Notes under the pieces: model-generated
Seen by the model: only the letters and a program-made list of their open reading frames with translations
The model's database searches: none
What the model was told of the DNA's origin: nothing
From: Octopus sinensis
Lineage: Eukaryota
Direction: 5' to 3'
DNA: 64,000 nucleotides
NCBI RefSeq assembly: GCF_006345805.1
Contig: NC_043002.1
Span: forward strand, 92,132,001 to 92,196,000
Part shown: one piece after another, positions 1 through 64,000 of the stretch
Layout of the letters: the number at the start of each line of letters is the position of its first letter
How positions within the stretch are numbered: position 1 is the stretch's first letter
Position numbers and translations under genes: made by a program

Positions 1-365
1 TATACAAAGAATCAGGTGTTTAGAACAGAAAATAGGAATTACGTAATTTAGTAAGGGACAGCTGCCAAGCGGATATGAACTGCTGACAAGAAAATGGCGA
101 GAAATAAAGGATGTAGGGCAGTAATTATAATTTATTCAGGGAGTTCGATACTGTTGCGGGTGAAGGAGAGTAAAAAAAAAGTCATTCTTGGTCTGGAGAC
201 CTGGCACAAACGCTTTCAAGACAGTTGGCTGCACTAAAGACAACAACGAAGTAAGTCTACCACTCGCATTTAGAAACGGTTTCACCGACGATTAAATTCC
301 ATTCAGAAAATTTTAGTGGTCCGAGACAATTGCAAAAGACACACGACATTCCGTGATGTAGGACA

Positions 366-588
366 GGCGGCGAGCTGGCAGAACCGTTAGCACGCCGGGC
401 GAAATGCGTAGCCGTATTTCATCTGCCGTTACGTTCTGAGTTCAAATTCCGCCGAGATCGACTTTGCCTTTCATCCTTTCGGGGTCGATAAATTAAGTAC
501 CATCAGTCGATGCAATCGACTTAATCCGTTTGTCTGTCCTTGTTTGACCCTTCTGTGTTTAGCCCCTTGTGGGTAGTAAAGAAATAGA
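366..588 (+). mobile_element. tRNA-derived SINE family A (Deu/Nin-like central domain)
   Basis: GGCGAGCTGGCAGAA head and GCCTTTCATCCTTTCGGGGTCGATAAA core. Further copies near 1627-1790, 3199-3408, 3845-4069, 4745-5140, 6780-6990, 7215-7428, 25490-25710, 34570-34950, 62237-62470 and 63200-63830. Confidence 0.85.
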
Positions 589-814
589 TGTAGGATCGAA
601 CCGAAATCGAATTATTTTTAATACACAGCAGCAATAATACAATTGTCAAGAAGTATATGAATATCGTAGCCACCAAGCAATAACTAACCAACACCTCTTC
701 CTAGTCACCAACTTTCGAATAACCACTTGGCATTAACAATAATAGTATCATTGTGATAACGATGTCTGGTTAAATGTGCAGCATATCATCACAACGACAT
801 GGGTGTGCTGTGTA

Positions 815-863
<49 letters not shown>

Positions 864-1095
864 AAGAGAGATAGAGGAAGAGAAAGCGAAAGAAAGAGGA
901 AGATGAGTTTTTATGACTTTAGTCATAGTTGTAAAGGACGAAGTGGCCATCAATCTGGTAATCCATTAACTAACTTTAATCATACAATACGTCCTTCCAC
1001 CTCACTCTATCACGCTTTCATATTGTCATTTCTATTTTTACATCCACAAGTAAAAGTCAATATTTTGCTCTCAAACAACAGTTGTTTCCTTGTAC

Positions 1096-1510
1096 GGATC
1101 TTTTCGGTTTGAACGGCAGTTTTTCTAGCGGTGTCATATGAAATTGTCACCCATAATTATGACCCTAGTATTGATCTATTGCATTTCAATCTGTTTTAGG
1201 GTTAGGGTTAGGGTTATGGGTGGGGGGAGGGTATCTTTTTTTCTACACAAATGTAAATAAACCCAATCTGTTTCTTAAACGAGGGACATATTCATACGAC
1301 ACAGAATGTTTTTTTACCTCAATAGACGTATTTGATTAGTTGAAAGAAATTGAAGAAAAAACAACAAATATCTTACAAACTCTGGAATTTTCTCAATAAA
1401 GCCAAGAGAAAAAGATGTTTTATAAACACATTCTACCAGTATACGAAGTTTAAAATTTTTTAGTTACCTAGAAATTATGTTAAAAACTGCCGTTCAAACC
1501 GAAAAGATCC
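1096..1510 (+). mobile_element. MITE (GG termini, 8-bp TSD; Merlin-like) with internal TTAGGG repeats
   Basis: TIR GGATCTTTTCGGTTTGAACGGCAGTTTT; TSD CCTTGTAC at 1088-1095 and 1511-1518. Confidence 0.88.
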
Positions 1511-2036
1511 CCTTGTACGACTATTATATTATATATTTATTGTAGATAAATACTAATCGCGCCACTGTTGGATTTACCAACAGTTTTACCTACAGTTCAA
1601 GATGTTTGGTAGAAATTACCAACTGGCGGTATTTCGTCCGTCTTTACGTTCTGAGTTCAAATTCCGCCGAGGTCGACTTTGCCTTTCATCCTTTCGGGGT
1701 CGATAAATTAATTACCAGTTGCGTACAGGGGTCGATCTAATCGACTAGCCCTCTCCCCCAAAATTTCGGGCCTTGTGCCTAGAGCAGAAAAGAAATTACC
1801 AACTGGAGTTGAAGGTAGTAGTACGAAGCGAAAAGTAACCGTAAAGAGATTACACTGGATATTAAACCTAATGTTTTTAAAAGGCCTAATACAGAGAAAA
1901 AAAGTCAACTAAATTGTCATAAGATTAAAGCTTACAATCCCTTCGGTAAGGACAATACCTGTCAATAAAGAGGAAAGTATGTCAAGTGCTCAAGAAGTTA
2001 TTCTGTTAAGTGCTCGACCTAATTTGTTAATATACC

Positions 2037-2462
2037 GGATCTCTTCGGTTTGAACGGCAGTTTTTAACATAATTTCTAGGTAACTAAAAAATTTTTAACT
2101 TCGTATACTGGTAGAATGTGTTTATAAAACATCTTTTTCTCTTGGCTTTATTGAGAAAATTCTAGAGTTTGTAAGATATTTGTTGTTTTTTTCTTCAATT
2201 TCTGCAATTTCAACGAATCACTGAAGCCTATTGTGGTAAAAAAAAAAACATTCTGTGCCTTATGAATATGTCCCTCGTTTAAGAAACAGATTGGGTTTAT
2301 TTACATTTGTGAAGAAAAAAATATACCCTTCCCCCCACCCCTAACCCTAACCCTATCCCTAAAACAGATTGAAATGCAATAGATCGATACTAGGGTCATA
2401 ATTATGGGTGACAATTTCATATGACACCGCTAGAAAAACTGCCGTTCAAACCGAAAAGATGC
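2037..2462 (-). mobile_element. Same MITE family, inverted orientation
   Basis: Same TIRs; TSD AATATACC at 2029-2036 and 2463-2470. Confidence 0.88.
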
Positions 2463-2470
2463 AATATACC

Positions 2471-3830
2471 TAACGTAATGCTTAAAATGGAACGATTTTG
2501 AGTGTATGGATCAAGGGCCAGACTCGACATAATGTGACGATAAACACTATGGTAATTTTATTTTTAAAATAGCTAAAAAAATTATATGACAATTTGCAGA
2601 AAAATAAACTTCTAATGGAAAGTGGAAAATTCTGGCTAGTAAATGTTGATCTGAAAGGTTTAAGAAGCGTTTGAATCAGCACCACAGATTCAAATGACTG
2701 GTAAAGTTGCTTGTGCAGATACAGAGGCTGCGACTAATTGGCCTGAGCAGCTGAAGAAAATGATTGCTAAAGGGGTGGGTAGACACCAAAACAAGTATAA
2801 AATATTGATGAAAATTCACTTTCTTGAAGTGCATGCTTGCTAGTTCTGTTATTTCTAAAAAAGAAAAACCATCACCAAAATTCCTCTGACTCACCTTCTG
2901 CAAGGAAATATTACTCTGATGTGAAATTAAAGCCCCTAGTTTCACTCGGAAAACATAAGAGTTTTCAAGGGTTACTCAAAGTTTAAATCTACATATACTG
3001 TTTAAATAAGGAAACATGGATGACTAATATTTGCAAAGCTCTGTTTTCCAAGAGTGGTTTGCAAAACAATTTTGTCCTGAATTTGAAAGGTACATGTCAA
3101 TCATATTTCCAATAAAGCACTGTGTCTTTTAGACAACGTACCAAGCCACCCAGTAAACTTAAATGAGCTTTCTGATGACTTGAGAGCAGAATATATATTT
3201 CTTTACTGCCTACAAGGGGCTAAACATAGAGGGGACAAACAAGGACAGACAAAGGGAGTAAGTCAATTACATTGACCCCAGTGCGAAACTGGTACTTAAT
3301 TTATCGACCCCGAAAGGATGAAAGGCAAAGTCGACCTCGGCGGAATTTGAACTCAGAACGTAGCGGCAGACGAAATGCCTCTAAGCGTTTTACCCGGCGT
3401 GGTAACATTAATTCAGAAAAGATTTATTGACACTTCCAAATGATGATGTAGGTTTTCTAGAAGTCATGCAGGATGATATAGTTCGATTGTCAGTATCCCA
3501 TAGAGAATGTTTATCTAACAAGGAGCTGATAGTGTTAGATCATGAGCAAGCTGAGAATACAAATGAAAACTCGGAAAGGGCTGGCACTTATATAGGAAGG
3601 TCTGCAAGATATTGCATATATCGCCACTAATCGTGAGTGTATGACAATCACATGATTAGTTTACAGTGAGTTCAGTTCTACTAAGAAAGCGTTGATGCAT
3701 TATAAACATCAAAAAGGTTTGGATAAGTTCTTCATTCCTTTTGCAGATGATGAACTATAAGATAGGAAACAGTGTCCTCACCCTAACTCTCAAACAGTTA
3801 TCAATATCTTTTGTGGTAAGAACGCTCCCT
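2471..3830 (+). mobile_element. Tigger/pogo transposase relic, interrupted by SINEs
   Basis: Fragments WMT, FQEWF...FCPE, LLDNVPSHP and GFLEVMQDDIVRLSVSHRECLSNKEL. Boundaries approximate. Confidence 0.65.
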
Positions 3831-5349
3831 ATTGCAATATTTTTCGCTATTGCTCACAGGGGGTGGGGGGGCTAAACATAGAGGGAGCAAACAAAGGGAT
3901 TAAGTCGATTGCATAGACCCCAGTGCGTAACTGGTACTTAATTTATCGACCCCGAAAGGATGAAAGGTAAAGTCGACCGCGGCGGAATTTGATCTCAGAA
4001 CGTAACGGAAGACGAAATACTGCTAAACATTTCGCCCGGCATGCTAACGATTCTGCCAGCTCGCCGCCCTGTTCCCTGTTCCCCTGTTACAATATTACGA
4101 TTATTATTTATCAATTAACGTATTTCAATTCAAATGTCTTTATGTATACATATTGAACTCAATATTTAGAAATTGCTTTGTTTTTTGTTTGTTTGTTTGT
4201 TTTTGTTTTTTTTTTTTTGCATGCAAAAAAAAAAATAATAATTCCCTTGTGTTTCTTTTTTTTTCTTTCTTTTTTTTTACATGATTTTTTTTTCTTTCTG
4301 CTTTTTGTCTATTTTCTCGAAAATATCAGTCGGAATGCATCTCATTTTTATAATACGAAGATCAATAGGAAAATTGATTGCGCGTTACGTGAGATTTTCA
4401 AGAACGCACTGCACCCGTAATACGAGGGATTCTTGTAAGGCTCATGACAAGGGGCAAAAAAAAATTACTACAACAAATCATGATTTTATTATTCAGAAGA
4501 TTTAATATTTATGATGAATGTACCATTTTTGGTATGTGCATTGCACCTACGTAGCAGATTCAGAATAACACAGATATTCAAAGATAGCGACCCTAGTGAA
4601 AAATTGAGTCACTATCTTATTTTGATTAATCCGGTTTGTCCGATGTTGGCTTAACGGAGATTGGTTTAACGATGATTCATCGTGACTGAGTACACACACG
4701 CACGCACAAACATTTATAAGTGAGTATATATTGGTAGAAAAACTGGCGAGCTGGCAGAAACGTTAGCACACCGGGCGAAATACTGAGCGGTATTTCATCT
4801 GCCATTACGTGCTGAGTTCAAATTCCGCCGAGGTCGACTTTGCCTTTCATCCTTTCGGGGTCGATAAATTAAGTACCAGTTACGCACTGGGCTCGATGTA
4901 ATCGACTTAATCCGTTTGTCTGTCCTTGTTTGTCCTCTCTGTGTTTAGCCCCTTGTGGATAGTAAAGAAATAGGTATTTCGTCTGCCGCTACGTTCTGAG
5001 TTCAAATTCTGCCGAGGTCGATTTTGCCTTTCATCCTTTCGGGATCGACGAAATAAGTACCAGTTACGTACTGGGGTCGATGTAATCGACTAACCCCTTC
5101 CCCCAAAATTTCAGGCCTTGTGTCTTTAGTAGACAGGATTATTAGTAACGAAAGTAGTAGTAGGAGTTACTGTTCTTGTAGTTTTGGTTTGGTCCGTCGT
5201 TATCATGGAAAGGATGATACTGGTGCTAGTGGAGTGACAGAAGTGATGGTCTTGATTGGAGCGGAATGATAATAATGGTGGTTTAACTGTTCTGAGCGTG
5301 ACAGTTCACAAAATAGTACTAAATAAATCTAATGATATGAGAGTAGGAG

Positions 5350-5830
5350 TATCGATGGTGGCAGTGGTGTTTGTGGAGGTAGTGGCGGTGGTGGTGGTTG
5401 TGGAGGTGGTAGTGGTAGTAGTGATGGTGGTAGTAGTGATGTTGATAGTAGTGATGGTGGTGGTTTTGGGGGTGGTAGTGGTTGTAGCGATGGTGGTAGT
5501 AGTGATGGTGGTGGTTGTGGAGGCAGTGGCGGTAGTGGTGGTTGTGATGATAGTGGTGGCGACGGTGGTGCTGTTGCAGCAGATGCTGAGGATTTGCCGG
5601 TGGTGATGGTGGAGCGACTACTGCTACTACTGCTGGTGTTGTGAAGGTAGTATCGATGGTGTAGTGGTAATAGTGGTGGTAGTGGTGGTGTGGTGGTGGT
5701 GGTGGTGTGGTGGTGGTGGTGGTGGTGGGGCTGGTGGTACTGGCACTGGTGGAGAGATTGTATAAAGATATTGTCCGATTTCATTCATTGTCAGCAATGC
5801 TAAACTTGGAAAGAACAGTGGCGGCGGTGG

Positions 5831-5874
<44 letters not shown>

Positions 5875-6243
5875 TGTGTGTGTGTGTGTGCGTGTGTGTG
5901 TGTATTCAGGGTGAGGCAAGGGAATGCTATATTCTTCATTTATCCTTGGTGAAGAATGGAAGGCAATCAGCAAGAGGGAGAACAGCAGCAGTAGCAAGGG
6001 TAAGAAGAGAGCAAGGAAGGAGAAAGGGGAGAAGGAAGAAAAAGGAAGAGAGGATGGAAGAAGGGAAGAAGGAGGAGGAGGATCCAGGAAAGATCTATCT
6101 TGACGGTGAATGCGTTGATTATTCGAATTCCCCACCGTCATCGCCACAACATGAACTCCCTTCCCCCCGCCATCTTGACCATCGATGTCACCATGACTAC
6201 TACCAACGCTAGCTCCAACATTAATGTCATCGTCGTAAAATAC

Positions 6244-6277
<34 letters not shown>

Positions 6278-6383
6278 GCCATCATCATAATTATCAACAT
6301 CATTATCATAATCGTCATCATCACCATCAACATTATCATCGCCGTCATCATCACCATCATCACCGTCATCATCATCATCACCG

Positions 6384-6436
<53 letters not shown>

Positions 6437-6595
6437 GTCGTCGTCATCATCATCATCATCATCCACAACAACAGTAACACGAACAACAACTCAATTGCAA
6501 CCAAAGAAGACAAAGACGACGATGACGACGACGACGACGACGATGATGACGACGGTGATGACGCCGACGGTGATGACGACAACGATGAAGTCATT
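5350..6595. repeat. Compound trinucleotide/dinucleotide microsatellites: (GTG/GTA)n, (TG)n, (CAT)n, (GAC)n
   Basis: Seen directly. Confidence 0.95.
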
Positions 6596-7856
6596 GGCGA
6601 TGAATGATTAACTATGGAATTGGCAAATTAACTGTAGAACAAGCTGGACAAGATAGAAATGATGAAATGGTAAAAAGGATGCGGGAATCTGTAGAGGAGA
6701 CGGAGAAAGTAGTAGCGAGAAGAAGATGAAGAAAGGAAGAGGAAAAATGGAAAAGAAAACGAATAACAACAACAGCTACAATAATTATTCTAATTTTGGC
6801 GCAAGGTTGCCATTTTTGATGGTGGGGCGGAGAAGTCGACTACATTGGTTTCGGTGCTCAAATGGTACTTATTTTATTAATCTCGAAAAGATGGAAGTGA
6901 ACCTCGGAGGCATTTGAACTCTGAACGTTAAAGAGCCGGAAGAAGTACTGCTAAGCAGCATTTAGTCCGGCGCTTTTGCCCGGCTTCTACCGGCTCACCG
7001 CCATACAATAATTGTTATTCTTTTCCGTAACCTTTTACTTGTTTCCGTCATTTGAGTGAGGCCATGCTGGAGGACTGCCTTGAGGAATTTCTTTTTAGTC
7101 GAATGAATCGACCCCGGGACTTTCTCGGTCTCTTTTGCCGAATTGCTAGTGTTACTGCTGTTGCGGTTTCTGCTGCTGTTGTTGTCACCGCTATCGCTGT
7201 TGTTGCCACTGCTACCTATTTCTTTACTACCCACAAGGGGCTAAACATAGAGGGGACAAACAAGGACAGACAAACGGATTAAGTCGATTATATCGACCCC
7301 AATACGTAACTGGTACTTATTTGATTGACCCCGAAAGATTGAAAGGCCAAGTCGACCTCGGCGGAATTTGAACTCAGAACGTAATGGCAGACGAAATACC
7401 GCTAAACATTTCGCCCGGAGTGCTAACACTGCTACCACAGATGTTATCGATGTCGCCACTGATTTTACTATGAGGTGAACTTTGTACTTTTTCACCCTCG
7501 CTTTTCCCCTCCCCTCGCCTGTATTTTTGCCTGTAACGGAGGAAAGTGGGGGGGGGGGATCTTCAGCACTCACCAGACTTACGGGAGGGGCAGTTTTTTG
7601 CCGACTCTTTCAAAACGCGCTCCGCCATCTTGTTGAATTGTATTTGATTAAACGCCCACCGAACTTATTTTGTGGGCCGAATGTAGTCCCTGGAGGAGCC
7701 AAACAAACACAGAAAACCAGTGACAGGTTCCTAGTGTTTCTATTAACAACTTGGAACAAAGTGAATAATGAAAAATAGCACCAAGCTGGTTTAAATAAAT
7801 GTTTTAATCTGAACCCACCTGGAGCGTTCGAAAACACGTCAGATGTACTCCGCAGC

Positions 7857-7890
<34 letters not shown>

Positions 7891-8026
7891 GGCATAAGGC
7901 GATAGTTTGAAGGAAGGCGTTTGTTCAGTGTTTCTCATCGGCAGGAGACTGTAAAAATTTCAAATGCCAGGTTTGATAAAATCAAGATGATTAATTCTTT
8001 TTTAATTTTTAAACAAGCGCAATACC

Positions 8027-8260
8027 TATTTCTTTATTACCCACAAGGGGCTAAACATAGAAGGGACAAACAAGGACAGACATAGGTATTAAGTCGATTA
8101 CATCGACCCCAGTGCGTAACTGGTACTTAATTTATCGACCCCGAAAGGATGAAAGGTAAAGTCGACCTCGGCGGAATTTGAACTCACAACGTAACGGCAG
8201 ACGAAATACCGCTAAGTATTTCGTCCGACGTGCTAACGTTTCTACCAGCTCTCCGCCTTT
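8027..8260 (-). mobile_element. SINE family A with TSD
   Basis: Full copy flanked by AACAAGCGCAATACC on both sides. Confidence 0.88.
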
Positions 8261-8547
8261 TAACAAGCGCAATACCATGGTGTAAAAAGGAAATATATGG
8301 ATAAGTACTTAAAAGATATTGTGTCTAGAGCCAGCTAGAGACGAAGATCTCTTGGGGCTATAAAGCTACAGTAACACCCCCTCCCCAATGTGGTTAGCCA
8401 TGATAAGATGGCTTCTATACTTTACATTATCGAGCGATTACTGTTTCAATCTCATTCTGAGATTTAATTATGCTTACTGTTCGTTTTTCGACATCAGTGG
8501 CAGACGCCATTAGAAAAACTTATATCTATTTGCAAAGGAGCCTTCAC

Positions 8548-8565
8548 TTTCATCGCTACCTGGTG
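8548..8565 (+). repeat. 18-bp target-site duplication TTTCATCGCTACCTGGTG (also 14097-14114, 19598-19615, 25135-25152)
   Basis: Four exact copies, one at every element junction. Outer flanks differ: CCTTCAC on the left, GTTACCG on the right. Confidence 0.95.
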
Positions 8566-8818
8566 TTTTTTGAATTTTTCCTCGGCGTATACCAATATTT
8601 TTCTGTTGCTGCAAATCGTTGTGTGAGTTCGTTTCCGTTTGTCTACTCTGTCGTGTTACAAGTAATATCATTGTTGAACTGTTTTTGACCCAGTAATTTT
8701 CGCCCTTTGGGGTAGAAAATTTCTGTGTGCTGTTTTGTGTGAACTCTTAACCTGTATAGGTTATTTTTGGAAAAAAAAAAATTCTCTTGTCATTTGTGAC
8801 AAGTTTGTGTTGTCTAAT

Positions 8819-10330
8819 ATGGAATTAGACTTAAGTTCAAAAAAAGACTTTCCCGAGATGGGAGAAGTATAACAACTGTTAAACAAAAGGAAACACAGAC
8901 AAAACCCAGTTTTTCAGACGCCGTAGGTGGCGAAGTCGAAGAAATGGAGGTATCAATGGAAAGATTATTCAAGTTTAGATCGCTGGTGCAAAAAAGTGGC
9001 GAAGAAACACGATTGGTACCGCCCCCCGAAACTATACAAGCAATAAAGGAAAAAATGGTCACCTACAGGGTGTACAATATCAAGAAAAACGAATGACCGA
9101 CGTGAAAAACGAAATGGTCGAAAAGTGTATGGCTCCAATAGGAGTAAAGTTAGTCATGTCAACCGAGGTGCAAGAAGCGCTACAGTGGAGGCGCATTTTG
9201 AAACGGCGGAAGTAGCAAGGCAAATTTCGACACAAACGTTGAAAAACGAGAGTATAATACTGCTACCCTTATATTTAGGATGCAGAACCGCAAAAGTGAC
9301 CCTAGAAGATATACCAAGGGGCTACGACGTGATGTGGGCGGCAACAGCGGTCATTTTTGATGTTGAATCAAAATTGACAATTTTAAGTATGAAGAGAAAA
9401 ATTGCAAAACACTGGAGAGGCCAGCAGCTGGAGATGATAATCCAGGCGGAAAATGCGACGTTGGAAAGCCTACCAGACAGAGTCTTCGTGGGGGAGGGGC
9501 ACTCCATACGAGTTTCGGTGGAAGGACGCAGGCCCAGATGTTTTAAGTGCGGGCAAAAGGGCCACGTTCGCTCCGTTTGCACAAAAAAAAATAATGCGGG
9601 CAACGCCCCCCCACAAAACGCTGTGAAGAACGCAGAAAGCAGCAAAGTGGAGAAAAAAGTAACGGCTGGCGAAAACAAGGAGGAAAAAATAAACAGGTCG
9701 AACTCCAAAAAGGAGGAAGACAAGAACGAAATGCAAAATGAGAAAGGAAAGGATGAGGAAAATAATGCAACAAAAACAAATAAACAAGAAGACATGGAAT
9801 TTACGAACGTGTCCAACAAAAGGAAAAAATCCATCACCCCTGACTCCCCACCCGTATCAAAAAAAAAAACAACGCAGACGAACAAATTAAAAATATTCTC
9901 CAATCCCACCCCGGCGGTACTACACTTATAGGCCAGCACTTTAACAAACCCCACCCCCCAACTGTAAAAGGGTTTAAACCCAACGAAAAAATTATTGCAT
10001 ACACCACAAAGAACGTGAGAGTAGAAACATGGGTGAAAGCAAGTACGCTGATCAGGTGCTACAAAGCGACCGAGAAGGAAGCAGGAGGCGGAGTGGCGAT
10101 ATGGAAGGGTCGGCGAAGAAGGATGGAAAGACAAAACCTTACAAAGCCACGTAAAAGCCGGCTTCATTAAGGATGTCACCCAGGAGGTGACAACTGGGAA
10201 ATTACCCGTTAGCCCGGCAGCCACACCAACCCAGAGCCCGGTGGCAACGCCGGTGAAACACCCAGCAGCAACGGCGAGTGGGGGGGAGACAGGCAGAAAG
10301 AATCTGTCAGGCTCCCTCTCGCAACCGTGA
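8819..10330 (+). CDS. ORF1 (gag-like nucleic-acid-binding protein), copy 1, frameshifted as given
   Basis: Starts MELDLSSKKDFPEMG. Contains the CX2CX4HX4C knuckle CFKCGQKGHVRSVC followed by a K/E/N-rich linker. Ends at TGA 10328-10330. About 500 aa when the three copies are reconciled. Confidence 0.85.
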
Positions 10331-10353
10331 GTAAATAATTTTCTTTTTTCTCG

Positions 10354-13300
10354 ATGATTAAGTTAGGTTGTATAAATGTGCGTGGAATGGGATCGAAATG
10401 GAAACAGGCTTGTTTTCGTGACGACCTCATTTCACATAGAATCGAATCGAGTAGCTATTGTTACCGAGTCCAAGATGAAGGGACCCCAAGCGTTCTCACC
10501 ACTTCTCAATGGTTACGAGAAATTTATTTCTCCTAGCCGAGGGGGAGGTGCAGGCGTGGCAGTTCTTTTCAGGAAGAACTTGGACTTACAGGTAAGTACT
10601 GTCTTTTTGGACCCAGAAGGTAGGCTGGTTGTCCTAGATGTGACGCACGTGAGTAAGCAGTCCTTCAGGTTGGTGGCTGTCTACGCTCCTAACGGACGTG
10701 GGCAGACCGGTTTTTATCGGGAACTGGAGCACTTTCTAGTGACGTCCAAAACGGTAGTCTTGGTAGGGGATTTCAACACCATTCTCGATGCGCGGGTGGA
10801 TGGTGTAGGCTCGAGCGATAGGAAGGGGAATCCTGGCCTCAAGGCTCTACTAGCGAGCTTTAATCTAGTAGACCGTTTTCGACTGGATGAGCCGAACGTT
10901 CCACAGTGGACGTGGAGTAATAACGACGGCTCACTCAGATCGTACATAGATAGAGTATTTGTTAAGGAACGAGATAGGAATAGTGTTAGCTGTCCACAAT
11001 TCTCTGTTGTGCCTTACACGGATCACAAACTTGTAACGTGTGAGGTACATGTAGATAAATGCCATAGACAAGGTCCCGGGTACTGGAAGATGAACAAGTC
11101 TATTTTGACCTGTGAAGCTTTCCGTACCCGGATTAAGGAATTAGTACAGAGGGCATTATGTGGCACCATCATTAATAATAGATGGTGGCTCGCCCTCAAA
11201 AGAGCCATCCGTTTGGAGTCCATTAGATTTAGCAAGCAGCTAAGTTTAGATAGGACTAGAATAGAGGGCGAATTAGTTAAGAACTTAGACGAGGCTATGG
11301 AATCTGGCTGTGCATCCGGAGTGTTGGCAGCGAGAGCGGTATTGTACCGTCACCTCAACGCCAAGCACGAGGGGTGTAGAGTCAGAGCTAAGTTACGTGC
11401 AGGAAAACGAGAAGGTATTAACGTTGCCGGATGGGCCCGTCGTGAGGAGAGTCAGAAGGGCAAAAAGTCCTGTATTATGTCCTTAACTGACGAGCAGGAC
11501 CGCAAGATCTATGGACAGGAGGAGATGCAGAAGGTCCTTCACCAGCATTTCGCACGGCTGTTTGGGGGCGGTGGCCCGCTCGAGCGTGGGGAGACCTTAA
11601 AGGACTTCCTAGCTGGTGGGCCTCGGCTCTCGGCAGGTGAGGCGGAGTGCTGTGAAGGATCGATCTCTCCCGCAGAGGTAAGAGGGGTTATGGCCGAGTG
11701 CGCGGGGAAAAGTCACCGGGATTGGATGGTCTACCCTATGAATTTTATTGTTGTATGCCGGACTTGTTCGGGGACATACTGGCAAGCGTCTATGCAAACT
11801 GGCAACAGAATGGGAGGATTCCCAGCTCTGTGAGTCGGGGAGTTGTGACGCTGGTCCAGAAAGACCCGAGCAAGGGGGACAGTATTAGTAATTACAGGCC
11901 CATAACTCTACTTAATGTAGAGTTTAAGATTTTGGCCAAGGTGTTAGCAAAAAGGTTGACGGCTGTCGTGAAGAAACTTGTCGGGAAGGCACAGACATGT
12001 GCAATCCCAGGCAGGTCGATCCAGGATAATCTTCACCTTCTCCGCTACACTATAGATAGGGTCGGGAAATTAGACGGCAAAGGAGGGGCATTGGTCCATT
12101 TAGACCAAAGTAAAGCGTTTGATAGGGTGGACCATCGGTACTTGGCGGCGGTTCTCGAAGCGGCTGGGCTGGGCCCTGGCTTCTGCGGGTGGATCTCAGC
12201 TATGTACAGCGGCATCAAGTCCACAGTCCAGATAAACGGTTACCTAACGGAGCCGTTTTCGATCAAGCGTTCAGTTCGACAAGGGTGCCCCTTGTCCCCG
12301 CTCCTGTATGTTTTGGCTCTTGAGCCATTGCTGCGGAAGCTGGAGAAGTTGGGAGGCAACCCTAATGAAATCGGATGCGGTAAGTCTGTTTCTGCCTATG
12401 CGGATGACGTCACCCTCATCGTGTCCAACGGAACACAGCTACCTCGGGTAGTAGGTGCTCTCCATAGATACGAAGCGGTGGCAGGGGCAAAAGTTAACAG
12501 GGACAAGTCCATCGGTTTGCGCCTCGGCACCTGGAGGAACAAGCAGATACCGTCCAGTGTTGTTGGACACTGGACGGATGGTCCTGTTAAATTGCTCGGA
12601 GTATGGTTTGGTCCAGACTCCCAGACGGAGAAGAATTGGAGCGAGGTAACGAGCAAGGTGGATGCCATAGTACGGAAGTGGTCCGGAAGGCATCTTTCCT
12701 TGAAAGGGAGGGCGGAGGTGGCACAGATGTTTATAGCCTCTGTCGTCACCTACCGCCTGACCGTCGTGCCTTGCCCCGATTCGTGGTTAAACAAGTTGGA
12801 ACGACTTCTTTTCCGCTTTTTGTGGAAAGGAGGAAAGCCACTTGTGAGACGCTCCGTGTGTTGCCAGGAACCGCTAAAGGGTGGACTGGGGATGCCTTGG
12901 CTAATGATGCGCAAGCATGCGTTGAGGCTGAGACACCTCTGGTGTTACCTGGAGGATGATAAGGTGGGAGTTCGCTGGCAGAGGAATTCTTCCCGCGACC
13001 GGCCTCTATGGAGGGATTTACACCCGGTCTCATTAAAGGACGTAAACTGACTTCATGGCAGAAGGAGTGCCGACAGGCACTCTGGCTGATCCACAAGATG
13101 GGTAAGGCCGGCAGCGGGAATACCACCTCGGTGTTCTATAAAGGGCTGGTAGGAGGAAAAAATGACGACGTCCTAGGAAGGGCTCTGGGGTTCGATGAGG
13201 ATCAACTCTCCAACCTGTTTAAGAAGACTTTCAGGCCGGGGTATTTGGATAATTACCAAAAATCCCTGACCTGGCAGTGCTATAGGAATGCATTACCTGT

Positions 13301-13745
13301 TCGCGAGAAGTTATCCAGGCACGGAATGTCAGTGCCACCGACGTGTCCAAGATGTGGGTTGGACGATGAAACCGTTCAACACGCTTTTGTACAATGTCGG
13401 GAGCTGTCAGGCTTGATAAGTTACGTGGAACACGTGTTGTCGCATCTGGGACGAGTACAGCTGTCGGCTGGATCTATGATTAAGATGATACCGCCAACTG
13501 GACTCTCAAAGGAAGGTAAGGCTTGTTTTTACTGTACGGTGGCAGTATTGAAAGAGTGTGTATGGAGAACTAGAGTGGAAGGTCTAGTGAAAGGGTCCTT
13601 TATCTCTGGCCCCGGTTTGTTAAAATACTTCGGATATCATCTGAAGAGCAAGATGGGGTTGGAGAAGAGGAGCCTGCCACAGAAAGAGTATATGGAACGT
13701 TGGAAGGATGTGATGAGAAAGGTGGGTGAGAGTAGCCCAGCTTAA
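10354..13745 (+). CDS. ORF2 (APE endonuclease - reverse transcriptase - CCHC), copy 1, frameshifted as given
   Basis: APE motifs INVRG, VYAP, GDFN, IDR, TDH. RT motifs SPGLDG, YRPITLLN, LDQSKAFDRVDH, QGCPLSP, YADD. Tx1/L1-type WSGRHLSLKGR, FLWKG, GGLG. C-terminal CPRC...H...C. Confidence 0.92.
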
Positions 13746-14369
13746 TCATCGAGGAAAGGAGGGATCGGCTGCTGGGATTTATAGGCTGCCGGGTTCAAAA
13801 TTGAAACTGGTACCTCCCATTACCTTTCACTGTACATAACTGTTTAAAATAAAGAATTAATAATAAAAAAAAAGAAATGAAAAGAAAACATACGCACTAA
13901 AAGTTCTCGTGATAAAGGCAAAAGTAAGCCAAGGTTTCGTTTCAAGGCAAAGTAAGCCAAGTTTTCGTTCAAGTGACATAAAATTTTAATTTTGTAATTT
14001 TTTAAATTTCATTCGAACTCGCATAGCATTTTTGTAACTGTTTTGTCCTGTAATGTATCCATTCTATGTTAGATCTATTGATCATAATAAAGAAAATTTC
14101 ATCGCTACCTGGTGTTTTTTGAATTTTTCCTCGGCGTATACCAATATTTTTCTGTTGCTGCAAATCGTTGTGTGAGTTCGTTTCCGTTTGTCTACTCTGT
14201 CGTGTTACAAGTAATATCATTGTTGAACTGTTTTTGACCCAGTAATTTTCGCCCTTCGGGGTGATAGAAAATTTTTGTGTGCGTTTTGTGTGAACTCTTA
14301 ACCTGTATAGGTTATTTTTGGAAAAAAAAAAATTCTCTTGTCATTTGTGACAAGTTTGTGTTGTCTAAT

Positions 14370-15878
14370 ATGGAATTAGACTTAAGTTCAAAAAAAGACT
14401 TTCCCGAGATGGGAGAAAGTATAACAACTGTTAAACAAAAGGAAACACAGACAAAACCCAGTTTTTCAGACGCCGTAGGTGGCGAAGTCGAAGAAATGGA
14501 GGTATCAATGGAAAGATTATTCAAGTTTAGATCGCTGGTGCAAAAAAGTGGTGCGAAGAAACACGATTGGTACCGCCCCCCGAAAACTACAAGCAATAAA
14601 GGAAAAAATGGTCACCTACAGGGTGTACAATATCAAGGAAAAACGAATGACCGACGTGAAAAACGAAATGGTCGAAAAGTGTATGGCTCCAATATGGAGT
14701 AAAGTTAGTCATGTCAACCGAGGTGCAAGAAGCGCTACAGTGGAGGCGCATTTTGAAACGGCGGAAGTAGCAAGGCAAATTTCGACACAAACGTTGAAAA
14801 ACGAGAGTATAATACTGCTACCCTTATATTTAGGATGCAGAACCGCAAAAGTGACCCTAGAAGATATACCAAGGGGCTACGACGTGATGTGGGCGGCAAC
14901 AGCGGTCATTTTTGATGTTGAATCAAAATTGACAATTTTAAGTATGAAGAGAAAAATTGCAAAACACTGGAGAGGCCAGCAGCTGGAGATGATAATCCAG
15001 GCGGAAAATGCGACGTTGGAAAGCCTACCAGACAGAGTCTTCGTGGGGGAGGGGCACTCCATACGAGTTTCGGTGGAAGGACGCAGGCCCAGATGTTTTA
15101 AGTGCGGGCAAAAGGGCCACGTTCGCTCCGTTTGCACAAAAAAAAATAATGCGGGCAACGCCCCCCCACAAAACGCTGTGAAGAACGCAGAAAGCAGCAA
15201 AGTGGAGAAAAAAGTAACGGCTGGCGAAAACAAGGAGGAAAAAATAAACAGGTCGAACTCCAAAAAGGAGGAAGACAAGAACGAAATGCAAAATGAGAAA
15301 GGAAAGGATGAGGAAAATAATGCAACAAAAACAAATAAACAAGAAGACATGGAATTTACGAACGTGTCCAACAAAAGGAAAAAATCCATCACCCCTGACT
15401 CCCCACCCGTATCAAAAAAAAAAACAACGCAGACGAACAAATTAAAAATATTCTCCAATCCACCCCGGCGGTACTACACTTATAGGCCAGCACTTTAACA
15501 AACCCCACCCCCCAACTGTAAAAGGGTTTAAACCCAACGAAAAAATTATTGCATACACCACAAAGAACGTGAGAGTAGAAACATGGGTGAAAGCAAGTAC
15601 GCTGATCAGTGTGCTACAAAGCGACCGAGAAGGAAGCGGAGTGGCGATATGGAAGGGTCGGCGAAGAAGGATGGAAAGACAAAACCTTACAAAGCCACGT
15701 AAAAGCCGGCTTCATTAAGGATGTCACCCAGGAGGTGACAACTGGGAAATTACCCGTTAGCCCGGCAGCCACACCAACCCAGAGCCCGGTGGCAACGCCG
15801 GTGAAACACCCAGCAGCAACGGCGAGTGGGGGGGAGACAGGCAGAAAGAATCTGTCAGGCTCCCTCTCGCAACCGTGA
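14370..15878 (+). CDS. ORF1, copy 2, frameshifted as given
   Basis: Same protein as copy 1, split over ORF-track pieces 14277-14702, 14479-15498 and 15609-15878. Confidence 0.85.
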
Positions 15879-15901
15879 GTAAATAATTTTCTTTTTTCTC
15901 G

Positions 15902-18900
15902 ATGATTAAGTTAGGTTGTATAAATGTGCGTGGAATGGGATCGAAATGGAAACAGGCTTGTTTTCGTGACGACCTCATTTCACATAGAATCGAAGTAGCT
16001 ATTGTTACCGAGTCCAAGATGAAGGGACCCCAAGCGTTCTCACCACTTCTCAATGGTTACGAGAAATTTATTTCTCCTAGCCGAGGGGGAGGTGCAGGCG
16101 TGGCAGTTCTTTTCAGGAAGAACTTGGACTTACAGGTAAGTACTGTCTTTTTGGACCCAGAAGGTAGGCTGGTTGTCCTAGATGTGACGCACGTGAGTAA
16201 GCAGTCCTTCAGGTTGGTGGCTGTCTACGCTCCTAACGGACGTGGGCAGACCGGTTTTTATCGGGAACTGGAGCACTTTCTAGTGACGTCCAAAACGGTA
16301 GTCTTGGTAGGGGATTTCAACACCATTCTCGATGCGCGGGTGGATGGTGTAGGCTCGAGCGATAGGAAGGGGAATCCTGGCCTCAAGGCTCTACTAGCGA
16401 GCTTTAATCTAGTAGACCGTTTTCGACTGGATGAGCCGAACGTTCCACAGTGGACGTGGAGTAATAACGACGGCTCACTCAGATCGTACATAGATAGAGT
16501 ATTTGTTAAGGAACGAGATAGGAATAGTGTTAGCTGTCCACAATTCTCTGTTGTGCCTTACACGGATCACAAACTTGTAACGTGTGAGGTACATGTAGAT
16601 AAATGCCATAGACAAGGTCCCGGGTACTGGAAGATGAACAAGTCTATTTTGACCTGTGAAGCTTTCCGTACCCGGATTAAGGAATTAGTACAGAGGGCAT
16701 TATGTGGCACCATCATTAATAATAGATGGTGGCTCGCCCTCAAAAGAGCCATCCGTTGGAGTCCATTAGATTTAGCAAGCAGCTAAGTTTAGATAGGACT
16801 AGAATAGAGGGCGAATTAGTTAAGAACTTAGACGAGGCTATGGAATCTGGCTGTGCATCCGGAGTGTTGGCAGCGAGAGCGGTATTGTACCGTCACCTCA
16901 ACGCCAAGCACGAGGGGTGTAGAGTCAGAGCTAAGTTACGTGCAGGAAAACGAGAAGGTATTAACGTTGCCGGATGGGCCCGTCGTGAGGAGAGTCAGAA
17001 GGGCAAAAAGTCCTGTATTATGTCCTTAACTGACGAGCAGGACCGCAAGATCTATGGACAGGAGGAGATGCAGAAGGTCCTTCACCAGCATTTCGCACGG
17101 CTGTTTGGGGGCGGTGGCCCGCTCGAGCGTGGGGAGACCTTAAAGGACTTCCTAGCTGGTGGGCCTCGGCTCTCGGCAGGTGAGGCGGAGTGCTGTGAAG
17201 GATCGATCTCCGCCCGCAGGTAAGAGGGGCTATGGCCGAGTGCGCCGGGGAAAAGTCACCGGGATTGGATGGTCTACCCTATGAATTTTATTGTTGTATG
17301 CCGGACTTGTTCGGGGACATACTGGCAAGCGTCTATGCAAACTGGCAACAGAATGGAGGATTCCCAGCTCTGTGAGTCGGGGAGTTGTGACGCTGGTCCA
17401 GAAAGACCCGAGCAAGGGGGACAGTATTAGTAATTACAGGCCCATAACTCTACTTAATGTAGAGTTTAAGATTTTGGCCAAGGTGTTAGCAAAAAGGTTG
17501 ACGGCTGTCGTGAAGAAACTTGTCGGGAAGGCACAGACATGTGCAATCCCAGGCAGGTCGATCCAGGATAATCTTCACCTTCTCCGCTACACTATAGATA
17601 GGGTCGGGAAATTAGACGGCAAAGGAGGGGCATTGGTCCATTTAGACCAAAGTAAAGCGTTTGATAGGGTGGACCATCGGTACTTGGCGGCGGTTCTCGA
17701 AGCGGCTGGGCTGGGCCCTGGCTTCTGCGGGTGGATCTCAGCTATGTACAGCGGCATCAAGTCCACAGTCCAGATAAACGGTTACCTAACGGAGCCGTTT
17801 TCGATCAAGCGTTCAGTTCGACAAGGGTGCCCCTTGTCCCCGCTCCTGTATGTTTTGGCTCTTGAGCCATTGCTGCGGAAGCTGGAGAAGTTGGGAGGCA
17901 ACCCTAATGAAATCGGATGCGGTAAGTCTGTTTCTGCCTATGCGGATGACGTCACCCTCATCGTGTCCAACGGAACACAGCTACCTCGGGTAGTAGGTGC
18001 TCTCCATAGATACGAAGCGGTGGCAGGGGCAAAAGTTAACAGGGACAAGTCCATCGGTTTGCGCCTCGGCACCTGGAGGAACAAGCAGATACCGTCCAGT
18101 GTTGTTGGACACTGGACGGATGGTCCTGTTAAATTGCTCGGAGTATGGTTTGGTCCAGACTCCCAGACGGAGAAGAATTGGAGCGAGGTAACGAGCAAGG
18201 TGGATGCCATAGTACGGAAGTGGTCCGGAAGGCATCTTTCCTTGAAAGGGAGGGCGGAGGTGGCACAGATGTTTAGACCGTCTTTCCTTACCCGTGCCTC
18301 TTTGTGGAAAAGGTGGGAAACAGTTGTGAACGAACGCTTGTGGAAGGTGTTGCGCCAGGAAACCGTGCGAACGCTAAAGGGTGGACTGGGGATGCCTTGG
18401 CTAATGATGCGCAAGCATACGTTGAGGCTGAGACACCTCTGGTGTTACCTGGAGGATGATAAGGTGTGGAGTTCGCTGGCAGAGGAATTCTTCCCGCGAC
18501 CGGCCTCTATGGAGGGATTTACACCCGGTCTCATTAAAGGACGTAAACTGACTTCATGGCAGAAGGAGTGCCGACAGGCACTCTGGCTGATCCACAAGAT
18601 GGGTAAGGCCGGCAGCGGGAATACCACCTCGGTGTTCTATAAAGGGCTGGTAGGAGGAAAAAATGACGACGTCCTAGGAAGGGCTCTGGGGTTCGATGAG
18701 GATCAACTCTCCAACCTGTTTAAGAAGACTTTCAGGCCGGGGTATTTGGATAATTACCAAAAATCCCTGACCTGGCAGTGCTATAGGAATGCATTACCTG
18801 TTCGCGAGAAGTTATCCAGGCACGGAATGTCAGTGCCACCGACGTGTCCAAGATGTGGGTTGGACGATGAAACCGTTCAACACGCTTTTGTACAATGTCG

Positions 18901-19246
18901 GGAGCTGTCAGGCTTGATAAGTTACGTGGAACACGTGTTGTCGCATCTGGGACGAGTACAGCTGTCGGCTGGATCTATGATTAAGATGATACCGCCAACT
19001 GGACTCTCAAAGGAAGGTAAGGCTTGTTTTTACTGTACGGTGGCAGTATTGAAAGAGTGTGTATGGAGAACTAGAGTGGAAGGTCTAGTGAAAGGGTCCT
19101 TTATCTCTGGCCCCGGTTTGTTAAAATACTTCGGATATCATCTGAAGAGCAAGATGGGTTGGGAGAGAGAGGAGCCTGCACAGAAAGAGTATATGGAACG
19201 TTGGAAGGATGTGATGAGAAAGGTGGGTGAGAGTAGCCCAGCTTAA
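15902..19246 (+). CDS. ORF2, copy 2, frameshifted as given
   Basis: Pieces 15902-16786 (APE), 16726-17223 and 17291-19246 (RT with YADD plus CCHC). Confidence 0.92.
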
Positions 19247-19868
19247 TCATCGAGGAAAGGAGGGATCGGCTGCTGGGATTTATAGGCTGCCGGGTTCAAA
19301 ATTGAAACTGGTACCTCCCATTACCTTTCACTGTACATAACTGTTTAAAATAAAGAATTAATAATAAAAAAACAGAAATGAAAAGAAAACATACGCACTA
19401 AAAGTTCTCGTGATAAAGGCAAAAGTAAGCCAAGGTTTCGTTTCAAGGCAAAGTAAGCCAAGTTTTCGTTCAAGTGACATAAAATTTTAATTTTGTAATT
19501 TTTTAAATTTCATTCGAACTCGCATAGCATTTTTGTAACTGTTTTGTCCTGTAATGTATCCATTCTATGTTAGATCTATTGATCATAATAAAGAAAATTT
19601 CATCGCTACCTGGTGTTTTTTGAATTTTTCCTCGGCGTATACCAATATTTTTCTGTTGCTGCAAATCGTTGTGTGAGTCGTTTTCCGTTTGTCTACTCTG
19701 TCGTGTTACAAGTAATATCATTGTTGAACTGTTTTTGACCCAGTAATTTTCGCCCTTCGGGGTAGAAAATTTCTGTGTGCTGTTTTGTGTGAACTCTTAA
19801 CCTGTATAGGTTATTTTTGGAAAAAAAAAAATTCTCTTGTCATTTGTGACAAGTTTGTGTTGTCTAAT

Positions 19869-21374
19869 ATGGAATTAGACTTAAGTTCAAAAAAGACTTT
19901 CCCGAGATGGGAGAAAGTATAAACACTGTTAAAAAAAGGAAACACAGACAAAACCCAGTTTTTCAGACGCCGTAGGTGGCGAAGTCGAAGAAATGGAGGT
20001 ATCAATGGAAAGATTATTCAAGTTTAGATCGCTGGTGCAAAAAAGTGGTGAAGAAGAAACACGATTGGTACCGCCCCCCGAAACTATACAAGCAATAAAG
20101 GAAAAAATGGTCACCTACAGGTGTACAATATCAAGGAAAAACGAATGACCGACGTGAAAAACGAAATGGTCGAAAAGTGTATGGCTCCAATATGGAGTAA
20201 AGTTAGTCCTGTCAACCGAGGTGCAAGAAGCGCTACAGTGGAGGCGCATTTTGAAACGGCGGAAGTAGTAGCAAGGCAAATTTCGACACAAACGTTGAAA
20301 AACGAGAGTATAATACTGCTACCCTTATATTAGGATGCAGAACCGCAAAAGTGACCCTAGAAGATATACCAAGGGGCTACGACGTGATGTGGGCGGCAAC
20401 AGCGGTCATTTTTGATGTTGAATCAAAATTGACAATTTTAAGTATGAAGAGAAAAATTGCAAAACACTGGAGAGGCCAGCAGCTGGAGATGATAATCCAG
20501 GCGGAAAATGCGACGTTGGAAAGCCTACCAGACAGAGTCTTCGTGGGGGAGGGGCACTCCATACGAGTTTCGGTGGAAAGACGCAGGCCCAGATGTTTAA
20601 GTGCGGGCCAAAGGGGCCACGTTCGCTCCGTTTGCACAAAAAAAAATAATGCGGGCAACGCCCCCCCACAAAACGCTGTGAAGAACGCAGAAAGCAGCAA
20701 AGTGGAGAAAAAAGTAACGGCTGGCGAAAACAAGGAGGAAAAATAAACAGGTCGAACTCCAAAAAGGAGGAAGACAAGAACGAAATGCAAAAGATGAGAA
20801 AGGAAAGGATGAGGAAAATAATGCAACAAAACAAATAAACAAGAAGACATGGAATTTACGAACGTGTCCAACAAAAGGAAAAAATCCATCACCCCTGACT
20901 CCCCACCCGTATCAAAAAAAAAAACAACGCAGACGAACAAATTAAAATATTCTCCAATCCCACCCCGGCGGTACTACACTTATAGGCCAGCACTTTAACA
21001 AACCCCACCCCCCAACTGTAAAAGGGTTTAAACCCAACGAAAAAATTATTGCATAACCACAAAGAACGTGAGAGTAGAAACATGGGTGAAAGCAAGTACG
21101 CTGATCAGGTGCTACAAAGCGACCGAGAAGGAAGCGGAGTGGCGATATGGAAGGGTCGGCGAAGAAGGATGGAAAGACAAAACCTTACAAAGCCACGTAA
21201 AAGCCGGCTTCATTAAGGATGTCACCCAGGAGGTGACAACTGGGGAATTACCCGTTAGCCCGGCAGCCACACCAACCCAGAGCCCGGTGGCAACGCCGGT
21301 GAACACCCAGCAGCAACGGCGAGTGGGGGGGAGACAGGCAGAAAGAATCTGTCAGCTCCCTCTCGCAACCGTGA
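19869..21374 (+). CDS. ORF1, copy 3, frameshifted as given
   Basis: Same sequence as copies 1 and 2 with several small indels. Confidence 0.8.
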
Positions 21375-21397
21375 GTAAATAATTTTCTTTTTTCTCG

Positions 21398-24300
21398 ATG
21401 ATTAAGTTAGGTTGTATAAATGTGCGTGGAATGGGATCGAAATGGAAACAGGCTTGTTTTCGTGACGACCTCATTTCACATAGAATCGAAGTAGCTATTG
21501 TTACCGAGTCCAAGATGAAGGGACCCCAAGCGTTCTCACCACTTCTCAATGGTTACGAGAAATTTATTTCTCCTAGCCGAGGGGGAGGTGCAGGCGTGGC
21601 AGTTCTTTTAAGGAAGAACTTGGACTTACAGGTAAGTACTGTCTTTTTGGACCTAGAAGGTAGGCTGGTTGTCCTAGATGTGACGCACGTGAGTAAGCAG
21701 TCCTTCAGGTTGGTGGCTGTCTACGCTCCTAACGGACGTGGGCAGACCGGTTTTTATCGGGAACTGGAGCACTTTCTAGTGACGTCCAAAACGGTAGTCT
21801 TGGTAGGGGATTTCAACACCATTCTCGATGCGCGGGTGGATGGTGTAGGCTCGAGCGATAGGAAGGGGAATCCTGGCCTCAAGGCTCTACTAGCGAGCTT
21901 TAATCTAGTAGACCGTTTTCGACTGGATGAGCCGAACGTTCCACAGTGACGTGGAGTAATAACGACGGCTCACTCAGATCGTACATAGATAGAGTATTTG
22001 TTAAGGAACGAGATAGGAATAGTGTTAGCTGTCCACAATTCTCTGTTGTGCCTTACACGGATCACAAACTTGTAACGTGTGAGGTACATGTAGATAAATG
22101 CCATAGACAAAGGTCCCGGGTACTGGAAGATGAACAAGTCTATTTTGACCTGTGAAGCTTTCCGTACCCGGATTAAGGAATTAGTACAGAGGGCATTATG
22201 TGGCACCATCATTAATAATAGATGGTGGCTCGCCCTCAAAAGAGCCATCCGTTTGGAGTCCATTAGATTTAGCAAGCAGCTAAGTTTAGATAGGACTAGA
22301 ATAGAGGGCGAATTAGTTAAGAACTTAGACGAGGCTATGGAATCTGGCTGCTGTGCATCCGGAGTGTTGGCAGCGAGAGCGGTATTGTACCGTCACCTCA
22401 ACGCCAAGCACGAGGGGTGTAGAGTCAGAGCTAAGTTACGTGCAGGAAAACGAGAAGGTATTAACGTTGCCGGATGGGCCCGTCGTGAGGAGAGTCAGAA
22501 GGGCAAAAAGTCCTGTATTATGTCCTTAACTGACGAGTAGGACCGCAAGATCTATGGACAGGAGGAGATGCAGAAGGTCCTTCACCAGCATTTCGCACGG
22601 CTGTTTGGGGCGGTGGCCCGCTCGAGCGTGGGGAGACCTTAAAGACTTCCTAGCTGGTGGGCCTCGGCTCTCGGCAGGTGAGGCGGAGTGCTGTGAAGAT
22701 CGATCTCTCCCGCAGAGGTAAGAGGGGCTATGGCCGAGTGCGCCGGGGAAAAGTCACGGGATTGGATGGTCTACCCTATGAATTTTATTGTTGTATGCCG
22801 GACTTGTTCGGGGACATACTGGCAAGCGTCTATGCAAACTGGCAACAGAATGGGAGAATTCCCAGCTCTGTGAGTCGGGGAGTTGTGACGCTGGTCCAGA
22901 AAGACCCGAGCAAGGGGGACAGTATTAGTAATTACAGGCCCATAACTCTACTTAATGTAGAGTTTAAGATTTTGGCCAAGGTGTTAGCAAAAGGTTGACG
23001 GCTGTCGTGAAGAAACTTGTCGGGAAGGCACAGACATGTGCAATCCCAGGCAGGTCGATCCAGGATAATCTTCACCTTCTCCGCTACACTATAGATAGGG
23101 TCGGGAAATTAGACGGCAAAGGAGGGGCATTGGTCCATTTAGACCAAAGTAAAGCGTTGATAGGGTGGACCATCGGTACTTGGCGGCGGTTCTCGAAGCG
23201 GCTGGGCTGGGCCCTGGCTTCTGCGGGTGGATCTCAGCTATGTACAGCGGCATCAAGTCCACAGTCCAGATAAACGGTTACCTAACGGAGCCGTTTTCGA
23301 TCAAGCGTTCAGTTCGACAAGGGTGCCCCTTGTCCCCGCTCCTGTATGTTTTGGCTCTTGAGCCATTGCTGCGGAAGCTGGAGAAGTTGGGAGGCAAACC
23401 TAATGAAATCGGATGCGGTAAGTCTGTTTCTGCCTATGCGGATGACGTCACCCTCATCGTGTCCAACGGAACACAGCTACCTCGGGTAGTAGGTGCTCTC
23501 CATAGATACGAAGCGGTGGCAGGGGCAAAAGTTAACAGGGACAAGTCCATCGGTTTGCGCCTCGGCACCTGGAGGAACAAGCAGATACCGTCCAGTGTTG
23601 TTGGACACTGGACGGATGGTCCTGTTAAATTGCTCGGAGTATGGTTTGGTCCAGACTCCCAGACGGAGAAGAATTGGAGCGAGGTAACGAGCAAGGTGGA
23701 TGCCATAGTACGGAAGTGGTCCGGAAGGCATCTTTCCTTGAAAGGGGAGGCGGAGGTGGCACAGATTGTTTAGCCTCTGTCGTCACCTACCGCCTGACCG
23801 TCGTGCCTTGCCCCGATTCGTGGTTAAACAAGTTGGAACGACTTCTTTTCCGCTTTTTGTGGAAAGGAGGAAAGCCACTTGTGAGACGCTCCGTGTGTTG
23901 CCAGGAACCGCTAAAGGGTGGACTGGGGATGCCTTGGCTAATGATGCGCAAGCATACGTTGAGGCTGAGACACCTCTGGTGTTACCTGGAGGATGATAAG
24001 GTGTGGAGTTCGCTGGCAGAGGAATTCTTCCCGCGACCGGCCTCTATGGAGGGATTTACACCCGGTCTCATTAAAGGACGTAAACTGACTTCATGGCAGA
24101 AGGAGTGCCGACAGGCACTCTGGCTGATCCACAAGATGGGTAAGGCCGGCAGCGGGAATACCACCTCGGTGTTCTATAAAGGGCTGGTAGGAGGAAAAAA
24201 TGACGACGTCCTAGGAAGGGCTCTGGGGTTCGATGAGGATCAACTCTCCACCTGTTTAAGAAGACTTTCAGGCCGGGGTATTTGGATAATTACCAAAAAT

Positions 24301-24783
24301 CCCTGACCTGGCAGTGCTATAGGAATGCATTACCTGTTCGCGAGAAGTTATCCAGGCACGGAATGTCAGTGCCACCGACGTGTCCAAGATGTGGGTTGGA
24401 CGATGAAACCGTTCAACACGCTTTTGTACAATGTCGGGAGCTGTCAGGCTTGATAAGTTACGTGGAACACGTGTTGTCGCATCTGGGACGAGTACAGCTG
24501 TCGGCTGGATCTATGATTAAGATGATACCGCCAACTGGACTCTCAAAGGAAGGTAAGGCTTGTTTTTACTGTACGGTGGCAGTATTGAAAGAGTGTGTAT
24601 GGGAACTAGAGTGGAAGGTCTAGTGAAAGGGTCCTTTATCTCTGGCCCCGGTTTGTTAAAATACTTCGGATATCATCTGAAGAGCAAGATGGGGTTGGAG
24701 AAGAGGAGCCTGCCACAGAAAGAGAGTATATGGAACGTTGGAAGGATGTGATGAGAAAGGTGGGTGAGAGTAGCCCAGCTTAA
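21398..24783 (+). CDS. ORF2, copy 3, multiply frameshifted, CAG>TAG at 22538-22540
   Basis: APE, RT (YADD) and CCHC motifs spread over several ORF-track fragments. Confidence 0.85.
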
Positions 24784-25157
24784 TCATCGAGGAAAGGAGG
24801 GATCGGCTGCTGGGATTTATAGGCTGCCGGGTTCAAAATTGAAACTGGTACCTCCCATTACCTTTCACTGTACATAACTGTTTAAAATAAAGAATTAATA
24901 ATAAAAAAACAGAAATGAAAAGAAAACATACGCACTAAAAGTTCTCGTGATAAAGGCAAAAGTAAGCCAAGGTTTCGTTTCAAGGCAAAGTAAGCCAAGT
25001 TTTCGTTCAAGTGACATAAAATTTTAATTTTGTAATTTTTTAAATTTCATTCGAACTCGCATAGCATTTTTGTAACTGTTTTGTCCTGTAATGTATCCAT
25101 TCTATGTTAGATCTATTGATCATAATAAAGAAAATTTCATCGCTACCTGGTGGTTAC

Positions 25158-25200
25158 CGCCCGTTGACGAGGGACAACAATCCCGAAACTAGTTCGAGCG
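25158..25200 (+). ncRNA. Minimal type I hammerhead ribozyme motif (U3 variant)
   Basis: CGCCCG | UUGACGA | GGGA-caacaa-UCCC | GAAA | C-UA-G | UU^ | CGAGCG. Stem I has 5 of 6 pairs, stem II 4 bp, stem III is palindromic and minimal. Predicted cut after 25194. Confidence 0.75.
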
Positions 25201-25879
25201 TATCACTCAGGCTTGCGAGGAAGGGATGGCCTCCCTTTGCAAATACTCCAAGGACACAGATATTGTGTCTAGAGCCAGCTAGAGACGAAGATCTCTTGGG
25301 GCTATAAAGCTACAGTAACACCCCCTCCCCAATGTGGTTAGCCATGATAAGATGGCTTCTATACATTACATTATCGAGCGATTACTGTTTCAATCTCATT
25401 CTGAGATTTAATTAGACTTAAAATGCCTTCTCATTAATAAAGAGATGGTAGTGAAAAATAAGTCGCTAATATTTGGGGGGGGGAGTATGCCGGTGAGCTG
25501 GCAGAATCGTTAGCACACTGGCAAAATGCTTAGCGGCGTTTCGTTCGTCTTGCCCTTCTGTGTTCGAATTCCGCTAAACTCAACTTTGTTTTTCATCTTT
25601 TTATGGTCGATGAAATAAGTACCTATTGAACCGTGAGGTCGATGAAGTCGACTTACTCCGCTGGCCCTAAATTGCTGACCTTGAGCCAAAATTTGGAACC
25701 AATATTTTGAGGGAGGAGGCTGGTGTTTGTCATCTTGAGAAACATTGGATTAGACGATTAAATCTACTTCGGTACTTGATCGGTTCTTAAATTTATCAGC
25801 GGGATGTGAAATCTGAAAGTATGATAAGATCAAATATAAGATCTGACACGTTAACGATTCTGTTAATCTATTATGGAAT

Positions 25880-26262
25880 GGGAAGCACTCCGTCGGTTAC
25901 GACGATGAGGGTTCCGGTTGATCCGACCAACGGAACAGCCTGCTCGTGAAATTAACGTGTAAGTGGCTGAGCACTCCTCAGACACGTGTACCCTTAACGT
26001 AGTTCTCGGGGATATTCAGCGTGACACAGAGAGTGACAAGGCCGGCCCTTTGAAATACAGGTACAACAGAAACAGAAAGAAAGAGTGAGAGAAAGTTGTG
26101 GCGAAAGAGTACAGCAGGGATCGCCACCACCCCCTGCCGGAGCCTCGTGGGGCTTTAGGTGTTTTCGCTCAATAAACACTCACAACGCCCGGTCTGGGAA
26201 TCGAAACCGCGATCCTACGACCGCGAGTCCGCTGCCCAAACCACTGGGCCATTGCGCCTCCA
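25880..26262 (-). mobile_element. SINE family C with TSD (related heads at 26661, 41770 and 49546)
   Basis: Reverse-complement copy flanked by TGTTAATCTATTA. Confidence 0.85.
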
Positions 26263-28093
26263 CTTGTTAATCTATTAACAACAATAGTGACAGAACAATA
26301 GAAGGAATTTAGATTTACAAGAGTAATCGACTAAATACTATGAAAATAACAACGAGGACAATAACGACTATTCTGAGTTTAAATCTCAACTAATTCGACT
26401 TTGACTTTTATCCTTCGAGGGCCGATAAATTACATCGATTTTGGAAGGGGGTAAATGAGAAAGTGGAACAGATTGGTGTAGTTAAGGGTACAATTACAGA
26501 AAGTAGATGTTTCAGAAGATGATGTGTGGATAGAATAATAGCGACGGCAACAGCAATAACAACAAGTGTAACATCATTCATGATGAAACAATGACGAATA
26601 TAATAATTACAAAAGCAACGATAACAGCAATACCGCCATCACCACCACCACCACCAACAGCGGAGGCGCAATGGCCCTGTGGTTAGGGCAGCGGACTCGC
26701 GGTCAGAGGATCGCGGTTTCGATTCCCAGGCCGGGCGTTGTGTGTGTTTATTGAGCGAAAACACCTAAAGCTCCACGAGTCTCCGGCAGGGGGTGGTAGC
26801 GACCCCTGTTGTACTCTTTCGCTTCAACTTTCTTTCACTCTTTCTTCCTGTTCCTTGTCCCCGACTTCCTACACAACCGCTGAGCCTGGATGCGCATTCA
26901 TCCATCCGTCGATGCTCTCGGTGTCGGGTGTTGACCTGCTTTCTCTTCTGCGTGTCTTACGAATAGGAAAGGACCACGTTTCGGACTTCTCCCATCTTGC
27001 GAGCTCTGGGACGAAAACCGTTCGCTCAACAGCAACAGCAACAACGATGACTACAACAGCACCAACGACGAAGACGATGGCAGCTATGGCAAGAACAAGA
27101 ACAATATCAGCGAAACGAACTGACATCAGTGTCTCTCATTTGGTCAACTGATCTGTTTGAAATTACAGCTAAATCCTTATCAAACCACCTCAATAATTAA
27201 TTTAAAAAACAAAAAGATAAAAGAGAAAAAGAAAAGGACATGTTCAATAATTTCATTTGGAAAGCAAGAGGGAAGTGTCACGGTCGGACTGTCTTTAGTC
27301 ATAAGTCTCTTCTCTCTCTGAAGGTGTCTTGTTACTTACCAAGGAAAACAATTCTCGACTGAAGTATGGTATTATGGGAATTCTTGGAAGGGGAAAAGTT
27401 GAAGAGATTTCCAATATAATTTTGAACATATGTAATAGGTCAAAAGGTCAAAAGATTATAATGCCACAGGGTCAACCACACTACAGGAATGAAATAGTCG
27501 ATTGTTGAAAGATAAGTAGCTCAGATCAGTGCTTCTTTCTTTTCTTTTGTTCTTTATTTTTCGCATTGCCCCACCCCATAGCGCCACCTAAGTGGTGAGG
27601 GAGGAATCACTACTAAACTAACTCAACACAGATGATAATTTATAAATTTTGCTCTCAAAATGGATTGTATAAGCTTTTAATAGTGAAATGAGACTGTATC
27701 GATAACCAGCTAGCAGAGGATTCTTACTGGAGTTAGAAATGGTAGCAACGTCGGTCCTTACAAAACAGCCATATTGAAGTGGCGACAAACATTACTCGTC
27801 AGTATACTCTTTTCTCTTTTACTTGTTTCAGTCATTTGACTGTGGCCATGCTGGAGCACCACCTTTAGTCGAGCAAATCGACCCCAGGACTTATTCTTTG
27901 TAAGCCTAGTATTTATTCTATCGGTGTCTTTTGCCGAACCGCTAAGTTACGGGGACGTAAACACACCAGCATCGTTTGTCAAGCGACGTTGGGGGCACAA
28001 ACACAGACACAAACACACACACACACGCACACATACATACATACATACATACATACATACATACATACATACATACATACATACATACATACA

Positions 28094-28140
<47 letters not shown>

Positions 28141-28175
28141 GTATATGTATGTATATATATGTATGTATATGTATG

Positions 28176-28223
<48 letters not shown>

Positions 28224-30059
28224 TATGTATGTATGTGCGACGTTCGTATATGTAAGTATATCGTTTGCTGTGCATATATATATATGTATGTATGTGCGAC
28301 GCTCGTATATGTAAGTATATCGTTTGCTGTGCATATATATATCTGTATTTATGTACCCTTGATATATTCAATTGATGACGGTAAAGCTTATCTAAAGCAG
28401 AACCAGAATCCTTGGATCTTGAATTATTCAATAATTTTTGCTTGTATGTTTTGTCCCTCCGCTTTGCCTCATGGTGCGATATGAACATTTAACGTGGTAC
28501 TATAGTCAGTGTTTCGACTGCTATTTCGGCATGTTGGTGTCTTTAGACACCCTCATTTTTAATTGTTAAAAGTTTTTTACCTTTGTAAGGTATTTCTTTC
28601 ATGCTGGCCACTTGATAATTTCGACACTTAAATATCGATATTATCCTCATATATAAATTTATATATATATATATACATATATACGACGGGCTTCTTTCAG
28701 TTTCCGTCTACCAAATCCACTCACAAGGCTTTGGTCGGCCCGAGGCTATAGTAGAAGACATTTGCCCAAAGTGTCACGCAGTGGGACTAAACCCGGAACC
28801 ATGTGGTTGGTAAGCAAGCTACTTACCACACAGCCACTCCTGCGCCTATATTTACTACTTTCATCTCTTATAGAGATTTTCTAATTAATTTGCTTGTTAA
28901 TTTAAAAAATCAATAAAGACAAAAGGTGCAAATTTACTTTATACATTGCAAGTTAATGATATCCCATTGGCTTATGAGAATTCATTTTAGTTTAATAACC
29001 ATTACTAGTTTTATCATGTATAATATAATTACTACTATAGACGAAGGCACATAACTCAATGGTTAGAGCGCTGGGCTCACAATCATGAGGTAGTGAGTTC
29101 GATTACCGGCCCGGGCTATGTGTTGTGTTGTTTTCCAGGCGGCATGAAAACGTTACTCAACTCTGGAGTTTTGAAGGCACACATGCGCGCGCACATACAC
29201 ACACACGCACACACACACACACACACACATACACACATGAATGCATAAATGAATACATAAATCCACATGTACTTGTGTGTTAATGAAGTACACAAATACA
29301 TGACAGGTATACATAATACTGAAATATTATACATAAAGTAAACACATGCAGAAAAATATATTAATATAACAAATTTAAACTATAAATTTCACAGGGTACA
29401 ACCTTAAAGTTGACACTACTAAACGCAGAAAATTTCTGCCACGCCATTGGCTAAAGATACACAGTTTCTTCCATTTTTAAATCTCTGTAACATTTTCCCC
29501 TAATTTTATCTCCACAACATTTCCTTCATAGCAACAAGAGTGGACGATTTTCAGATGTTTTACTTCCTTTCAAAAAATGCAGATTTTGTGAATCAGTTTA
29601 GCTAGATCCAAAATTAGTTGCGATGTTGCTAATGCCAAGCTGTATCAGCCTTTGCCTTTCCTTTGGATAACATCGGTGACGTGGAGAGGGGAGGCTGGTA
29701 TGCATTGGTGACTGCTGGTCTCCCATTGACAACCTTGCCCTGAGGGAAACTTTCTAGGTGGAATCCCATGGTTATTCATGACCGAAGTGGGGATCTTTAC
29801 CCTTACTATAGGTAAAATTTAGTATGCTAATTGTTGTCTCACCGCAACCTCTAACCTCCCACTAAAGTCAAACACGCACAACACTCATGGGTACCGTCCA
29901 TGTTGAGAACCTCAGGCTTAAATGAACTCGAATGAATCTGAACCCAAACATAAAGCAACATAACTAAGTAACGCTTGCATTTAATTTACTGCTCTACCAA
30001 TTCTGCCAGATCCCTGGCCACGTGTCTCAAATATAAGGAATTTATGTTTATATTTGGTT

Positions 30060-30690
30060 AGTTTGGGTAAAATGGACCAGCCCATAACCTTGTCAGTTCT
30101 TCCGAAATAGATGAGATCAACGTGGTTGACAGTCCTCAGGAATATTTGCTATGCAAATACCGCCAGAAAAGCATGGACAGAGGTTTCTAGGGGAAGGATG
30201 TTCTGGGAAAGAATGGATATTTGTAAAGGTTAATAGGTGCCGGATAGAATATGAGAAAGAAGAAAATGAGAGTTTAGAGCATCAGAAGTGACCTGGATTG
30301 AAGTAATAAGAGAGAAGAGGTCATTGTAGCAGATGTCGGAAAGGCGATTTGATGTGTCAACATATCTGTTGGACAGATGTATGACGTAGTATTTGGTTGT
30401 CTGCCTTTGTATTCCGAATTCGACTTTGACTTTTATCCTTCGAGGGCCGATAACTTAGATCGACTTTTGAACGAGGGTAGTGAGAAATTGGAACAGGTTG
30501 GTGTAGTTAGGGGTGCAATAACAGAAGGTAGATGTTTCAGAAGATGAAGTGTCGAAAAGGTCGGGTTGGAGGGTGGAAGGTGTGGAGAATGAGAATCCGT
30601 TGACCAGTGGGGAAAGTTATTAGAAGTACGGTCATCATCGCAGTCCAGCCTCAGGCCAATATACATGCTGCCTCGTCTCTCTAATGACTT
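30060..30690 (-). mobile_element. Possible Penelope-like N-terminal remnant (partial related copy at 26390-26530)
   Basis: P/S/L-rich segment ending SNFSLPSFKSRSKLSALEG, reminiscent of the PLE region preceding IKPADKG. Weak. Confidence 0.35.
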
Positions 30691-30934
30691 TTATTCCTCA
30701 GGGCTAGCTGGTCTTGTGCCAATTTCATTCAGGTTCCCAACACACCCGTCTCCCCTCTTTTCGTGTCCTCTAAGTCCCTCACTGACCACTGTGATTAGTT
30801 CTTTCTCCTGAGAATGTTGGTTCTTCATATTCCTCTTTCCAAGTCTGGTTCTTTTTCTTTTTTTTCTTTTGTAGCAATCGACTTGCAACTATTCGATCGA
30901 GACTTTAAGCATATTGATGAAATTCGACTAGAAG

Positions 30935-31485
30935 GACTTGTGAAGGCTACGGATACAGATCCCTTCCTGCACACTACCGAAGGCCGTGAGTACAAGCTTG
31001 TTCTTGCACACCTGTAAAGGCTGTGAAGACAGCCTTCTTCATGCACACATGTGAAGATCATGAGTTCAACCATCGTTTTGCACGCCTGTGAAGGCTGTGA
31101 TATAATACATCTTCTTCACAGTAGTGAAGATTATGAGTATAACCCCTTTCTTCTACACCTGTGAAGGCTATAATTACAGCCTCTTTCATGCACACCTGAG
31201 AAGATCGTGAGTACAACACCTGTATTGGACACCTGTGAAGGCTGTGAATACATCCTCCTTTCTGAATATCTGTGAAGAGCATAGAGACAACCTCCTTCCT
31301 GCACACCTGTGGACGGCGAACGTTATAGGTACAGCCTTCTTCTTGCACACAAGTTAAGGCTATGACTGTAGCCTCCTTTCTGCACACCGGTAAAGATCAC
31401 GGGGGCAACCTGTGAACTGTGAAGGTTATAGGTACAGTTTTCTTCCTACACACCCGCAAAAGCTATGGTTGCAACCCCTTCCCAC
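30935..31485. repeat. Degenerate 37-bp minisatellite, about 14 units
   Basis: Consensus approximately CACACCTGTGAAGGCTGTGAATACAGCCTTCTTCATG. Confidence 0.8.
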
Positions 31486-31499
31486 AGACGAAACTAATA

Positions 31500-31910
31500 G
31501 CGACAAGATTATAAAATGGATTGGATGAAGGGAAGAGTATAGAGTCCATATACGCAAGAAGGGAAAAAGTGACTCATTTGTTTCGACTTGTAGTAGTCGG
31601 ACTTCTCCCAGGGCATTCGGCGGTGCAGGACACATTGTGATATAGGGATGGCATGTGTAGCACATGCGTTGGGACGCCGGCCATTAAGGTGAAGCTGGAG
31701 TGAGAGTCTGTGAATTTATATAGTAAACCGAGTTGGAGAGGTTGGGATGCTGGTTTCGTAAGAGACATCAATGTCTAAGAAGTTGCTGTATTTAAATGTT
31801 GGTAGAAATTATTAACGAAGGTGAAAAGTGTGAGTTGCTATCGAGTGAGGTGGAATCGATATAGTCATCGACATAACAACAGTCGTTTAGCTCAGAGGTT
31901 GTTGACCCAG
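31500..31910 (-). mobile_element. Penelope-like element RT remnant
   Basis: CYVDDY and LYKFTDSHSSF resemble the YIDD and YKPTDSHSYL motifs of PLE reverse transcriptases. Heavily decayed. Confidence 0.55.
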
Positions 31911-32769
31911 AAAAACAAATAGGAAGACGATCATCATCATCATCAGCAGCAGCAGCAGCAGCAACAGTAATAACGGTAACAGCAGCAGCAGCAGTAGCAG
32001 CCACAGCAGCTTTAGCAGTCAGCAGTAGCAGGAAGCAACAGCAACAGCAGGATCAGCAACAACGGCAGGAACATCAATAACTGCAACAGTGATTTATCAA
32101 AAGAATTGGTGCAATTCAACGCAACAGCACAGACATCAACATTAGCAATAGCAACCACAACAACAAAAATACGCCACAACTACAAAAACAGGCTTCGGCT
32201 TCTCCCAAACTACCAAAGGGGAAGAGAAAACAGAGTGGGAGTGAGAGAAAGGAGGAGGAGGAGGAGGAGGAGGAGAAGCAGGTGAGAAAGAGAGAGTAGT
32301 GTAAATAAGTAAAGACGCCTTCAAGATAAATTATCTAATGCTATCTGAAATCTCTAGATTTAATCCGGTGTTTATGAATAATTCAGTATATGTAATCTGT
32401 ATGTATAATCTGATCAACAACATATCATTCTACTCTAGTTCTAATGAGTGACAAAAGGTTACGATGTAACGATGTGCGGATCTGGTCGATATTGAAACTA
32501 TTTGAAATAGCTTTAAAATTCGGTTTTAAACAGAATCATTCTTGAAATTCGCATTTACCGATATTACATAGAAATTATTGTTTTTCAAATGGTAGATCAC
32601 TTCTTTGTTCAAGCGACATCTGCTCGGCGGTCAGGATAAATAACCATCTATCGAAACCGTTACAACAAAGTACTTTCATTGCGCTTTCACCTTTTTTTAT
32701 CGATTCTGCGCATTTTGGTTGTTAAGTTATTGCTGCGAATGTCAGATACGTTGAAATTCCTTCCGCTTG

Positions 32770-33180
32770 ACTTGGGAGAGAAGACGGTCGGTTGATAGCC
32801 AATTCGGCGCCAAGAGCAAGCTGTCGATGGACGGCGCCTTTCAGTGGATCCGATTAAACTGCTTAAGATCTGGTTCGGTCAGGACCTCCAGGTTGATAGG
32901 AACTGGGACAAGCTTTTGAGTGAAGTGACTACTTACAATAGGAAATAGGCTGATAGAAAACTGTCTCTGAAAGTTTTCATTAGAAAGGCCCCGCAATATA
33001 ATACAGCCTGTTGTGTCTTGAACCAACACGCAACTGAGCAGACTGAAGCATCTCTTTCGCTTCTTTTGAAATGGGTGAGCTGTTTTGATTATTCCAAAGC
33101 AGATGTCTGGAGCAGTGCTCCGCAACTGTTATGCTGCGGCACATTGGTACGCCACGAAACGATGCTAGGTGTGCCACAGT
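32770..33180 (+). mobile_element. Old degenerate Tx1-like ORF2 fragment
   Basis: Translates to DPIKLLKIWFGQDLQVDRNWDKLLSEVT, similar to GPVKLLGVWFGPDSQTEKNWSEVTSKV in the array. RKLSLK and LFRF-like remnants follow. Confidence 0.7.
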
Positions 33181-33489
33181 GTAACCTGAATATAATTTTT
33201 CCCTATACTTTTAGTTATATTTTTAGTTCAGATGTGCCGCCGAATTTTAAAAAGAATATAAGGGTACCAAAAGTGGAAAAAAGGCCGCAGAGCACTTGTC
33301 CAGAGATGCTGCGGTTGATGATATACAGTTATGCACTGGAGCTACGACAAGGGCAAAAAATTCGAGCTGCTGGATTGCCGTTTTGTTAGATGCTTCTTTC
33401 TATACCTCATATCTTCGCCTAAATTTCAGTTCTGGGTCAAGCATACACCAAGGAATGTTCCAGGTGCACTTGGAATGTTTCAGATGCTC

Positions 33490-33752
33490 ACAGTATATTA
33501 ATGCTGGTCAGTGATGTCTGGCGTCACACGATCTTCAACGCAGTCAGCAAGTTTGAGGAACAAAGAAGAGACGCACTTAAAGACAAGAAACGCAGGAGGA
33601 AGGCGCGAGCCGCCTCTGACACCACACCGGATGTTACCTTCGTCTGTGGACACTGCTCACGGACCTGCCTTTCCCATATCGGACTTGTCAGTCATGAGCG
33701 TGCATGCACGCGACGTGGACAGGCTTCCTGATCTTCGTTCGCGAAGCCGAGC
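33490..33752 (+). mobile_element. RTE LINE 3' end fragment
   Basis: WRHTIFNAVSKFEEQRR...FVCGHCSRTCLSHIGLVSHERAC, then a short UTR and (TA)n. Confidence 0.85.
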
Positions 33753-34319
33753 CATATATATATATATATCATAAAATTTATATTTTCCTCTTGATACGAT
33801 ATCTCGTCTTCAATTTTCCTGTGTTCTATAAATGTTTGGATTTTCATGTTCTATGAAATTTTTGACTGATCATTTTTATTGTCGTTTTCATGTTATGTTT
33901 CACCGCACCGCCTGGTGGTATTTCTCTATTGCAGGGATGTATGTAGCATTGTCTTGTGTGAATGTAGACTTGTGTTTCCATACTACGCTGGTTTCGTTTT
34001 GCTGTGGAATTTGGTTGGTTGTTTCTGGTGTTATTTTAATGCTTTGTCTATCGTGTAAAAATATGTGCAAATGAGAGTCGTGTGGCTTTGTTGGGTGACG
34101 TTTCTCTTTCGTATGTAATGGGTGACTGGTGTAATGCATTTTAGTGCCAATTGATGAACACAATGTCTACACCAAGTTTAAAATAGCAAAGTGTGCAGAT
34201 TTGTATTCCATCAAAGACGAAATTTATTTCAAAATTGATATAACATCAATAAAATATTAGACACAATATTGTAATACATAAAATACTTACGAATAACAAC
34301 ATAGAAAACAAATACTTCT

Positions 34320-34402
34320 TAGCACGAGTGGGGTTCGAACCCACGCGGACAATCGTTCATTGGAACTTAAGTCCAACGCCTTAACCACTCGGCCATCGTG
34401 CT
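34320..34402 (-). tRNA. tRNA-Leu(TAA), two substitutions in the variable arm
   Basis: Identical to 42345-42427 except for variable arm TGAACGATTGTCCG. Confidence 0.8.
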
Positions 34403-35167
34403 CCATGACGCATGTAACGCTTAGAAAACACTTATTGTTGATAGTATTGTTACTTGCTGCATTTCCCATAATCTTTCTCGGGTCTATAAAATGAAGCACC
34501 TATCAAGTATTCAAGTCCATTCTACCTCTCAAAATTACTGGTTTTGTCCATAAAAATTATTATTATAAGGGCGGTCGATTCGTAGAATAGTTATAGTACT
34601 TAGTACGGCTCTTTACGTTCCGTATCCAAAGTTCACTGAGGTCCTCTTTGACTTTCATCCTTCCGGGGTCGATAAAATAAAGTAACCTCCTCCCCCAAAT
34701 TTCAACTTTTGCGCCTATATTAGAAACGACAGATACGTGGACGAGCTGGCAGAACCATTAGCATGCCGGACAAAATGCTTAGCTGTATTTCACCGTCTTT
34801 TTGTTCGAGTCTAAATTCAACCCCGGTCGACTTTGCTTTTTATCTTTTAGGGGCCGATAAAATAAGTACCAGTTTAGTACTGGAGTCGATGAAGTCGACT
34901 TAACCCCTCCCCGAAAATGCTGGCCTTGGTTCAGAATCTAAAATCTATATTCTTTTACTCTTTTATTTGTTTTAATCATTTGACTGTGGCCATGCTGGAG
35001 CACCGCCTTTAGTCGAGCAAATCGCCCCCAGGACTTATTCTTTGTAAGCTTAGTACTTATTCTATCGGTCTCTTTTGCTGAACCGCTAAGTTACAGGGAC
35101 GTAAACACACCAGTATCAGTTGTCAAGCGATGTTGGGGGAGACAAACAAAGACACACAAACATATAC

Positions 35168-35204
<37 letters not shown>

Positions 35205-35776
35205 CGACGGGCTTATTTCAGTTTCTGACTACCAAATCCACTCACAAGGGTTTGGTCGGCCCGAGGTTAAAGTAGATGATACATTCCCAAGGTGCCACGC
35301 AGTGGGACTGAACCCGGAACCATGTGGTTCGTAAGCAAGCTACTTACCACACATCCACTCCTACGCCTATATTAGAAGCGATTATTATTCTGAATTGGAA
35401 CAGAAATGACATTAGATATTCTGTCGGTTTTGTTCGCTGAATATCAAACCGATATCAATGTCTTCAGATATTTGACATGTATCATAAAATTCTAGTTGTT
35501 CCGAAGGCACATATTCACTTTAGTGTCACAAAGCTAACTGTGCTGTTGATTATAGAAAGCTATTTTCAGACCTTATACCTAATGATTCTCCAATGATAAA
35601 TAATTAACCCTAATATCCAGGTAGTTCCAAAGCTTTATCAGTTCCCACTTTTTGTTTATCGTCTTATTTTCATTTTCCCTTGCCCTTGGTGTCAAATGGG
35701 CAAAATGATGTCAAAAATGGAGTAAAATGAGTAATGACTAATTTCACTGATTTTTTTCTCTCCAACTACATGGTGC

Positions 35777-35966
35777 CATGATAGATCGTTAGCCACTACA
35801 CACATTTTTTCTCTCCTTGTTTTTTCTGTGTCCCCTTCTGTAAAAGAGCGTAGGCTCGAAACGTAAAAGACTTTTTCTATTCCTGAGCGTTATACTAATA
35901 CATATGTTTGTTTTGTACACCACCTGTCTTCGTCTTTTGTTTTTTTCGTAAACTCTCCCTATATAT
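35777..35966 (+). repeat. ~190-bp dispersed repeat with a hammerhead-like core (other copies 49928-50111 minus, 55221-55435 minus, partial 38640-38710)
   Basis: Shared CTGTNRA-A-GAGC-gtag-GCTC-GAAA-CG-TA-AAAGA core; 3' ends abut (TA)n. Confidence 0.7.
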
Positions 35967-36361
35967 AAAGAGCTACTCTCCGGCAGATCAAGAAGAAAGT
36001 GCAGAGAATATTTTATGTTGATTTTTTTTTTATTTACTTGAGTTTCGTTAATTTCTGATCATGTGCCATTTTTCCATGATTCTCTTTCGTTTGATCTACT
36101 TTAAATTCTTGCTGCATTTCTGATCCTTCGGATATCTAAGGATGGATCTTACTGTGTATAAGTCTATTTTCAAGTGTAATATTGGAGAACTGAAGGGGCA
36201 AGTTTACATTATCTTTTATACTTCAAAGAGAACGGTGATACTTTTCTGAAATCGTATTCTGAATATGTTATAGTGTTTGTTTTCTATGCATTAAGAAAAG
36301 GTCGTTTGCCTAGATGGTATAGTTTTTGTAAGGTTGTGAACGGAAACTGGAAGAAGCCCGT

Positions 36362-36392
<31 letters not shown>

Positions 36393-37677
36393 GTATATGT
36401 GTATGTATGTGTATATGTTTGTCTGTGTTTGTCCCCACAGCATCGCTTCACAACCGATGCTGGTGTGTTCACGTCCCCGTAACACTAGCGGTTCGGCAAA
36501 AGAAACCGATAAAATAAGTACTAGGCTTACAAAGAATAAGCTCTGGGGTTAATTTGCTCGACTAAAGGCGATGCTCCAGCATGGCCGCAGTCAAATGACT
36601 GAAACAAATAAGGAATAAAGAGTATGTGTAAAAAAAAAATTTTATTAAAATTCAAAAATGCAATAACAACTCCTCATTGTAACCGCAACCCAACCCGCCC
36701 CTTATTCCTTTTCATATAAGATATCACCTTGAATCTTCCAGTTCCGTATTTGTTTAGGTCTTTATGTTCTGTAAAATTTTCGGCTTTACTTCTGCTTTTA
36801 CTTTTACTTGTTTCAGTCAGTTGACTGCGGCCATGCTGGAGCACCGCCTTTAGTCGAGCAAATCGGCCCCAGGACTTATTCTTTGGAAGCCTAGTACTTA
36901 TTCTATCGGTTTCTTTTGCCGAACCGCTAAGTTAAGGCGACGTAAATACACCAGCATCGGTTGTCAAGCGACGTTGGGGGGACAAACACAGACACGCAAA
37001 TAATATACCCACACATACATATATATATTTTTTATATACGACGGGCTTCTTTCAGTTTCCGTCTACCAAATCCACTCACAAGGCTTTGGTCGGCCGGAGG
37101 CTGTAGTACAAGACACTTGCCCAAGGTGCCACACAGTGGGACTGAACCCGGAGCCATGTGGTTGGTAAGCAAGCTACTTACCACACAGCCTCTCCTGCGC
37201 CTAAGGTCATTTTCATGCGCCTAAGTCTGATCATTTTTATTATTGTTTTCATGTTAACTTCTACTGCGCCACCTGATGGTATTTCCGTGTCCCTGTGTTG
37301 TATGCAGCATTGTCTTCTAGGAATGTAGAATTATGTTTCTATGCTACGTTAGTTATGCTTTGTTGTGGAATTTGGTTGGTTGTTTCTGGAGTTATTTTAT
37401 TTCAATGTGTGTTCTGTTATTGTATTCAGTGATGTTTGTCTTCCGTGTATAATGAGTGATTAGTGATACGCAGTATAGAGTCAAGCGATGATTGTATAGA
37501 ACAGAATATTCACACCAAACTTTAAATAGACCAGCAAAAAAACATACAAATTCGCACTTCATGAAAGATACATTATATTTCGAAATTGGCATAACATCAA
37601 TAAAATAGTAAACACAGCATTGTAATAGATGATATACGTACGAATAAATTCACAGAAATAAACATAGAAAGTGTTTT

Positions 37678-37760
37678 TAGCAAGAGCGGGGTTCGAACAC
37701 ACGCGTACAACTATCCATAAGAACTTGAGTTTAACGCCTTAACTACTCGGCCATCGCGCT
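37678..37760 (-). pseudogene. tRNA-Leu pseudogene
   Basis: Colinear with the tRNA-Leu(TAA) but with many stem-breaking changes; anticodon reads CAA. Confidence 0.8.
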
Positions 37761-37934
37761 CCTAGATCCCAGTCTCTTTAAAGAACTCTTATTGCTGATA
37801 TTACTGACAGGGAATGTAATCGCCCGAAAGCACCGACCGAGAATTCGGCTAATTCCGTAGCCCCCATCCTTAGGGATCACTCGACTCGGCTGATTCCGAA
37901 CTTTATTCTCTATCAGAACATATTTTATTCACCA

Positions 37935-38070
37935 TCCATATACATATACATAGATACATAGATACATATATACATACATACATACATATATATACATATA
38001 TATATATAACTATTATATATACATATTATATATATTATATATATATATATATATGTATGTATATATATAC

Positions 38071-38101
<31 letters not shown>

Positions 38102-38123
38102 TGTTATGTATATATATATACAT

Positions 38124-38162
<39 letters not shown>

Positions 38163-38250
38163 ATATTATATAAACATACATATACATATACATACATAAC
38201 ATAGAGAACATACATCCATACTTATATGTATAAGTATATATATGAATTAT

Positions 38251-38282
<32 letters not shown>

Positions 38283-39172
38283 CATACATATACATTACAT
38301 ACATATACATAGAGACATACATCCATACTATATGTATAAGTATATATATGAAATACAATATATATATATATATATATATTATATATACCCAATTATATAT
38401 ATATGTATGTATGTATGTATATTTATATCAAAGGTTAACTGAGTTAGAGGTTAAAATAACCGTCTAAGGGATAGAAGTATCCATTATACTACTGGTATAT
38501 TACCTATGTTTAACCGTGGGCATACATACGCCAGCATATTATGTTCATAAATTATAGGTAACGACAAGAATAAGTTTTGATATGTATATGTATGCGTGTG
38601 TATGTGTGTGTGTGCATGTATATATATTGTAATATAGGTAGATATGCATGCGTTGCTTGTTGTCTACACCACATGTTCTTCTCCCTTTTTTTGTGAATTC
38701 TCCCTATATATATATATCTGTGTATATATATATGTATATATATATATATATATGTTATATAATATATTATGTATATATATATATCTATATGTATGTATAT
38801 ATATATATATGTATGTATATAATATATAGTATGTAATATATATATGATATTTATGTATATATATATATATGTATGTATATATATATAATGTATGTATATA
38901 TGTATTATAATTTATGTATATGTATATATGTATGTATGTATGTATATATGTATTTATGTAGTATAGATGTATGTATATATGTATGTATGTATGTATATAT
39001 GTATGTATGTATGTATATATGTATGTATATATATATTATGTATGTATTATGTATGTATATATATATGTATGTATATATATATGTATGTATGTATATATAT
39101 ATGTATGTATGTATATATATATGTATGTATGTATATATATATGTATGTATGTATATATAATAATATATATAC

Positions 39173-39205
<33 letters not shown>

Positions 39206-39507
39206 ATATATATATATATATATTATATGTATGTATGTAGTATGTATGTATGTATGTATAATGTATGTATGTATGTATATATGTATGTATGTATGTATAT
39301 ATGTATGTATATATGTATGTATGTATTGTATATATGTATGTATGTATGTATATATGTTGTATATATATATTGTATGTATGTATATATGTATGTATTATAT
39401 ATATGTATGTATATATATATATGTATGTATTATATATAATGTATGTATGTATATATATATGTATGTATGTATATATATATGTATGTATGTATTATATATA
39501 TATATTA

Positions 39508-39552
<45 letters not shown>

Positions 39553-39610
39553 ATATATATGGTATGTATGTATGTAGTATGTACGTACACCTATATGTAT
39601 ATGTATATAT
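37935..39610. repeat. Long (TA)/(TGTA) low-complexity tracts
   Basis: Seen directly; similar tracts at 28030-28240, 44320-44540, 48255-48630, 52375-52580 and 60540-60700. Confidence 0.95.
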
Positions 39611-39611
39611 A

Positions 39612-39931
39612 AGGTGTGTTGTGAGAATTTTTAGAACAAATATCGCATAGAAACTCAACAAACTGCTAAAGATGGAGAAGAGCAGATGTTACAAGTTTGA
39701 AAAGAATTTAATCCATGCATACGATCGTTTCGAACACCAGTAAATATATGTAATTATCATTAAATTAATTCCTAATTTCTCTACCATGTTATTTACATAT
39801 TAATATTGCTGTTTGAAACGATCGTATGCATGGATTAAATTCTTTTCAAGCTTCTAACATCTTCTCTTCTCTTTTAACCGTTTGTTGAGTTTCAATACGA
39901 TATTTGTTCTATAAAACCTCATAACACACCT
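39612..39931. mobile_element. Fold-back MITE (~140-bp imperfect arms), flanked by TATA
   Basis: AGGTGTGTTGTGAG... and ...CTCATAACACACCT; arms remain reverse-complementary nearly to the centre. Confidence 0.8.
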
Positions 39932-40055
39932 TATACTTGTAACATTTTCACATTCGCAAAATTCTTACAACAGTAAGCTACCAATGAAATATGAAGAATC
40001 TTTATTAGAAATCGACCTTTGGAAGCCGCCAGTTTAAAGGATGGAATAGAACACA

Positions 40056-40092
<37 letters not shown>

Positions 40093-40144
40093 ACTCTCTC
40101 TCCCCCACTCTCTCTCCCTCTCTCTCTCTCTCACACACACACAC

Positions 40145-40177
<33 letters not shown>

Positions 40178-40544
40178 AGATAGATAGATAGATAGATAGA
40201 TAGAAGGTATGTCTTGGAAAGAGGAAAAAAAGGATTATGTCGGAATTTTATTACTGCATGTCCGATCAGTGTGTGTTCTGGCCGCGATGATTGTCTTTTA
40301 TGTTTACTGTGAGATTGGTATTATGCATTTTGGTGACACGCGGTGGCTGTAAAATAAGTACACCAAGTCAAAACAGAGGCATAGAATCATAAATTCGCAT
40401 GCCATCAAAGATGGAGTATATTTCAGAATTGGTATGATCCTATTAAAAAAATTAACAAAGTAGCTTTAGACACAGTTTTGTAATACATATAGAGTACATA
40501 CAAATTACTAAATAAACTCAGAATTTGAAGAAGAAAAAATTTCA

Positions 40545-40627
40545 TAGCACGAATTGCGTTCGAACCCACGCGGACAATTGTCCATTGGAACTTAAGCCCA
40601 AAGCCTTAACCACTCGGCCACCGTGCT
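40545..40627 (-). pseudogene. tRNA-Leu(TAA) pseudogene
   Basis: Colinear copy with a disrupted T stem (GTGGGTTCGAACGCAAT). Confidence 0.8.
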
Positions 40628-40899
40628 TCCGAGAAGTCGGTCTCTTTAAAAAAACTTTTATTGCTGATATTATTACTCACTGCATTTCCCATCATCCTTT
40701 CAGTGTGTGTTCTGGCTGTGATGTTTATCTTTCATGTATACTGTGAGATTGGTATTATGTATTTTGCTGTCAAGCGGTGACTGCGTAAAATAATTTTCAC
40801 CAAGTCAAAACAGAGGTATAAAAATATAGATCCGCACGCCATCAAAGACGGAGTATATTTCAAGTTTGCTATGGTAACATTACAATAATTTATAGTGTA

Positions 40900-40972
40900 A
40901 CAATGATGGCAGAGTGGTTAAGGCGTTGAAATTAATGGACAATTGTCCGTCTATGTTCGAATCCTAATTATG
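40900..40972 (+). pseudogene. tRNA-Leu pseudogene fragment in the opposite orientation
   Basis: GATGGCAGAGTGGTTAAGGCGTTG...TGGACAATTGTCCG...GTTCGAATCC with a deletion in the anticodon arm. Confidence 0.7.
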
Positions 40973-41057
40973 TCTGACAATATATATATATATATATATA
41001 TTGTCAGACATAATTAGGATTCGAACATAGACGGACAATTGTCCATTAATTTCAACG

Positions 41058-41062
<5 letters not shown>
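40919..41062. repeat. Perfect 144-bp palindrome centred on (TA)10
   Basis: 40919-40980 is the exact reverse complement of 41001-41062; the centre 40981-41000 is self-complementary TA. Confidence 0.92.
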
Positions 41063-41125
<63 letters not shown>

Positions 41126-41129
<4 letters not shown>

Positions 41130-41704
41130 CATAAGAGACTAAAGCCATCTGAATATGGCTAGGGACAGGGTAGGGTGGTGGGGGTGTTACTGTTGCATTT
41201 AGCCCCAGGCGAACATCAACGTCGCCAGATAGGCTTGACACCATCACGGCGTCCTCTATCCTGCAAAGGGAGATAATTCCCCGATGAAGCGGAAACCACA
41301 CACGGACCTAGGTTTCAAGGTGTATTGCCTATCATCAACGTGTGGTAGGCCCCCGCTTCCTCGACGAACAACTCACTCTGCAGGATATTTATATATAGAT
41401 TTTCAAGCAAAATACATTTGCTGATTTCGAAAATCTGTTCGACAGCAATAATAATTCTCTAAATGAGATATAGACAGTAACTGCTCCATAACATAAGGGA
41501 CTAAAGCCATCTGAATATGGCTAGGGACAGGGCAGGGTGGTGGGGGTGTTACTGTTGCATTTAGCCCCAGGCGAACATCAACGTCGCCAGATAGGCTTGA
41601 CACCCCCACCACCCTGCCCTGTCCCTAGCCATATTCAGATGGCTTTAGTCCCTTATGTTATGGAGCAGTTACTGTCTATATCTCATTTAGAGAATTATTA
41701 TTGC

Positions 41705-41705
<1 letters not shown>
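41126..41705 (-). mobile_element. Second retrozyme-like repeat (~1.3 x 362-nt monomer) with an inverted 5' end, inserted in (TA)n
   Basis: 117-bp direct repeats at 41126-41242 and 41488-41604. 106-bp perfect inverted repeat at 41444-41549 / 41600-41705. Shares conserved blocks with the 8314-25414 element. Confidence 0.78.
41299..41344 (-). ncRNA. Minimal type I hammerhead ribozyme motif (U3 variant)
   Basis: Minus strand: CACACG | UUGAUGA | UAGG-caauaca-CCUU | GAAA | CC-UA-GG | UC^ | CGUGUG. Perfect 6-bp stem I, GUC cleavage triplet, palindromic stem III. Confidence 0.8.
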
Positions 41706-41755
<50 letters not shown>

Positions 41756-42344
41756 GTGTGTGTGTGTGTGTGGTTAGGGCATCGGACTCGCGGTCGTAGG
41801 ATCGCGGTTTCGATTCCCAGACCGGGCGTTGTGAGTGTTTATTGAGCAAAAACACCTAAATGCTCCACGAGGCTCCGGCAGGGGGTCGTGATCCCTGCTG
41901 TACTCTTTCACCACTCTTTCTCCCACTCTTTCTTCTGTTGGCCTGCTCGCTTAGCCAGCGGGGTGGCGTCACCAGCGATGTGTAACTACATCTGATGGAC
42001 TGGTCGGTCACGTGATCACGTGATATATATATATATATATAGGGGCAGGCGTGGTTCTGTGGTGAGAAGCCTATTTTGGGCTCAGTGCCACTGCGTGGCA
42101 TCATGGACAAGTGTCTAGAGGCTCGGCAAAAGAGACCGATAGAATAAATGCTAGGCTTAAAAATAAATCTTGGGGATGATTTCTTCGACTAAAACCTTTT
42201 AAAGCGGTGCTCCAGCATAGTCGCAGTCAAATGACTGAAACAAGTAAACGAGTAAAGTAGCTTCAGACACGGTTTTATAAGACATACAAATTAATAAACA
42301 CACTCAGAAATTGAAAAAAAAGAAACAAAAACACAGAAGTTTCG

Positions 42345-42427
42345 TAGCACGAGTGGGGTTCGAACCCACGCGGACAATTGTCCATTGGAACTTAAGTCCA
42401 ACGCCTTAACCACTCGGCCATCGTGCT
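42345..42427 (-). tRNA. tRNA-Leu(TAA), apparently intact
   Basis: AGCACGA/TCGTGCT acceptor stem, A box TGGCCGAGTGG, TTGGA-CT TAA GT-TCCAA anticodon arm, long variable arm, GTGGGTTCGAACCCCAC T arm, downstream T-run terminator. Confidence 0.93.
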
Positions 42428-42605
42428 CCCTGCTAGATGTGCTCCTCTAAAGAATTGTTATTACTTATATTGTATTTACTGGCCGCATTGTTTAATGTAA
42501 TATTGTTTATAATATCTTCTTTTTTTCTTTCAAGAGGCGAAATTAGAATTTTTGCAATAATAAATGTAATCAATTATATTTGTCACTTTAATATATTGTA
42601 TTCAG

Positions 42606-43024
42606 GGCGATCTTTCGTCTCTAGTAGACCTTTCTGTCGATTTCCGTAAAAAAATTTTTTTTTTTACATATGGGTTTGCGGGAACTTTTGAAGTAATATA
42701 CATACATATACACATACACCGAGTAAAAAATTTCAGTTATCTCTTTCTTTCACACATTACTCTGTCTCTTCACACATACTAACAGAAGCACTTCACTTAC
42801 ACAACATACTGTCTGTCTCCCACACCCCATCAAACACGCACACACACATGTACATCAATGCTTCCCATGCACGGTAACTTCAAAAGAATTTCCCTCGTCA
42901 TACAATCGCTTTCTCTTAGTCTCTTTCGCTCTCATTATTTCAAAAGTTCCCGCAAGCCCATATGTAAAAAAAAAAAATTTTTACGGAAATCGACGGAAAG
43001 GTCTACTAGAGACGAAAGATTGCC
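42606..43024. mobile_element. MITE with ~90-bp TIRs (Merlin-like)
   Basis: TIR GGCRATCTTTCGTCTCTAGTAGACCTTTC...; 8-bp TSD GTATTCAG/GTATTCGG with one mismatch. Confidence 0.85.
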
Positions 43025-44360
43025 GTATTCGGTATTGTTAAATAGCATTAGATGTTTATTTACACTTCAGATGGTTGGAGCAGAGCTTAGAGCCTTTACG
43101 GAAAATTGCGAACTGGTGAAGTTGATGAAGTTAATCTTCTGATTATCATTATGATTTTTTTTTTTTTGTTTTTTGTTTTTTCTATCAGAGAATGGTGGAC
43201 AAGGAGGTCTGGTGGGATACAGATTTGGAGAAGAAGAAAAAATCATTGTGATTAATGCAGTGTTTATGGAGGTTGAACACAATATGAATGACGTCATGAG
43301 TGTCTTTAAAAAAATTTTCCAGCCCTCAGAAGTTTTTCAAATATTCTACGCTGATGTAGCTGTGCTTGCTGATGGCGAAAACTCCATTTTATTTTCTGTA
43401 GAAATTAATAGTAAAAAAGTTACCGGTCTTTAAAGTTTGACAATTTTAGCCAACCGGAAGCGTCCATTGCCGATAAACCTGTTATGATCGGAAATGGACG
43501 AAACAGATGAGATTGTGACGGGAGTGAAATGGAGGTACAGATTTTGCTGGTTCAGGTAAGTAGAAGCCGGTCTAGTAAGGACTGAGGAGACTAAAGGATG
43601 ACATACAACATTGCTAGTTAGCAAGTGGTTATGATATGTAATAAGGAGATATTCAATATTGTCAGTGAACAAGCAGATCCAGGGATGCACCACATCTTCA
43701 ATAAAGGAGAGGATATAATGTGCTAATAAGGTAATGCATCAATTTGTCAGTGAGCGATGGATATAGTATGTTAACTAGATGATATAAAATATCATCAGTG
43801 AAATATTTTGGTCAGAACGATTTCTGTCAGAACACAGAAATTTTCATTCCAGTACTTTATTATAGAACAGAAGAGGACGGGATGCCATACATGGATAACT
43901 GGAAGCTGCTGAAAGAATCTGCGCTTTACCTCAACGAAAGCATACGGTATAAACTTATTTGACCGAGAGGAAAATATTCCTTTGAAAATTCGGACGATCT
44001 GTGTGCCTTCTTGAACTCAGAATGTGAAAATCTTAACCGCTCTCCTCTTGACAAAAAATTCGTTCTGAAAACGTGATATTTCCCCATTTGCGGATTAGAG
44101 AACGGAAAAAATGTACGCAGGTATAACTGAATCCCTTCGGCCGTGGAAAGAATCATAAAAGAGAAGACAATTTTTCTTTCCTTCTCAGAAAAGATACTTC
44201 TTTTTGATTCGGTCTTTCCACCACCAAACTAACCAAACTTTACACATACCTCCAGTATTTAAAAGGCTATATGCTTCCAACCAGCATGTCCAATGAGTTA
44301 TCTATATTGCCAGCAGCTACATATATATATATATAAAAAAACAATAATAAATCTCTGAAC

Positions 44361-44391
<31 letters not shown>

Positions 44392-44501
44392 CATATATAT
44401 ATACATATATATACATATATATAGATAGATATATATAGATATATAGATAGATATATATAGATATAATATACATATATATAGATATATATACATATAATAG
44501 A

Positions 44502-44541
<40 letters not shown>

Positions 44542-44542
44542 A

Positions 44543-46368
44543 TGTTCGTCCTTCGGGTTCGGAGATGACCACTGACATCATCTGGTGGAACTGCCGCTAT
44601 GAGACCGGAGGTGGCTGGTGAGGCCAATCCGGGCAAGGAAGCCCCTCCCACAGGTGGGGCAGAAGTGGGTAGGGGCCGTGCTACTGGTGCAGGCGGCTCT
44701 GGCTTTCAGCATCTGGCGTTTCTGCTCTGCTGACCGAATCCGTCCCTCCTCGGCTGTCCCTGCTCCTGCGGTGATTGCGCTGCGCCAGGATGAGCGGTCG
44801 GTAGCAAGTGTCTCCCAGGTCTCTGTGCCGATGGAGAAGTCTTTGAGAGAGACCTTGAGACTGTCCTTGAAGCGCTTCTTCTGCCCTCCGACTTTGCGTT
44901 TGCCCTGGCTGAGTTCACCGTAGAAGAGCTGTTTTGGGATGCGAGTGTCGGACATGCGGGAGACGTGGCCCGCCCATCTCAGCTGGGCCTTGCGCATGAT
45001 TGTGATGGTGCTAGGGAGATCTGCCTGCTTCAGAACTTCCGTGTCTGGGACTTTGTCCTGCCAGCGGATGTGAAGGAGGTTCCGAAGACACCTGAGGTGG
45101 AAGTGGTTTATCTGGCGCTCGTGCCTTCGGTAAGCAGTCCACGTCTCGCAGCCGTATAGTAGGGTGGTAAGCACGACTGCCCGGTAGACTTTCAGCTTGG
45201 TGTTGAGGCTGATTCCTCTCCGCTCCCAGACTTTCTTTCGCAGTCTCCCAAACGCGCTGCTTGCCTTGGAGATTCTGTTGATGGTTTCAGCATCTATGTT
45301 GGCATTGCAGGAGAGAGTGCTGCCCAGGTAGGTGAAGTTTTCCACCGCTCATAGGATCCGTCCGTTCACCTTTATCTGAGGCTCATGCTATTGTTTGCCG
45401 GGGGCTGGCTGAAACATCACTTCGGTTTTCTTGGCACTGATGGTGAGACCGAAGTTGTCACAGGCTGATGAGAACCTGTCCATCTCGAGCTGCATCTCCT
45501 GCTCATCGATTGCATTAAGGGCGCAGTCGTCAGCAAAGAGAAAGTCTCTGACGACTGTCTCCCTTACCTTTGTGACAGCCTGCAATCTTCTGGAGTTGAA
45601 AAGTTTCCCGTCTGTCCTGTACTTGATGTCGATACCGGACTTGCAGTCCCTAAAGGCGTCGGACAGCATTGCCGAGAACATGATGCTGAACAGTGTTGGG
45701 GCCAGGACACAGCCCTGCCTGACTCCGTTGGTCACCTGGAAGGCTTCAGATGAGTTGCCGTCTTCAAGGACTCTGGCTGTCATTCCGTCGTGGAACTGGC
45801 GGACAATTGCAATAAATTTTCCCATGACCTTCCATAGTCCCTCCCGACTGACTGTATCGAAAGCCTTGGTGAGGTCAACAAAGGTCATGCAGAGGTCAAG
45901 GTGCTGCTCCATGCATTTCTCCTGGAGCTGGCGGGCGGCGAGTATCATGTTAGTGGTCCCTCGACCCTTGCGGAAGCCACACTGGCTCTCAGGGAGAAGG
46001 CCTTGCTCCAAGTGTTCCAGAAGGCGGTCAAGCAGGACTCGGGCCAGGATCTTGCCTGCTATGGACAAGAGGGAGATTCCTCGGTGGTTGTCGCAGGACT
46101 GCCGATCTCCTTTCCGCTTATAAATGTGGACGATTGTTGCGTCCCGGAAATCTGTCCCACATCGACTGGAACAGGCTGGTGAGCTGACTGATCATGGTGG
46201 GGCCGCCCGACTTGAACACCTCTGTAGGGATGGCGTCAGAGCCTGGAGCTTTGCCGGTGGACATTTTTTTGATGGCTCTGCTCACTTCCTCGACTGCAGG
46301 GGGAACAGCCAGCTCGTGGTTTGTCGGCACCTGGGGGAGTCGTGCGATGGCTTCCTCGTTGATCTGGG
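44543..46368 (-). mobile_element. RTE/BovB-like LINE, 5'-truncated and disrupted
   Basis: RT motifs LLPESQCGFRKGRGT, FVDLTKAFD, QGCVLAP, FADD. C-terminal CPTC...GLTSHLRSH. Short 3' UTR running into a (TA)-rich tract. In-frame stop at about 45388. Confidence 0.93.
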
Positions 46369-48260
46369 CCAAAATATCTGAGGGATCTTCATGGAGTAGT
46401 GGGTAAATGTTTTTAAGAAACAATTTGATCTCCTGACTGCTCAAGGTCCCAGATTAACCTATATCACGGCAAGAAACTCAGAAGAGGGAAGCTCTGTGTC
46501 AAACTCCCTATTTGCCAAAAGCTAATCACATAAGAATGACCTCTGAAAAAGTCATTACACTGTCGGTGTTCGCGCATGGTCACAGCCTTTGGGCTGAAAA
46601 AGATAAAAGAACTACTAGTTGAGTAGCCCGTCGTTGCCAGACAATTTTCACAATAGAATGTTTGCCTTTATTTCAATTTTTTTTTTTTTATTCTATATCA
46701 GCCCATGTCTTCCCCGACTGATAAGCCTCTTAATCAGATGGATTCCTGCATTATTTGGGAAAATTTATAATGACTCGATAAACGAAGTTTTTGTGTTTTA
46801 CTATTTGGTGTATAGATGTAAAGATTTCCCTAACATCCTACTCGCGAACATCCAACGTAAAGCTGGCCATGGGTGAAGCAGGGTTCTTCAAGATATAAAC
46901 CACAAACTAAAAATGTTTGCTCTTGCGATTTGTTAATGGTCATGGCAAACTAAGACTCACTGGAAATTGAAGTCGTTTGAATTGAAATTGGATATCGTCT
47001 TCCGAGTTTGTGCGACAAAGGTTCTTGTGCGCTTATCACCTAATCGATGAATCCAATGCTCGGCGAAAGACAAATAGAGATAGGGGTCTTTTTCTGTTGC
47101 TGTCACAGATTTTGAAATTTGAAAATTCAGTGAAATAATTTTCAAATTTGGTATACTGGTGTAATTTTTCACGCTGAATTGGATTTTCTGATACATTTAT
47201 TCCAGAAAAGTTTTAGAAAAATGTTATAGATGTTTGAAGTTTGATCATTTTTACCCAATCAGAAAACAGGATTTGAAAGCTAGCATTTTCTGCGTGATAG
47301 CTGTCTATCACAAAATGAAAGCAAACATTACGGCGGTGAAGATTTAAACAAAATGAAAGCAATTACATCATATCAAGAGAGAGAGGGGGAGGGAGGGAGA
47401 GAGAGAGGGGGAGGGAGGGAGAGAGAGAGAGGGAGAGAGAGAGAGAGTAATGAGCAACATGTGTGATAGAGATACATCTAGAGAAGAAAGAGTAAGAGGG
47501 AGTGTGGTAAATAAATATAGTGAGGGGTAAGTGTAAAAGACAGAGAGAGACAAATAAACAAATATAACAAATAGAGAGGAGATTTAGCGATCTAAAGGAT
47601 GAGTTATTTCTCGTATCAAATAATTTTTTTTGGGGGGTTGTTATTGAAACGTAGATTTCGAAAATCAAATCCGTTTTTCTCTCGAAGAGGCACCGTTTCA
47701 GAGCCTTACGGAGATACACACGCGCCCACACACGCACACACGCACACACACAAAACACACACACACACGGACGCGCACACTCACATTCACAACCACACGC
47801 ACGCACGCACACACACACACATACAATAACATACATATATTCTCATATAGTGAGTGTGTTTGTGTGTGTGGATGGCTGGAGGGATGGATATTAGGAAAAA
47901 AAAAAGAAGAAGGAAAAAAATAGACGGGATGGTCACACCAATAAGACATTTTCTGTTGACTATATAAAAATAAAACAAACAACAACAGTACAAGATATTT
48001 CCGACGCTCTTCCGATTCTGCTGTCCAGTAATATCAAAGAAACCAATAAAGTTAGGATTTATGTATAATCTAATATAGTTTCCAACAAGCAATAACTATG
48101 GCTGCTCGGATGCAGCCATATTGCCTACACACCCGTCGCTGTACAAATGGATGCTGATAAGCGTGTAACTGTGTCAGTTTGCATGTGGAGTCTGCATGAG
48201 TAAAGCTTGTATTGTGGATACAGCTATATGTTCGTGTATCAACACATGTATTTCTATCTA

Positions 48261-48338
<78 letters not shown>

Positions 48339-48418
48339 TTGCCTGTCTGTCTATCTGTCTGTCTCTATCTATCTATCTTTCTTTATTTATTTCTATCTAT
48401 CTATCTATAAACCCATCC

Positions 48419-48488
<70 letters not shown>

Positions 48489-48525
48489 TTGGCTCTCTGT
48501 CTATCTATCTGTCTCTATCTATCTA

Positions 48526-48579
<54 letters not shown>

Positions 48580-48594
48580 TGAGTAAGAGAGCGA

Positions 48595-48627
<33 letters not shown>

Positions 48628-49015
48628 TTGCGTGTGTATAGACACGTTCATTTTGAAGTTTGTGCAACTATGTGTTTCTGTGCGTGTGTGTGAATGTATG
48701 TATGTATGTATAAAGTTCATTTACGTGTATCTCTCTGATCGGACGTGCATGCGTGGATGCGTGTTTCCGGTATAGAAGTCCGGTCGGATAATCAAGCTGT
48801 AATGACGATGGTTAACTATTTGATGATTGCTTGAGTCAGCGTTGGGTTGCAATTCAAGGTTGGATTTCTATTGGTTTTTATAGACAGTTGAGAAGCGACA
48901 AACACAAGACTTCGGCTAGATCTGATAACAAGCAGCAGCGGGAATAGTATAAAACAAACAATATATATAATTATATAATATATATAATATATAATATACA
49001 TACATACATACAAAC

Positions 49016-49065
<50 letters not shown>

Positions 49066-49559
49066 GTGTGTGGTGTGGGTGTGTGTGTGTGTGTGTGTGT
49101 GTTTTTGTATGTATGTATATATAATACATTCTAAACAAAACTGTCCGATGAGCGGGAACTTGAAACTCTGAGTAACAGTTTTTTGTGATATTTTTGCTGC
49201 TTTTCAATAAAGTATATACATATATATATGTGTGTGTGTGTGTGTCTGTGTGTGTGCGTGTGCGTGTGTGTGTGTCTGTGTGTGTGTGTGTGTGCGCGCC
49301 CTTTTAAAGCCTAGCCAGGCTCATGGGCCGGGTTTCCCGGTTTCTATGGCGTATGTGTACCCCAGCTGGACGGGACGCCAGTCCATCGCAGCGTTACCCA
49401 TTTTTGTCAGCTGAGTGGACTGGAGCAACGTGAAATGAGGTGAAGTGTTTTGCTCAAGAACACAACGCGTCGCCCGGACCAGGAATCGAAACCACAATCT
49501 TACGATCATGACGCTGACACCCTAACCACTAAGCCACCCGCCTCCACACACACACACAC

Positions 49560-49598
<39 letters not shown>

Positions 49599-50553
49599 AA
49601 CGTTAGAAAGGAAGTAAATTGATTAAACATAAAATATTTTGGTATTTAAGTCACATACAAAGCAGTCTTGTGTTGAATTATATATTTTAAACTCTTGCGT
49701 TAATTTATTTCACATCATAGATTGTGTCCCTCTTAATAGTCTATATGTTGTTGTTGTTGTTGTTATGGTTGCTGCTATTGTTACTGCTGCTGCTGTAATT
49801 AATCCCATGGGATGACACGGGATTATGATGTTTCTTTTCCATTGGATTATGTATGTACGTATGTATGTATGTATGTATGTATGTATGTATGTATGTATGT
49901 ATGCATGTATGTATGTATGTATGTATGTATAGTTTACGAAAAAAACAGAAGTCGAAGACAGGTGGTGTACAAAACAAACAGATGTATTAGTATAACGCTC
50001 AGGAATAGAAAAAGTCTTTTATATTTCGAGCTTACACTCTTCTACAGAAAGGGACACAGAAAAAAAACAAGGAGAGAAAAAAATGTGTGTAGTGGCTAAC
50101 GATCTATCATGTATGTATGTATGTATGTATGTATGTATGTATGTATGTATGTATGTATGCATGCATGTTTGTATGTATGTAGATACAGACATACTCATAT
50201 GAATGTGCGTGCGTATATGTGTGTGTATGCATATATATGCATACATACACATATGTATGTAAGTATTAATGTGTGCATAGATCCGAGGTTGACTTTGCCT
50301 TTCATCCTTTCGCAGTGGATTCAGTAACTACCAGTTGAGCATTGGGGGTTTATGCAATCGACTTCATTCCGCCCCAGAAAATGCTGGCCTTGTGCCAAAA
50401 TTTGAAAGCAATATGTGTACTTAATTATTTGAAGTTTCCTGTAAAAGAAGGATCTGGTTTCTAACAAAGATACAAAGCTTCATCATTGAAATACAGCTAA
50501 GATCACTTACATGCATGTACATTCCTATGTCTGTCTGTCTGTCTGTCAGTATG

Positions 50554-50584
<31 letters not shown>

Positions 50585-51579
50585 GTAAGCAGCACGCCTC
50601 ATCACCAGGCTAACCTGATCGGAATGGGTTTAGTCGCCGACTGCCCGATCATGAAACAGTTTGTACTGGATGCCATGTTATCAGTAGCATTTATGAGAGA
50701 CTTCATAAGTGAGTTGACATAGCAGGGCTAAAAACACGACATGGCAAAAGGACGGATAAACCAAGTGTAGATTCCACAACTATCTAGCATAAACACGAGC
50801 ACTCATAAATTCTGGTTTGGTGTCTGGCCTACTGGAAGACCACTGTTGAAGCAAGCATGTATTTTGGAGAAGGTCACTGCGATATTAAACTGGATCAGCA
50901 TGGAATGGCATTGGACATTTCAGGGTTCTTCTGTTTGCGCTTGAGATCATGGCCCTCCCATATTCCTGAGCCTGCGACTCGTATTGGCACCGGATATTGT
51001 AACTCGGCTTGTCTCTGGATCGCGTCAGTAGAGAGAGTTTATGAGGTGTTGCACAAGCCTTATTGAATCTAACATTTTTCACAGGCGTTACTTTGTCAGT
51101 GATTGTCATGCTTGTCTATAAATTAACAGCTAGGCTGTACGTACCTATGTCTGTCTGTATATATGTATGATGGCGTATCACTTAAATAAAAAAAGGCATT
51201 TCTATTCTCCAAGACATTTTTTTAAATAGCAGTGGTATATATTTTATTTCAGGTGTTTCTGTTATAAAATATAAGGGTTACCGAAGTTAGAGAACCAAGC
51301 TCTACATTCTTCTTTCTCTATTGCAAATCGTTTCACTTCATTGGTGGTAGTCTGAACGCCTTAAAGGAAAGCATGAATACCACACTCTCTCTTCAATCTT
51401 CTCCATAAATACACAGCTAAGACAAAGTAAGGCGCAGGAGTGGCTGTGTGGTAAGTAGCTTGCTAACCAACCACATGGTTCTGGGTTCATCTTGGGCAAG
51501 TGTCTTCTGCTATAGCCCCGGGCCGACCAATGCCTTGTGAGTAGATTTGGTAGACGGAAACTGAAAGATGCCTGTCGTA

Positions 51580-51624
<45 letters not shown>

Positions 51625-51819
51625 TTGTGTTTGTTCCCCTAGCATTGCTTGACAACCGATGCTGGTGTGTTTGCGTACCCGTCACTTAGCGGTTCGGCAA
51701 AAAGAGACCGATAGAATAAGTACTGGGCTTACAAAAATAATAAGTCCCGGGGTCGAGTTGCTCGACTAAAGGCGGTGCTCCAGCATGGCCGCAGTCAAAT
51801 GACTGAAACAAGTAAAAGA

Positions 51820-51866
<47 letters not shown>

Positions 51867-52372
51867 AAGAGCTTTATACCGACATATTTTTTCGTCATGT
51901 CTACATTGAGAAGTAATTCAAATTTTAGTGGAAACGTAGGAGATAAAAGCCTAGTAAAGGGATTAAATGGCGTTCAGGTATCCTTGTCGAAGCAGTTTGG
52001 AAGACTCTAATAGTTAACAATTCAATACGTTGTAAATTAGCCCGAGATCTAATTGACCTGCAGACTTATGTTATTATGCATTCCAGACTAATTATCTTGA
52101 GAAGCCTTAGTTTTATCATATTTATCATTAATATTCTATGCTTTACGTATTTCGATCATTGGACAGCGGCCATGCTGGGACACCGCCTTGAAAGGTTTAG
52201 TCGAACACGTTGACCTCAGTACTTACTTTTTTAAAGCTTGATACTTATTTTATCGGCCTCTCTTTGCCGAACCGGTAAGTTACGGGGACGTAAATAAACC
52301 AACTCCGGTTGTCTTGTCAAACGTTGACGGGGCACAGAAACAAGCACAAAGGACAGATACATACATACATAT

Positions 52373-52406
<34 letters not shown>

Positions 52407-52529
52407 TGTGTGTGTGTGTCTGTGTGTCTGTGTCTGTGTGTGTGTGTGTGTGTGAGTGTGTGTGTGAGTGTGTGTGTGCGTGTGTCTGTGTCTGTGTGTG
52501 TCTGTGTATGTGTGTGCGTGTGCGTGTGC

Positions 52530-52567
<38 letters not shown>

Positions 52568-52769
52568 GTGTGTGTGTGTGTATCGAATGGGCATTGCGAT
52601 CCTAAAAGCCTGGTGTAGAACTGAATGTACTATGCTTCTGAACGAAACATTTGTGGAATACAGAACAGAAATAAGAAAAAAAGATAGCAAAGGATTAAAC
52701 GATTATCTTATGAAGTTCATATAATAATCAGTTATTCCTTTGTCATCTCTTTTTTTCCTTTCATGTGTA

Positions 52770-52950
52770 TGTGGAGGGGTGAAAGTTGTTTCTAGAGTTC
52801 GGGCCATGAGAGGAGCAGAGAGGTGGATTGACCATCGTCTAGTGCGTGGCAAAATGGATTTTTCGATAATCCCCCAAAAAAGTCGACAGCCTGGTCCTAA
52901 GAAAGCGAAAAAGATAAATGTTGCAAACTTGAAATCGGATATGCAATCTA
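52770..52950 (+). mobile_element. RTE endonuclease-region fragment
   Basis: RVRAMRGAERWIDHRLVRGKM resembles the RTE TRAMRGADCWTDHRLVRSK motif. Confidence 0.65.
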
Positions 52951-54239
52951 TGTGGGTGTCTTTTCAATACATTGTCTGGTTTAAAAAGACACATTAGACG
53001 CCATGATGAATCTAAGGTGTAGGTAGGTGGTCAGACTCTGCATAAGGGGTAGACAACCACCATATATATATATATATATATCCTTCGAAACGTAGAGTTG
53101 ATGAAACCATAGCGACTGAAGAAAGGTTTTTTTCTTTGTGTTAATTGTCCTGCACTCCATTTTTTTGTTGTTTTTAAAAAAATGTCCAGTTCCTTTGGTT
53201 TGTGTCTATGTTTTCGTTTCTCTTTGTGTTCGACGTCCCTTTGGTGTCCTGTACTCATATATGCGTGTATATGTACATGTAGAGGTAGGTACGTACATAT
53301 ATGTTTTATATATATGCATATGTTTTATTTCATTATTAATATATATATATATATATCTATATATATATATATATCTATATATATTATATATATCCTCATA
53401 TTCAGTTTTGGGGGATTAATCGATATGCGGGTATTCTATTTCAGATAATACAAAATTAACCTAATGAGTATATCTGACAGTAAGCCCATGGTATCAATTT
53501 CCACATCCCGAAATAATACTTAAAGGATATAACCAAAATTTCCAGCTGGGTATATAATGTACTTCATAAATTATATCATACTTTAGTTAATACTTATATT
53601 TATTAAATATGAAGAAACTACATGTGTTGCAGTATTGGAAGATTACAATATATATACATATACACAACTGTATACCCACATATATACATTATATAAATAC
53701 ATATATGCAATCGTCAGATTTACAAATATTCCAACACATCTTCAGGTTCTATTTCAAAATATTATATATCTAATTTTACATCCCTTTATAAATAAGCAAT
53801 ACAATTAAGCATTAAAGATTAAAAATTACGAATTAAACATTAAGAATGAAAAATAAAAATTATACTTTGTAATATTAAGAATTAAAATTTATAGATTATA
53901 CATTATAAATATGAATTTAGTATATATATCAATTATGTAATATCAAGTATATGTCAAATACAGAATGTGAGATATAAGATTAAACATCAGAATAAAAATG
54001 TCTGTGTTTAAATGTGATATATAACAAGAAAAATTCAAATACGTATCTTCCTTTTTTTACTGGTACTAAAATGGTGATTTGAGGAAAAGAACCTGTATAC
54101 CCATTGTAAATTAATTAATGGTAAAAAATAATAAATTTAAATAAATTAAAAAGATATGTCCGTTTAAAATATAACATTTACAAAGAACTGACATCGTAAA
54201 AATACATATACATTTAGTAATACACATACCAAAAAAACC

Positions 54240-54398
54240 TGGCGAGAGCAAAGAATACGTACACCCAGTGTTTTGGGTTAGGATTAAGGTTAATGTTTAG
54301 GGTTAGGGGTTAGGGTTAGGGTTTAGGGTTGGGATTAGGGTTAGGGTTAGGGTTTTGTTACGCTGAAAACGGATGTGTACGTATACTTTACCTCCGTC
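54240..54398. repeat. Degenerate (TTAGGG)n tract enclosed by imperfect inverted repeats
   Basis: TGGCGAGAGCAAAGAATACGTACACCCAGTGTTTT ... AAAACGGATGTGTACGTATACTTTACCTCCGTCA around roughly a dozen TTAGGG-like units. Confidence 0.65.
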
Positions 54399-54696
54399 AA
54401 AAACATATATATGTACCTATAGTATGTACACTAAACATGCAAACGTTGGTACATGTATTCATACATATCCAAACAAATACAGGCAAAATATAAATATATA
54501 CAAGTGCGTATATAGGTATCACCGTACATATATATATATTATATATATATACGTACATAATACTTCTCCGTATGTGTTTCAAACATACGACCTAGTTGTT
54601 ACAAGCTAAAGAAAGAAAACGAAAAGAAAATCAGAGAATAAGAAATGGTAGGAGAAAGGAAAAGAAGAAAAAAGTGGTGGAAGAAAGAAAAAAGTA

Positions 54697-54771
<75 letters not shown>

Positions 54772-55175
54772 GATTTGGATTTGGGCGTACGTTCTAGTAA
54801 ATATAAAATTTTAGAAATATAAAAAATTGATATGATAATTTTAAAATTTAAATATGAAAACTGAGTAAAAATGAGTAAAAATTTAACCTCGGCAAAATTT
54901 AAATTTAAATTTGTAAAACATTCGAAGGCTTTCTTAAAAGTCGAATGTAATATATGAAAGCGCAGTACATATATAAGATTAATATAGACAGTAGTATGTA
55001 ATGTTTTACCAAAACGGAATACTATAACTGTTCGTCACTAAATATAACTAGGGTGTTAGAAACACCTACATTGCTAGAAATAAGTGCTAAAATGCTCTGA
55101 TGCTGTAGTCAAAGAACGTAATTGTATACATATATGCGGCCAGGGACTATAATCGCCCGAAAACAGCGATCGAGA

Positions 55176-55224
<49 letters not shown>

Positions 55225-56194
55225 GTTCAAATTTATAGAAAACAAAAGACAAGGTCAGATGTAGGAACAACAAGCAGGTGTATTAGTTTAACGCTCGGGA
55301 AAAAATGGAAAAGTCTTTTACGTTTCGAGCCTACGCTCTTCGACAGAAAGAATTAAGAGTAAAAAAGGGAGAGAGAAAGAATGAAAAAGAAAACGGCGAA
55401 AGAAAAATTCGTTGGGAATAACGGTTCAACATGACGAAATAGCCAGAAGAAAGAGGTTGGATGATAGGGAGATAAACGATGACCCGGCCGCGAAATTTTT
55501 TATTCCCCACGTGAGTTCCTGCCCCCAGTTATGAACTCATTTGCATACATCCAGTCAGAGCTCAGCTATCAAACTAGTTTATGAGCGCATAACAAGTGAT
55601 GGGCGATAAGATAAGATTACTCGGGTAAGGAATGACCATGTTTCTTTTCTTTTTTAAGAATGCTTGTTGTTCTTGTTCCTGTTTCAGCCATGGCTGCCTC
55701 TGCTTAGTAATTTGTGTTGTTGTTTACTTCGTAAAACTGTGAAGGGGGAGGGTTGCTAACACATCACCCTCTACCCACACATTTCCCATCCACATCTTTA
55801 CCACATGGGGCCCTAACAAAATCCGACAATAGGAAAAGATGCAAATCTATCTAATTACTTGTCTCCTTCTAAAATCAGGCATAACATGGCGATCGTTCGA
55901 CTTACAACTCCGTTCTTCGTTCGGTAGAGTGTGTTTGTTAACTTGACAACAAGATCAAGGTGAGCTCTGATTGGCTGTATGCAAATGAGCTCATTACTGG
56001 GATCCGGAACTTTCGTGGGAAAACACATTTCGCGATCCGGCCGATCGAATTTCCTCTAGCGCGCGCGTGTATTTGTGAGAATGGTATGTGTGAGTGTGTA
56101 TGTAGGAATGGGAGTGAGTGTGTGAGTATGTACGTGTGGGCGAGCTGAGTAATATGTGAGCCTGGGTGTATGTGTTTAAGTGACACAGGGCATA

Positions 56195-56583
56195 GGCGTA
56201 GGGTGGCTGTGTGGTAAGTAGCTTGCTTACGAACCACATGGTTCCGGGTTCAGTCCCACTGCGTGGCACCTTGGGCAAGTGTCTTCTACTATAGCCTCGG
56301 GCCGACCAAAGCCTTATGAGTGGGTTTGGTAGACGGAAACTGAAAGAAGCCTGTCGTATATATGTATATTATATATATATGTTTGTGTGTCTGTGTTTGT
56401 CCCCCCAACATCGCTTCACAACCGATGCTGGTGTGTTCACGTCCCTGTAACTTAGTAGTTCGGCAAAAGAGACCGATAGAATAAGTACTAGGCTTATAAA
56501 GAATAAGTCCTGGGGTCGATTTGCTCGACTAAAGGCGGTGCTCCAGCATGGCCACAGTCAAATGACTGAAATAAGTAAAAGAG
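56195..56583 (+). mobile_element. tRNA-derived SINE family B (CORE-like, internal TA/TG microsatellite)
   Basis: GTGGCTGTGTGGTAAGTAGCTTGC...GGCACCTTGGGCAAGTG. Other copies near 27810-28030, 28684-28848, 34950-35369, 36340-36620, 36797-37203, 42043-42258, 51431-51825, 52140-52350, 58930-59080, 60410-60810 and 61245-61460. Confidence 0.85.
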
Positions 56584-56612
56584 TGTATACATACATACAT
56601 ATATATACATAC

Positions 56613-56668
<56 letters not shown>

Positions 56669-57106
56669 ACACAAGGATTGTTAAATGATAATTAGGTTGT
56701 AGGGTAGGTTGTGATGGCAAGGTGTTATGAAGAATTTTTAAAAAATAAAATTGGAGATGAACATTATCTAAACTTTAATCATTCATTTAGAACTTTGTTA
56801 TCGGGGGTGTATATTTAGGTATGTCATCTTCAGGTTATAAGGTTTCATAAAAGAATGTAGTTGAGCTGTTAGTCAGCAGATGTGTCAATACTATTCTTAT
56901 TAAAGAATAATAAATTTATTCACTAGCACATGTGTTGAGTAATCCTTCAATTTTAGATACTAGTTTTTATTATAACGTAAAACAAGGATTAATAGATATG
57001 TGCATGTGTGTGTACGTGTATGCGTGTGTGTATAAATATACATACATATTTGTTTAAATATATATATATATATATATATAATATATATTTAGAAATATAT
57101 TCTACA

Positions 57107-58795
57107 CTAGCAGTATCGCCCGGCGTTGCTCGGGTTTGTTTCGACCCGCTGGAATTGTAATTTTGAAAAGTAAAAATTTTGTGAACATTTTTCTGGTCGA
57201 AATACACCGAAAAGTGGCGACACAGCAGTGAAAAAATCGTAAAAAATAGGGATTTTCATAGAAAAAAGCATCTTTTTAATGTAAATAATTTTTGGTGTTA
57301 ACATGGTCCGATTTGAATTTTATGTTCTACGGAAGGAAGAGCAACCCTTCTTCTACCATACTCTCAATTTTGGTCAACTTGCGCCACAGGGTCTCGGAGG
57401 AGATAGTGTTAGTTGAAGGTTACCATTCTAGTTGCCTGAGTAACAACCTCGCGGATTTACAGATAAATGAATTAATTACTATTTTACAGAATAAAATTAA
57501 ATAATTCTTGAAAATGAATTAATATTAATATTTTTTGAACAAAGTATATACTTTTTAAAACTTAAATAATAATTTTTTTTACACAAACGCGAACGGGGAA
57601 AAGGGGGTGGCGAATTCGATTTACATACCTAAATTTTTTCTTTTTCATGACATTGTAGCAAAATAGTAGTGAATTATATAAATACCAGCAGTACATTTTT
57701 TTTTCTGGGGTATTTTTTTTCAACCTCGTCACATATTTGCCCCTTTCAATTTAAACAAAGTTTTAATTAAGCAATTACGGCAGCTTAGCAATGGTTTCAA
57801 TACAGGCGTGACATCTGTATCTCAATTGTTCAAAACCCTTCGAATTTTTTCGCACGTGATGATATCATAGTGAAACTTTCAGTTACGCGCGCTAAGAGTA
57901 CGCTCGCAAATTATACTACCAAAATTTTGAAGTTCGCGCTCCGCTTGTGTGTGTGTGTATACGTGCTTTAGGTGTACGTAGGTATGTGTGTTTTTGTGTG
58001 TGGTGTCACTGAAGCCATACATACATATATACATACATAACCTCTCTCTCTCTCTTTTCTCTCTCAGTCACATTCACTACAAAAAGTGAATAAAAAAAGT
58101 TCAGTTATTTCTGTCTTTCACTCTGTCTGTCTCTTTACACCACTAACAAAAGCACTTCACTTACACACCACACTTTCTGTGTCGCACAACCCATCAAACA
58201 CACCACACACACACACCACACCACACACTCACGCACGCACACATGTACATCAATGCTTTCGGAGTGAAATGTTAAAATATTGAGTTTTCCTCGAATTTTG
58301 TCTTAATTGGGGGTGAAATTGAAAGAAATATATTATGGCATGATCGAATGGAGTACTTTGAAAAATCTTAGGTAAACTCTAATTGAAGAAATTGTGTGAG
58401 GAGTAAATCGTTTGTATTTATTTGTTTCTGTTTGCTGTGTTTTTTTATTTTTTGAGTAGTGGTTTAAATACTTTCAGTTTAGTCTTCCTCAAATCACTCT
58501 GTCGCTATTTACTCTCTTCCAATTACTTTCATTTTATTCGTTGCACACTGTGTGTGTGCGTGTGCGTGTGGTGTAAACCACATTAAGAAAAGCATTTGAC
58601 ATACACACACACAGAATGTGAGTTTTCTGTAAATTTTGCTTAACTGGAGTTTAAATTTTAAAAACTGGACCTGGCATGACCCGATGCATTCTACTCTTAA
58701 AATGCTAGGTAAATTGTAATTGAAGAAATCCTATATTGTAGATTTCTATAACTGACAAAGGGAGGCAGATAAAATCTGCCTTTTATAATAAGAGA
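57107..58795 (-). mobile_element. Non-autonomous Helitron
   Basis: Minus strand begins TCTCTTATTATAAAA, ends with hairpin CCCGAGCAACGCCGGG then CTAG. Inserted between A and T with no TSD. Confidence 0.82.
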
Positions 58796-59216
58796 TATAC
58801 AATATCTGTTCACACAAAAAAGCTCTATATATACATATAAATATATATATATAAATATACTATATATATAAATGATATTAATAATAATATATCATAAAAC
58901 ATATATTATAAAATATATATAAATCTATATACGACGGGCTTCTTTCAGTTTCCGTCAGTGAAATCCACTCACAAGTCTTTGGTCGAACCCGGGCCTTTGG
59001 TAGAAGACACTTGCTCAAGGTATTCTGCAAAGAGATCGAACACGAAAATGGCATTTTTGCAAAGCGAGCTTCTTGCCATAACTGTTGTTTTTTTTTTCTT
59101 TTTTCTTGCAGATCGATCGATCACGAGAATATTTCTACCGTTAAACAGAAGTTAAGCGCTCAAGAAACTGAGTTTCCCTCCATGTGTCTATCCCCAATGA
59201 TTATACTTATGTTAGT

Positions 59217-59601
59217 GTGGAGGCGCAATGGCCCAGTGGTTAGGGCAGCGGACTCGCGGTCGTAGGATCGCGGTTTCGATTCCCAGACCGGGCGTTGTGA
59301 GTGTTTATTGAGCGAAAACACCTAAAAGCTCCACGAGGCTCCGGCAGGGGATGGTGGTGATCCCTGCTGTACTCTTTCACCACAACTTTCTCTCACTCTT
59401 ACTTCCTGTTTCTGTTGTACCTGTATTTCAAAGGGCCGGCCTTGTCACTCTGTGTGTCACGCTGAATATCCCCGAGAACTACGTTAAGGGTGCACGTGTC
59501 TGTGGAGTGCTCAGCCACTTACACGTTAATTTCACGAGCAGGCTGTTCCGTTGATTCGGATGAACCGGAACCCTCGTCGTCGTAACCGACGGAGTGCTTC
59601 C
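59217..59601 (+). mobile_element. tRNA-derived SINE family C with TSD
   Basis: GGAGGCGCAATGGCCCAGTGGTTAGGGCAGCGGACTCGCGG head; TSD TACTTATGTTAGTG. Confidence 0.88.
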
Positions 59602-59939
59602 TTTACTTATGTTAGTGGAAAAATATACTCTAATTCATCTGCACTTTTTTTAGTTCAAATTCCATCATATCAACCGTCATTTCTGTTTGTTTCCGTTTGG
59701 GTTTTTTTTTCCTTCCAAAGTCGATAAAATATTTATCTCTAAAATTTGAGGTCAACTATATCGATTATAAAATTTCCTCTCAAAAAAAAAAAATACAAGA
59801 TAGTGTGTAGAACATTATTTAAGTTTGGGTAATAGAAATCCATATTTCGATAAATAAACTGGTCGAAAACCATCATGTTTCCTCGTCTTAACATGCTTAT
59901 TATGCCCTTTAATACAATAAAGGTAGATAGCTTTATTGT

Positions 59940-60322
59940 GGAAGCACTCCGTCGGTTACGACGACGAGGGTTTCGGTTGATCCGATCAACGGAACAGCCT
60001 GCTCGTGAAATTAACGTGTAATTGGCTGAGCACTCCACAGACACGTGTACCCATAACATAGTTCTCGGGGATATTCAGCATGACACACAGAGTGACAAGG
60101 CCGGCCCTTTGAAATACATGTGCAACAGAAACAGGAGGTAAGAGTGAGAGAAAGTTGTGGTGAAAGAGTACAGCAGGGATCACCACCATCCCCTGCCGGA
60201 GCCTCGTGGGGATTTAGGTGTTTTCGCTCAATAAACACTCACAACGCCCGGTCTGGGAATCGAAACCGCGATCCTACGACCGCGAGTCCGCTGCCCTAAC
60301 CACTGGGCCATTGCGCCTCCAC
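59940..60322 (-). mobile_element. SINE family C, inverted relative to 59217-59601
   Basis: Reverse-complement copy; TSD ATAGCTTTATT. Confidence 0.88.
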
Positions 60323-60541
60323 ATAGCTTTATTAGTACCTTCTGAAAAATATTTAATGGTGTCAAATAAGTTTAAAATAATTTTGTGAACCAAAATATTA
60401 AAATATTTTTCCTGACCTCATGGTTCGGGTTTCAGTTCCACTGAGTGTCACCTTGAGCAAGTGTCTTCTACTATAGCCTCGGGCCGACCAAAGCCTTGTG
60501 AGTGGATTTAGTAGACGGAAACTGAAAGAAGTCTGTCGTAC

Positions 60542-60668
<127 letters not shown>

Positions 60669-60672
60669 AGAG

Positions 60673-60704
<32 letters not shown>

Positions 60705-61147
60705 TCTTTTATTCTTTTATTGTCCCCAGGACTTACTCTTTGTAAGCTTAGTACTTATTCTATCGGTTGTCAAACGATGGGGGTAACAAACACAGACGCA
60801 CAAACACATGTGTGTGTGTGTGTACATACGATGGGTTTCTTTCATATATATATATATATATTGGGACATTTCAGACTCCGACTGAAGAAGCAATTGGCTG
60901 CGAACGATCCGTGTATCTTCTTTTGTCCTGTTTGCCATTGTTGTGCTATCATCCTTTTTTTCCTGCTTGTTATGTTTTGACGATTTCCGTTTGTTGTTTT
61001 TTACCTTTTATATCGAGTGTCTTTGTGTCTGTGTTTGCTCCCTGCTCCCCGTTACGCCTTCCGCTTGACATCCGATGTTCGTGTGTTTACGAGCCCATAA
61101 CTTAGAGGTTCAGCAAAACTGATCGTTAGAATATATATGTGTGTGTT

Positions 61148-61246
<99 letters not shown>

Positions 61247-61467
61247 CTGTTTGTCTCTCACTACCGCTTGACAACCGGTGCTGGTGTATTTACGTCTCCA
61301 TAACATTAGCGTTTCGGCAAAATATACCAACAGAATAAGTACAAGGCTTAGCAAAGTATTAAGTACTGGTGCCGATTCATTCGACTAAAAATTCTTCAGG
61401 ACGGTGCTCCAGCATGGCTGCAGTCTAACGATTGAAAGAAGTAAAAGATAAAAAGGTAAAGATACTA

Positions 61468-62018
61468 TTGGGTTGTCCGGAAAGTTCGTGCCGATTTATA
61501 GTAGCTTATCTTTCGACTTATTTTAGAACATGGTTGAGTCCATAAAATAGGATTTAACTACGCCTCCATTTAGAGCACAATTTAAGCTATTTTTTCGTGG
61601 AAGAAGGTTTATGTTCCTATAACCTGTGTTAAAATGGAAGATAAGAAAGTTCATTTTCGGCACTTGATACTTTGGGAACCAAACAAAAATTGCTGCAGCT
61701 CGGCTGGGATGTGTTACCCCACCCTCCATGTTCACCAGATATTGCTCCTTCGGATTTCCACTTATTCAGGTCTCTGCAGAATAGTCTTAATGGTAAAAAT
61801 TTCAATTCCTTGGATGACGTAAAAAGATACCTTGATGAATTCTTTACCATGAAACCACCTGAATTCTGGGAAGAGGGTTTTTTCAAGTTAAAGGAAAGAT
61901 GGAGACGCATTGTGCAACAAAATAGTTCATATTTGATTGATTAAAAATGTAATGGCAAGTATTTATTGACCCTTTTTCTTTCCTTTAAAAATCGGCACAA
62001 ACTTTCCGGACAACCCAA
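61468..62018 (+). mobile_element. Internally deleted mariner element
   Basis: TA TSDs; ~30-bp TIRs TTGGGTTGTCCGGAAAGTTCGTGCCGATTT. N-terminal MEDKKVHFRHLILWE fused to C-terminal WDVLPHPPCSPDIAPSDFHLFRSL (YSPDLAPSD-type motif). Confidence 0.93.
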
Positions 62019-62654
62019 TATATTCTGTATTCTTATTTTGGTAAGTACCTGTTCATTACACCTTTATTTTATTATCCTCATTAAGGCTACTAAATATTTT
62101 GAGGAAAAATCTTTACCTGGTTTCTCAACCTGCATGAAAGTGTAACCAAATCACACACTACCCCCATAACGAAGGAAGAATTCATTGGATAATACAGTCC
62201 TCGACACCTTGTCCGAATAGAAGACATGACGTCTTGGGCGACGAGGTGGCAGAATCGTTAGCACGCCGGGCGAAATGCGTAACTGTATTTCGTCTGCCGT
62301 TACGTTTCGAGTTCAAATTCCGCCGAGGTCAACTTTGCCTTTCATCCTTTCGGGGTCGATTAAATAAGTACCAGTTATGCACTGGGGTCGATATAATCGA
62401 CTTAATCTGTTTGTCTGTCCTTGTTTGTCCTGCCTGTGTTTAGCCCCTTGTGTGTAGTAAAGAAATAGGTAAATGTCTCTGTGGAGTACTCAGCCACTTG
62501 TACATTAATTTCACCAGCAGGCTGTTCTGTTGATCGGAACATCTGGAACCCTCGTCGACGTAACAGACCAAGTGCCATACAGTTGGTTGGATAACCTCAG
62601 CTGAACGAAGTTTTCCAACTCGCTACATTGTATATGTGAGACAATATCATATTT

Positions 62655-63074
62655 GGATCTTATCGGTTTGAACGGCAGTTCTTTTCTAGCGGTGTTATAT
62701 GAAATTGTCACCCATAATTATGACCCTAGTATCGATCTATTGCATTTCAATCTGTTTCAGGGTTAGGGTTAGGGGTGGGAGGAAGGGTATCTTTTTTTCT
62801 TCAGAAATGTAAATAAACCCAATCTGTTTCTTAAACGATGGACATATTCATACGGCACAGAATGTTTTTTTTACCTCAATACACGTCATTGATTTGTTGA
62901 AATTGCAGAAATTGAAGAAAAAAACAACAAATATCTTACAAACTATAGAATTTTCTCAATAAAGCCAAGAGAAAAAGATGTTTCATAAACACATTCTACC
63001 AGTATACGAAGTTTAAAATTTTTTTAGTTACCTAGAAATTATGTTTAAAACTGCCGTTCAAACCGAAAAGATCC
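62655..63074 (+). mobile_element. Same MITE family, third copy
   Basis: Same TIRs; TSD TCATATTT at 62647-62654 and 63075-63082. Confidence 0.88.
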
Positions 63075-64000
63075 TCATATTTTATGAATGACCACTGTGT
63101 ATGCCTGGTACATTTTGTTTATTAACGATTCCCTGGAGGAGCGAAAGACAGTTAATTTCTCCAAGATGTAAAACTCGAAGACAAATGAGCGAACTAAATA
63201 TTGGTTTCAAAAATTCTGGCACAAAGCCAACAATTACATCGACCTCAGTGTTCGGCTGATACTTATTTTATCGACCAAAAAAAAGATGAAAGGCAAAGTG
63301 GAATTGGAATTCAGAACGTGAAGAGGGACGAAGTGCAGCTCGGCATTTTGCCCGGCATGCTTACGATTCTGCCAGCTCGCCGCCTTCGGGCTGAACTAAA
63401 TATTAGTTTAGAAATTTGGCACTAGGCCAGAGGTTCCCTGGGGAGGGAGTAAGTTCGTTGCATCGATCCCGGTGCCTAACTTGTTTCTATTTTATCGCCC
63501 CCGAAAGGATTAAAGGTATGGTTGACCTCGGCAGGTCAATTGGTTTGAAGTTAGAGCGTAAATAATCGGAAGAAACGCCGTAGAGCACTCTGTCCAACAC
63601 ACTGAGGATTTTGTCAGTTCACCACCTTCTCGAACTTCATAATGCTGGTTTCAAATTTTGGCACAATGCCAGCAATTTGGGGGTGGGGAGGATTAAGTCT
63701 ATTACATTGACCCCAGTGCTTAAATGGTACCTATTTTATCGACTCTGTAAGGATGAAAGGCAAAGTCGACCTCGACGGAATTTGAGCTCAGAAAGTAAAG
63801 GCGGACGAAGTGCCACTAAGCTCGCTGCCTTCCGACTCTACTAAATACTGACGTACGTTTATATATCTCAAAGAATCGAGGAAAGTATTGCTGAGACAAT
63901 TATGGCTGTCCTCATGATCAGCACAATGGTTATTATGAGGACAGACAACGAAGATGATAATGGTGATAATGATAATAACGACGACGACGACGACGACGAT

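What the first reader, a model, noticed from the sequence alone, without database searches (positions are those of the whole stretch)
8526..25245. A LINE whose insertion site is a hammerhead-ribozyme retrozyme: the 18-bp target is an arm of the ribozyme's extended helix I
Seen: deleting the array leaves ...CCTTCAC[TTTCATCGCTACCTGGTG]GTTACCGCCCG-TTGACGA-GGGAcaacaaTCCC-GAAACTAGTT-CGAGCGTATCACTCAGGCTTGCGAGGAAG... inside a 357-nt unit with 157-bp terminal redundancy. By eye the target pairs with sequence 3' of the cleavage site: CCTGGTGGT with ATCACTCAGG (one bulge), TCGC with GCGA, CTTTC with GGAAG. The rod is closed by TATTTGCAAAGGAG with CTCCCTTTGCAAATA. Established: Tx1-clade LINEs are often sequence-specific. 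Known targets include U2 snRNA (Keno), 5S rRNA (Mutsu), tRNA arrays (Dewa), microsatellites (Kibi/Koshi) and DNA transposons (Xenopus Tx1L). Metazoan non-LTR retrozymes are few-hundred-nt hammerhead repeats that yield circular RNAs. Inference: this may be a retrozyme-specific LINE, a parasite of a ribozyme-bearing parasite. I know of no described case, but I cannot check the literature, and one locus cannot prove specificity.
Basis: partly seen in the sequence, partly recalled or inferred. Interest (0 to 1): 0.9.

Follow-up and report, generated by a model that had tools for sequence, protein, structure and literature searches.

The report
Retrotransposons parasitising a ribozyme repeat's promoter
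In this cephalopod genome a group of LINE retrotransposons inserts almost only at one position of a small hammerhead-ribozyme repeat, and that position is likely the start site of an snRNA-gene-type promoter inside the repeat, which would give the LINE both a harmless landing site and a ready-made promoter.

Summary
Observation confirmed and extended genome-wide. Three 5.5-kb APE-type LINEs sit in tandem, bounded by 18-bp duplications, inside a 357-nt hammerhead repeat. Of 40 best-matching 3' ends, 38 lie at this site (29 directly, 9 via tandem arrays), one at the start of a U2 gene, one elsewhere. A second autonomous family (39 of 40) and an ORF1-only family (25 of 25) use the same register, also in repeat types with almost no sequence likeness. 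A sister family does not (0 of 25). Empty copies number in the thousands of search candidates and show Penelope-type hallmarks. The hammerhead covaries across types but scores below Rfam's cut-off and is untested.

New: the insertion point aligns with the +1 of U2. The repeat shares ATCAGT at -59 with the host's U1/U2 genes and CCTCCCTT near -265 with U1. Occupied copies keep at least 130 nt upstream in 60 of 62 cases, empty ones in 15 of 49. Likely mechanism: insertion at active snRNA-type start sites plus a short local motif; start site and tethering are inferred. Not found in ten literature searches; Repbase unchecked. Verdict: new variant of target-specific Tx1-like LINEs.

The parts
8314..8547 (+). 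Upstream partial copy of the hammerhead repeat (positions -238 to -5 from the inferred +1 at 8552)
   Evidence: flanked by the 8-bp duplication 8307-8314 / 25416-25423
8493..8498 (+). ATCAGT at -59, shared in register with host U1 and U2 genes; likely proximal sequence element (label recalled)
8548..8565 (+). Target site duplication 1; inferred transcription start at 8552 (A of ATCG, in register with U2 +1)
8566..14096 (+). LINE copy 1 (family A): ORF1 with zinc knuckle about 9047-9931, APE endonuclease from about 10376, RT 11656-13050, zf-RVT 12963-13745; frames broken in the assembly
14097..14114 (+). Target site duplication 2
14115..19597 (+). LINE copy 2
19598..19615 (+). Target site duplication 3
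19616..25134 (+). LINE copy 3, ending AATAAAGAAAA without a poly(A) tail
25135..25152 (+). Target site duplication 4; 5' arm of the extended helix I
25153..25225 (+). Type I hammerhead: core UUGACGA 25164-25170, helix II 25171-25184, palindromic loopless helix III 25188-25193, predicted cut after 25194, 3' arm of helix I
25230..25237 (+). CCTCCCTT, at -267 of the next unit's +1; same motif at about -265 of U1 and -263 of two U6 loci; possible distal element (label recalled)
25238..25415 (+). 3' part of the repeat, ending at the longer of two recurrent 3' ends (about +235 and +280)
41142..41701 (-). Second, diverged and empty hammerhead repeat (type D) with an inverted piece and (TA)n flanks; hammerhead 41270-41362

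Best explanation
A cephalopod lineage of Tx1-like LINEs inserts at one fixed register of a dispersed hammerhead repeat, and that register is likely the transcription start of a U1/U2-type promoter carried inside the repeat, which the LINE would then use to transcribe itself. Shown: site specificity for two autonomous groups (A/B and C, RT 85% identical) and an ORF1-only 1.6-kb family; true 14-18-bp duplications; shared promoter-position motifs; strong bias for copies that keep the upstream region; one insertion at the +1 of a U2 gene. Inferred: the repeat is a non-autonomous Penelope-mobilised retrozyme in which the end of one unit promotes the next; polymerase II would start at ATC(G), about 56 nt before the cut; two hammerheads, probably acting as a dimer through the palindromic helix III, would release a monomer that can circularise. 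Inferred: the LINE endonuclease nicks 0-4 nt before +1, guided by a short local motif and by the active promoter (bound snRNA factors or open chromatin), and the LINE RNA begins with about 14 nt of target, which is sometimes copied into new sites. New copies would go to the promoter-side duplication, building tandem arrays.
For: Specificity: 38 of 40, 39 of 40, 25 of 25; sister family 0 of 25. Types E and H share at most a 24-nt BLAST match with A/B/C yet are hit in register. Of about 295 six-mers in 300 nt upstream, only ATCAGT at -59 is position-matched in at least 4 of 5 repeat types and 3 of 8 U1/U2 promoter classes (5/5, 7/8); 54 shifted registers reach at most 2 of 8; motif (one mismatch allowed) in 28 of 29 U2 and 18 of 20 U1 loci; CTCCCTT at -300..-200 in 20 of 20 U1. 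Motif kept in 60 of 62 occupied against 27 of 49 empty copies (p 7e-8); at least 130 nt upstream in 60 of 62 against 15 of 49 (p 2e-14); type E 7 of 8 against 7 of 26 (p 0.004). Five independently 5'-truncated insertions all have the motif upstream. Invariant local letters alone predict about 19,000 chance sites. Donor-type leader at the U2 insertion and at L142, and routinely in family D. Two informative arrays show the later insertion on the promoter side. Precedent: newt satellite 2 has an snRNA-type promoter (statement and citation seen in PMC2220036); Keno-site relatives carry U2 5' heads.
Against: No start site was measured: no raw RNA reads were available. The bias extends to about -135, further than the -59 motif, and no conserved motif explains -135..-60; most occupied copies lack the -265 motif upstream. 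Two occupied copies lack the -59 motif (L087, L142), type H has the variant ACAAGT, and L368 is off target. ATC(G) and a downstream GG are conserved, so direct read-out contributes; only 1 of 30 U2 loci and 0 of 20 U1 loci read are occupied at +1, although all have the promoter. The -59 motif also lies in a small hairpin, so RNA structure could conserve part of it. Only the 40 best candidates per search were scored (of 89-3003); the family C query held about 8 target letters. The type A hammerhead has U3 and a GUU triplet and may be slow; a canonical type B copy gave no Rfam hit at E<=1. No autonomous Penelope partner was found.
Confidence: 0.62

Rival explanations
1. Ordinary sequence-specific Tx1 targeting: the APE domain reads a degenerate 20-30-bp site (ATCG-N4-C-N-GG with pyrimidines upstream) that happens to sit in the repeat; the promoter matters only for later transcription.
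For: ATCG, C9, G11, G12 and C20 are invariant in 8 family C target types; the U2 site begins ATCGCT like type A while U1 (ATACT) is not hit. Target choice of non-LTR elements is said to be set mainly by the endonuclease (PMC4494074, passage).
Against: Empty copies with the local site intact but short upstream are common (42 of 49 keep at least 20 nt) yet almost never occupied (p 2e-12 at 130 nt). Family D uses ATCAA, ATCAC, ATCTG and CAGTAG sites. About 19,000 chance matches are expected but 39 of 40 insertions are on target.
Confidence: 0.22
2. Nucleic-acid-guided targeting: a read-through tail of the LINE RNA pairs with the repeat, or the endonuclease recognises a DNA hairpin or R-loop formed by the helix I arms (closest to the first reader's emphasis).
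For: The unit folds strongly (circular monomer z -3.8); the region upstream of -134 is the part repeated downstream, so a long tail would match it; helix I pairing is conserved.
Against: The same LINE families enter types E and H with almost no likeness to A/B/C and a U2 gene that lacks the helix; duplications match the local type, rare variants included (L144, L350, L357).
Confidence: 0.08
3. Hitchhiking: a few LINE-in-repeat composites were multiplied as units by Penelope machinery, faking specificity.
For: L367 holds a LINE 3' piece preceded by an inverted piece of the repeat, a Penelope-style 5' inversion, and L148 is 5'-truncated without upstream repeat.
Against: One LINE family sits in at least six repeat types with matching upstream and downstream halves; 5'-truncated LINEs are joined to intact upstream repeat with duplications (L359, L360, L366, L371); mixed-family arrays exist; most copies are full length, which truncation-prone copying would not give.
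Confidence: 0.05
4. The hammerhead is simply the LINE's own 3' end, or the arrangement is an assembly artefact.
For: The assembly has many single-base gaps (28-49 gap openings between the window's copies).
Against: 26 of 30 type A, 23 of 30 type B and 26 of 30 type E loci are empty with continuous upstream repeat; 27 of 30 LINE 5' ends are preceded by the repeat; contigs of runs X1 and X18 show the empty-site joint and X18 the LINE-LINE joint with 18 shared letters.
Confidence: 0.01

Closest known systems
Keno (Tx1 clade, U2 snRNA genes)
   Same: APE-type LINE, 15-18-bp duplication, tandem insertion, likely use of an snRNA promoter; metagenome relatives inserted at U2 position 36 with U2 5' heads are 36-40% identical in RT.
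   Different: Keno-site elements cut inside U2; this lineage cuts at +1 and almost always in a hammerhead repeat. It forms its own clade (17 rows, SH-aLRT 100) outside the Keno-site clade.
Tx1L, Tx1-Mar, Tx1-9_AMi, Tx1-4_AMi, Tx1-8_Crp (Tx1 families that target other transposons)
   Same: A LINE specialised on another mobile element; tandem insertions sandwiching a duplication; non-autonomous partners sharing the target (PMC4494074).
   Different: Their targets are piggyBac, Mariner, Harbinger or LTR elements; none listed there is a ribozyme repeat or Penelope derivative, and no promoter dependence is shown.
Metazoan non-LTR retrozymes / non-autonomous Penelope derivatives (PMC7229834; bioRxiv 10.64898/2026.07.22.740005)
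   Same: 150-450-nt unit with a type I hammerhead, monomers and dimers, stable fold; 5' truncation, partial tandems, 5' inversion, about 40-nt tail and microsatellite flanks as described for PLEs (bioRxiv 10.1101/2021.04.23.441226).
   Different: Mostly 1-1.5 units, no long arrays seen; circular RNA and cleavage untested; the passages read name no promoter, no cephalopod and no targeting LINE.
Newt satellite 2
   Same: Hammerhead repeat with an internal snRNA-type polymerase II promoter (seen only as cited in PMC2220036) and dimeric cleavage (PMC6155905).
   Different: A tandem amphibian satellite; here dispersed, in a mollusc, and parasitised at the start site.
HAL1-type ORF1-only elements (name recalled)
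   Same: Family D encodes only an ORF1-like protein (29% identical to family A ORF1, E 2e-30) and ends like the LINE.
   Different: It shares a fixed target site with its presumed mobiliser.
Ty3 and Dictyostelium TRE elements (recalled, no call)
   Same: Position-specific insertion fixed by distance to a small-RNA gene promoter.
   Different: Those use polymerase III factors at tRNA genes; here the promoter resembles U1/U2 and tethering is only inferred.

Membership tests
Tx1 clade (L1 group) non-LTR retrotransposon | ORF1 with zinc knuckle; ORF2 with APE endonuclease, RT and C-terminal zinc finger | tested here: met
Tx1 clade (L1 group) non-LTR retrotransposon | RT groups with Tx1 references rather than L1 | tested here: inconclusive
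   RT 33-40% identical to elements at the Keno (U2) and 5S sites, phmmer about 300 bits for such relatives against 162 for human L1; no named Repbase reference or L1 outgroup in the trees, deep branches open
Tx1 clade (L1 group) non-LTR retrotransposon | Target-specific insertion with 14-20-bp duplication | tested here: met
Keno | Insertion inside U2 snRNA at about position 36-38 | tested here: not met
   1 of 40 copies at U2 and there at +1; separate clade
Type I hammerhead ribozyme | Core CUGANGA/GAAA/NUH with helices I-III, open helix I | tested here: met
   canonical in type B, U3 variant in type A; 85.1% of cells paired, 24 double changes, 0 of 500 shuffles; positions 3/8 C-G 81, U-G 38, U-A 10, C-A 1 of 130
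Type I hammerhead ribozyme | Rfam gathering score | tested here: not met
   HH9 31.2 bits against 52; type B none at E<=1
Type I hammerhead ribozyme | Self-cleavage | not testable with these tools
   needs in vitro transcription
Non-LTR retrozyme | Non-coding 150-450-nt repeat with a type I hammerhead, some copies with two hammerheads in tandem | tested here: met
   357-358 nt; upstream second hammerhead in L065, L077, L082, L084, L089, L090, L147, L355
Non-LTR retrozyme | Expression as linear and circular RNA | not testable with these tools
   only contigs were available
Non-autonomous Penelope-like element | 5' truncation, partial tandem, 5' inversion, 30-40-nt tail, microsatellite flanks | tested here: met
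   29 of 30 3' ends at +229..237 or +278..287, 10 of 30 inverted, 13 of 30 with (TA)n
Non-autonomous Penelope-like element | Sequence shared with the pLTR of an autonomous PLE | tested here: inconclusive
   none among 30 of 147 GIY-YIG loci
U1/U2-type snRNA promoter | Proximal element near -60 and distal element near -250 from an A start | tested here: met
   by position-matched comparison with host U1/U2 genes; element names recalled
U1/U2-type snRNA promoter | Measured start at +1 and SNAPc dependence | not testable with these tools
   no raw RNA reads

The most novel reading that the evidence does not exclude
These LINEs find their site by docking on the snRNA transcription machinery (SNAPc) rather than by reading DNA alone, making them animal LINEs with factor-tethered insertion at a polymerase II start site; they moved from snRNA genes onto thousands of dispensable retrozyme promoters, and an internal U1/U2-type promoter is the general way animal retrozymes are transcribed.
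Probability: 0.35. Interest if true: 0.88.

Novelty: new variant of a known kind. Interest (0 to 1): 0.74.

Why it matters
It adds a new target class (a ribozyme-bearing retroelement) to the known list for Tx1-like LINEs and shows a three-tier system: Penelope-mobilised retrozyme, LINE, and ORF1-only hitchhiker. More importantly, natural truncations of the target act as a built-in deletion series and point to promoter context, not only endonuclease sequence read-out, as a determinant of LINE targeting, which is directly testable. It also names candidate promoter elements for invertebrate retrozymes and for cephalopod snRNA genes, extending a feature reported for newt satellite 2. A compact LINE with near-exclusive use of a dispensable site is of interest for targeted integration.

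Tried and rejected
Expression: no RNA holder listed; the four runs laid were contigs, so no start, end, strand or level could be read. The joint that continues the unit past its end stands in all four runs but exists in genomic partial tandems, so it says nothing on circles; the X15 contig at the 5' junction has under 31 letters on one side and is not counted. A U6-type (polymerase III) promoter was considered: the U6 loci read lack ATCAGT, the unit has a T5 run and the LINE starts with T6, so U1/U2-type was preferred. Autonomous Penelope partner: not found. Viral contigs: no relative. Metagenome relatives: 80 loci, no hammerhead motif by my pattern; 20 of them scanned by Rfam gave U2 and 5S. 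The sister clade P0002-P0040 and the Argonauta protein have no retrievable flanks, so their targets are unknown. The flanks of the sister family in this genome match no Rfam family in 7 loci; its shared flanks may be part of the element. No intact ORF2 among 46 loci checked (longest frame 798 aa); assembly gaps make this uninformative. Long 5' transduction of the repeat was rejected because upstream and downstream types match. Earlier findings of this scan: none. Coats 1994 and Christensen 2000 are not held; supplements were not read, and Repbase, Repbase Reports and Dfam, where such families could already be annotated, could not be searched.
Full report
Observation. The window (G000:C6:92132001-92196000, 2.72-Gb genome) holds three head-to-tail LINE copies at 8566-14096, 14115-19597 and 19616-25134, 97.4-98.6% alike, each bounded by the same 18-mer, which occurs nowhere else in the window within 3 mismatches. 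Domains are zf-CCHC, APE, RT and zf-RVT; human L1 ORF2 is the best solved relative. Frames are broken, largely by single-base gaps typical of the assembly. The nearest named proteins are from Argonauta (64%) and Acanthosepion (49%), so the host is a cephalopod. The flanks join into a 357-nt unit with about 158 nt of terminal redundancy and its own 8-bp duplication. Rfam HH9 matches 25146-25216 at E 6.7e-6, below the gathering score.

Specificity. A search with the LINE's last 185 nt, without target letters, scored 40 of 207 candidates. 29 run directly into a hammerhead unit, 9 into the duplication plus another element of the group, 1 into the 5' end of a complete U2 gene and 1 (L029) into unrelated sequence; the window's three copies are among them. 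Of 30 5' ends read (40 scored of 102), 27 follow the upstream half of the repeat and 3 another LINE. Family C (82% DNA, 85% RT identity) is at the site in 39 of 40 scored copies of 309 candidates; its query held about 8 target letters. Family D, about 1.6 kb and encoding only an ORF1-like protein, is at the site in 25 of 25 loci read (18 repeat, 7 tandem). A sister family with about 70% RT identity is at the site in 0 of 25 (10 share one other flank, 5 another). The duplications are real: of 63 pairs printed 40 are identical, 2 were mis-registered by the script and 21 differ, mostly at one position, and rare local variants appear on both sides.

The target element. Empty copies are abundant: 26 of 30, 23 of 30 and 26 of 30 loci for types A, B and E, from 889, 3003 and 1422 candidates. 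They are 5'-truncated, end at two positions about 45 nt apart (29 of 30), are 5'-inverted in 10 of 30 and abut (TA)n in 13 of 30, the hallmarks described for Penelope-like elements (bioRxiv 10.1101/2021.04.23.441226, passages). A 2026 preprint argues that animal retrozymes are non-autonomous PLE derivatives (10.64898/2026.07.22.740005, parts 1-2 of 5 and a term search). PLEs with GIY-YIG are present, but none of 30 loci shares sequence with the unit. Eight loci have two hammerheads in tandem. On 19 sequences and 25 pairs, 85.1% of cells pair and 24 change on both sides (0 of 500 shuffles; slid controls at most 42%); the sequences are related, the structure was drawn from them and two type E rows are misaligned. 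Among 130 distinct hammerheads positions 3 and 8 are C-G 81, U-G 38, U-A 10 and C-A 1, and helix III is a perfect palindrome in 88, which predicts dimeric cleavage as in newt (PMC6155905, passages; PMC7229834, part 2 of 6 and passages). A natural monomer folded as a circle gives z -3.8. Against: a canonical type B copy gave no Rfam hit, and type A has U3 and GUU.

Why this site. The U2 insertion sets a register: the nick is 4 nt before U2's +1 (ATCGC), as it is before ATCGC in type A. In that register the repeat has ATCAGT at -59, as do 28 of 29 U2 and 18 of 20 U1 loci read (one mismatch allowed; the U2 miss is the occupied gene). In an unbiased scan it is the only six-mer shared in position by the repeat types (5 of 5) and the U1/U2 promoter classes (7 of 8); shifted registers reach 2 of 8. 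CCTCCCTT near -265 is shared with U1 (20 of 20 by CTCCCTT), two of three U6 loci and no U2 locus. The names proximal and distal element are recalled. Occupied copies keep the -59 motif in 60 of 62 against 27 of 49 empty ones and at least 130 nt upstream in 60 of 62 against 15 of 49. Left out of the 62: tandem junctions, the U2 site, three apparent duplicates (L145, L364, L370), 5'-truncated LINEs and three copies without upstream repeat (L148, L367, L368); two of the empties are arms of one inverted pair. Type E repeats the bias (7 of 8 against 7 of 26; several occupied type E loci were missed by the pattern). Types E and H are hit although nearly unalignable with A/B/C. At the U2 site and at L142 the 5' duplication carries a donor-type leader, as family D does routinely, so the LINE RNA likely starts within a few bases of +1. 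In two informative mixed arrays the later element lies on the promoter side.

Mechanism. Most likely (0.62) the repeat carries a U1/U2-type promoter at the end of its unit, and the LINE nicks at the start site of copies in which that promoter region is intact, helped by a short ATC(G)-containing motif, and is then transcribed from it. Start site, promoter activity, tethering, cleavage and circularisation are inferred. Unexplained: the requirement reaches to about -135 without a conserved motif there, most occupied copies lack the distal motif upstream, and real U1/U2 genes are rarely hit (1 of 30 U2, 0 of 20 U1 loci read; selection or the local motif may explain this). Pure endonuclease read-out (0.22), RNA- or structure-guided targeting (0.08) and hitchhiking (0.05) remain.

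Relation to known systems. Relatives from metagenomes include elements at the Keno site of U2, at 5S rRNA and with U1 or U2 heads; the cephalopod group is a separate clade and deep branches are open, so Tx1 membership is likely but not formally tested. Tx1 families that target piggyBac, Mariner, Harbinger or LTR elements are known (PMC4494074, passages, part 3 of 5 and section 20); known snRNA-targeting elements are listed as Keno, Utopia and Dada (PMC4640811, passages; PMC8869645, passages). An snRNA-type promoter in a hammerhead repeat is reported for newt satellite 2 (seen only as cited in PMC2220036). An Octopus vulgaris repeat annotation lists 13 recently active L1-Tx1 families without mention of targets or ribozymes (PMC13282606, term search). 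Ten searches showed no LINE targeted to a retrozyme or Penelope derivative; subscription papers, supplements and Repbase were not seen.

Verdict. Real, genome-wide and apparently undescribed: a new variant of target-specific Tx1-like LINEs, with evidence that promoter context drives targeting. Interest 0.74.

Noticed in passing
window 41142-41701 (- strand): Second, diverged hammerhead repeat (core UUGAUGA, palindromic helix III), empty, with ATCAGC about 60 nt upstream of its helix I arm.
   Followed up: partly
window 34320-34402, 40545-40627, 42345-42427 (- strand): Three tRNA-Leu(UAA)-like matches; may be tRNA genes or tRNA-derived repeats.
   Followed up: no
window about 8020-8260 and 25480-25670: Repeats that look like octopus tRNA-derived SINEs (recalled) flank the hammerhead element.
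   Followed up: no
window 14115-19597, near 18250-18350: LINE copy 2 carries a short rearranged stretch in ORF2, seen as a foreign peptide in the long frame.
   Followed up: no
L101 (G000:C3:19726037-19731582): Full-length family A LINE at the +1 of a U2 gene inside a cluster of about ten U2 copies, with a leader taken from the hammerhead repeat.
   Followed up: yes
L367 (G000:C2:159164400-159171400): LINE 3' fragment preceded by an inverted piece of the repeat: possibly a LINE-retrozyme composite moved by Penelope machinery.
   Followed up: partly
L426, L422, L428 (G000:C1:98465845-98469458) and L459: Tandem arrays of the ORF1-only family D; L459 holds repeated 1.4-kb chimeras with a family B 5' end and a family D 3' end.
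   Followed up: partly
L431-L455: Sister LINE family (1318 candidates) with two recurrent 3' flanks of unknown nature; may have its own target repeats.
   Followed up: partly
L257, L258, L281, L267, L302 (metagenome loci): Tx1-like elements with U2 5' heads of 51 or 33 nt, a U1 head, and one followed by U1 from position 36: possible U1-targeting family.
   Followed up: no
L224-L235 (G000:C1:141.83-141.95 Mb): Long tandem array of a divergent U6 variant with octamer-like and TATA motifs upstream.
   Followed up: no
L380:about 3000-3150 (- strand position 175): A different minimal hammerhead-like motif inside a long hairpin near a GIY-YIG match.
   Followed up: no
P0005, P0015, P0025 clusters: Sister-clade ORF2 proteins with 385-732 members on long ENA contigs; host and target unknown.
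   Followed up: partly

Follow-up and report, generated by a model that had tools for sequence, protein, structure and literature searches.

How does a LINE come to stand three times head to tail, full-length in every copy and with the same 18 bp between each copy and the next? This question is raised by a window of 64,000 nucleotides from Octopus sinensis (contig NC_043002.1, positions 92,132,001 to 92,196,000 of the forward strand), for which a sequence-only reading had proposed serial site-specific reinsertion or unequal recombination, with an assembly artefact as a further option. Arrays spaced by target-site duplications (R1) and Tx1 families that target transposable elements are already known. 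What would be new is a ribozyme repeat as landing site, if a second site confirms it, and in the published literature we found no retrozyme described as a LINE target.

Layout of the array and its host repeat

The features are as follows, in coordinates of the window, with T the 18-bp sequence and E the element.

8307..8314, + strand: left 8-bp duplication ACTTAAAA at the edge of the retrozyme insertion, read directly, identical 8-mer at the right
8315..8547, + strand: left retrozyme or Penelope pLTR-like part, with direct repeat 8315-8470 and the 5' arm of the stem enclosing the ribozyme domain
8548..8565, + strand: T1, 18-bp target-site duplication, exact 18-mer match
8566..14096, + strand: E1, full-length LINE, ORF1 and ORF2 with domain matches
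about 8820-10330, + strand: ORF1 of E1, CCHC zinc knuckle
10354-13745, + strand: ORF2 of E1, AP endonuclease, RT and C-terminal CCHC
14097..14114, + strand: T2, regenerated target joining E1 and E2, same junction type in public run X6 at depth 150.9
14115..19597, + strand: E2, full-length LINE copy, zf-CCHC 5e-4, RVT_1 2e-32, zf-RVT 4e-10
19598..19615, + strand: T3, regenerated target joining E2 and E3, exact 18-mer
19616..25134, + strand: E3, full-length LINE copy with the most private indels of the three
25135..25152, + strand: T4, target of 18 bp; in extended helix I of the ribozyme its final 7 bases are the distal 5' arm
25146..25216, + strand (LINE strand): predicted type I hammerhead ribozyme, Rfam RF02275 and motif scan
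25153..25415, + strand: right retrozyme part, with the second direct repeat (25259-25414) at its end
25416..25423, + strand: right 8-bp duplication bounding the retrozyme, same 8-mer as the left

T occurs exactly at 8548, 14097, 19598 and 25135, with no further site at up to 4 mismatches on either strand of the whole window, and the T+E units measure 5549, 5501 and 5537 bp. The first 42 displayed bases after T are identical in all three copies, as are the last 40 displayed bases before it, which terminate in AATAAAGAAAA in 3/3 copies; thus the T-E-T-E-T-E-T order, the identical ends and the short A tail described by the sequence-only reading are all borne out. Terminal repeats in E were not found, the self-BLAST of E1 returning only the three whole copies. 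That the repeat unit is the element plus T also holds, but the statement that no other flank is duplicated does not, because 8314-8476 matches 25258-25420 at 98% over 163 bp (BLAST), a duplication that is part of the host retrozyme and lies outside the LINE unit.

With the LINE array taken out, the host repeat has a 357-bp period in 1.4 copies, with direct repeats of 156 bp. Rfam model RF02275 (HH9) matches it with 31.2 bits, below the gathering score of 52 (E = 5.6e-6 when 501 bp are searched, 7e-4 for the whole window), and this alignment, which begins at 25146 inside T4, predicts a cut after 25194. The core reads UUGACGA...GAAA, with a helix II of 4 bp, a palindromic, loop-less helix III (ACUAGU) and one mismatch in helix I. 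A hammerhead motif scan gave 1 match in the whole window; Rfam gave 0 matches on 10 more loci, and the only match in a scan of 83 loci (L078) lies about 1.7 kb upstream of a distant LINE's first ORF, away from the element edge, and was set aside as incidental. The empty-site domain folds with z = -5.5, and 15 of the 18 bases of T are paired in the predicted fold. Since T pairs into the retrozyme fold, it is host sequence and a true target-site duplication, which rules out that it is part of the element and makes every junction a regenerated target; such a duplication, here of 18 bp, is usual in the L1 group. Three exact 18-mer matches of T in viral contigs, none of them with a hit in the hammerhead scan, were regarded as chance.

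The host monomer is short, tandem and non-coding and has very high depth in 4/4 public runs. Its summed contig depth is about 1,900-4,500 times the low-depth baseline, which is an overcount, and the family makes up about 0.01-0.07% of a 2.8-Gb genome, as calculated from a rough copy number. By these features the host repeat is a Penelope-type retrozyme or pLTR derivative with a predicted ribozyme. The sequence-only reading described a regenerated target, as is found here, and did not recognise a hammerhead retrozyme in it.

The element and its relatives

E has two ORFs and an AP endonuclease and is a LINE of the L1 group, within which it probably belongs to Tx1. Pfam matches in E1 include Exo_endo_phos (3e-11) and RVT_1 (1e-32), and the motifs YAPN, GDFN, SYID, TDH and YADD are present. 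For the zf-CCHC of ORF1 the match has E 5e-4 and its 20.4 bits fall just short of the cut-off (20.8), and one knuckle is visible in the translation. The majority sequence of ORF2 from the three copies is open over 1134 codons. A profile built from 26 relatives matches human L1 ORF2p with E 2e-121 and R2 with 1e-39, and the closest named relative comes from Argonauta. There are also sibling families, whose identity to it in ORF2 is about 90%. In a quick IQ-TREE of 85 RT rows, which holds no labelled Tx1 or L1 reference, the RT of the window falls in a clade of 17 rows with support 100, nested in a 54-row group (SH-aLRT 93) that includes elements with U2 snRNA or 5S rRNA in their flanks. Both are known Tx1 targets. 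Metagenome relatives, at 28-49% identity, are too distant to have the same target, and the search of viral contigs returned no relative of the RT.

The inferred bottom-strand nick is GAAA/GTGA, not the canonical 5'-TTTT/AA-3' of L1, which favours a poly(T)-A junction (PMC1950540), and the invariant AATAAAGAAAA tail differs from the long variable poly(A) of a canonical L1 insertion.

Copy differences and the public short-read contigs

Pairwise alignments of the copies show 55-86 events per pair, with indels predominating and isolated substitutions numbering 3, 12 and 7 across the three pairs. Away from base runs only 2 distinct substitutions (12919 and 11495) occur in 5.5 kb, so that the differences are almost only of long-read-error type. 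The frame breaks in the ORFs of E1 come from indels that look like sequencing errors, and several of these indels read differently in public contigs. A scrambled stretch in E2, at about 18275-18371, is read as consensus error; a tRNA-Phe predicted there by ARAGORN (18213-18293) overlaps this stretch, is without Rfam support and was rejected. Over 19 loci ARAGORN gave 0 tRNAs.

The comparison with public contigs used one unit together with the flank to its left (8262-14134) and covered 4 of 24 listed short-read runs. Among the joints listed, the tail-T-head junction occurs in 1/4 runs (X6), at a depth of 150.9, where element-specific contigs have 196.5-198.8 and low-depth contigs about 6.5; this corresponds to an estimate of about 23 junctions for about 30 element copies. 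T is estimated to follow 49-77% of the copies in X6, as tandem junctions possibly from one locus. There are roughly 30 copies of E per genome, apparently mostly full-length and tandem. In X5 the depth is 1679 at the 5' end and 1674 at the 3' end; in X6 it lies between 80 and 316 for individual contigs of the family. The rows listed, beside which there are a further 2419 loose ends and 178 joints, contain neither another retrozyme-T-element junction nor an insertion at T that is truncated at its 5' end; junctions to other targets were likewise absent from them, which is not evidence of absence. A joint of 8724 to 8849, at family depth in 3/4 runs, may be a false joint.

With regard to alleles, the dominant 3' UTR haplotype of X6 differs from all three copies in the window at 13762, 13763, 13767 and 13975, and these four alleles, common to E1-E3, are missing from the dominant contigs of four runs. 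X6 has this other haplotype and yet the identical T junction, which suggests two element haplotypes linked to one target. Some sites look fixed between runs, for example 8648, with 0/1679 in X5 and 117.7/117.7 in X12.

Origin of the array and comparison with known systems

On balance we consider it somewhat more likely than not that a young, probably active Tx1-type LINE family prefers one retrozyme site and forms T-(E-T)n by reinsertion, perhaps extended by unequal exchange. The specificity, order of events and priming that we infer would run as follows. Within a hammerhead retrozyme present in many copies, the element would prefer the site at which the extended helix I of the ribozyme has its base. 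There the AP endonuclease would nick the bottom strand where T begins on the left and, 18 bp away, the top strand. Target-primed reverse transcription would give T-E-T, and the 18-bp target, regenerated whole, would accept further insertions to give T-(E-T)n, with later gain or loss of units possible by unequal exchange. The A tail of the element finds no pairing partner in the inferred primer end, which is itself rich in A (5'-GAAA-3'), so read-through RNA carrying T is the more likely means of priming; in R1Bm, priming by read-through RNA that carries the target sequence reportedly takes place. Reinsertion is partly supported by the probable Tx1 affinity, the multicopy target and the lack of a T-tract at the inferred nick, and the small genome share of the target family, calculated from a rough copy number, counts for specificity, an argument made after the fact. 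Against it stand the single locus seen, with the junction listed for 1/4 runs, the equal 5' and 3' depth in X5 and the lack of 5' truncation, where most non-LTR tandem junctions of Drosophila include a truncated 5' end (10.1101/158386). The mere two clean substitutions and the four common alleles absent from the dominant contigs are what local amplification predicts.

A serious rival, given that no second locus was seen, and one that we regard as quite possible, is that a single insertion, of no strong specificity, became a dimer through one rare event, either exchange between the 18-bp duplications or a double insertion, and then grew and was homogenised by unequal exchange to perhaps 20-25 copies at one locus, of which the assembly or this haplotype shows three. 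The near-identity of the copies, the equal depth of both ends, the seemingly fixed sites such as 8648 and the four alleles shared by E1-E3 all agree with it; the junction depth lies within the range of individual X6 contigs of the family, which fits one long array as well, and the R1 array of D. melanogaster and a hobo array grew likewise from dimers (10.1101/158386). However, a single array of 24 copies would have a junction share near 95%, well above that estimated, and the terminal copy E3 carries the 3' UTR alleles of E1 and E2 to 122 bp from its end, at an array edge which would be harder to homogenise. Exchange over 18 bp of homology is moreover a rare event, and the inferred nick site is not L1-like. 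The private mutations named by the sequence-only reading as a mark of local duplication are thus found in part, and the data do not decide between its two routes, reinsertion and unequal recombination.

Two other origins carry little weight. Recombination between T copies could excise a DNA circle of E+T, to be amplified by rolling and inserted again at T; alternatively, one concatemer could be reverse transcribed from multimeric read-through RNA. This would yield the E+T unit and near-identical full-length copies, and a rolling-circle origin has been discussed for Bari1 arrays (10.1101/158386), but we consider this route improbable. The retrozyme's own RNA-circle route is rejected as source, for it would repeat the element with the 357-bp monomer and the unit has only 18 bp of host sequence. 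That one element was written three times by the assembler could be suspected from the error-rich long-read consensus, the scrambled stretch in E2 and the fact that no single contig among those listed covers a whole T+E unit. Since the junction stands in the X6 contigs at about 3/4 of element depth and about 23 times the low-depth baseline, it is not an assembly product, which largely removes this option and leaves it the least probable of all. The exact number of three units may be wrong, collapse being as likely as inflation, and cephalopod assemblies may misstate such LINE arrays.

A further step beyond reinsertion, which we think unlikely, is that the LINE is a dedicated retrozyme parasite borrowing the ribozyme, the predicted cut 60 nt past the last copy setting the RNA end so that each insertion grows the array. 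Read-through RNA of the last copy would be cut by the hammerhead and end in the exact target sequence; this template end would pair with the nicked site, fix the invariant 3' junction and substitute for a poly(A) tail, and in retrozyme multimers an upstream hammerhead would free the element from its co-transcript. R2's own ribozyme frees R2 from its co-transcript.

If the specificity is true, a retroelement with a self-cleaving ribozyme, itself probably dependent on Penelope elements, joins the targets of site-specific LINEs as a new class, and the locus offers a young, intact family whose copies are mostly tandem already. It would then be a tractable case for the growth of satellites derived from transposable elements, by repeated insertion or by recombination, and for the use of a host ribozyme by a LINE in RNA-end formation. 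If the specificity fails, the array reduces to an L1/Tx1 insertion of the ordinary kind that was amplified at a single locus.

Among known systems, the available part of PMC4494074 describes Tx1 families that target other repeats, namely Xenopus Tx1L in Tx1D, crocodilian Tx1-Mar in Mariner-N4 and Keno in U2, target preference being defined there by one repeat type in >20% of flanks. E resembles these in its ORF1 zinc knuckle, its ORF2 with APE, RT and CCHC, its insertion in a multicopy repeat and an RT near U2- and 5S-flanked relatives; it differs in that its host is a hammerhead retrozyme or Penelope pLTR derivative, unlike the targets described in that part, in that most copies are apparently tandem and in being known here from one locus. 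Drosophila R1 is likewise an APE-type non-LTR element with copies head to tail and one target duplication between each pair (PMC2718515; 10.1101/158386). At a single site R1 forms arrays of two or three copies by reinsertion (PMC2718515), with duplications of 14 or 33 bp, and one array expanded by unequal exchange (PMC2718515; 10.1101/158386). R1, however, is of another clade and targets 28S rDNA, whereas E has an 18-bp duplication in a non-autonomous retroelement and shows no truncated tandems among the rows listed. The host monomer of about 350 bp, non-coding, in partial tandem, with one type I hammerhead per unit and in high copy, is like non-LTR retrozymes and Penelope pseudo-LTRs (PMC7229834; 10.64898/2026.07.22.740005). 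Active retrozymes follow a "two complete HHRs" rule, from which this locus departs with a single ribozyme in its 1.4 units; a core U at position 3, the helix I mismatch and the interruption by a LINE array also set it apart from known type I hammerhead retrozymes. Finally, Utopia-1_NVit, a site-specific non-LTR element that occasionally inserts in tandem in U2 genes (PMC4640811), is like E in being sometimes tandem at its target, but it has a restriction-like endonuclease and a different target.

Anatomy of the array and its host repeat

The sequence-only reading proposed three full-length LINEs arranged head-to-tail, with an exact 18-bp target (T) at each junction, and this layout is a real feature of the locus. 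Exact copies of T lie at 8548, 14097, 19598 and 25135 and, with up to 4 mismatches allowed, nowhere else in the window; the T-plus-element units are 5549, 5501 and 5537 bp long. The three elements (E1, E2 and E3) begin and end identically, with AATAAAGAAAA as the 3' end. Pairwise alignments contain 55-86 events, mostly indels, with 3, 12 and 7 isolated substitutions per pair, of which just two distinct ones lie away from base runs, and about 100 bp of E2 is scrambled. ORF2 is broken in every individual copy and the majority base of the three restores a single open frame of 1134 codons. Several E1 indels read differently in public contigs. We attribute most of these differences to errors in the long-read consensus and put the true divergence near zero.

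What that reading overlooked is the host site. The array is flanked by a 156-bp direct repeat (8315-8470 and 25259-25414; BLAST 98% over 163 bp), and after its removal there remains a repeat of 1.4 units with a period of 357 bp, bounded by an 8-bp duplication (8307-8314 and 25416-25423). It bears a single ribozyme at this locus, a type I hammerhead at 25146-25216 matching Rfam HH9 with 31.2 bits, below the gathering score of 52 (E 5.6e-6 in 501 bp, 7e-4 in the whole window). Its core has U at position 3, helix I contains one mismatch, and helix III is palindromic and lacks a loop. In salamanders, weak hammerheads are described as more effective in the form of dimers (PMC7229834), and the present one may likewise work better so. 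The empty-site domain has a fold z of -5.5 with 15 of the 18 T bases predicted to be paired; T therefore belongs to the host and is a genuine target-site duplication. The repeat is consistent with a non-LTR retrozyme or a Penelope pseudo-LTR derivative, except for its single ribozyme here.

Affinity of the element

ORF1 contains a CCHC knuckle, and ORF2 an AP endonuclease, a reverse transcriptase (RT) and a C-terminal zinc-binding motif. Against a profile built from 26 relatives, human L1 ORF2p scores E 2e-121 and R2 1e-39. Argonauta hians (64%) and Acanthosepion pharaonis (49%) supply the closest named proteins, which makes an octopod the probable host. The flanking SINE likewise resembles an octopus SINE. 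In a quick tree of 85 rows without labelled references, the thorough search being incomplete, the RT falls in a 17-row clade nested in a 54-row group (SH-aLRT 93), which contains elements with U2 snRNA or 5S rRNA flanks. Since both are targets of Tx1 elements (PMC4494074), the LINE is likely, though not proven, to be a Tx1 element. Such matches occur in 6 of the 20 loci scanned, where U2 flanks the element or sits within it, or 5S follows it.

U2 snRNA (Keno-like) or 5S rRNA matches with distant relatives in metagenome contigs
L006, 1-123 and 5806-5947
L015, 5815-5977
L002, 701-817
L003, 554-716
L017, 5495-5618
L019, 5892-6010

The two ends of L006 have 29 bp in common. At locus L078 (224-290) there is a type I hammerhead-like motif with the same palindromic helix III; some 1.7 kb separate it from the first ORF of a distant LINE, which lies downstream, and it was judged incidental.

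Junctions and copies in public runs

The stretch is present, whole or in part, in 20 public runs from four organism labels, and contigs of 4 of the 24 listed runs (X5, X6, X8 and X12) were compared with one unit plus the left flank. An X6 contig of depth 150.9 links the 3' end via T to the 5' end of an element, the element-specific contigs of that run having depths of 196.5 and 198.8; among the joints listed for X5, X8 and X12 there is none of this kind. The single-copy baseline was taken from low-depth rows (n=13, 9, 14 and 6 for X5, X6, X8 and X12), omitting clear outliers above or below the main cluster, and has medians of 53, 6.5, 65 and 7. On this scale the element is present in about 17-47 copies, most estimates being near 30. 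For X6 the count of junctions is about 23, which puts the junction share at 77% (49% when all contigs at 8648 are counted); these estimates are rough because contig depth is not copy number. In O. vulgaris, 421 insertions are reported for 13 recently active L1-Tx1 families, about 32 per family (PMC13282606).

The two ends of the element are almost equally deep in X5 (1679 for the 5' end, 1674 for the 3' end), so most copies are full-length. Depth in the retrozyme bin is 1,900-4,500 times baseline, a figure that overlapping contigs raise at least 1.4- to 2.3-fold. ORF2 bins (10400-13750) are some ten or more times deeper than ORF1 and UTR bins in the four runs because of sibling families about 90% identical; contigs of that identity occur at family-like depth, and many siblings share ORF2 and not the ends. 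All three window copies carry alleles at 13762, 13763 and 13975 that none of the four runs shows; at 13767 nearly all depth in three runs, and all of it in the fourth, also departs from them. Minor alleles are lost from contigs, and the samples may differ from the individual behind the window. One X5 contig of depth 28, about half the baseline, joins the ORF2 start (10369) to the 3' UTR (13779) with 35 other letters between, possibly an internally deleted, non-autonomous copy.

Origin of the array and neighbouring repeats

Beyond this observed anatomy, host repeat, duplication and junction, the endonuclease would make a bottom-strand nick at T's left edge and a top-strand nick 18 bp further along, so that each insertion would regenerate the target and the next copy could enter. 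The primer end would read GAAA-3', with which the short, invariant A tail could not pair; read-through RNA containing T would. According to a second-hand account, reverse transcription of R1Bm is accurate only when target sequence follows downstream (PMC7265360). The hammerhead is predicted to cut 60 nt beyond the element's end, and that the LINE exploits this cut is speculation.

We lean towards a target-specific family with reinsertion. In its favour are the clade, a target present in many copies, a nick site unlike that of L1, a junction share that stays below 95%, and the finding of the same junction with a second element haplotype. Against it count that only one locus was seen, that E1-E3 are near-identical and share alleles, and that 5' truncation is lacking. 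Amplification of a single locus by unequal exchange is a serious but less probable alternative, circle or concatemer routes are improbable, and an assembly artefact is the least credible account of all. R1 is known to form TSD-spaced arrays (PMC2718515; 10.1101/158386) and Utopia-1_NVit to insert in tandem (PMC4640811), and there are Tx1 families whose targets are piggyBac, Mariner, Harbinger and LTR elements (PMC4494074). A retrozyme target is apparently unreported within the literature searched: among titles and abstract openings, with few subscription journals covered, none describes a LINE that has a retrozyme or a Penelope pseudo-LTR as its target, and Repbase, outside this search, may hold a target note.

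The minus strand holds a second retrozyme-like repeat at 41130-41701 (repeat proper about 41130-41600), with a period of 362 bp, the same enclosing stem and a fold z of -7.3; in its direct-repeat part the similarity to the host repeat is 69-76%. A hammerhead-like core was spotted by eye near 41338, where Rfam gave no match at E <= 1. An inverted duplicate occupies about 41606-41701, as in Penelope insertions; the repeat proper holds no LINE, and its sequence at the T-equivalent position differs from T.

Other features of the window
34320-34402, minus, tRNA-Leu(TAA), gene or pseudogene
40545-40627, minus, tRNA-Leu(TAA), gene or pseudogene
42344-42427, minus, tRNA-Leu(TAA), gene or pseudogene
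44578-46191, minus, unrelated LINE fragment with RT (RVT_1 E 1e-29; 28% best identity in the RT tree)

The first two tRNAs lie in or beside related blocks (about 33866-34476, 37227-37806 and 40286-40699); the stretch 40934-41049 holds a tRNA-like inverted repeat. Long degenerate AT-rich simple-repeat tracts fill 37930-39620 (GC about 19% at 38-40 kb) and give rise to spurious miRNA-family matches. The motifs of the LINE fragment look RTE-like.

Follow-up and report, generated by a model that had tools for sequence, protein, structure and literature searches.

A 5'-truncated 362-nt hammerhead repeat of Octopus sinensis: likely a non-LTR retrozyme inserted by a Penelope-like enzyme

A 362-nt period with a hammerhead motif lies on the minus strand of the window (the whole stretch of Octopus sinensis DNA analysed, 64,000 nucleotides), raising the question of what kind of element it is and how it was inserted. 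The first-pass annotation had placed a repeat of this period at 41126..41604. The period was borne out, with positions 41604-41488 recurring at 41242-41126 (115 of 117 nucleotides identical at offset 362). The extent was right for the direct arm, but an inverted arm and the flanking TA tracts had been overlooked, and the element reaches 41705 (Table 1). The two arms overlap by 5 nt at the inversion junction, and the tail sequence found on one arm end also occurs inside the direct arm at 41487-41444. The unit has a G+C content of 0.46. As annotated before, the 18-bp target of the Tx1-like element is absent from this copy. Its target duplication is unreadable because the copy sits in a TA tract. 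The copy contains a single hammerhead rather than two in tandem, so it cannot release a ~360-nt monomer and is a dead end as a source. We consider it likely that 41126-41705 represents a protein-free hammerhead repeat, probably a non-LTR retrozyme, in a genomic copy truncated at its 5' end. A Penelope-like RT/GIY-YIG enzyme probably inserted it in trans, copying an RNA that is predicted to have been a circular monomer.

Directly adjoining the TA tract of the insertion, at 40920-41059, a degenerate tRNA-Leu-like sequence is duplicated as a perfect inverted repeat of ~61 bp around a short TA loop, which could have been produced by the insertion itself or during assembly. tRNA-Leu(TAA) genes and decayed copies cluster around the insertion (34320-34402, 37678-37760, 40545-40627, and 42344-42427).

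Table 1. Features of the 362-nt repeat copy and of its relatives in the window.
Feature	Position	Strand	Remark
Sister subfamily A (357-nt unit), upstream of Tx1-like array	8315..8565	+	ends in 18-bp duplicated target
Sister subfamily A (357-nt unit), downstream of Tx1-like array	25135..25414	+	hammerhead 25158-25200
(TA)n target tract, E1 end	41061..41125	.	
Direct arm	41126..41604	-	1.32 units (unit positions 1-362 plus 1-117); stops at short fixed end E1
One full unit, 362 nt, subfamily B	41243..41604	-	
Rod-like domain extending stem I	41257..41387	-	distal stem I, outer helix, closing helix
Type I hammerhead motif	41299..41344	-	stem I, core, stem II, stem III, GUC triplet
Predicted self-cleavage site	41304..41305	-	unit position 300/301; from hammerhead geometry
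Most conserved module	41474..41555	-	ACAGTAA/TTACTGT helix around AGCCAT hairpin, plus E1 site
Inverted arm	41600..41705	+	unit positions 56-161, 106 nt; stops at long fixed end E2
44-nt tail	41662..41705	+	unit positions 118-161; on one arm end only
(TA)n then (TATG)n tract, E2 end	41706..41771	.	

All core positions of the hammerhead are present. On the minus strand, stem I is formed by 41344-41339 and 41304-41299, followed by the core UUGAUGA at 41338-41332 (U3-U4-G5-A6-U7-G8-A9), a stem II of 3 bp at 41331-41317, and GAAAC-CUAG-GUC at 41316-41305, where stem III has 2 bp and a palindromic loop. The minus-strand UUGANGA core proposed earlier was thereby confirmed, and the cut sites predicted at 41305/41304 and, in family A, at 25194/25195 are both as stated. 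The motif departs twice from the consensus, with U3.G8 and a U10.1.U11.1 mismatch. U3.G8 lowers hammerhead activity. The Rfam scan called no hammerhead at 41299-41344 at E<=1, and the sister motif of family A at 25146-25216 reached 31.2 bits, below the gathering score of 52. The 136-nt domain around the hammerhead folds into a rod (z=-6.65; none of 200 shuffles was equally stable), and the minimum free energy (MFE) fold includes both the closing helix (41387-41379/41265-41257) and the outer helix (41359-41353/41292-41286) drawn in the first-pass annotation. The same fold mispairs the hammerhead core, the hammerhead-competent fold being 6.2 kcal/mol less stable. Stem I pairing had been described as kept between the two families of the window; this does not hold throughout, since a C.A mismatch in stem I of family A makes the comparison not fully pair-preserving.

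Genome-wide searches (2.72 Gb) yielded 1,173 candidates for the 362-nt unit, with 40 scored places 96-100% identical, and 1,661 candidates for the 357-nt unit of family A. The tail-motif pattern occurs at 2,148 places (control 1), and the core pattern retrieves 1,858 intact cores (reversed-pattern control 0). The 362-nt family is young and dispersed over many chromosomes. Together with its relatives it forms a superfamily of at least seven subfamilies among loci taken in chromosome order, which are 53-90% identical between groups, with periods of 354-362 nt and arms of up to 2.8 units. Full monomers of families A and B share 55% identity (z=20), with a local alignment score of 279 compared to 109+-8 (maximum 140) in 300 shuffles, and blastn within the window matched B to the 357-nt family with E values of 2e-11 and 6e-11. 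The homology of the two repeats claimed earlier is thus upheld, and its four colinear conserved blocks are present. No linked coding sequence was found: the periodic unit accounts for the arms in full, and beyond them lies flanking DNA. Most sampled subfamilies bear a weakening core change; those with U3-A8 and G10.1-C11.1 (D, G, and H) may not. Subfamily F, seen at two loci, combines a canonical C3-G8 core with a C.A mismatch at 10.1/11.1.

The first conserved-block pattern gave 2,807 matches, a number rejected as a retrozyme count because an unrelated ~400-bp family dominates it (15 of the 19 non-A/B loci inspected). This abundant non-autonomous family, with a 5' ATC and a 3' hairpin plus CTAG, is one that we take to be Helitron-like from its ends, and it has captured a retrozyme piece including an inverted tail bit.

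Conservation of RNA structure was assessed with an alignment of 20 diverse hammerhead domains and a hand-drawn 31-pair structure derived from these same sequences; nine of 29 candidate rows had been dropped (three mis-anchored, two with deletions, three truncated or running into a junction, and one near-duplicate). In this alignment 90% of cells are paired, compared to 30-48% in slid controls. Double changes occur in 16 of 31 pairs (reached in 1 of 500 shuffles), and the covariation score is 0.357 against 0.230 (0 of 500 shuffles; slid controls 0.04-0.19). Further pair types are not significant (331 of 500 shuffles), and the outer helix is 75.5% paired. RNAalifold on nine full units predicted 76 pairs, 20 of them with double changes. 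Six pairs of the ACAGTAA/TTACTGT helix are kept in all nine units and, being invariant, are uninformative for covariation. With positions 3 and 8 left free, a hand count of 100 cores listed among the 1,858 gave 51 U3.G8, 44 U3-A8, and 5 C3-G8, and no unpairable state; the C3-G8 rows all belong to one lineage, so independent 3/8 change events are few. Circular folds were more stable than shuffles in 11 of 12 monomers (z -2.9 to -5.9; the remaining one -1.4). The earlier suggestion of a retrozyme family selected for RNA structure gains from the covariation across subfamilies and from the 3/8 pairing, with the qualification that the shuffle controls ignore phylogeny.

How the copies were inserted can be read from their ends. 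Two samples were analyzed, 69 non-redundant loci in chromosome order (115 arms) and 58 top-hit loci. In the former, 96 of 115 arms stop at one of two fixed ends, E1 and E2, which lie 44 nt apart at positions 117 and 161 of the B unit; the homologous ends in A, at 112 and 156, are likewise 44 nt apart. The 69 loci include 43 back-to-back pairs of arms, and the 31 pairs with both ends fixed comprise 30 E1+E2, one E1+E1, and no E2+E2. All 30 such pairs in the top-hit loci are E1+E2, giving 60 of 61 over both samples, where the choice of most loci by the tail motif biases against E1+E1 and not against E2+E2. A (TA)n tract adjoins 61 of 96 fixed ends in the 69-locus sample and 66 of 88 in the top-hit sample. 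Among eight two-armed insertions outside TA tracts, the two flanks share a word of 12 nt in five cases, 10 nt in one, and 7 nt in two, and six top-hit cases share 12-17 nt. Inversion junctions are unique and mostly overlap by 0-6 nt, with one near-shared pair among 25 in B and none among 25 in A. The end rule, the inverted arms, the TA targets, and the ~12-bp duplications are the footprint of Penelope elements, whose copies have been described as carrying an inverted 5'-truncated copy and a tail of 30-40 bp on one end (Craig 2021; PMC3846280). The purified Poseidon enzyme was reported to nick and extend both strands, with two internal start sites bounding the tail (PMC11167929). That the partial multimers arose by reverse transcription had been proposed before; the arms do not begin at random on a circle but stop at two fixed sites with the Penelope tail signature. 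Based on these data, we hold with high confidence that the family is a retrozyme with Penelope-type insertion. The most conserved module (Table 1) is a candidate recognition element for the reverse transcriptase.

Potential enzyme sources are present in the genome. A profile search with PF01541 (GIY-YIG) gave 147 matches among the 150 scored of 5,029 candidates. Several families combine a reverse transcriptase with a GIY-YIG domain at the C-terminus and a Zn-finger-like motif upstream; two of the frames, of 781 aa and 775 aa, are open, and young elements of this kind have many equal-scoring copies. Judged by the Zn-finger-like motif described in Craig 2021, these EN+ PLEs appear to be Neptune-like. 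In the youngest Neptune-like family, the hammerhead is of the U3-A8 type and its stem III is palindromic, the targets are TA, the tail measures ~36 nt (44 nt in the retrozyme), and short plus long inverted pairs occur in 4 of 24 loci; the family's target duplications are unreadable because the ends lie in TA tracts. Several exchangeable 3' UTRs occur in the young family with the 781-aa frame, whose hammerhead has a UUGAUAA core, and other local Penelope families have UUGAAAA or CUGAnGA cores. Comparison of the retrozyme unit with Penelope termini by blastn and nhmmer, covering 50 GIY-YIG loci out of at least 147 matches, revealed no sequence link and no resemblance to an autonomous partner's pLTR or 3' end; only retrozyme insertions in the flanks were matched. 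Mobilization in trans is therefore inferred from the insertion anatomy. A loose likeness between the tail hairpins of the retrozyme and of Penelope was discarded, as it received no nhmmer score. Within the 64-kb window no Penelope protein match was detected, and an RT plus GIY-YIG ORF between pLTRs is absent there.

The nature of the RNA template was addressed through the variation among units. In B (33 loci), the units within an arm diverge by 1.15%, arms by 1.13%, and loci by 2.34%, and polymorphic alleles are common to all units of a locus in 52 of 55 cases. In A (38 loci), the values are 2.3% within arms, 1.9% between arms, and 3.1% between loci, with 40 of 51 alleles concordant. The 23 fully covered B loci represent 17 haplotypes. 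Within-locus differences in B are nearly all private (106 events at 99 distinct sites, five recurrent, mostly C>T or G>A). Some B haplotypes appear to be mosaics, as would result from template switching or recombination among donor RNAs, or from homoplasy. Fifty-six arms reach the predicted cut site and three stop within 5 nt of it, compared to 2.3 expected; no pile-up of 5' ends at the site was found among these arms, and this read-through rules out a cut linear monomer as the template. A monomer circle would explain the read-through, the single haplotype per insertion, and the regaining of length from short copies. Provided that the family is a retrozyme with Penelope-type insertion, the template was quite probably the predicted monomer circle. 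The circular-RNA template put forward in the first-pass annotation is accordingly compatible with the data and favored by the single haplotype per insertion and the read-through, although an uncut multimer also fits.

Uncut linear multimers from young tandem donors, mobilized in the same Penelope-type manner and with a hammerhead that is weak or serves another step, are the strongest competitor, albeit an unlikely one. The doubly atypical core and the energetic cost of the active fold are in their favor, donor loci of 2-3 units exist, and a young homogeneous donor would also yield one haplotype per insertion. The Poseidon enzyme used unprocessed RNA in vitro, where hammerhead cleavage was dispensable (PMC11167929), so read-through is no proof of a circle. 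However, the mean arm length of 266 nt falls short of one unit and two complete cut sites occur in only 2 of 96 arms, so linear donors would shrink with each round unless length were regenerated. The almost exclusively private within-locus differences, the junctions that are not inherited, and a core that stays pairable across subfamilies 53-90% identical also argue against multimers.

It is far less probable that the repeats derive from an unsampled autonomous Penelope family, as truncated copies in the form of solo or tandem fragments of its pseudo-LTRs, instead of forming an independent non-autonomous element. The repeats do share the insertion anatomy of the autonomous elements, Xenopus retrozymes are related to pLTRs (bioRxiv 10.64898/2026.07.22.740005), and the sequences compared here were 50 of at least 147 GIY-YIG matches (5,029 candidates). 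On the other hand, the arms keep a period of 354-362 nt over as many as 2.8 units; two Penelope proteins compared by tblastn with 160 loci gave three hits, all in flanks and at 31-45% identity; and local Penelope hammerheads are AT-rich with a long stem II, whereas the retrozyme motif is of canonical size. An origin at the DNA level, as a satellite or a microsatellite-associated duplication artefact whose hammerhead-like motif is due to chance, to which the long TA tracts, the adjoining perfect inverted repeat, and the missing Rfam call could point, is effectively refuted by the dispersal over many chromosomes, the fixed ends with their short/long rule, the target duplications, the covarying helices, and the intact cores counted against none in the control.

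For the favored reading, a retrozyme circle copied by a Penelope enzyme, the following course can be proposed. A rare donor locus with two hammerheads would be transcribed, weak and probably dimer-assisted cleavage would free a monomer, and a host ligase would close the circle, by analogy with coral, mussel, and axolotl retrozymes. The enzyme would bind the conserved module at about unit positions 50-161 and nick both strands of AT-rich DNA ~12 bp apart, as the observed duplication suggests. cDNA synthesis would begin internally, with each nick using one of two sites that lie 44 nt apart, which corresponds to the fixed ends seen. Both cDNAs would then pass the cut site for variable lengths and join at their 5' ends, usually with the overlap of a few bases that is observed.

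A further layer concerns the LINEs associated with the superfamily. Three tandem 5.5-kb Tx1-like LINE copies lie at 8566-25134, with the 18-bp target between copies. The 5.5-kb element in family A encodes zf-CCHC, Exo_endo_phos, RVT_1, and zf-RVT domains; the domains were determined here, and the Tx1 label is that of the earlier annotation. In subfamilies A, D, E, and G, the same site is hit by at least two LINE 3'-end types. A pattern for the 3' end of the 5.5-kb element joined to the hammerhead retrieved 47 places (control 2), sorted by hand into 23 A, 14 D-like, 5 G/F-like, 3 E-like, and 2 chance junctions. The B group is absent from these 45 junctions, and it makes up about 30 of 100 listed cores as judged by stem II and loop sequence (strict B 15 of 100), giving P ~1e-7 or 7e-4, respectively, under an independence of copies that holds incompletely. 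The junction reads TTCGTCG in B in place of TTCATCG, and B also differs across the target while the pairing stays. A three-tier parasite chain is possible but doubtful: Penelope would use twin internal initiation to copy the retrozyme circles, the rod domain would serve as insertion site for a site-specific Tx1-like LINE, and B would have escaped through compensatory changes in the target that leave the helix intact. The lack of LINE junctions in B could also reflect drift, timing, or another LINE family acting on it.

PLEs have been proposed as mobilizers of retrozymes (Cervera & de la Pena 2020, PMC7229834), a proposal that has so far come from co-occurrence and terminal homology (PMC7229834; bioRxiv 10.64898/2026.07.22.740005). 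The 362-nt family provides direct support at the level of insertions, in the form of exact RT start sites predicted at unit positions 117 and 161, nicks staggered by ~12 bp, and one haplotype per two-armed insertion. It makes two points testable in vitro, namely the origin of Penelope inversions and tails and the circle as template. Since retrozymes as a class, the partner proposed for them, and the mechanism behind the tail have all been published, the family adds a well-resolved case to a system that was known. The literature searched, mostly at the level of titles and abstracts, describes no cephalopod retrozyme, no such insertion anatomy of a retrozyme, and no retrozyme-targeting Tx1; the supplements of PMC7229834 and of the bioRxiv preprints may list such families.

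Among known systems, plant-type LTR retrozymes (type III hammerhead in LTRs, 4-bp duplication) were rejected, as the motif has type I topology and the duplication is ~12 bp. Metazoan non-LTR retrozymes (PMC7229834) are alike in their type I hammerhead, a unit of 150-450 bp (350-390 in mussel), a G+C content below 50%, the lack of LTR, PBS, and PPT, duplications of more than 4 bp, and a structured predicted circle. Axolotl HHR_Amex2 has, as B does, a short stem III and U.U at the base of helix II (PMC7229834). Those retrozymes form long arrays, whereas the 362-nt family consists mostly of dispersed partial units with inverted arms; its superfamily core, with U3 and G8 or A8, is unlike theirs, and the fixed ends, tail, and TA target are undescribed in the available part of PMC7229834. 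Cleavage and circles were demonstrated in the retrozymes of PMC7229834, and the 362-nt family is known from sequence. Both U3-A8 covariation in PLE hammerheads and U10.1.U11.1 as the best-tolerated mismatch are reported, and a palindromic stem III suits dimer cleavage (PMC4209133; PMC3088659). Compared to the natural core variants in these two reports, whose available parts give no activity value for U3.G8, this state is the commonest one here among the 100 cores listed.

Li, Clavereau & Pollet 2026 (bioRxiv 10.64898/2026.07.22.740005) share with this analysis the co-occurrence with PLEs and the use of PLE machinery by retrozymes. Their evidence is co-distribution and pLTR homology in Xenopus; here it comes from the anatomy of the insertions, and pLTR homology was not detected in the 50 GIY-YIG loci compared. 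Under their rule for 'active' copies, two consecutive units with a complete hammerhead, the copy at 41126-41705 is excluded, and eight of nine Xenopus retrozyme dimers showed no cleavage in the same preprint.

EN+ PLEs such as Neptune/Naiad and Poseidon (Craig 2021; Arkhipova 2013, PMC3846280; Frangieh 2024, PMC11167929) are alike in the inverted 5'-truncated copy, the one-end tail, the AT-rich or TA targets, the two internal RT start sites, and a hammerhead upstream of the ends. Their reported target duplications are 8-10 bp compared to ~12 bp here, and the 362-nt family differs in having no ORF and a tail of 44 nt instead of 30-40. The cut site lies 178 nt upstream of the first end in the retrozyme and ~70 nt upstream in the young local Neptune-like family. 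Collectively, the 362-nt family has the sequence-level features of a putative non-LTR retrozyme and appears to behave like a non-autonomous Penelope element.
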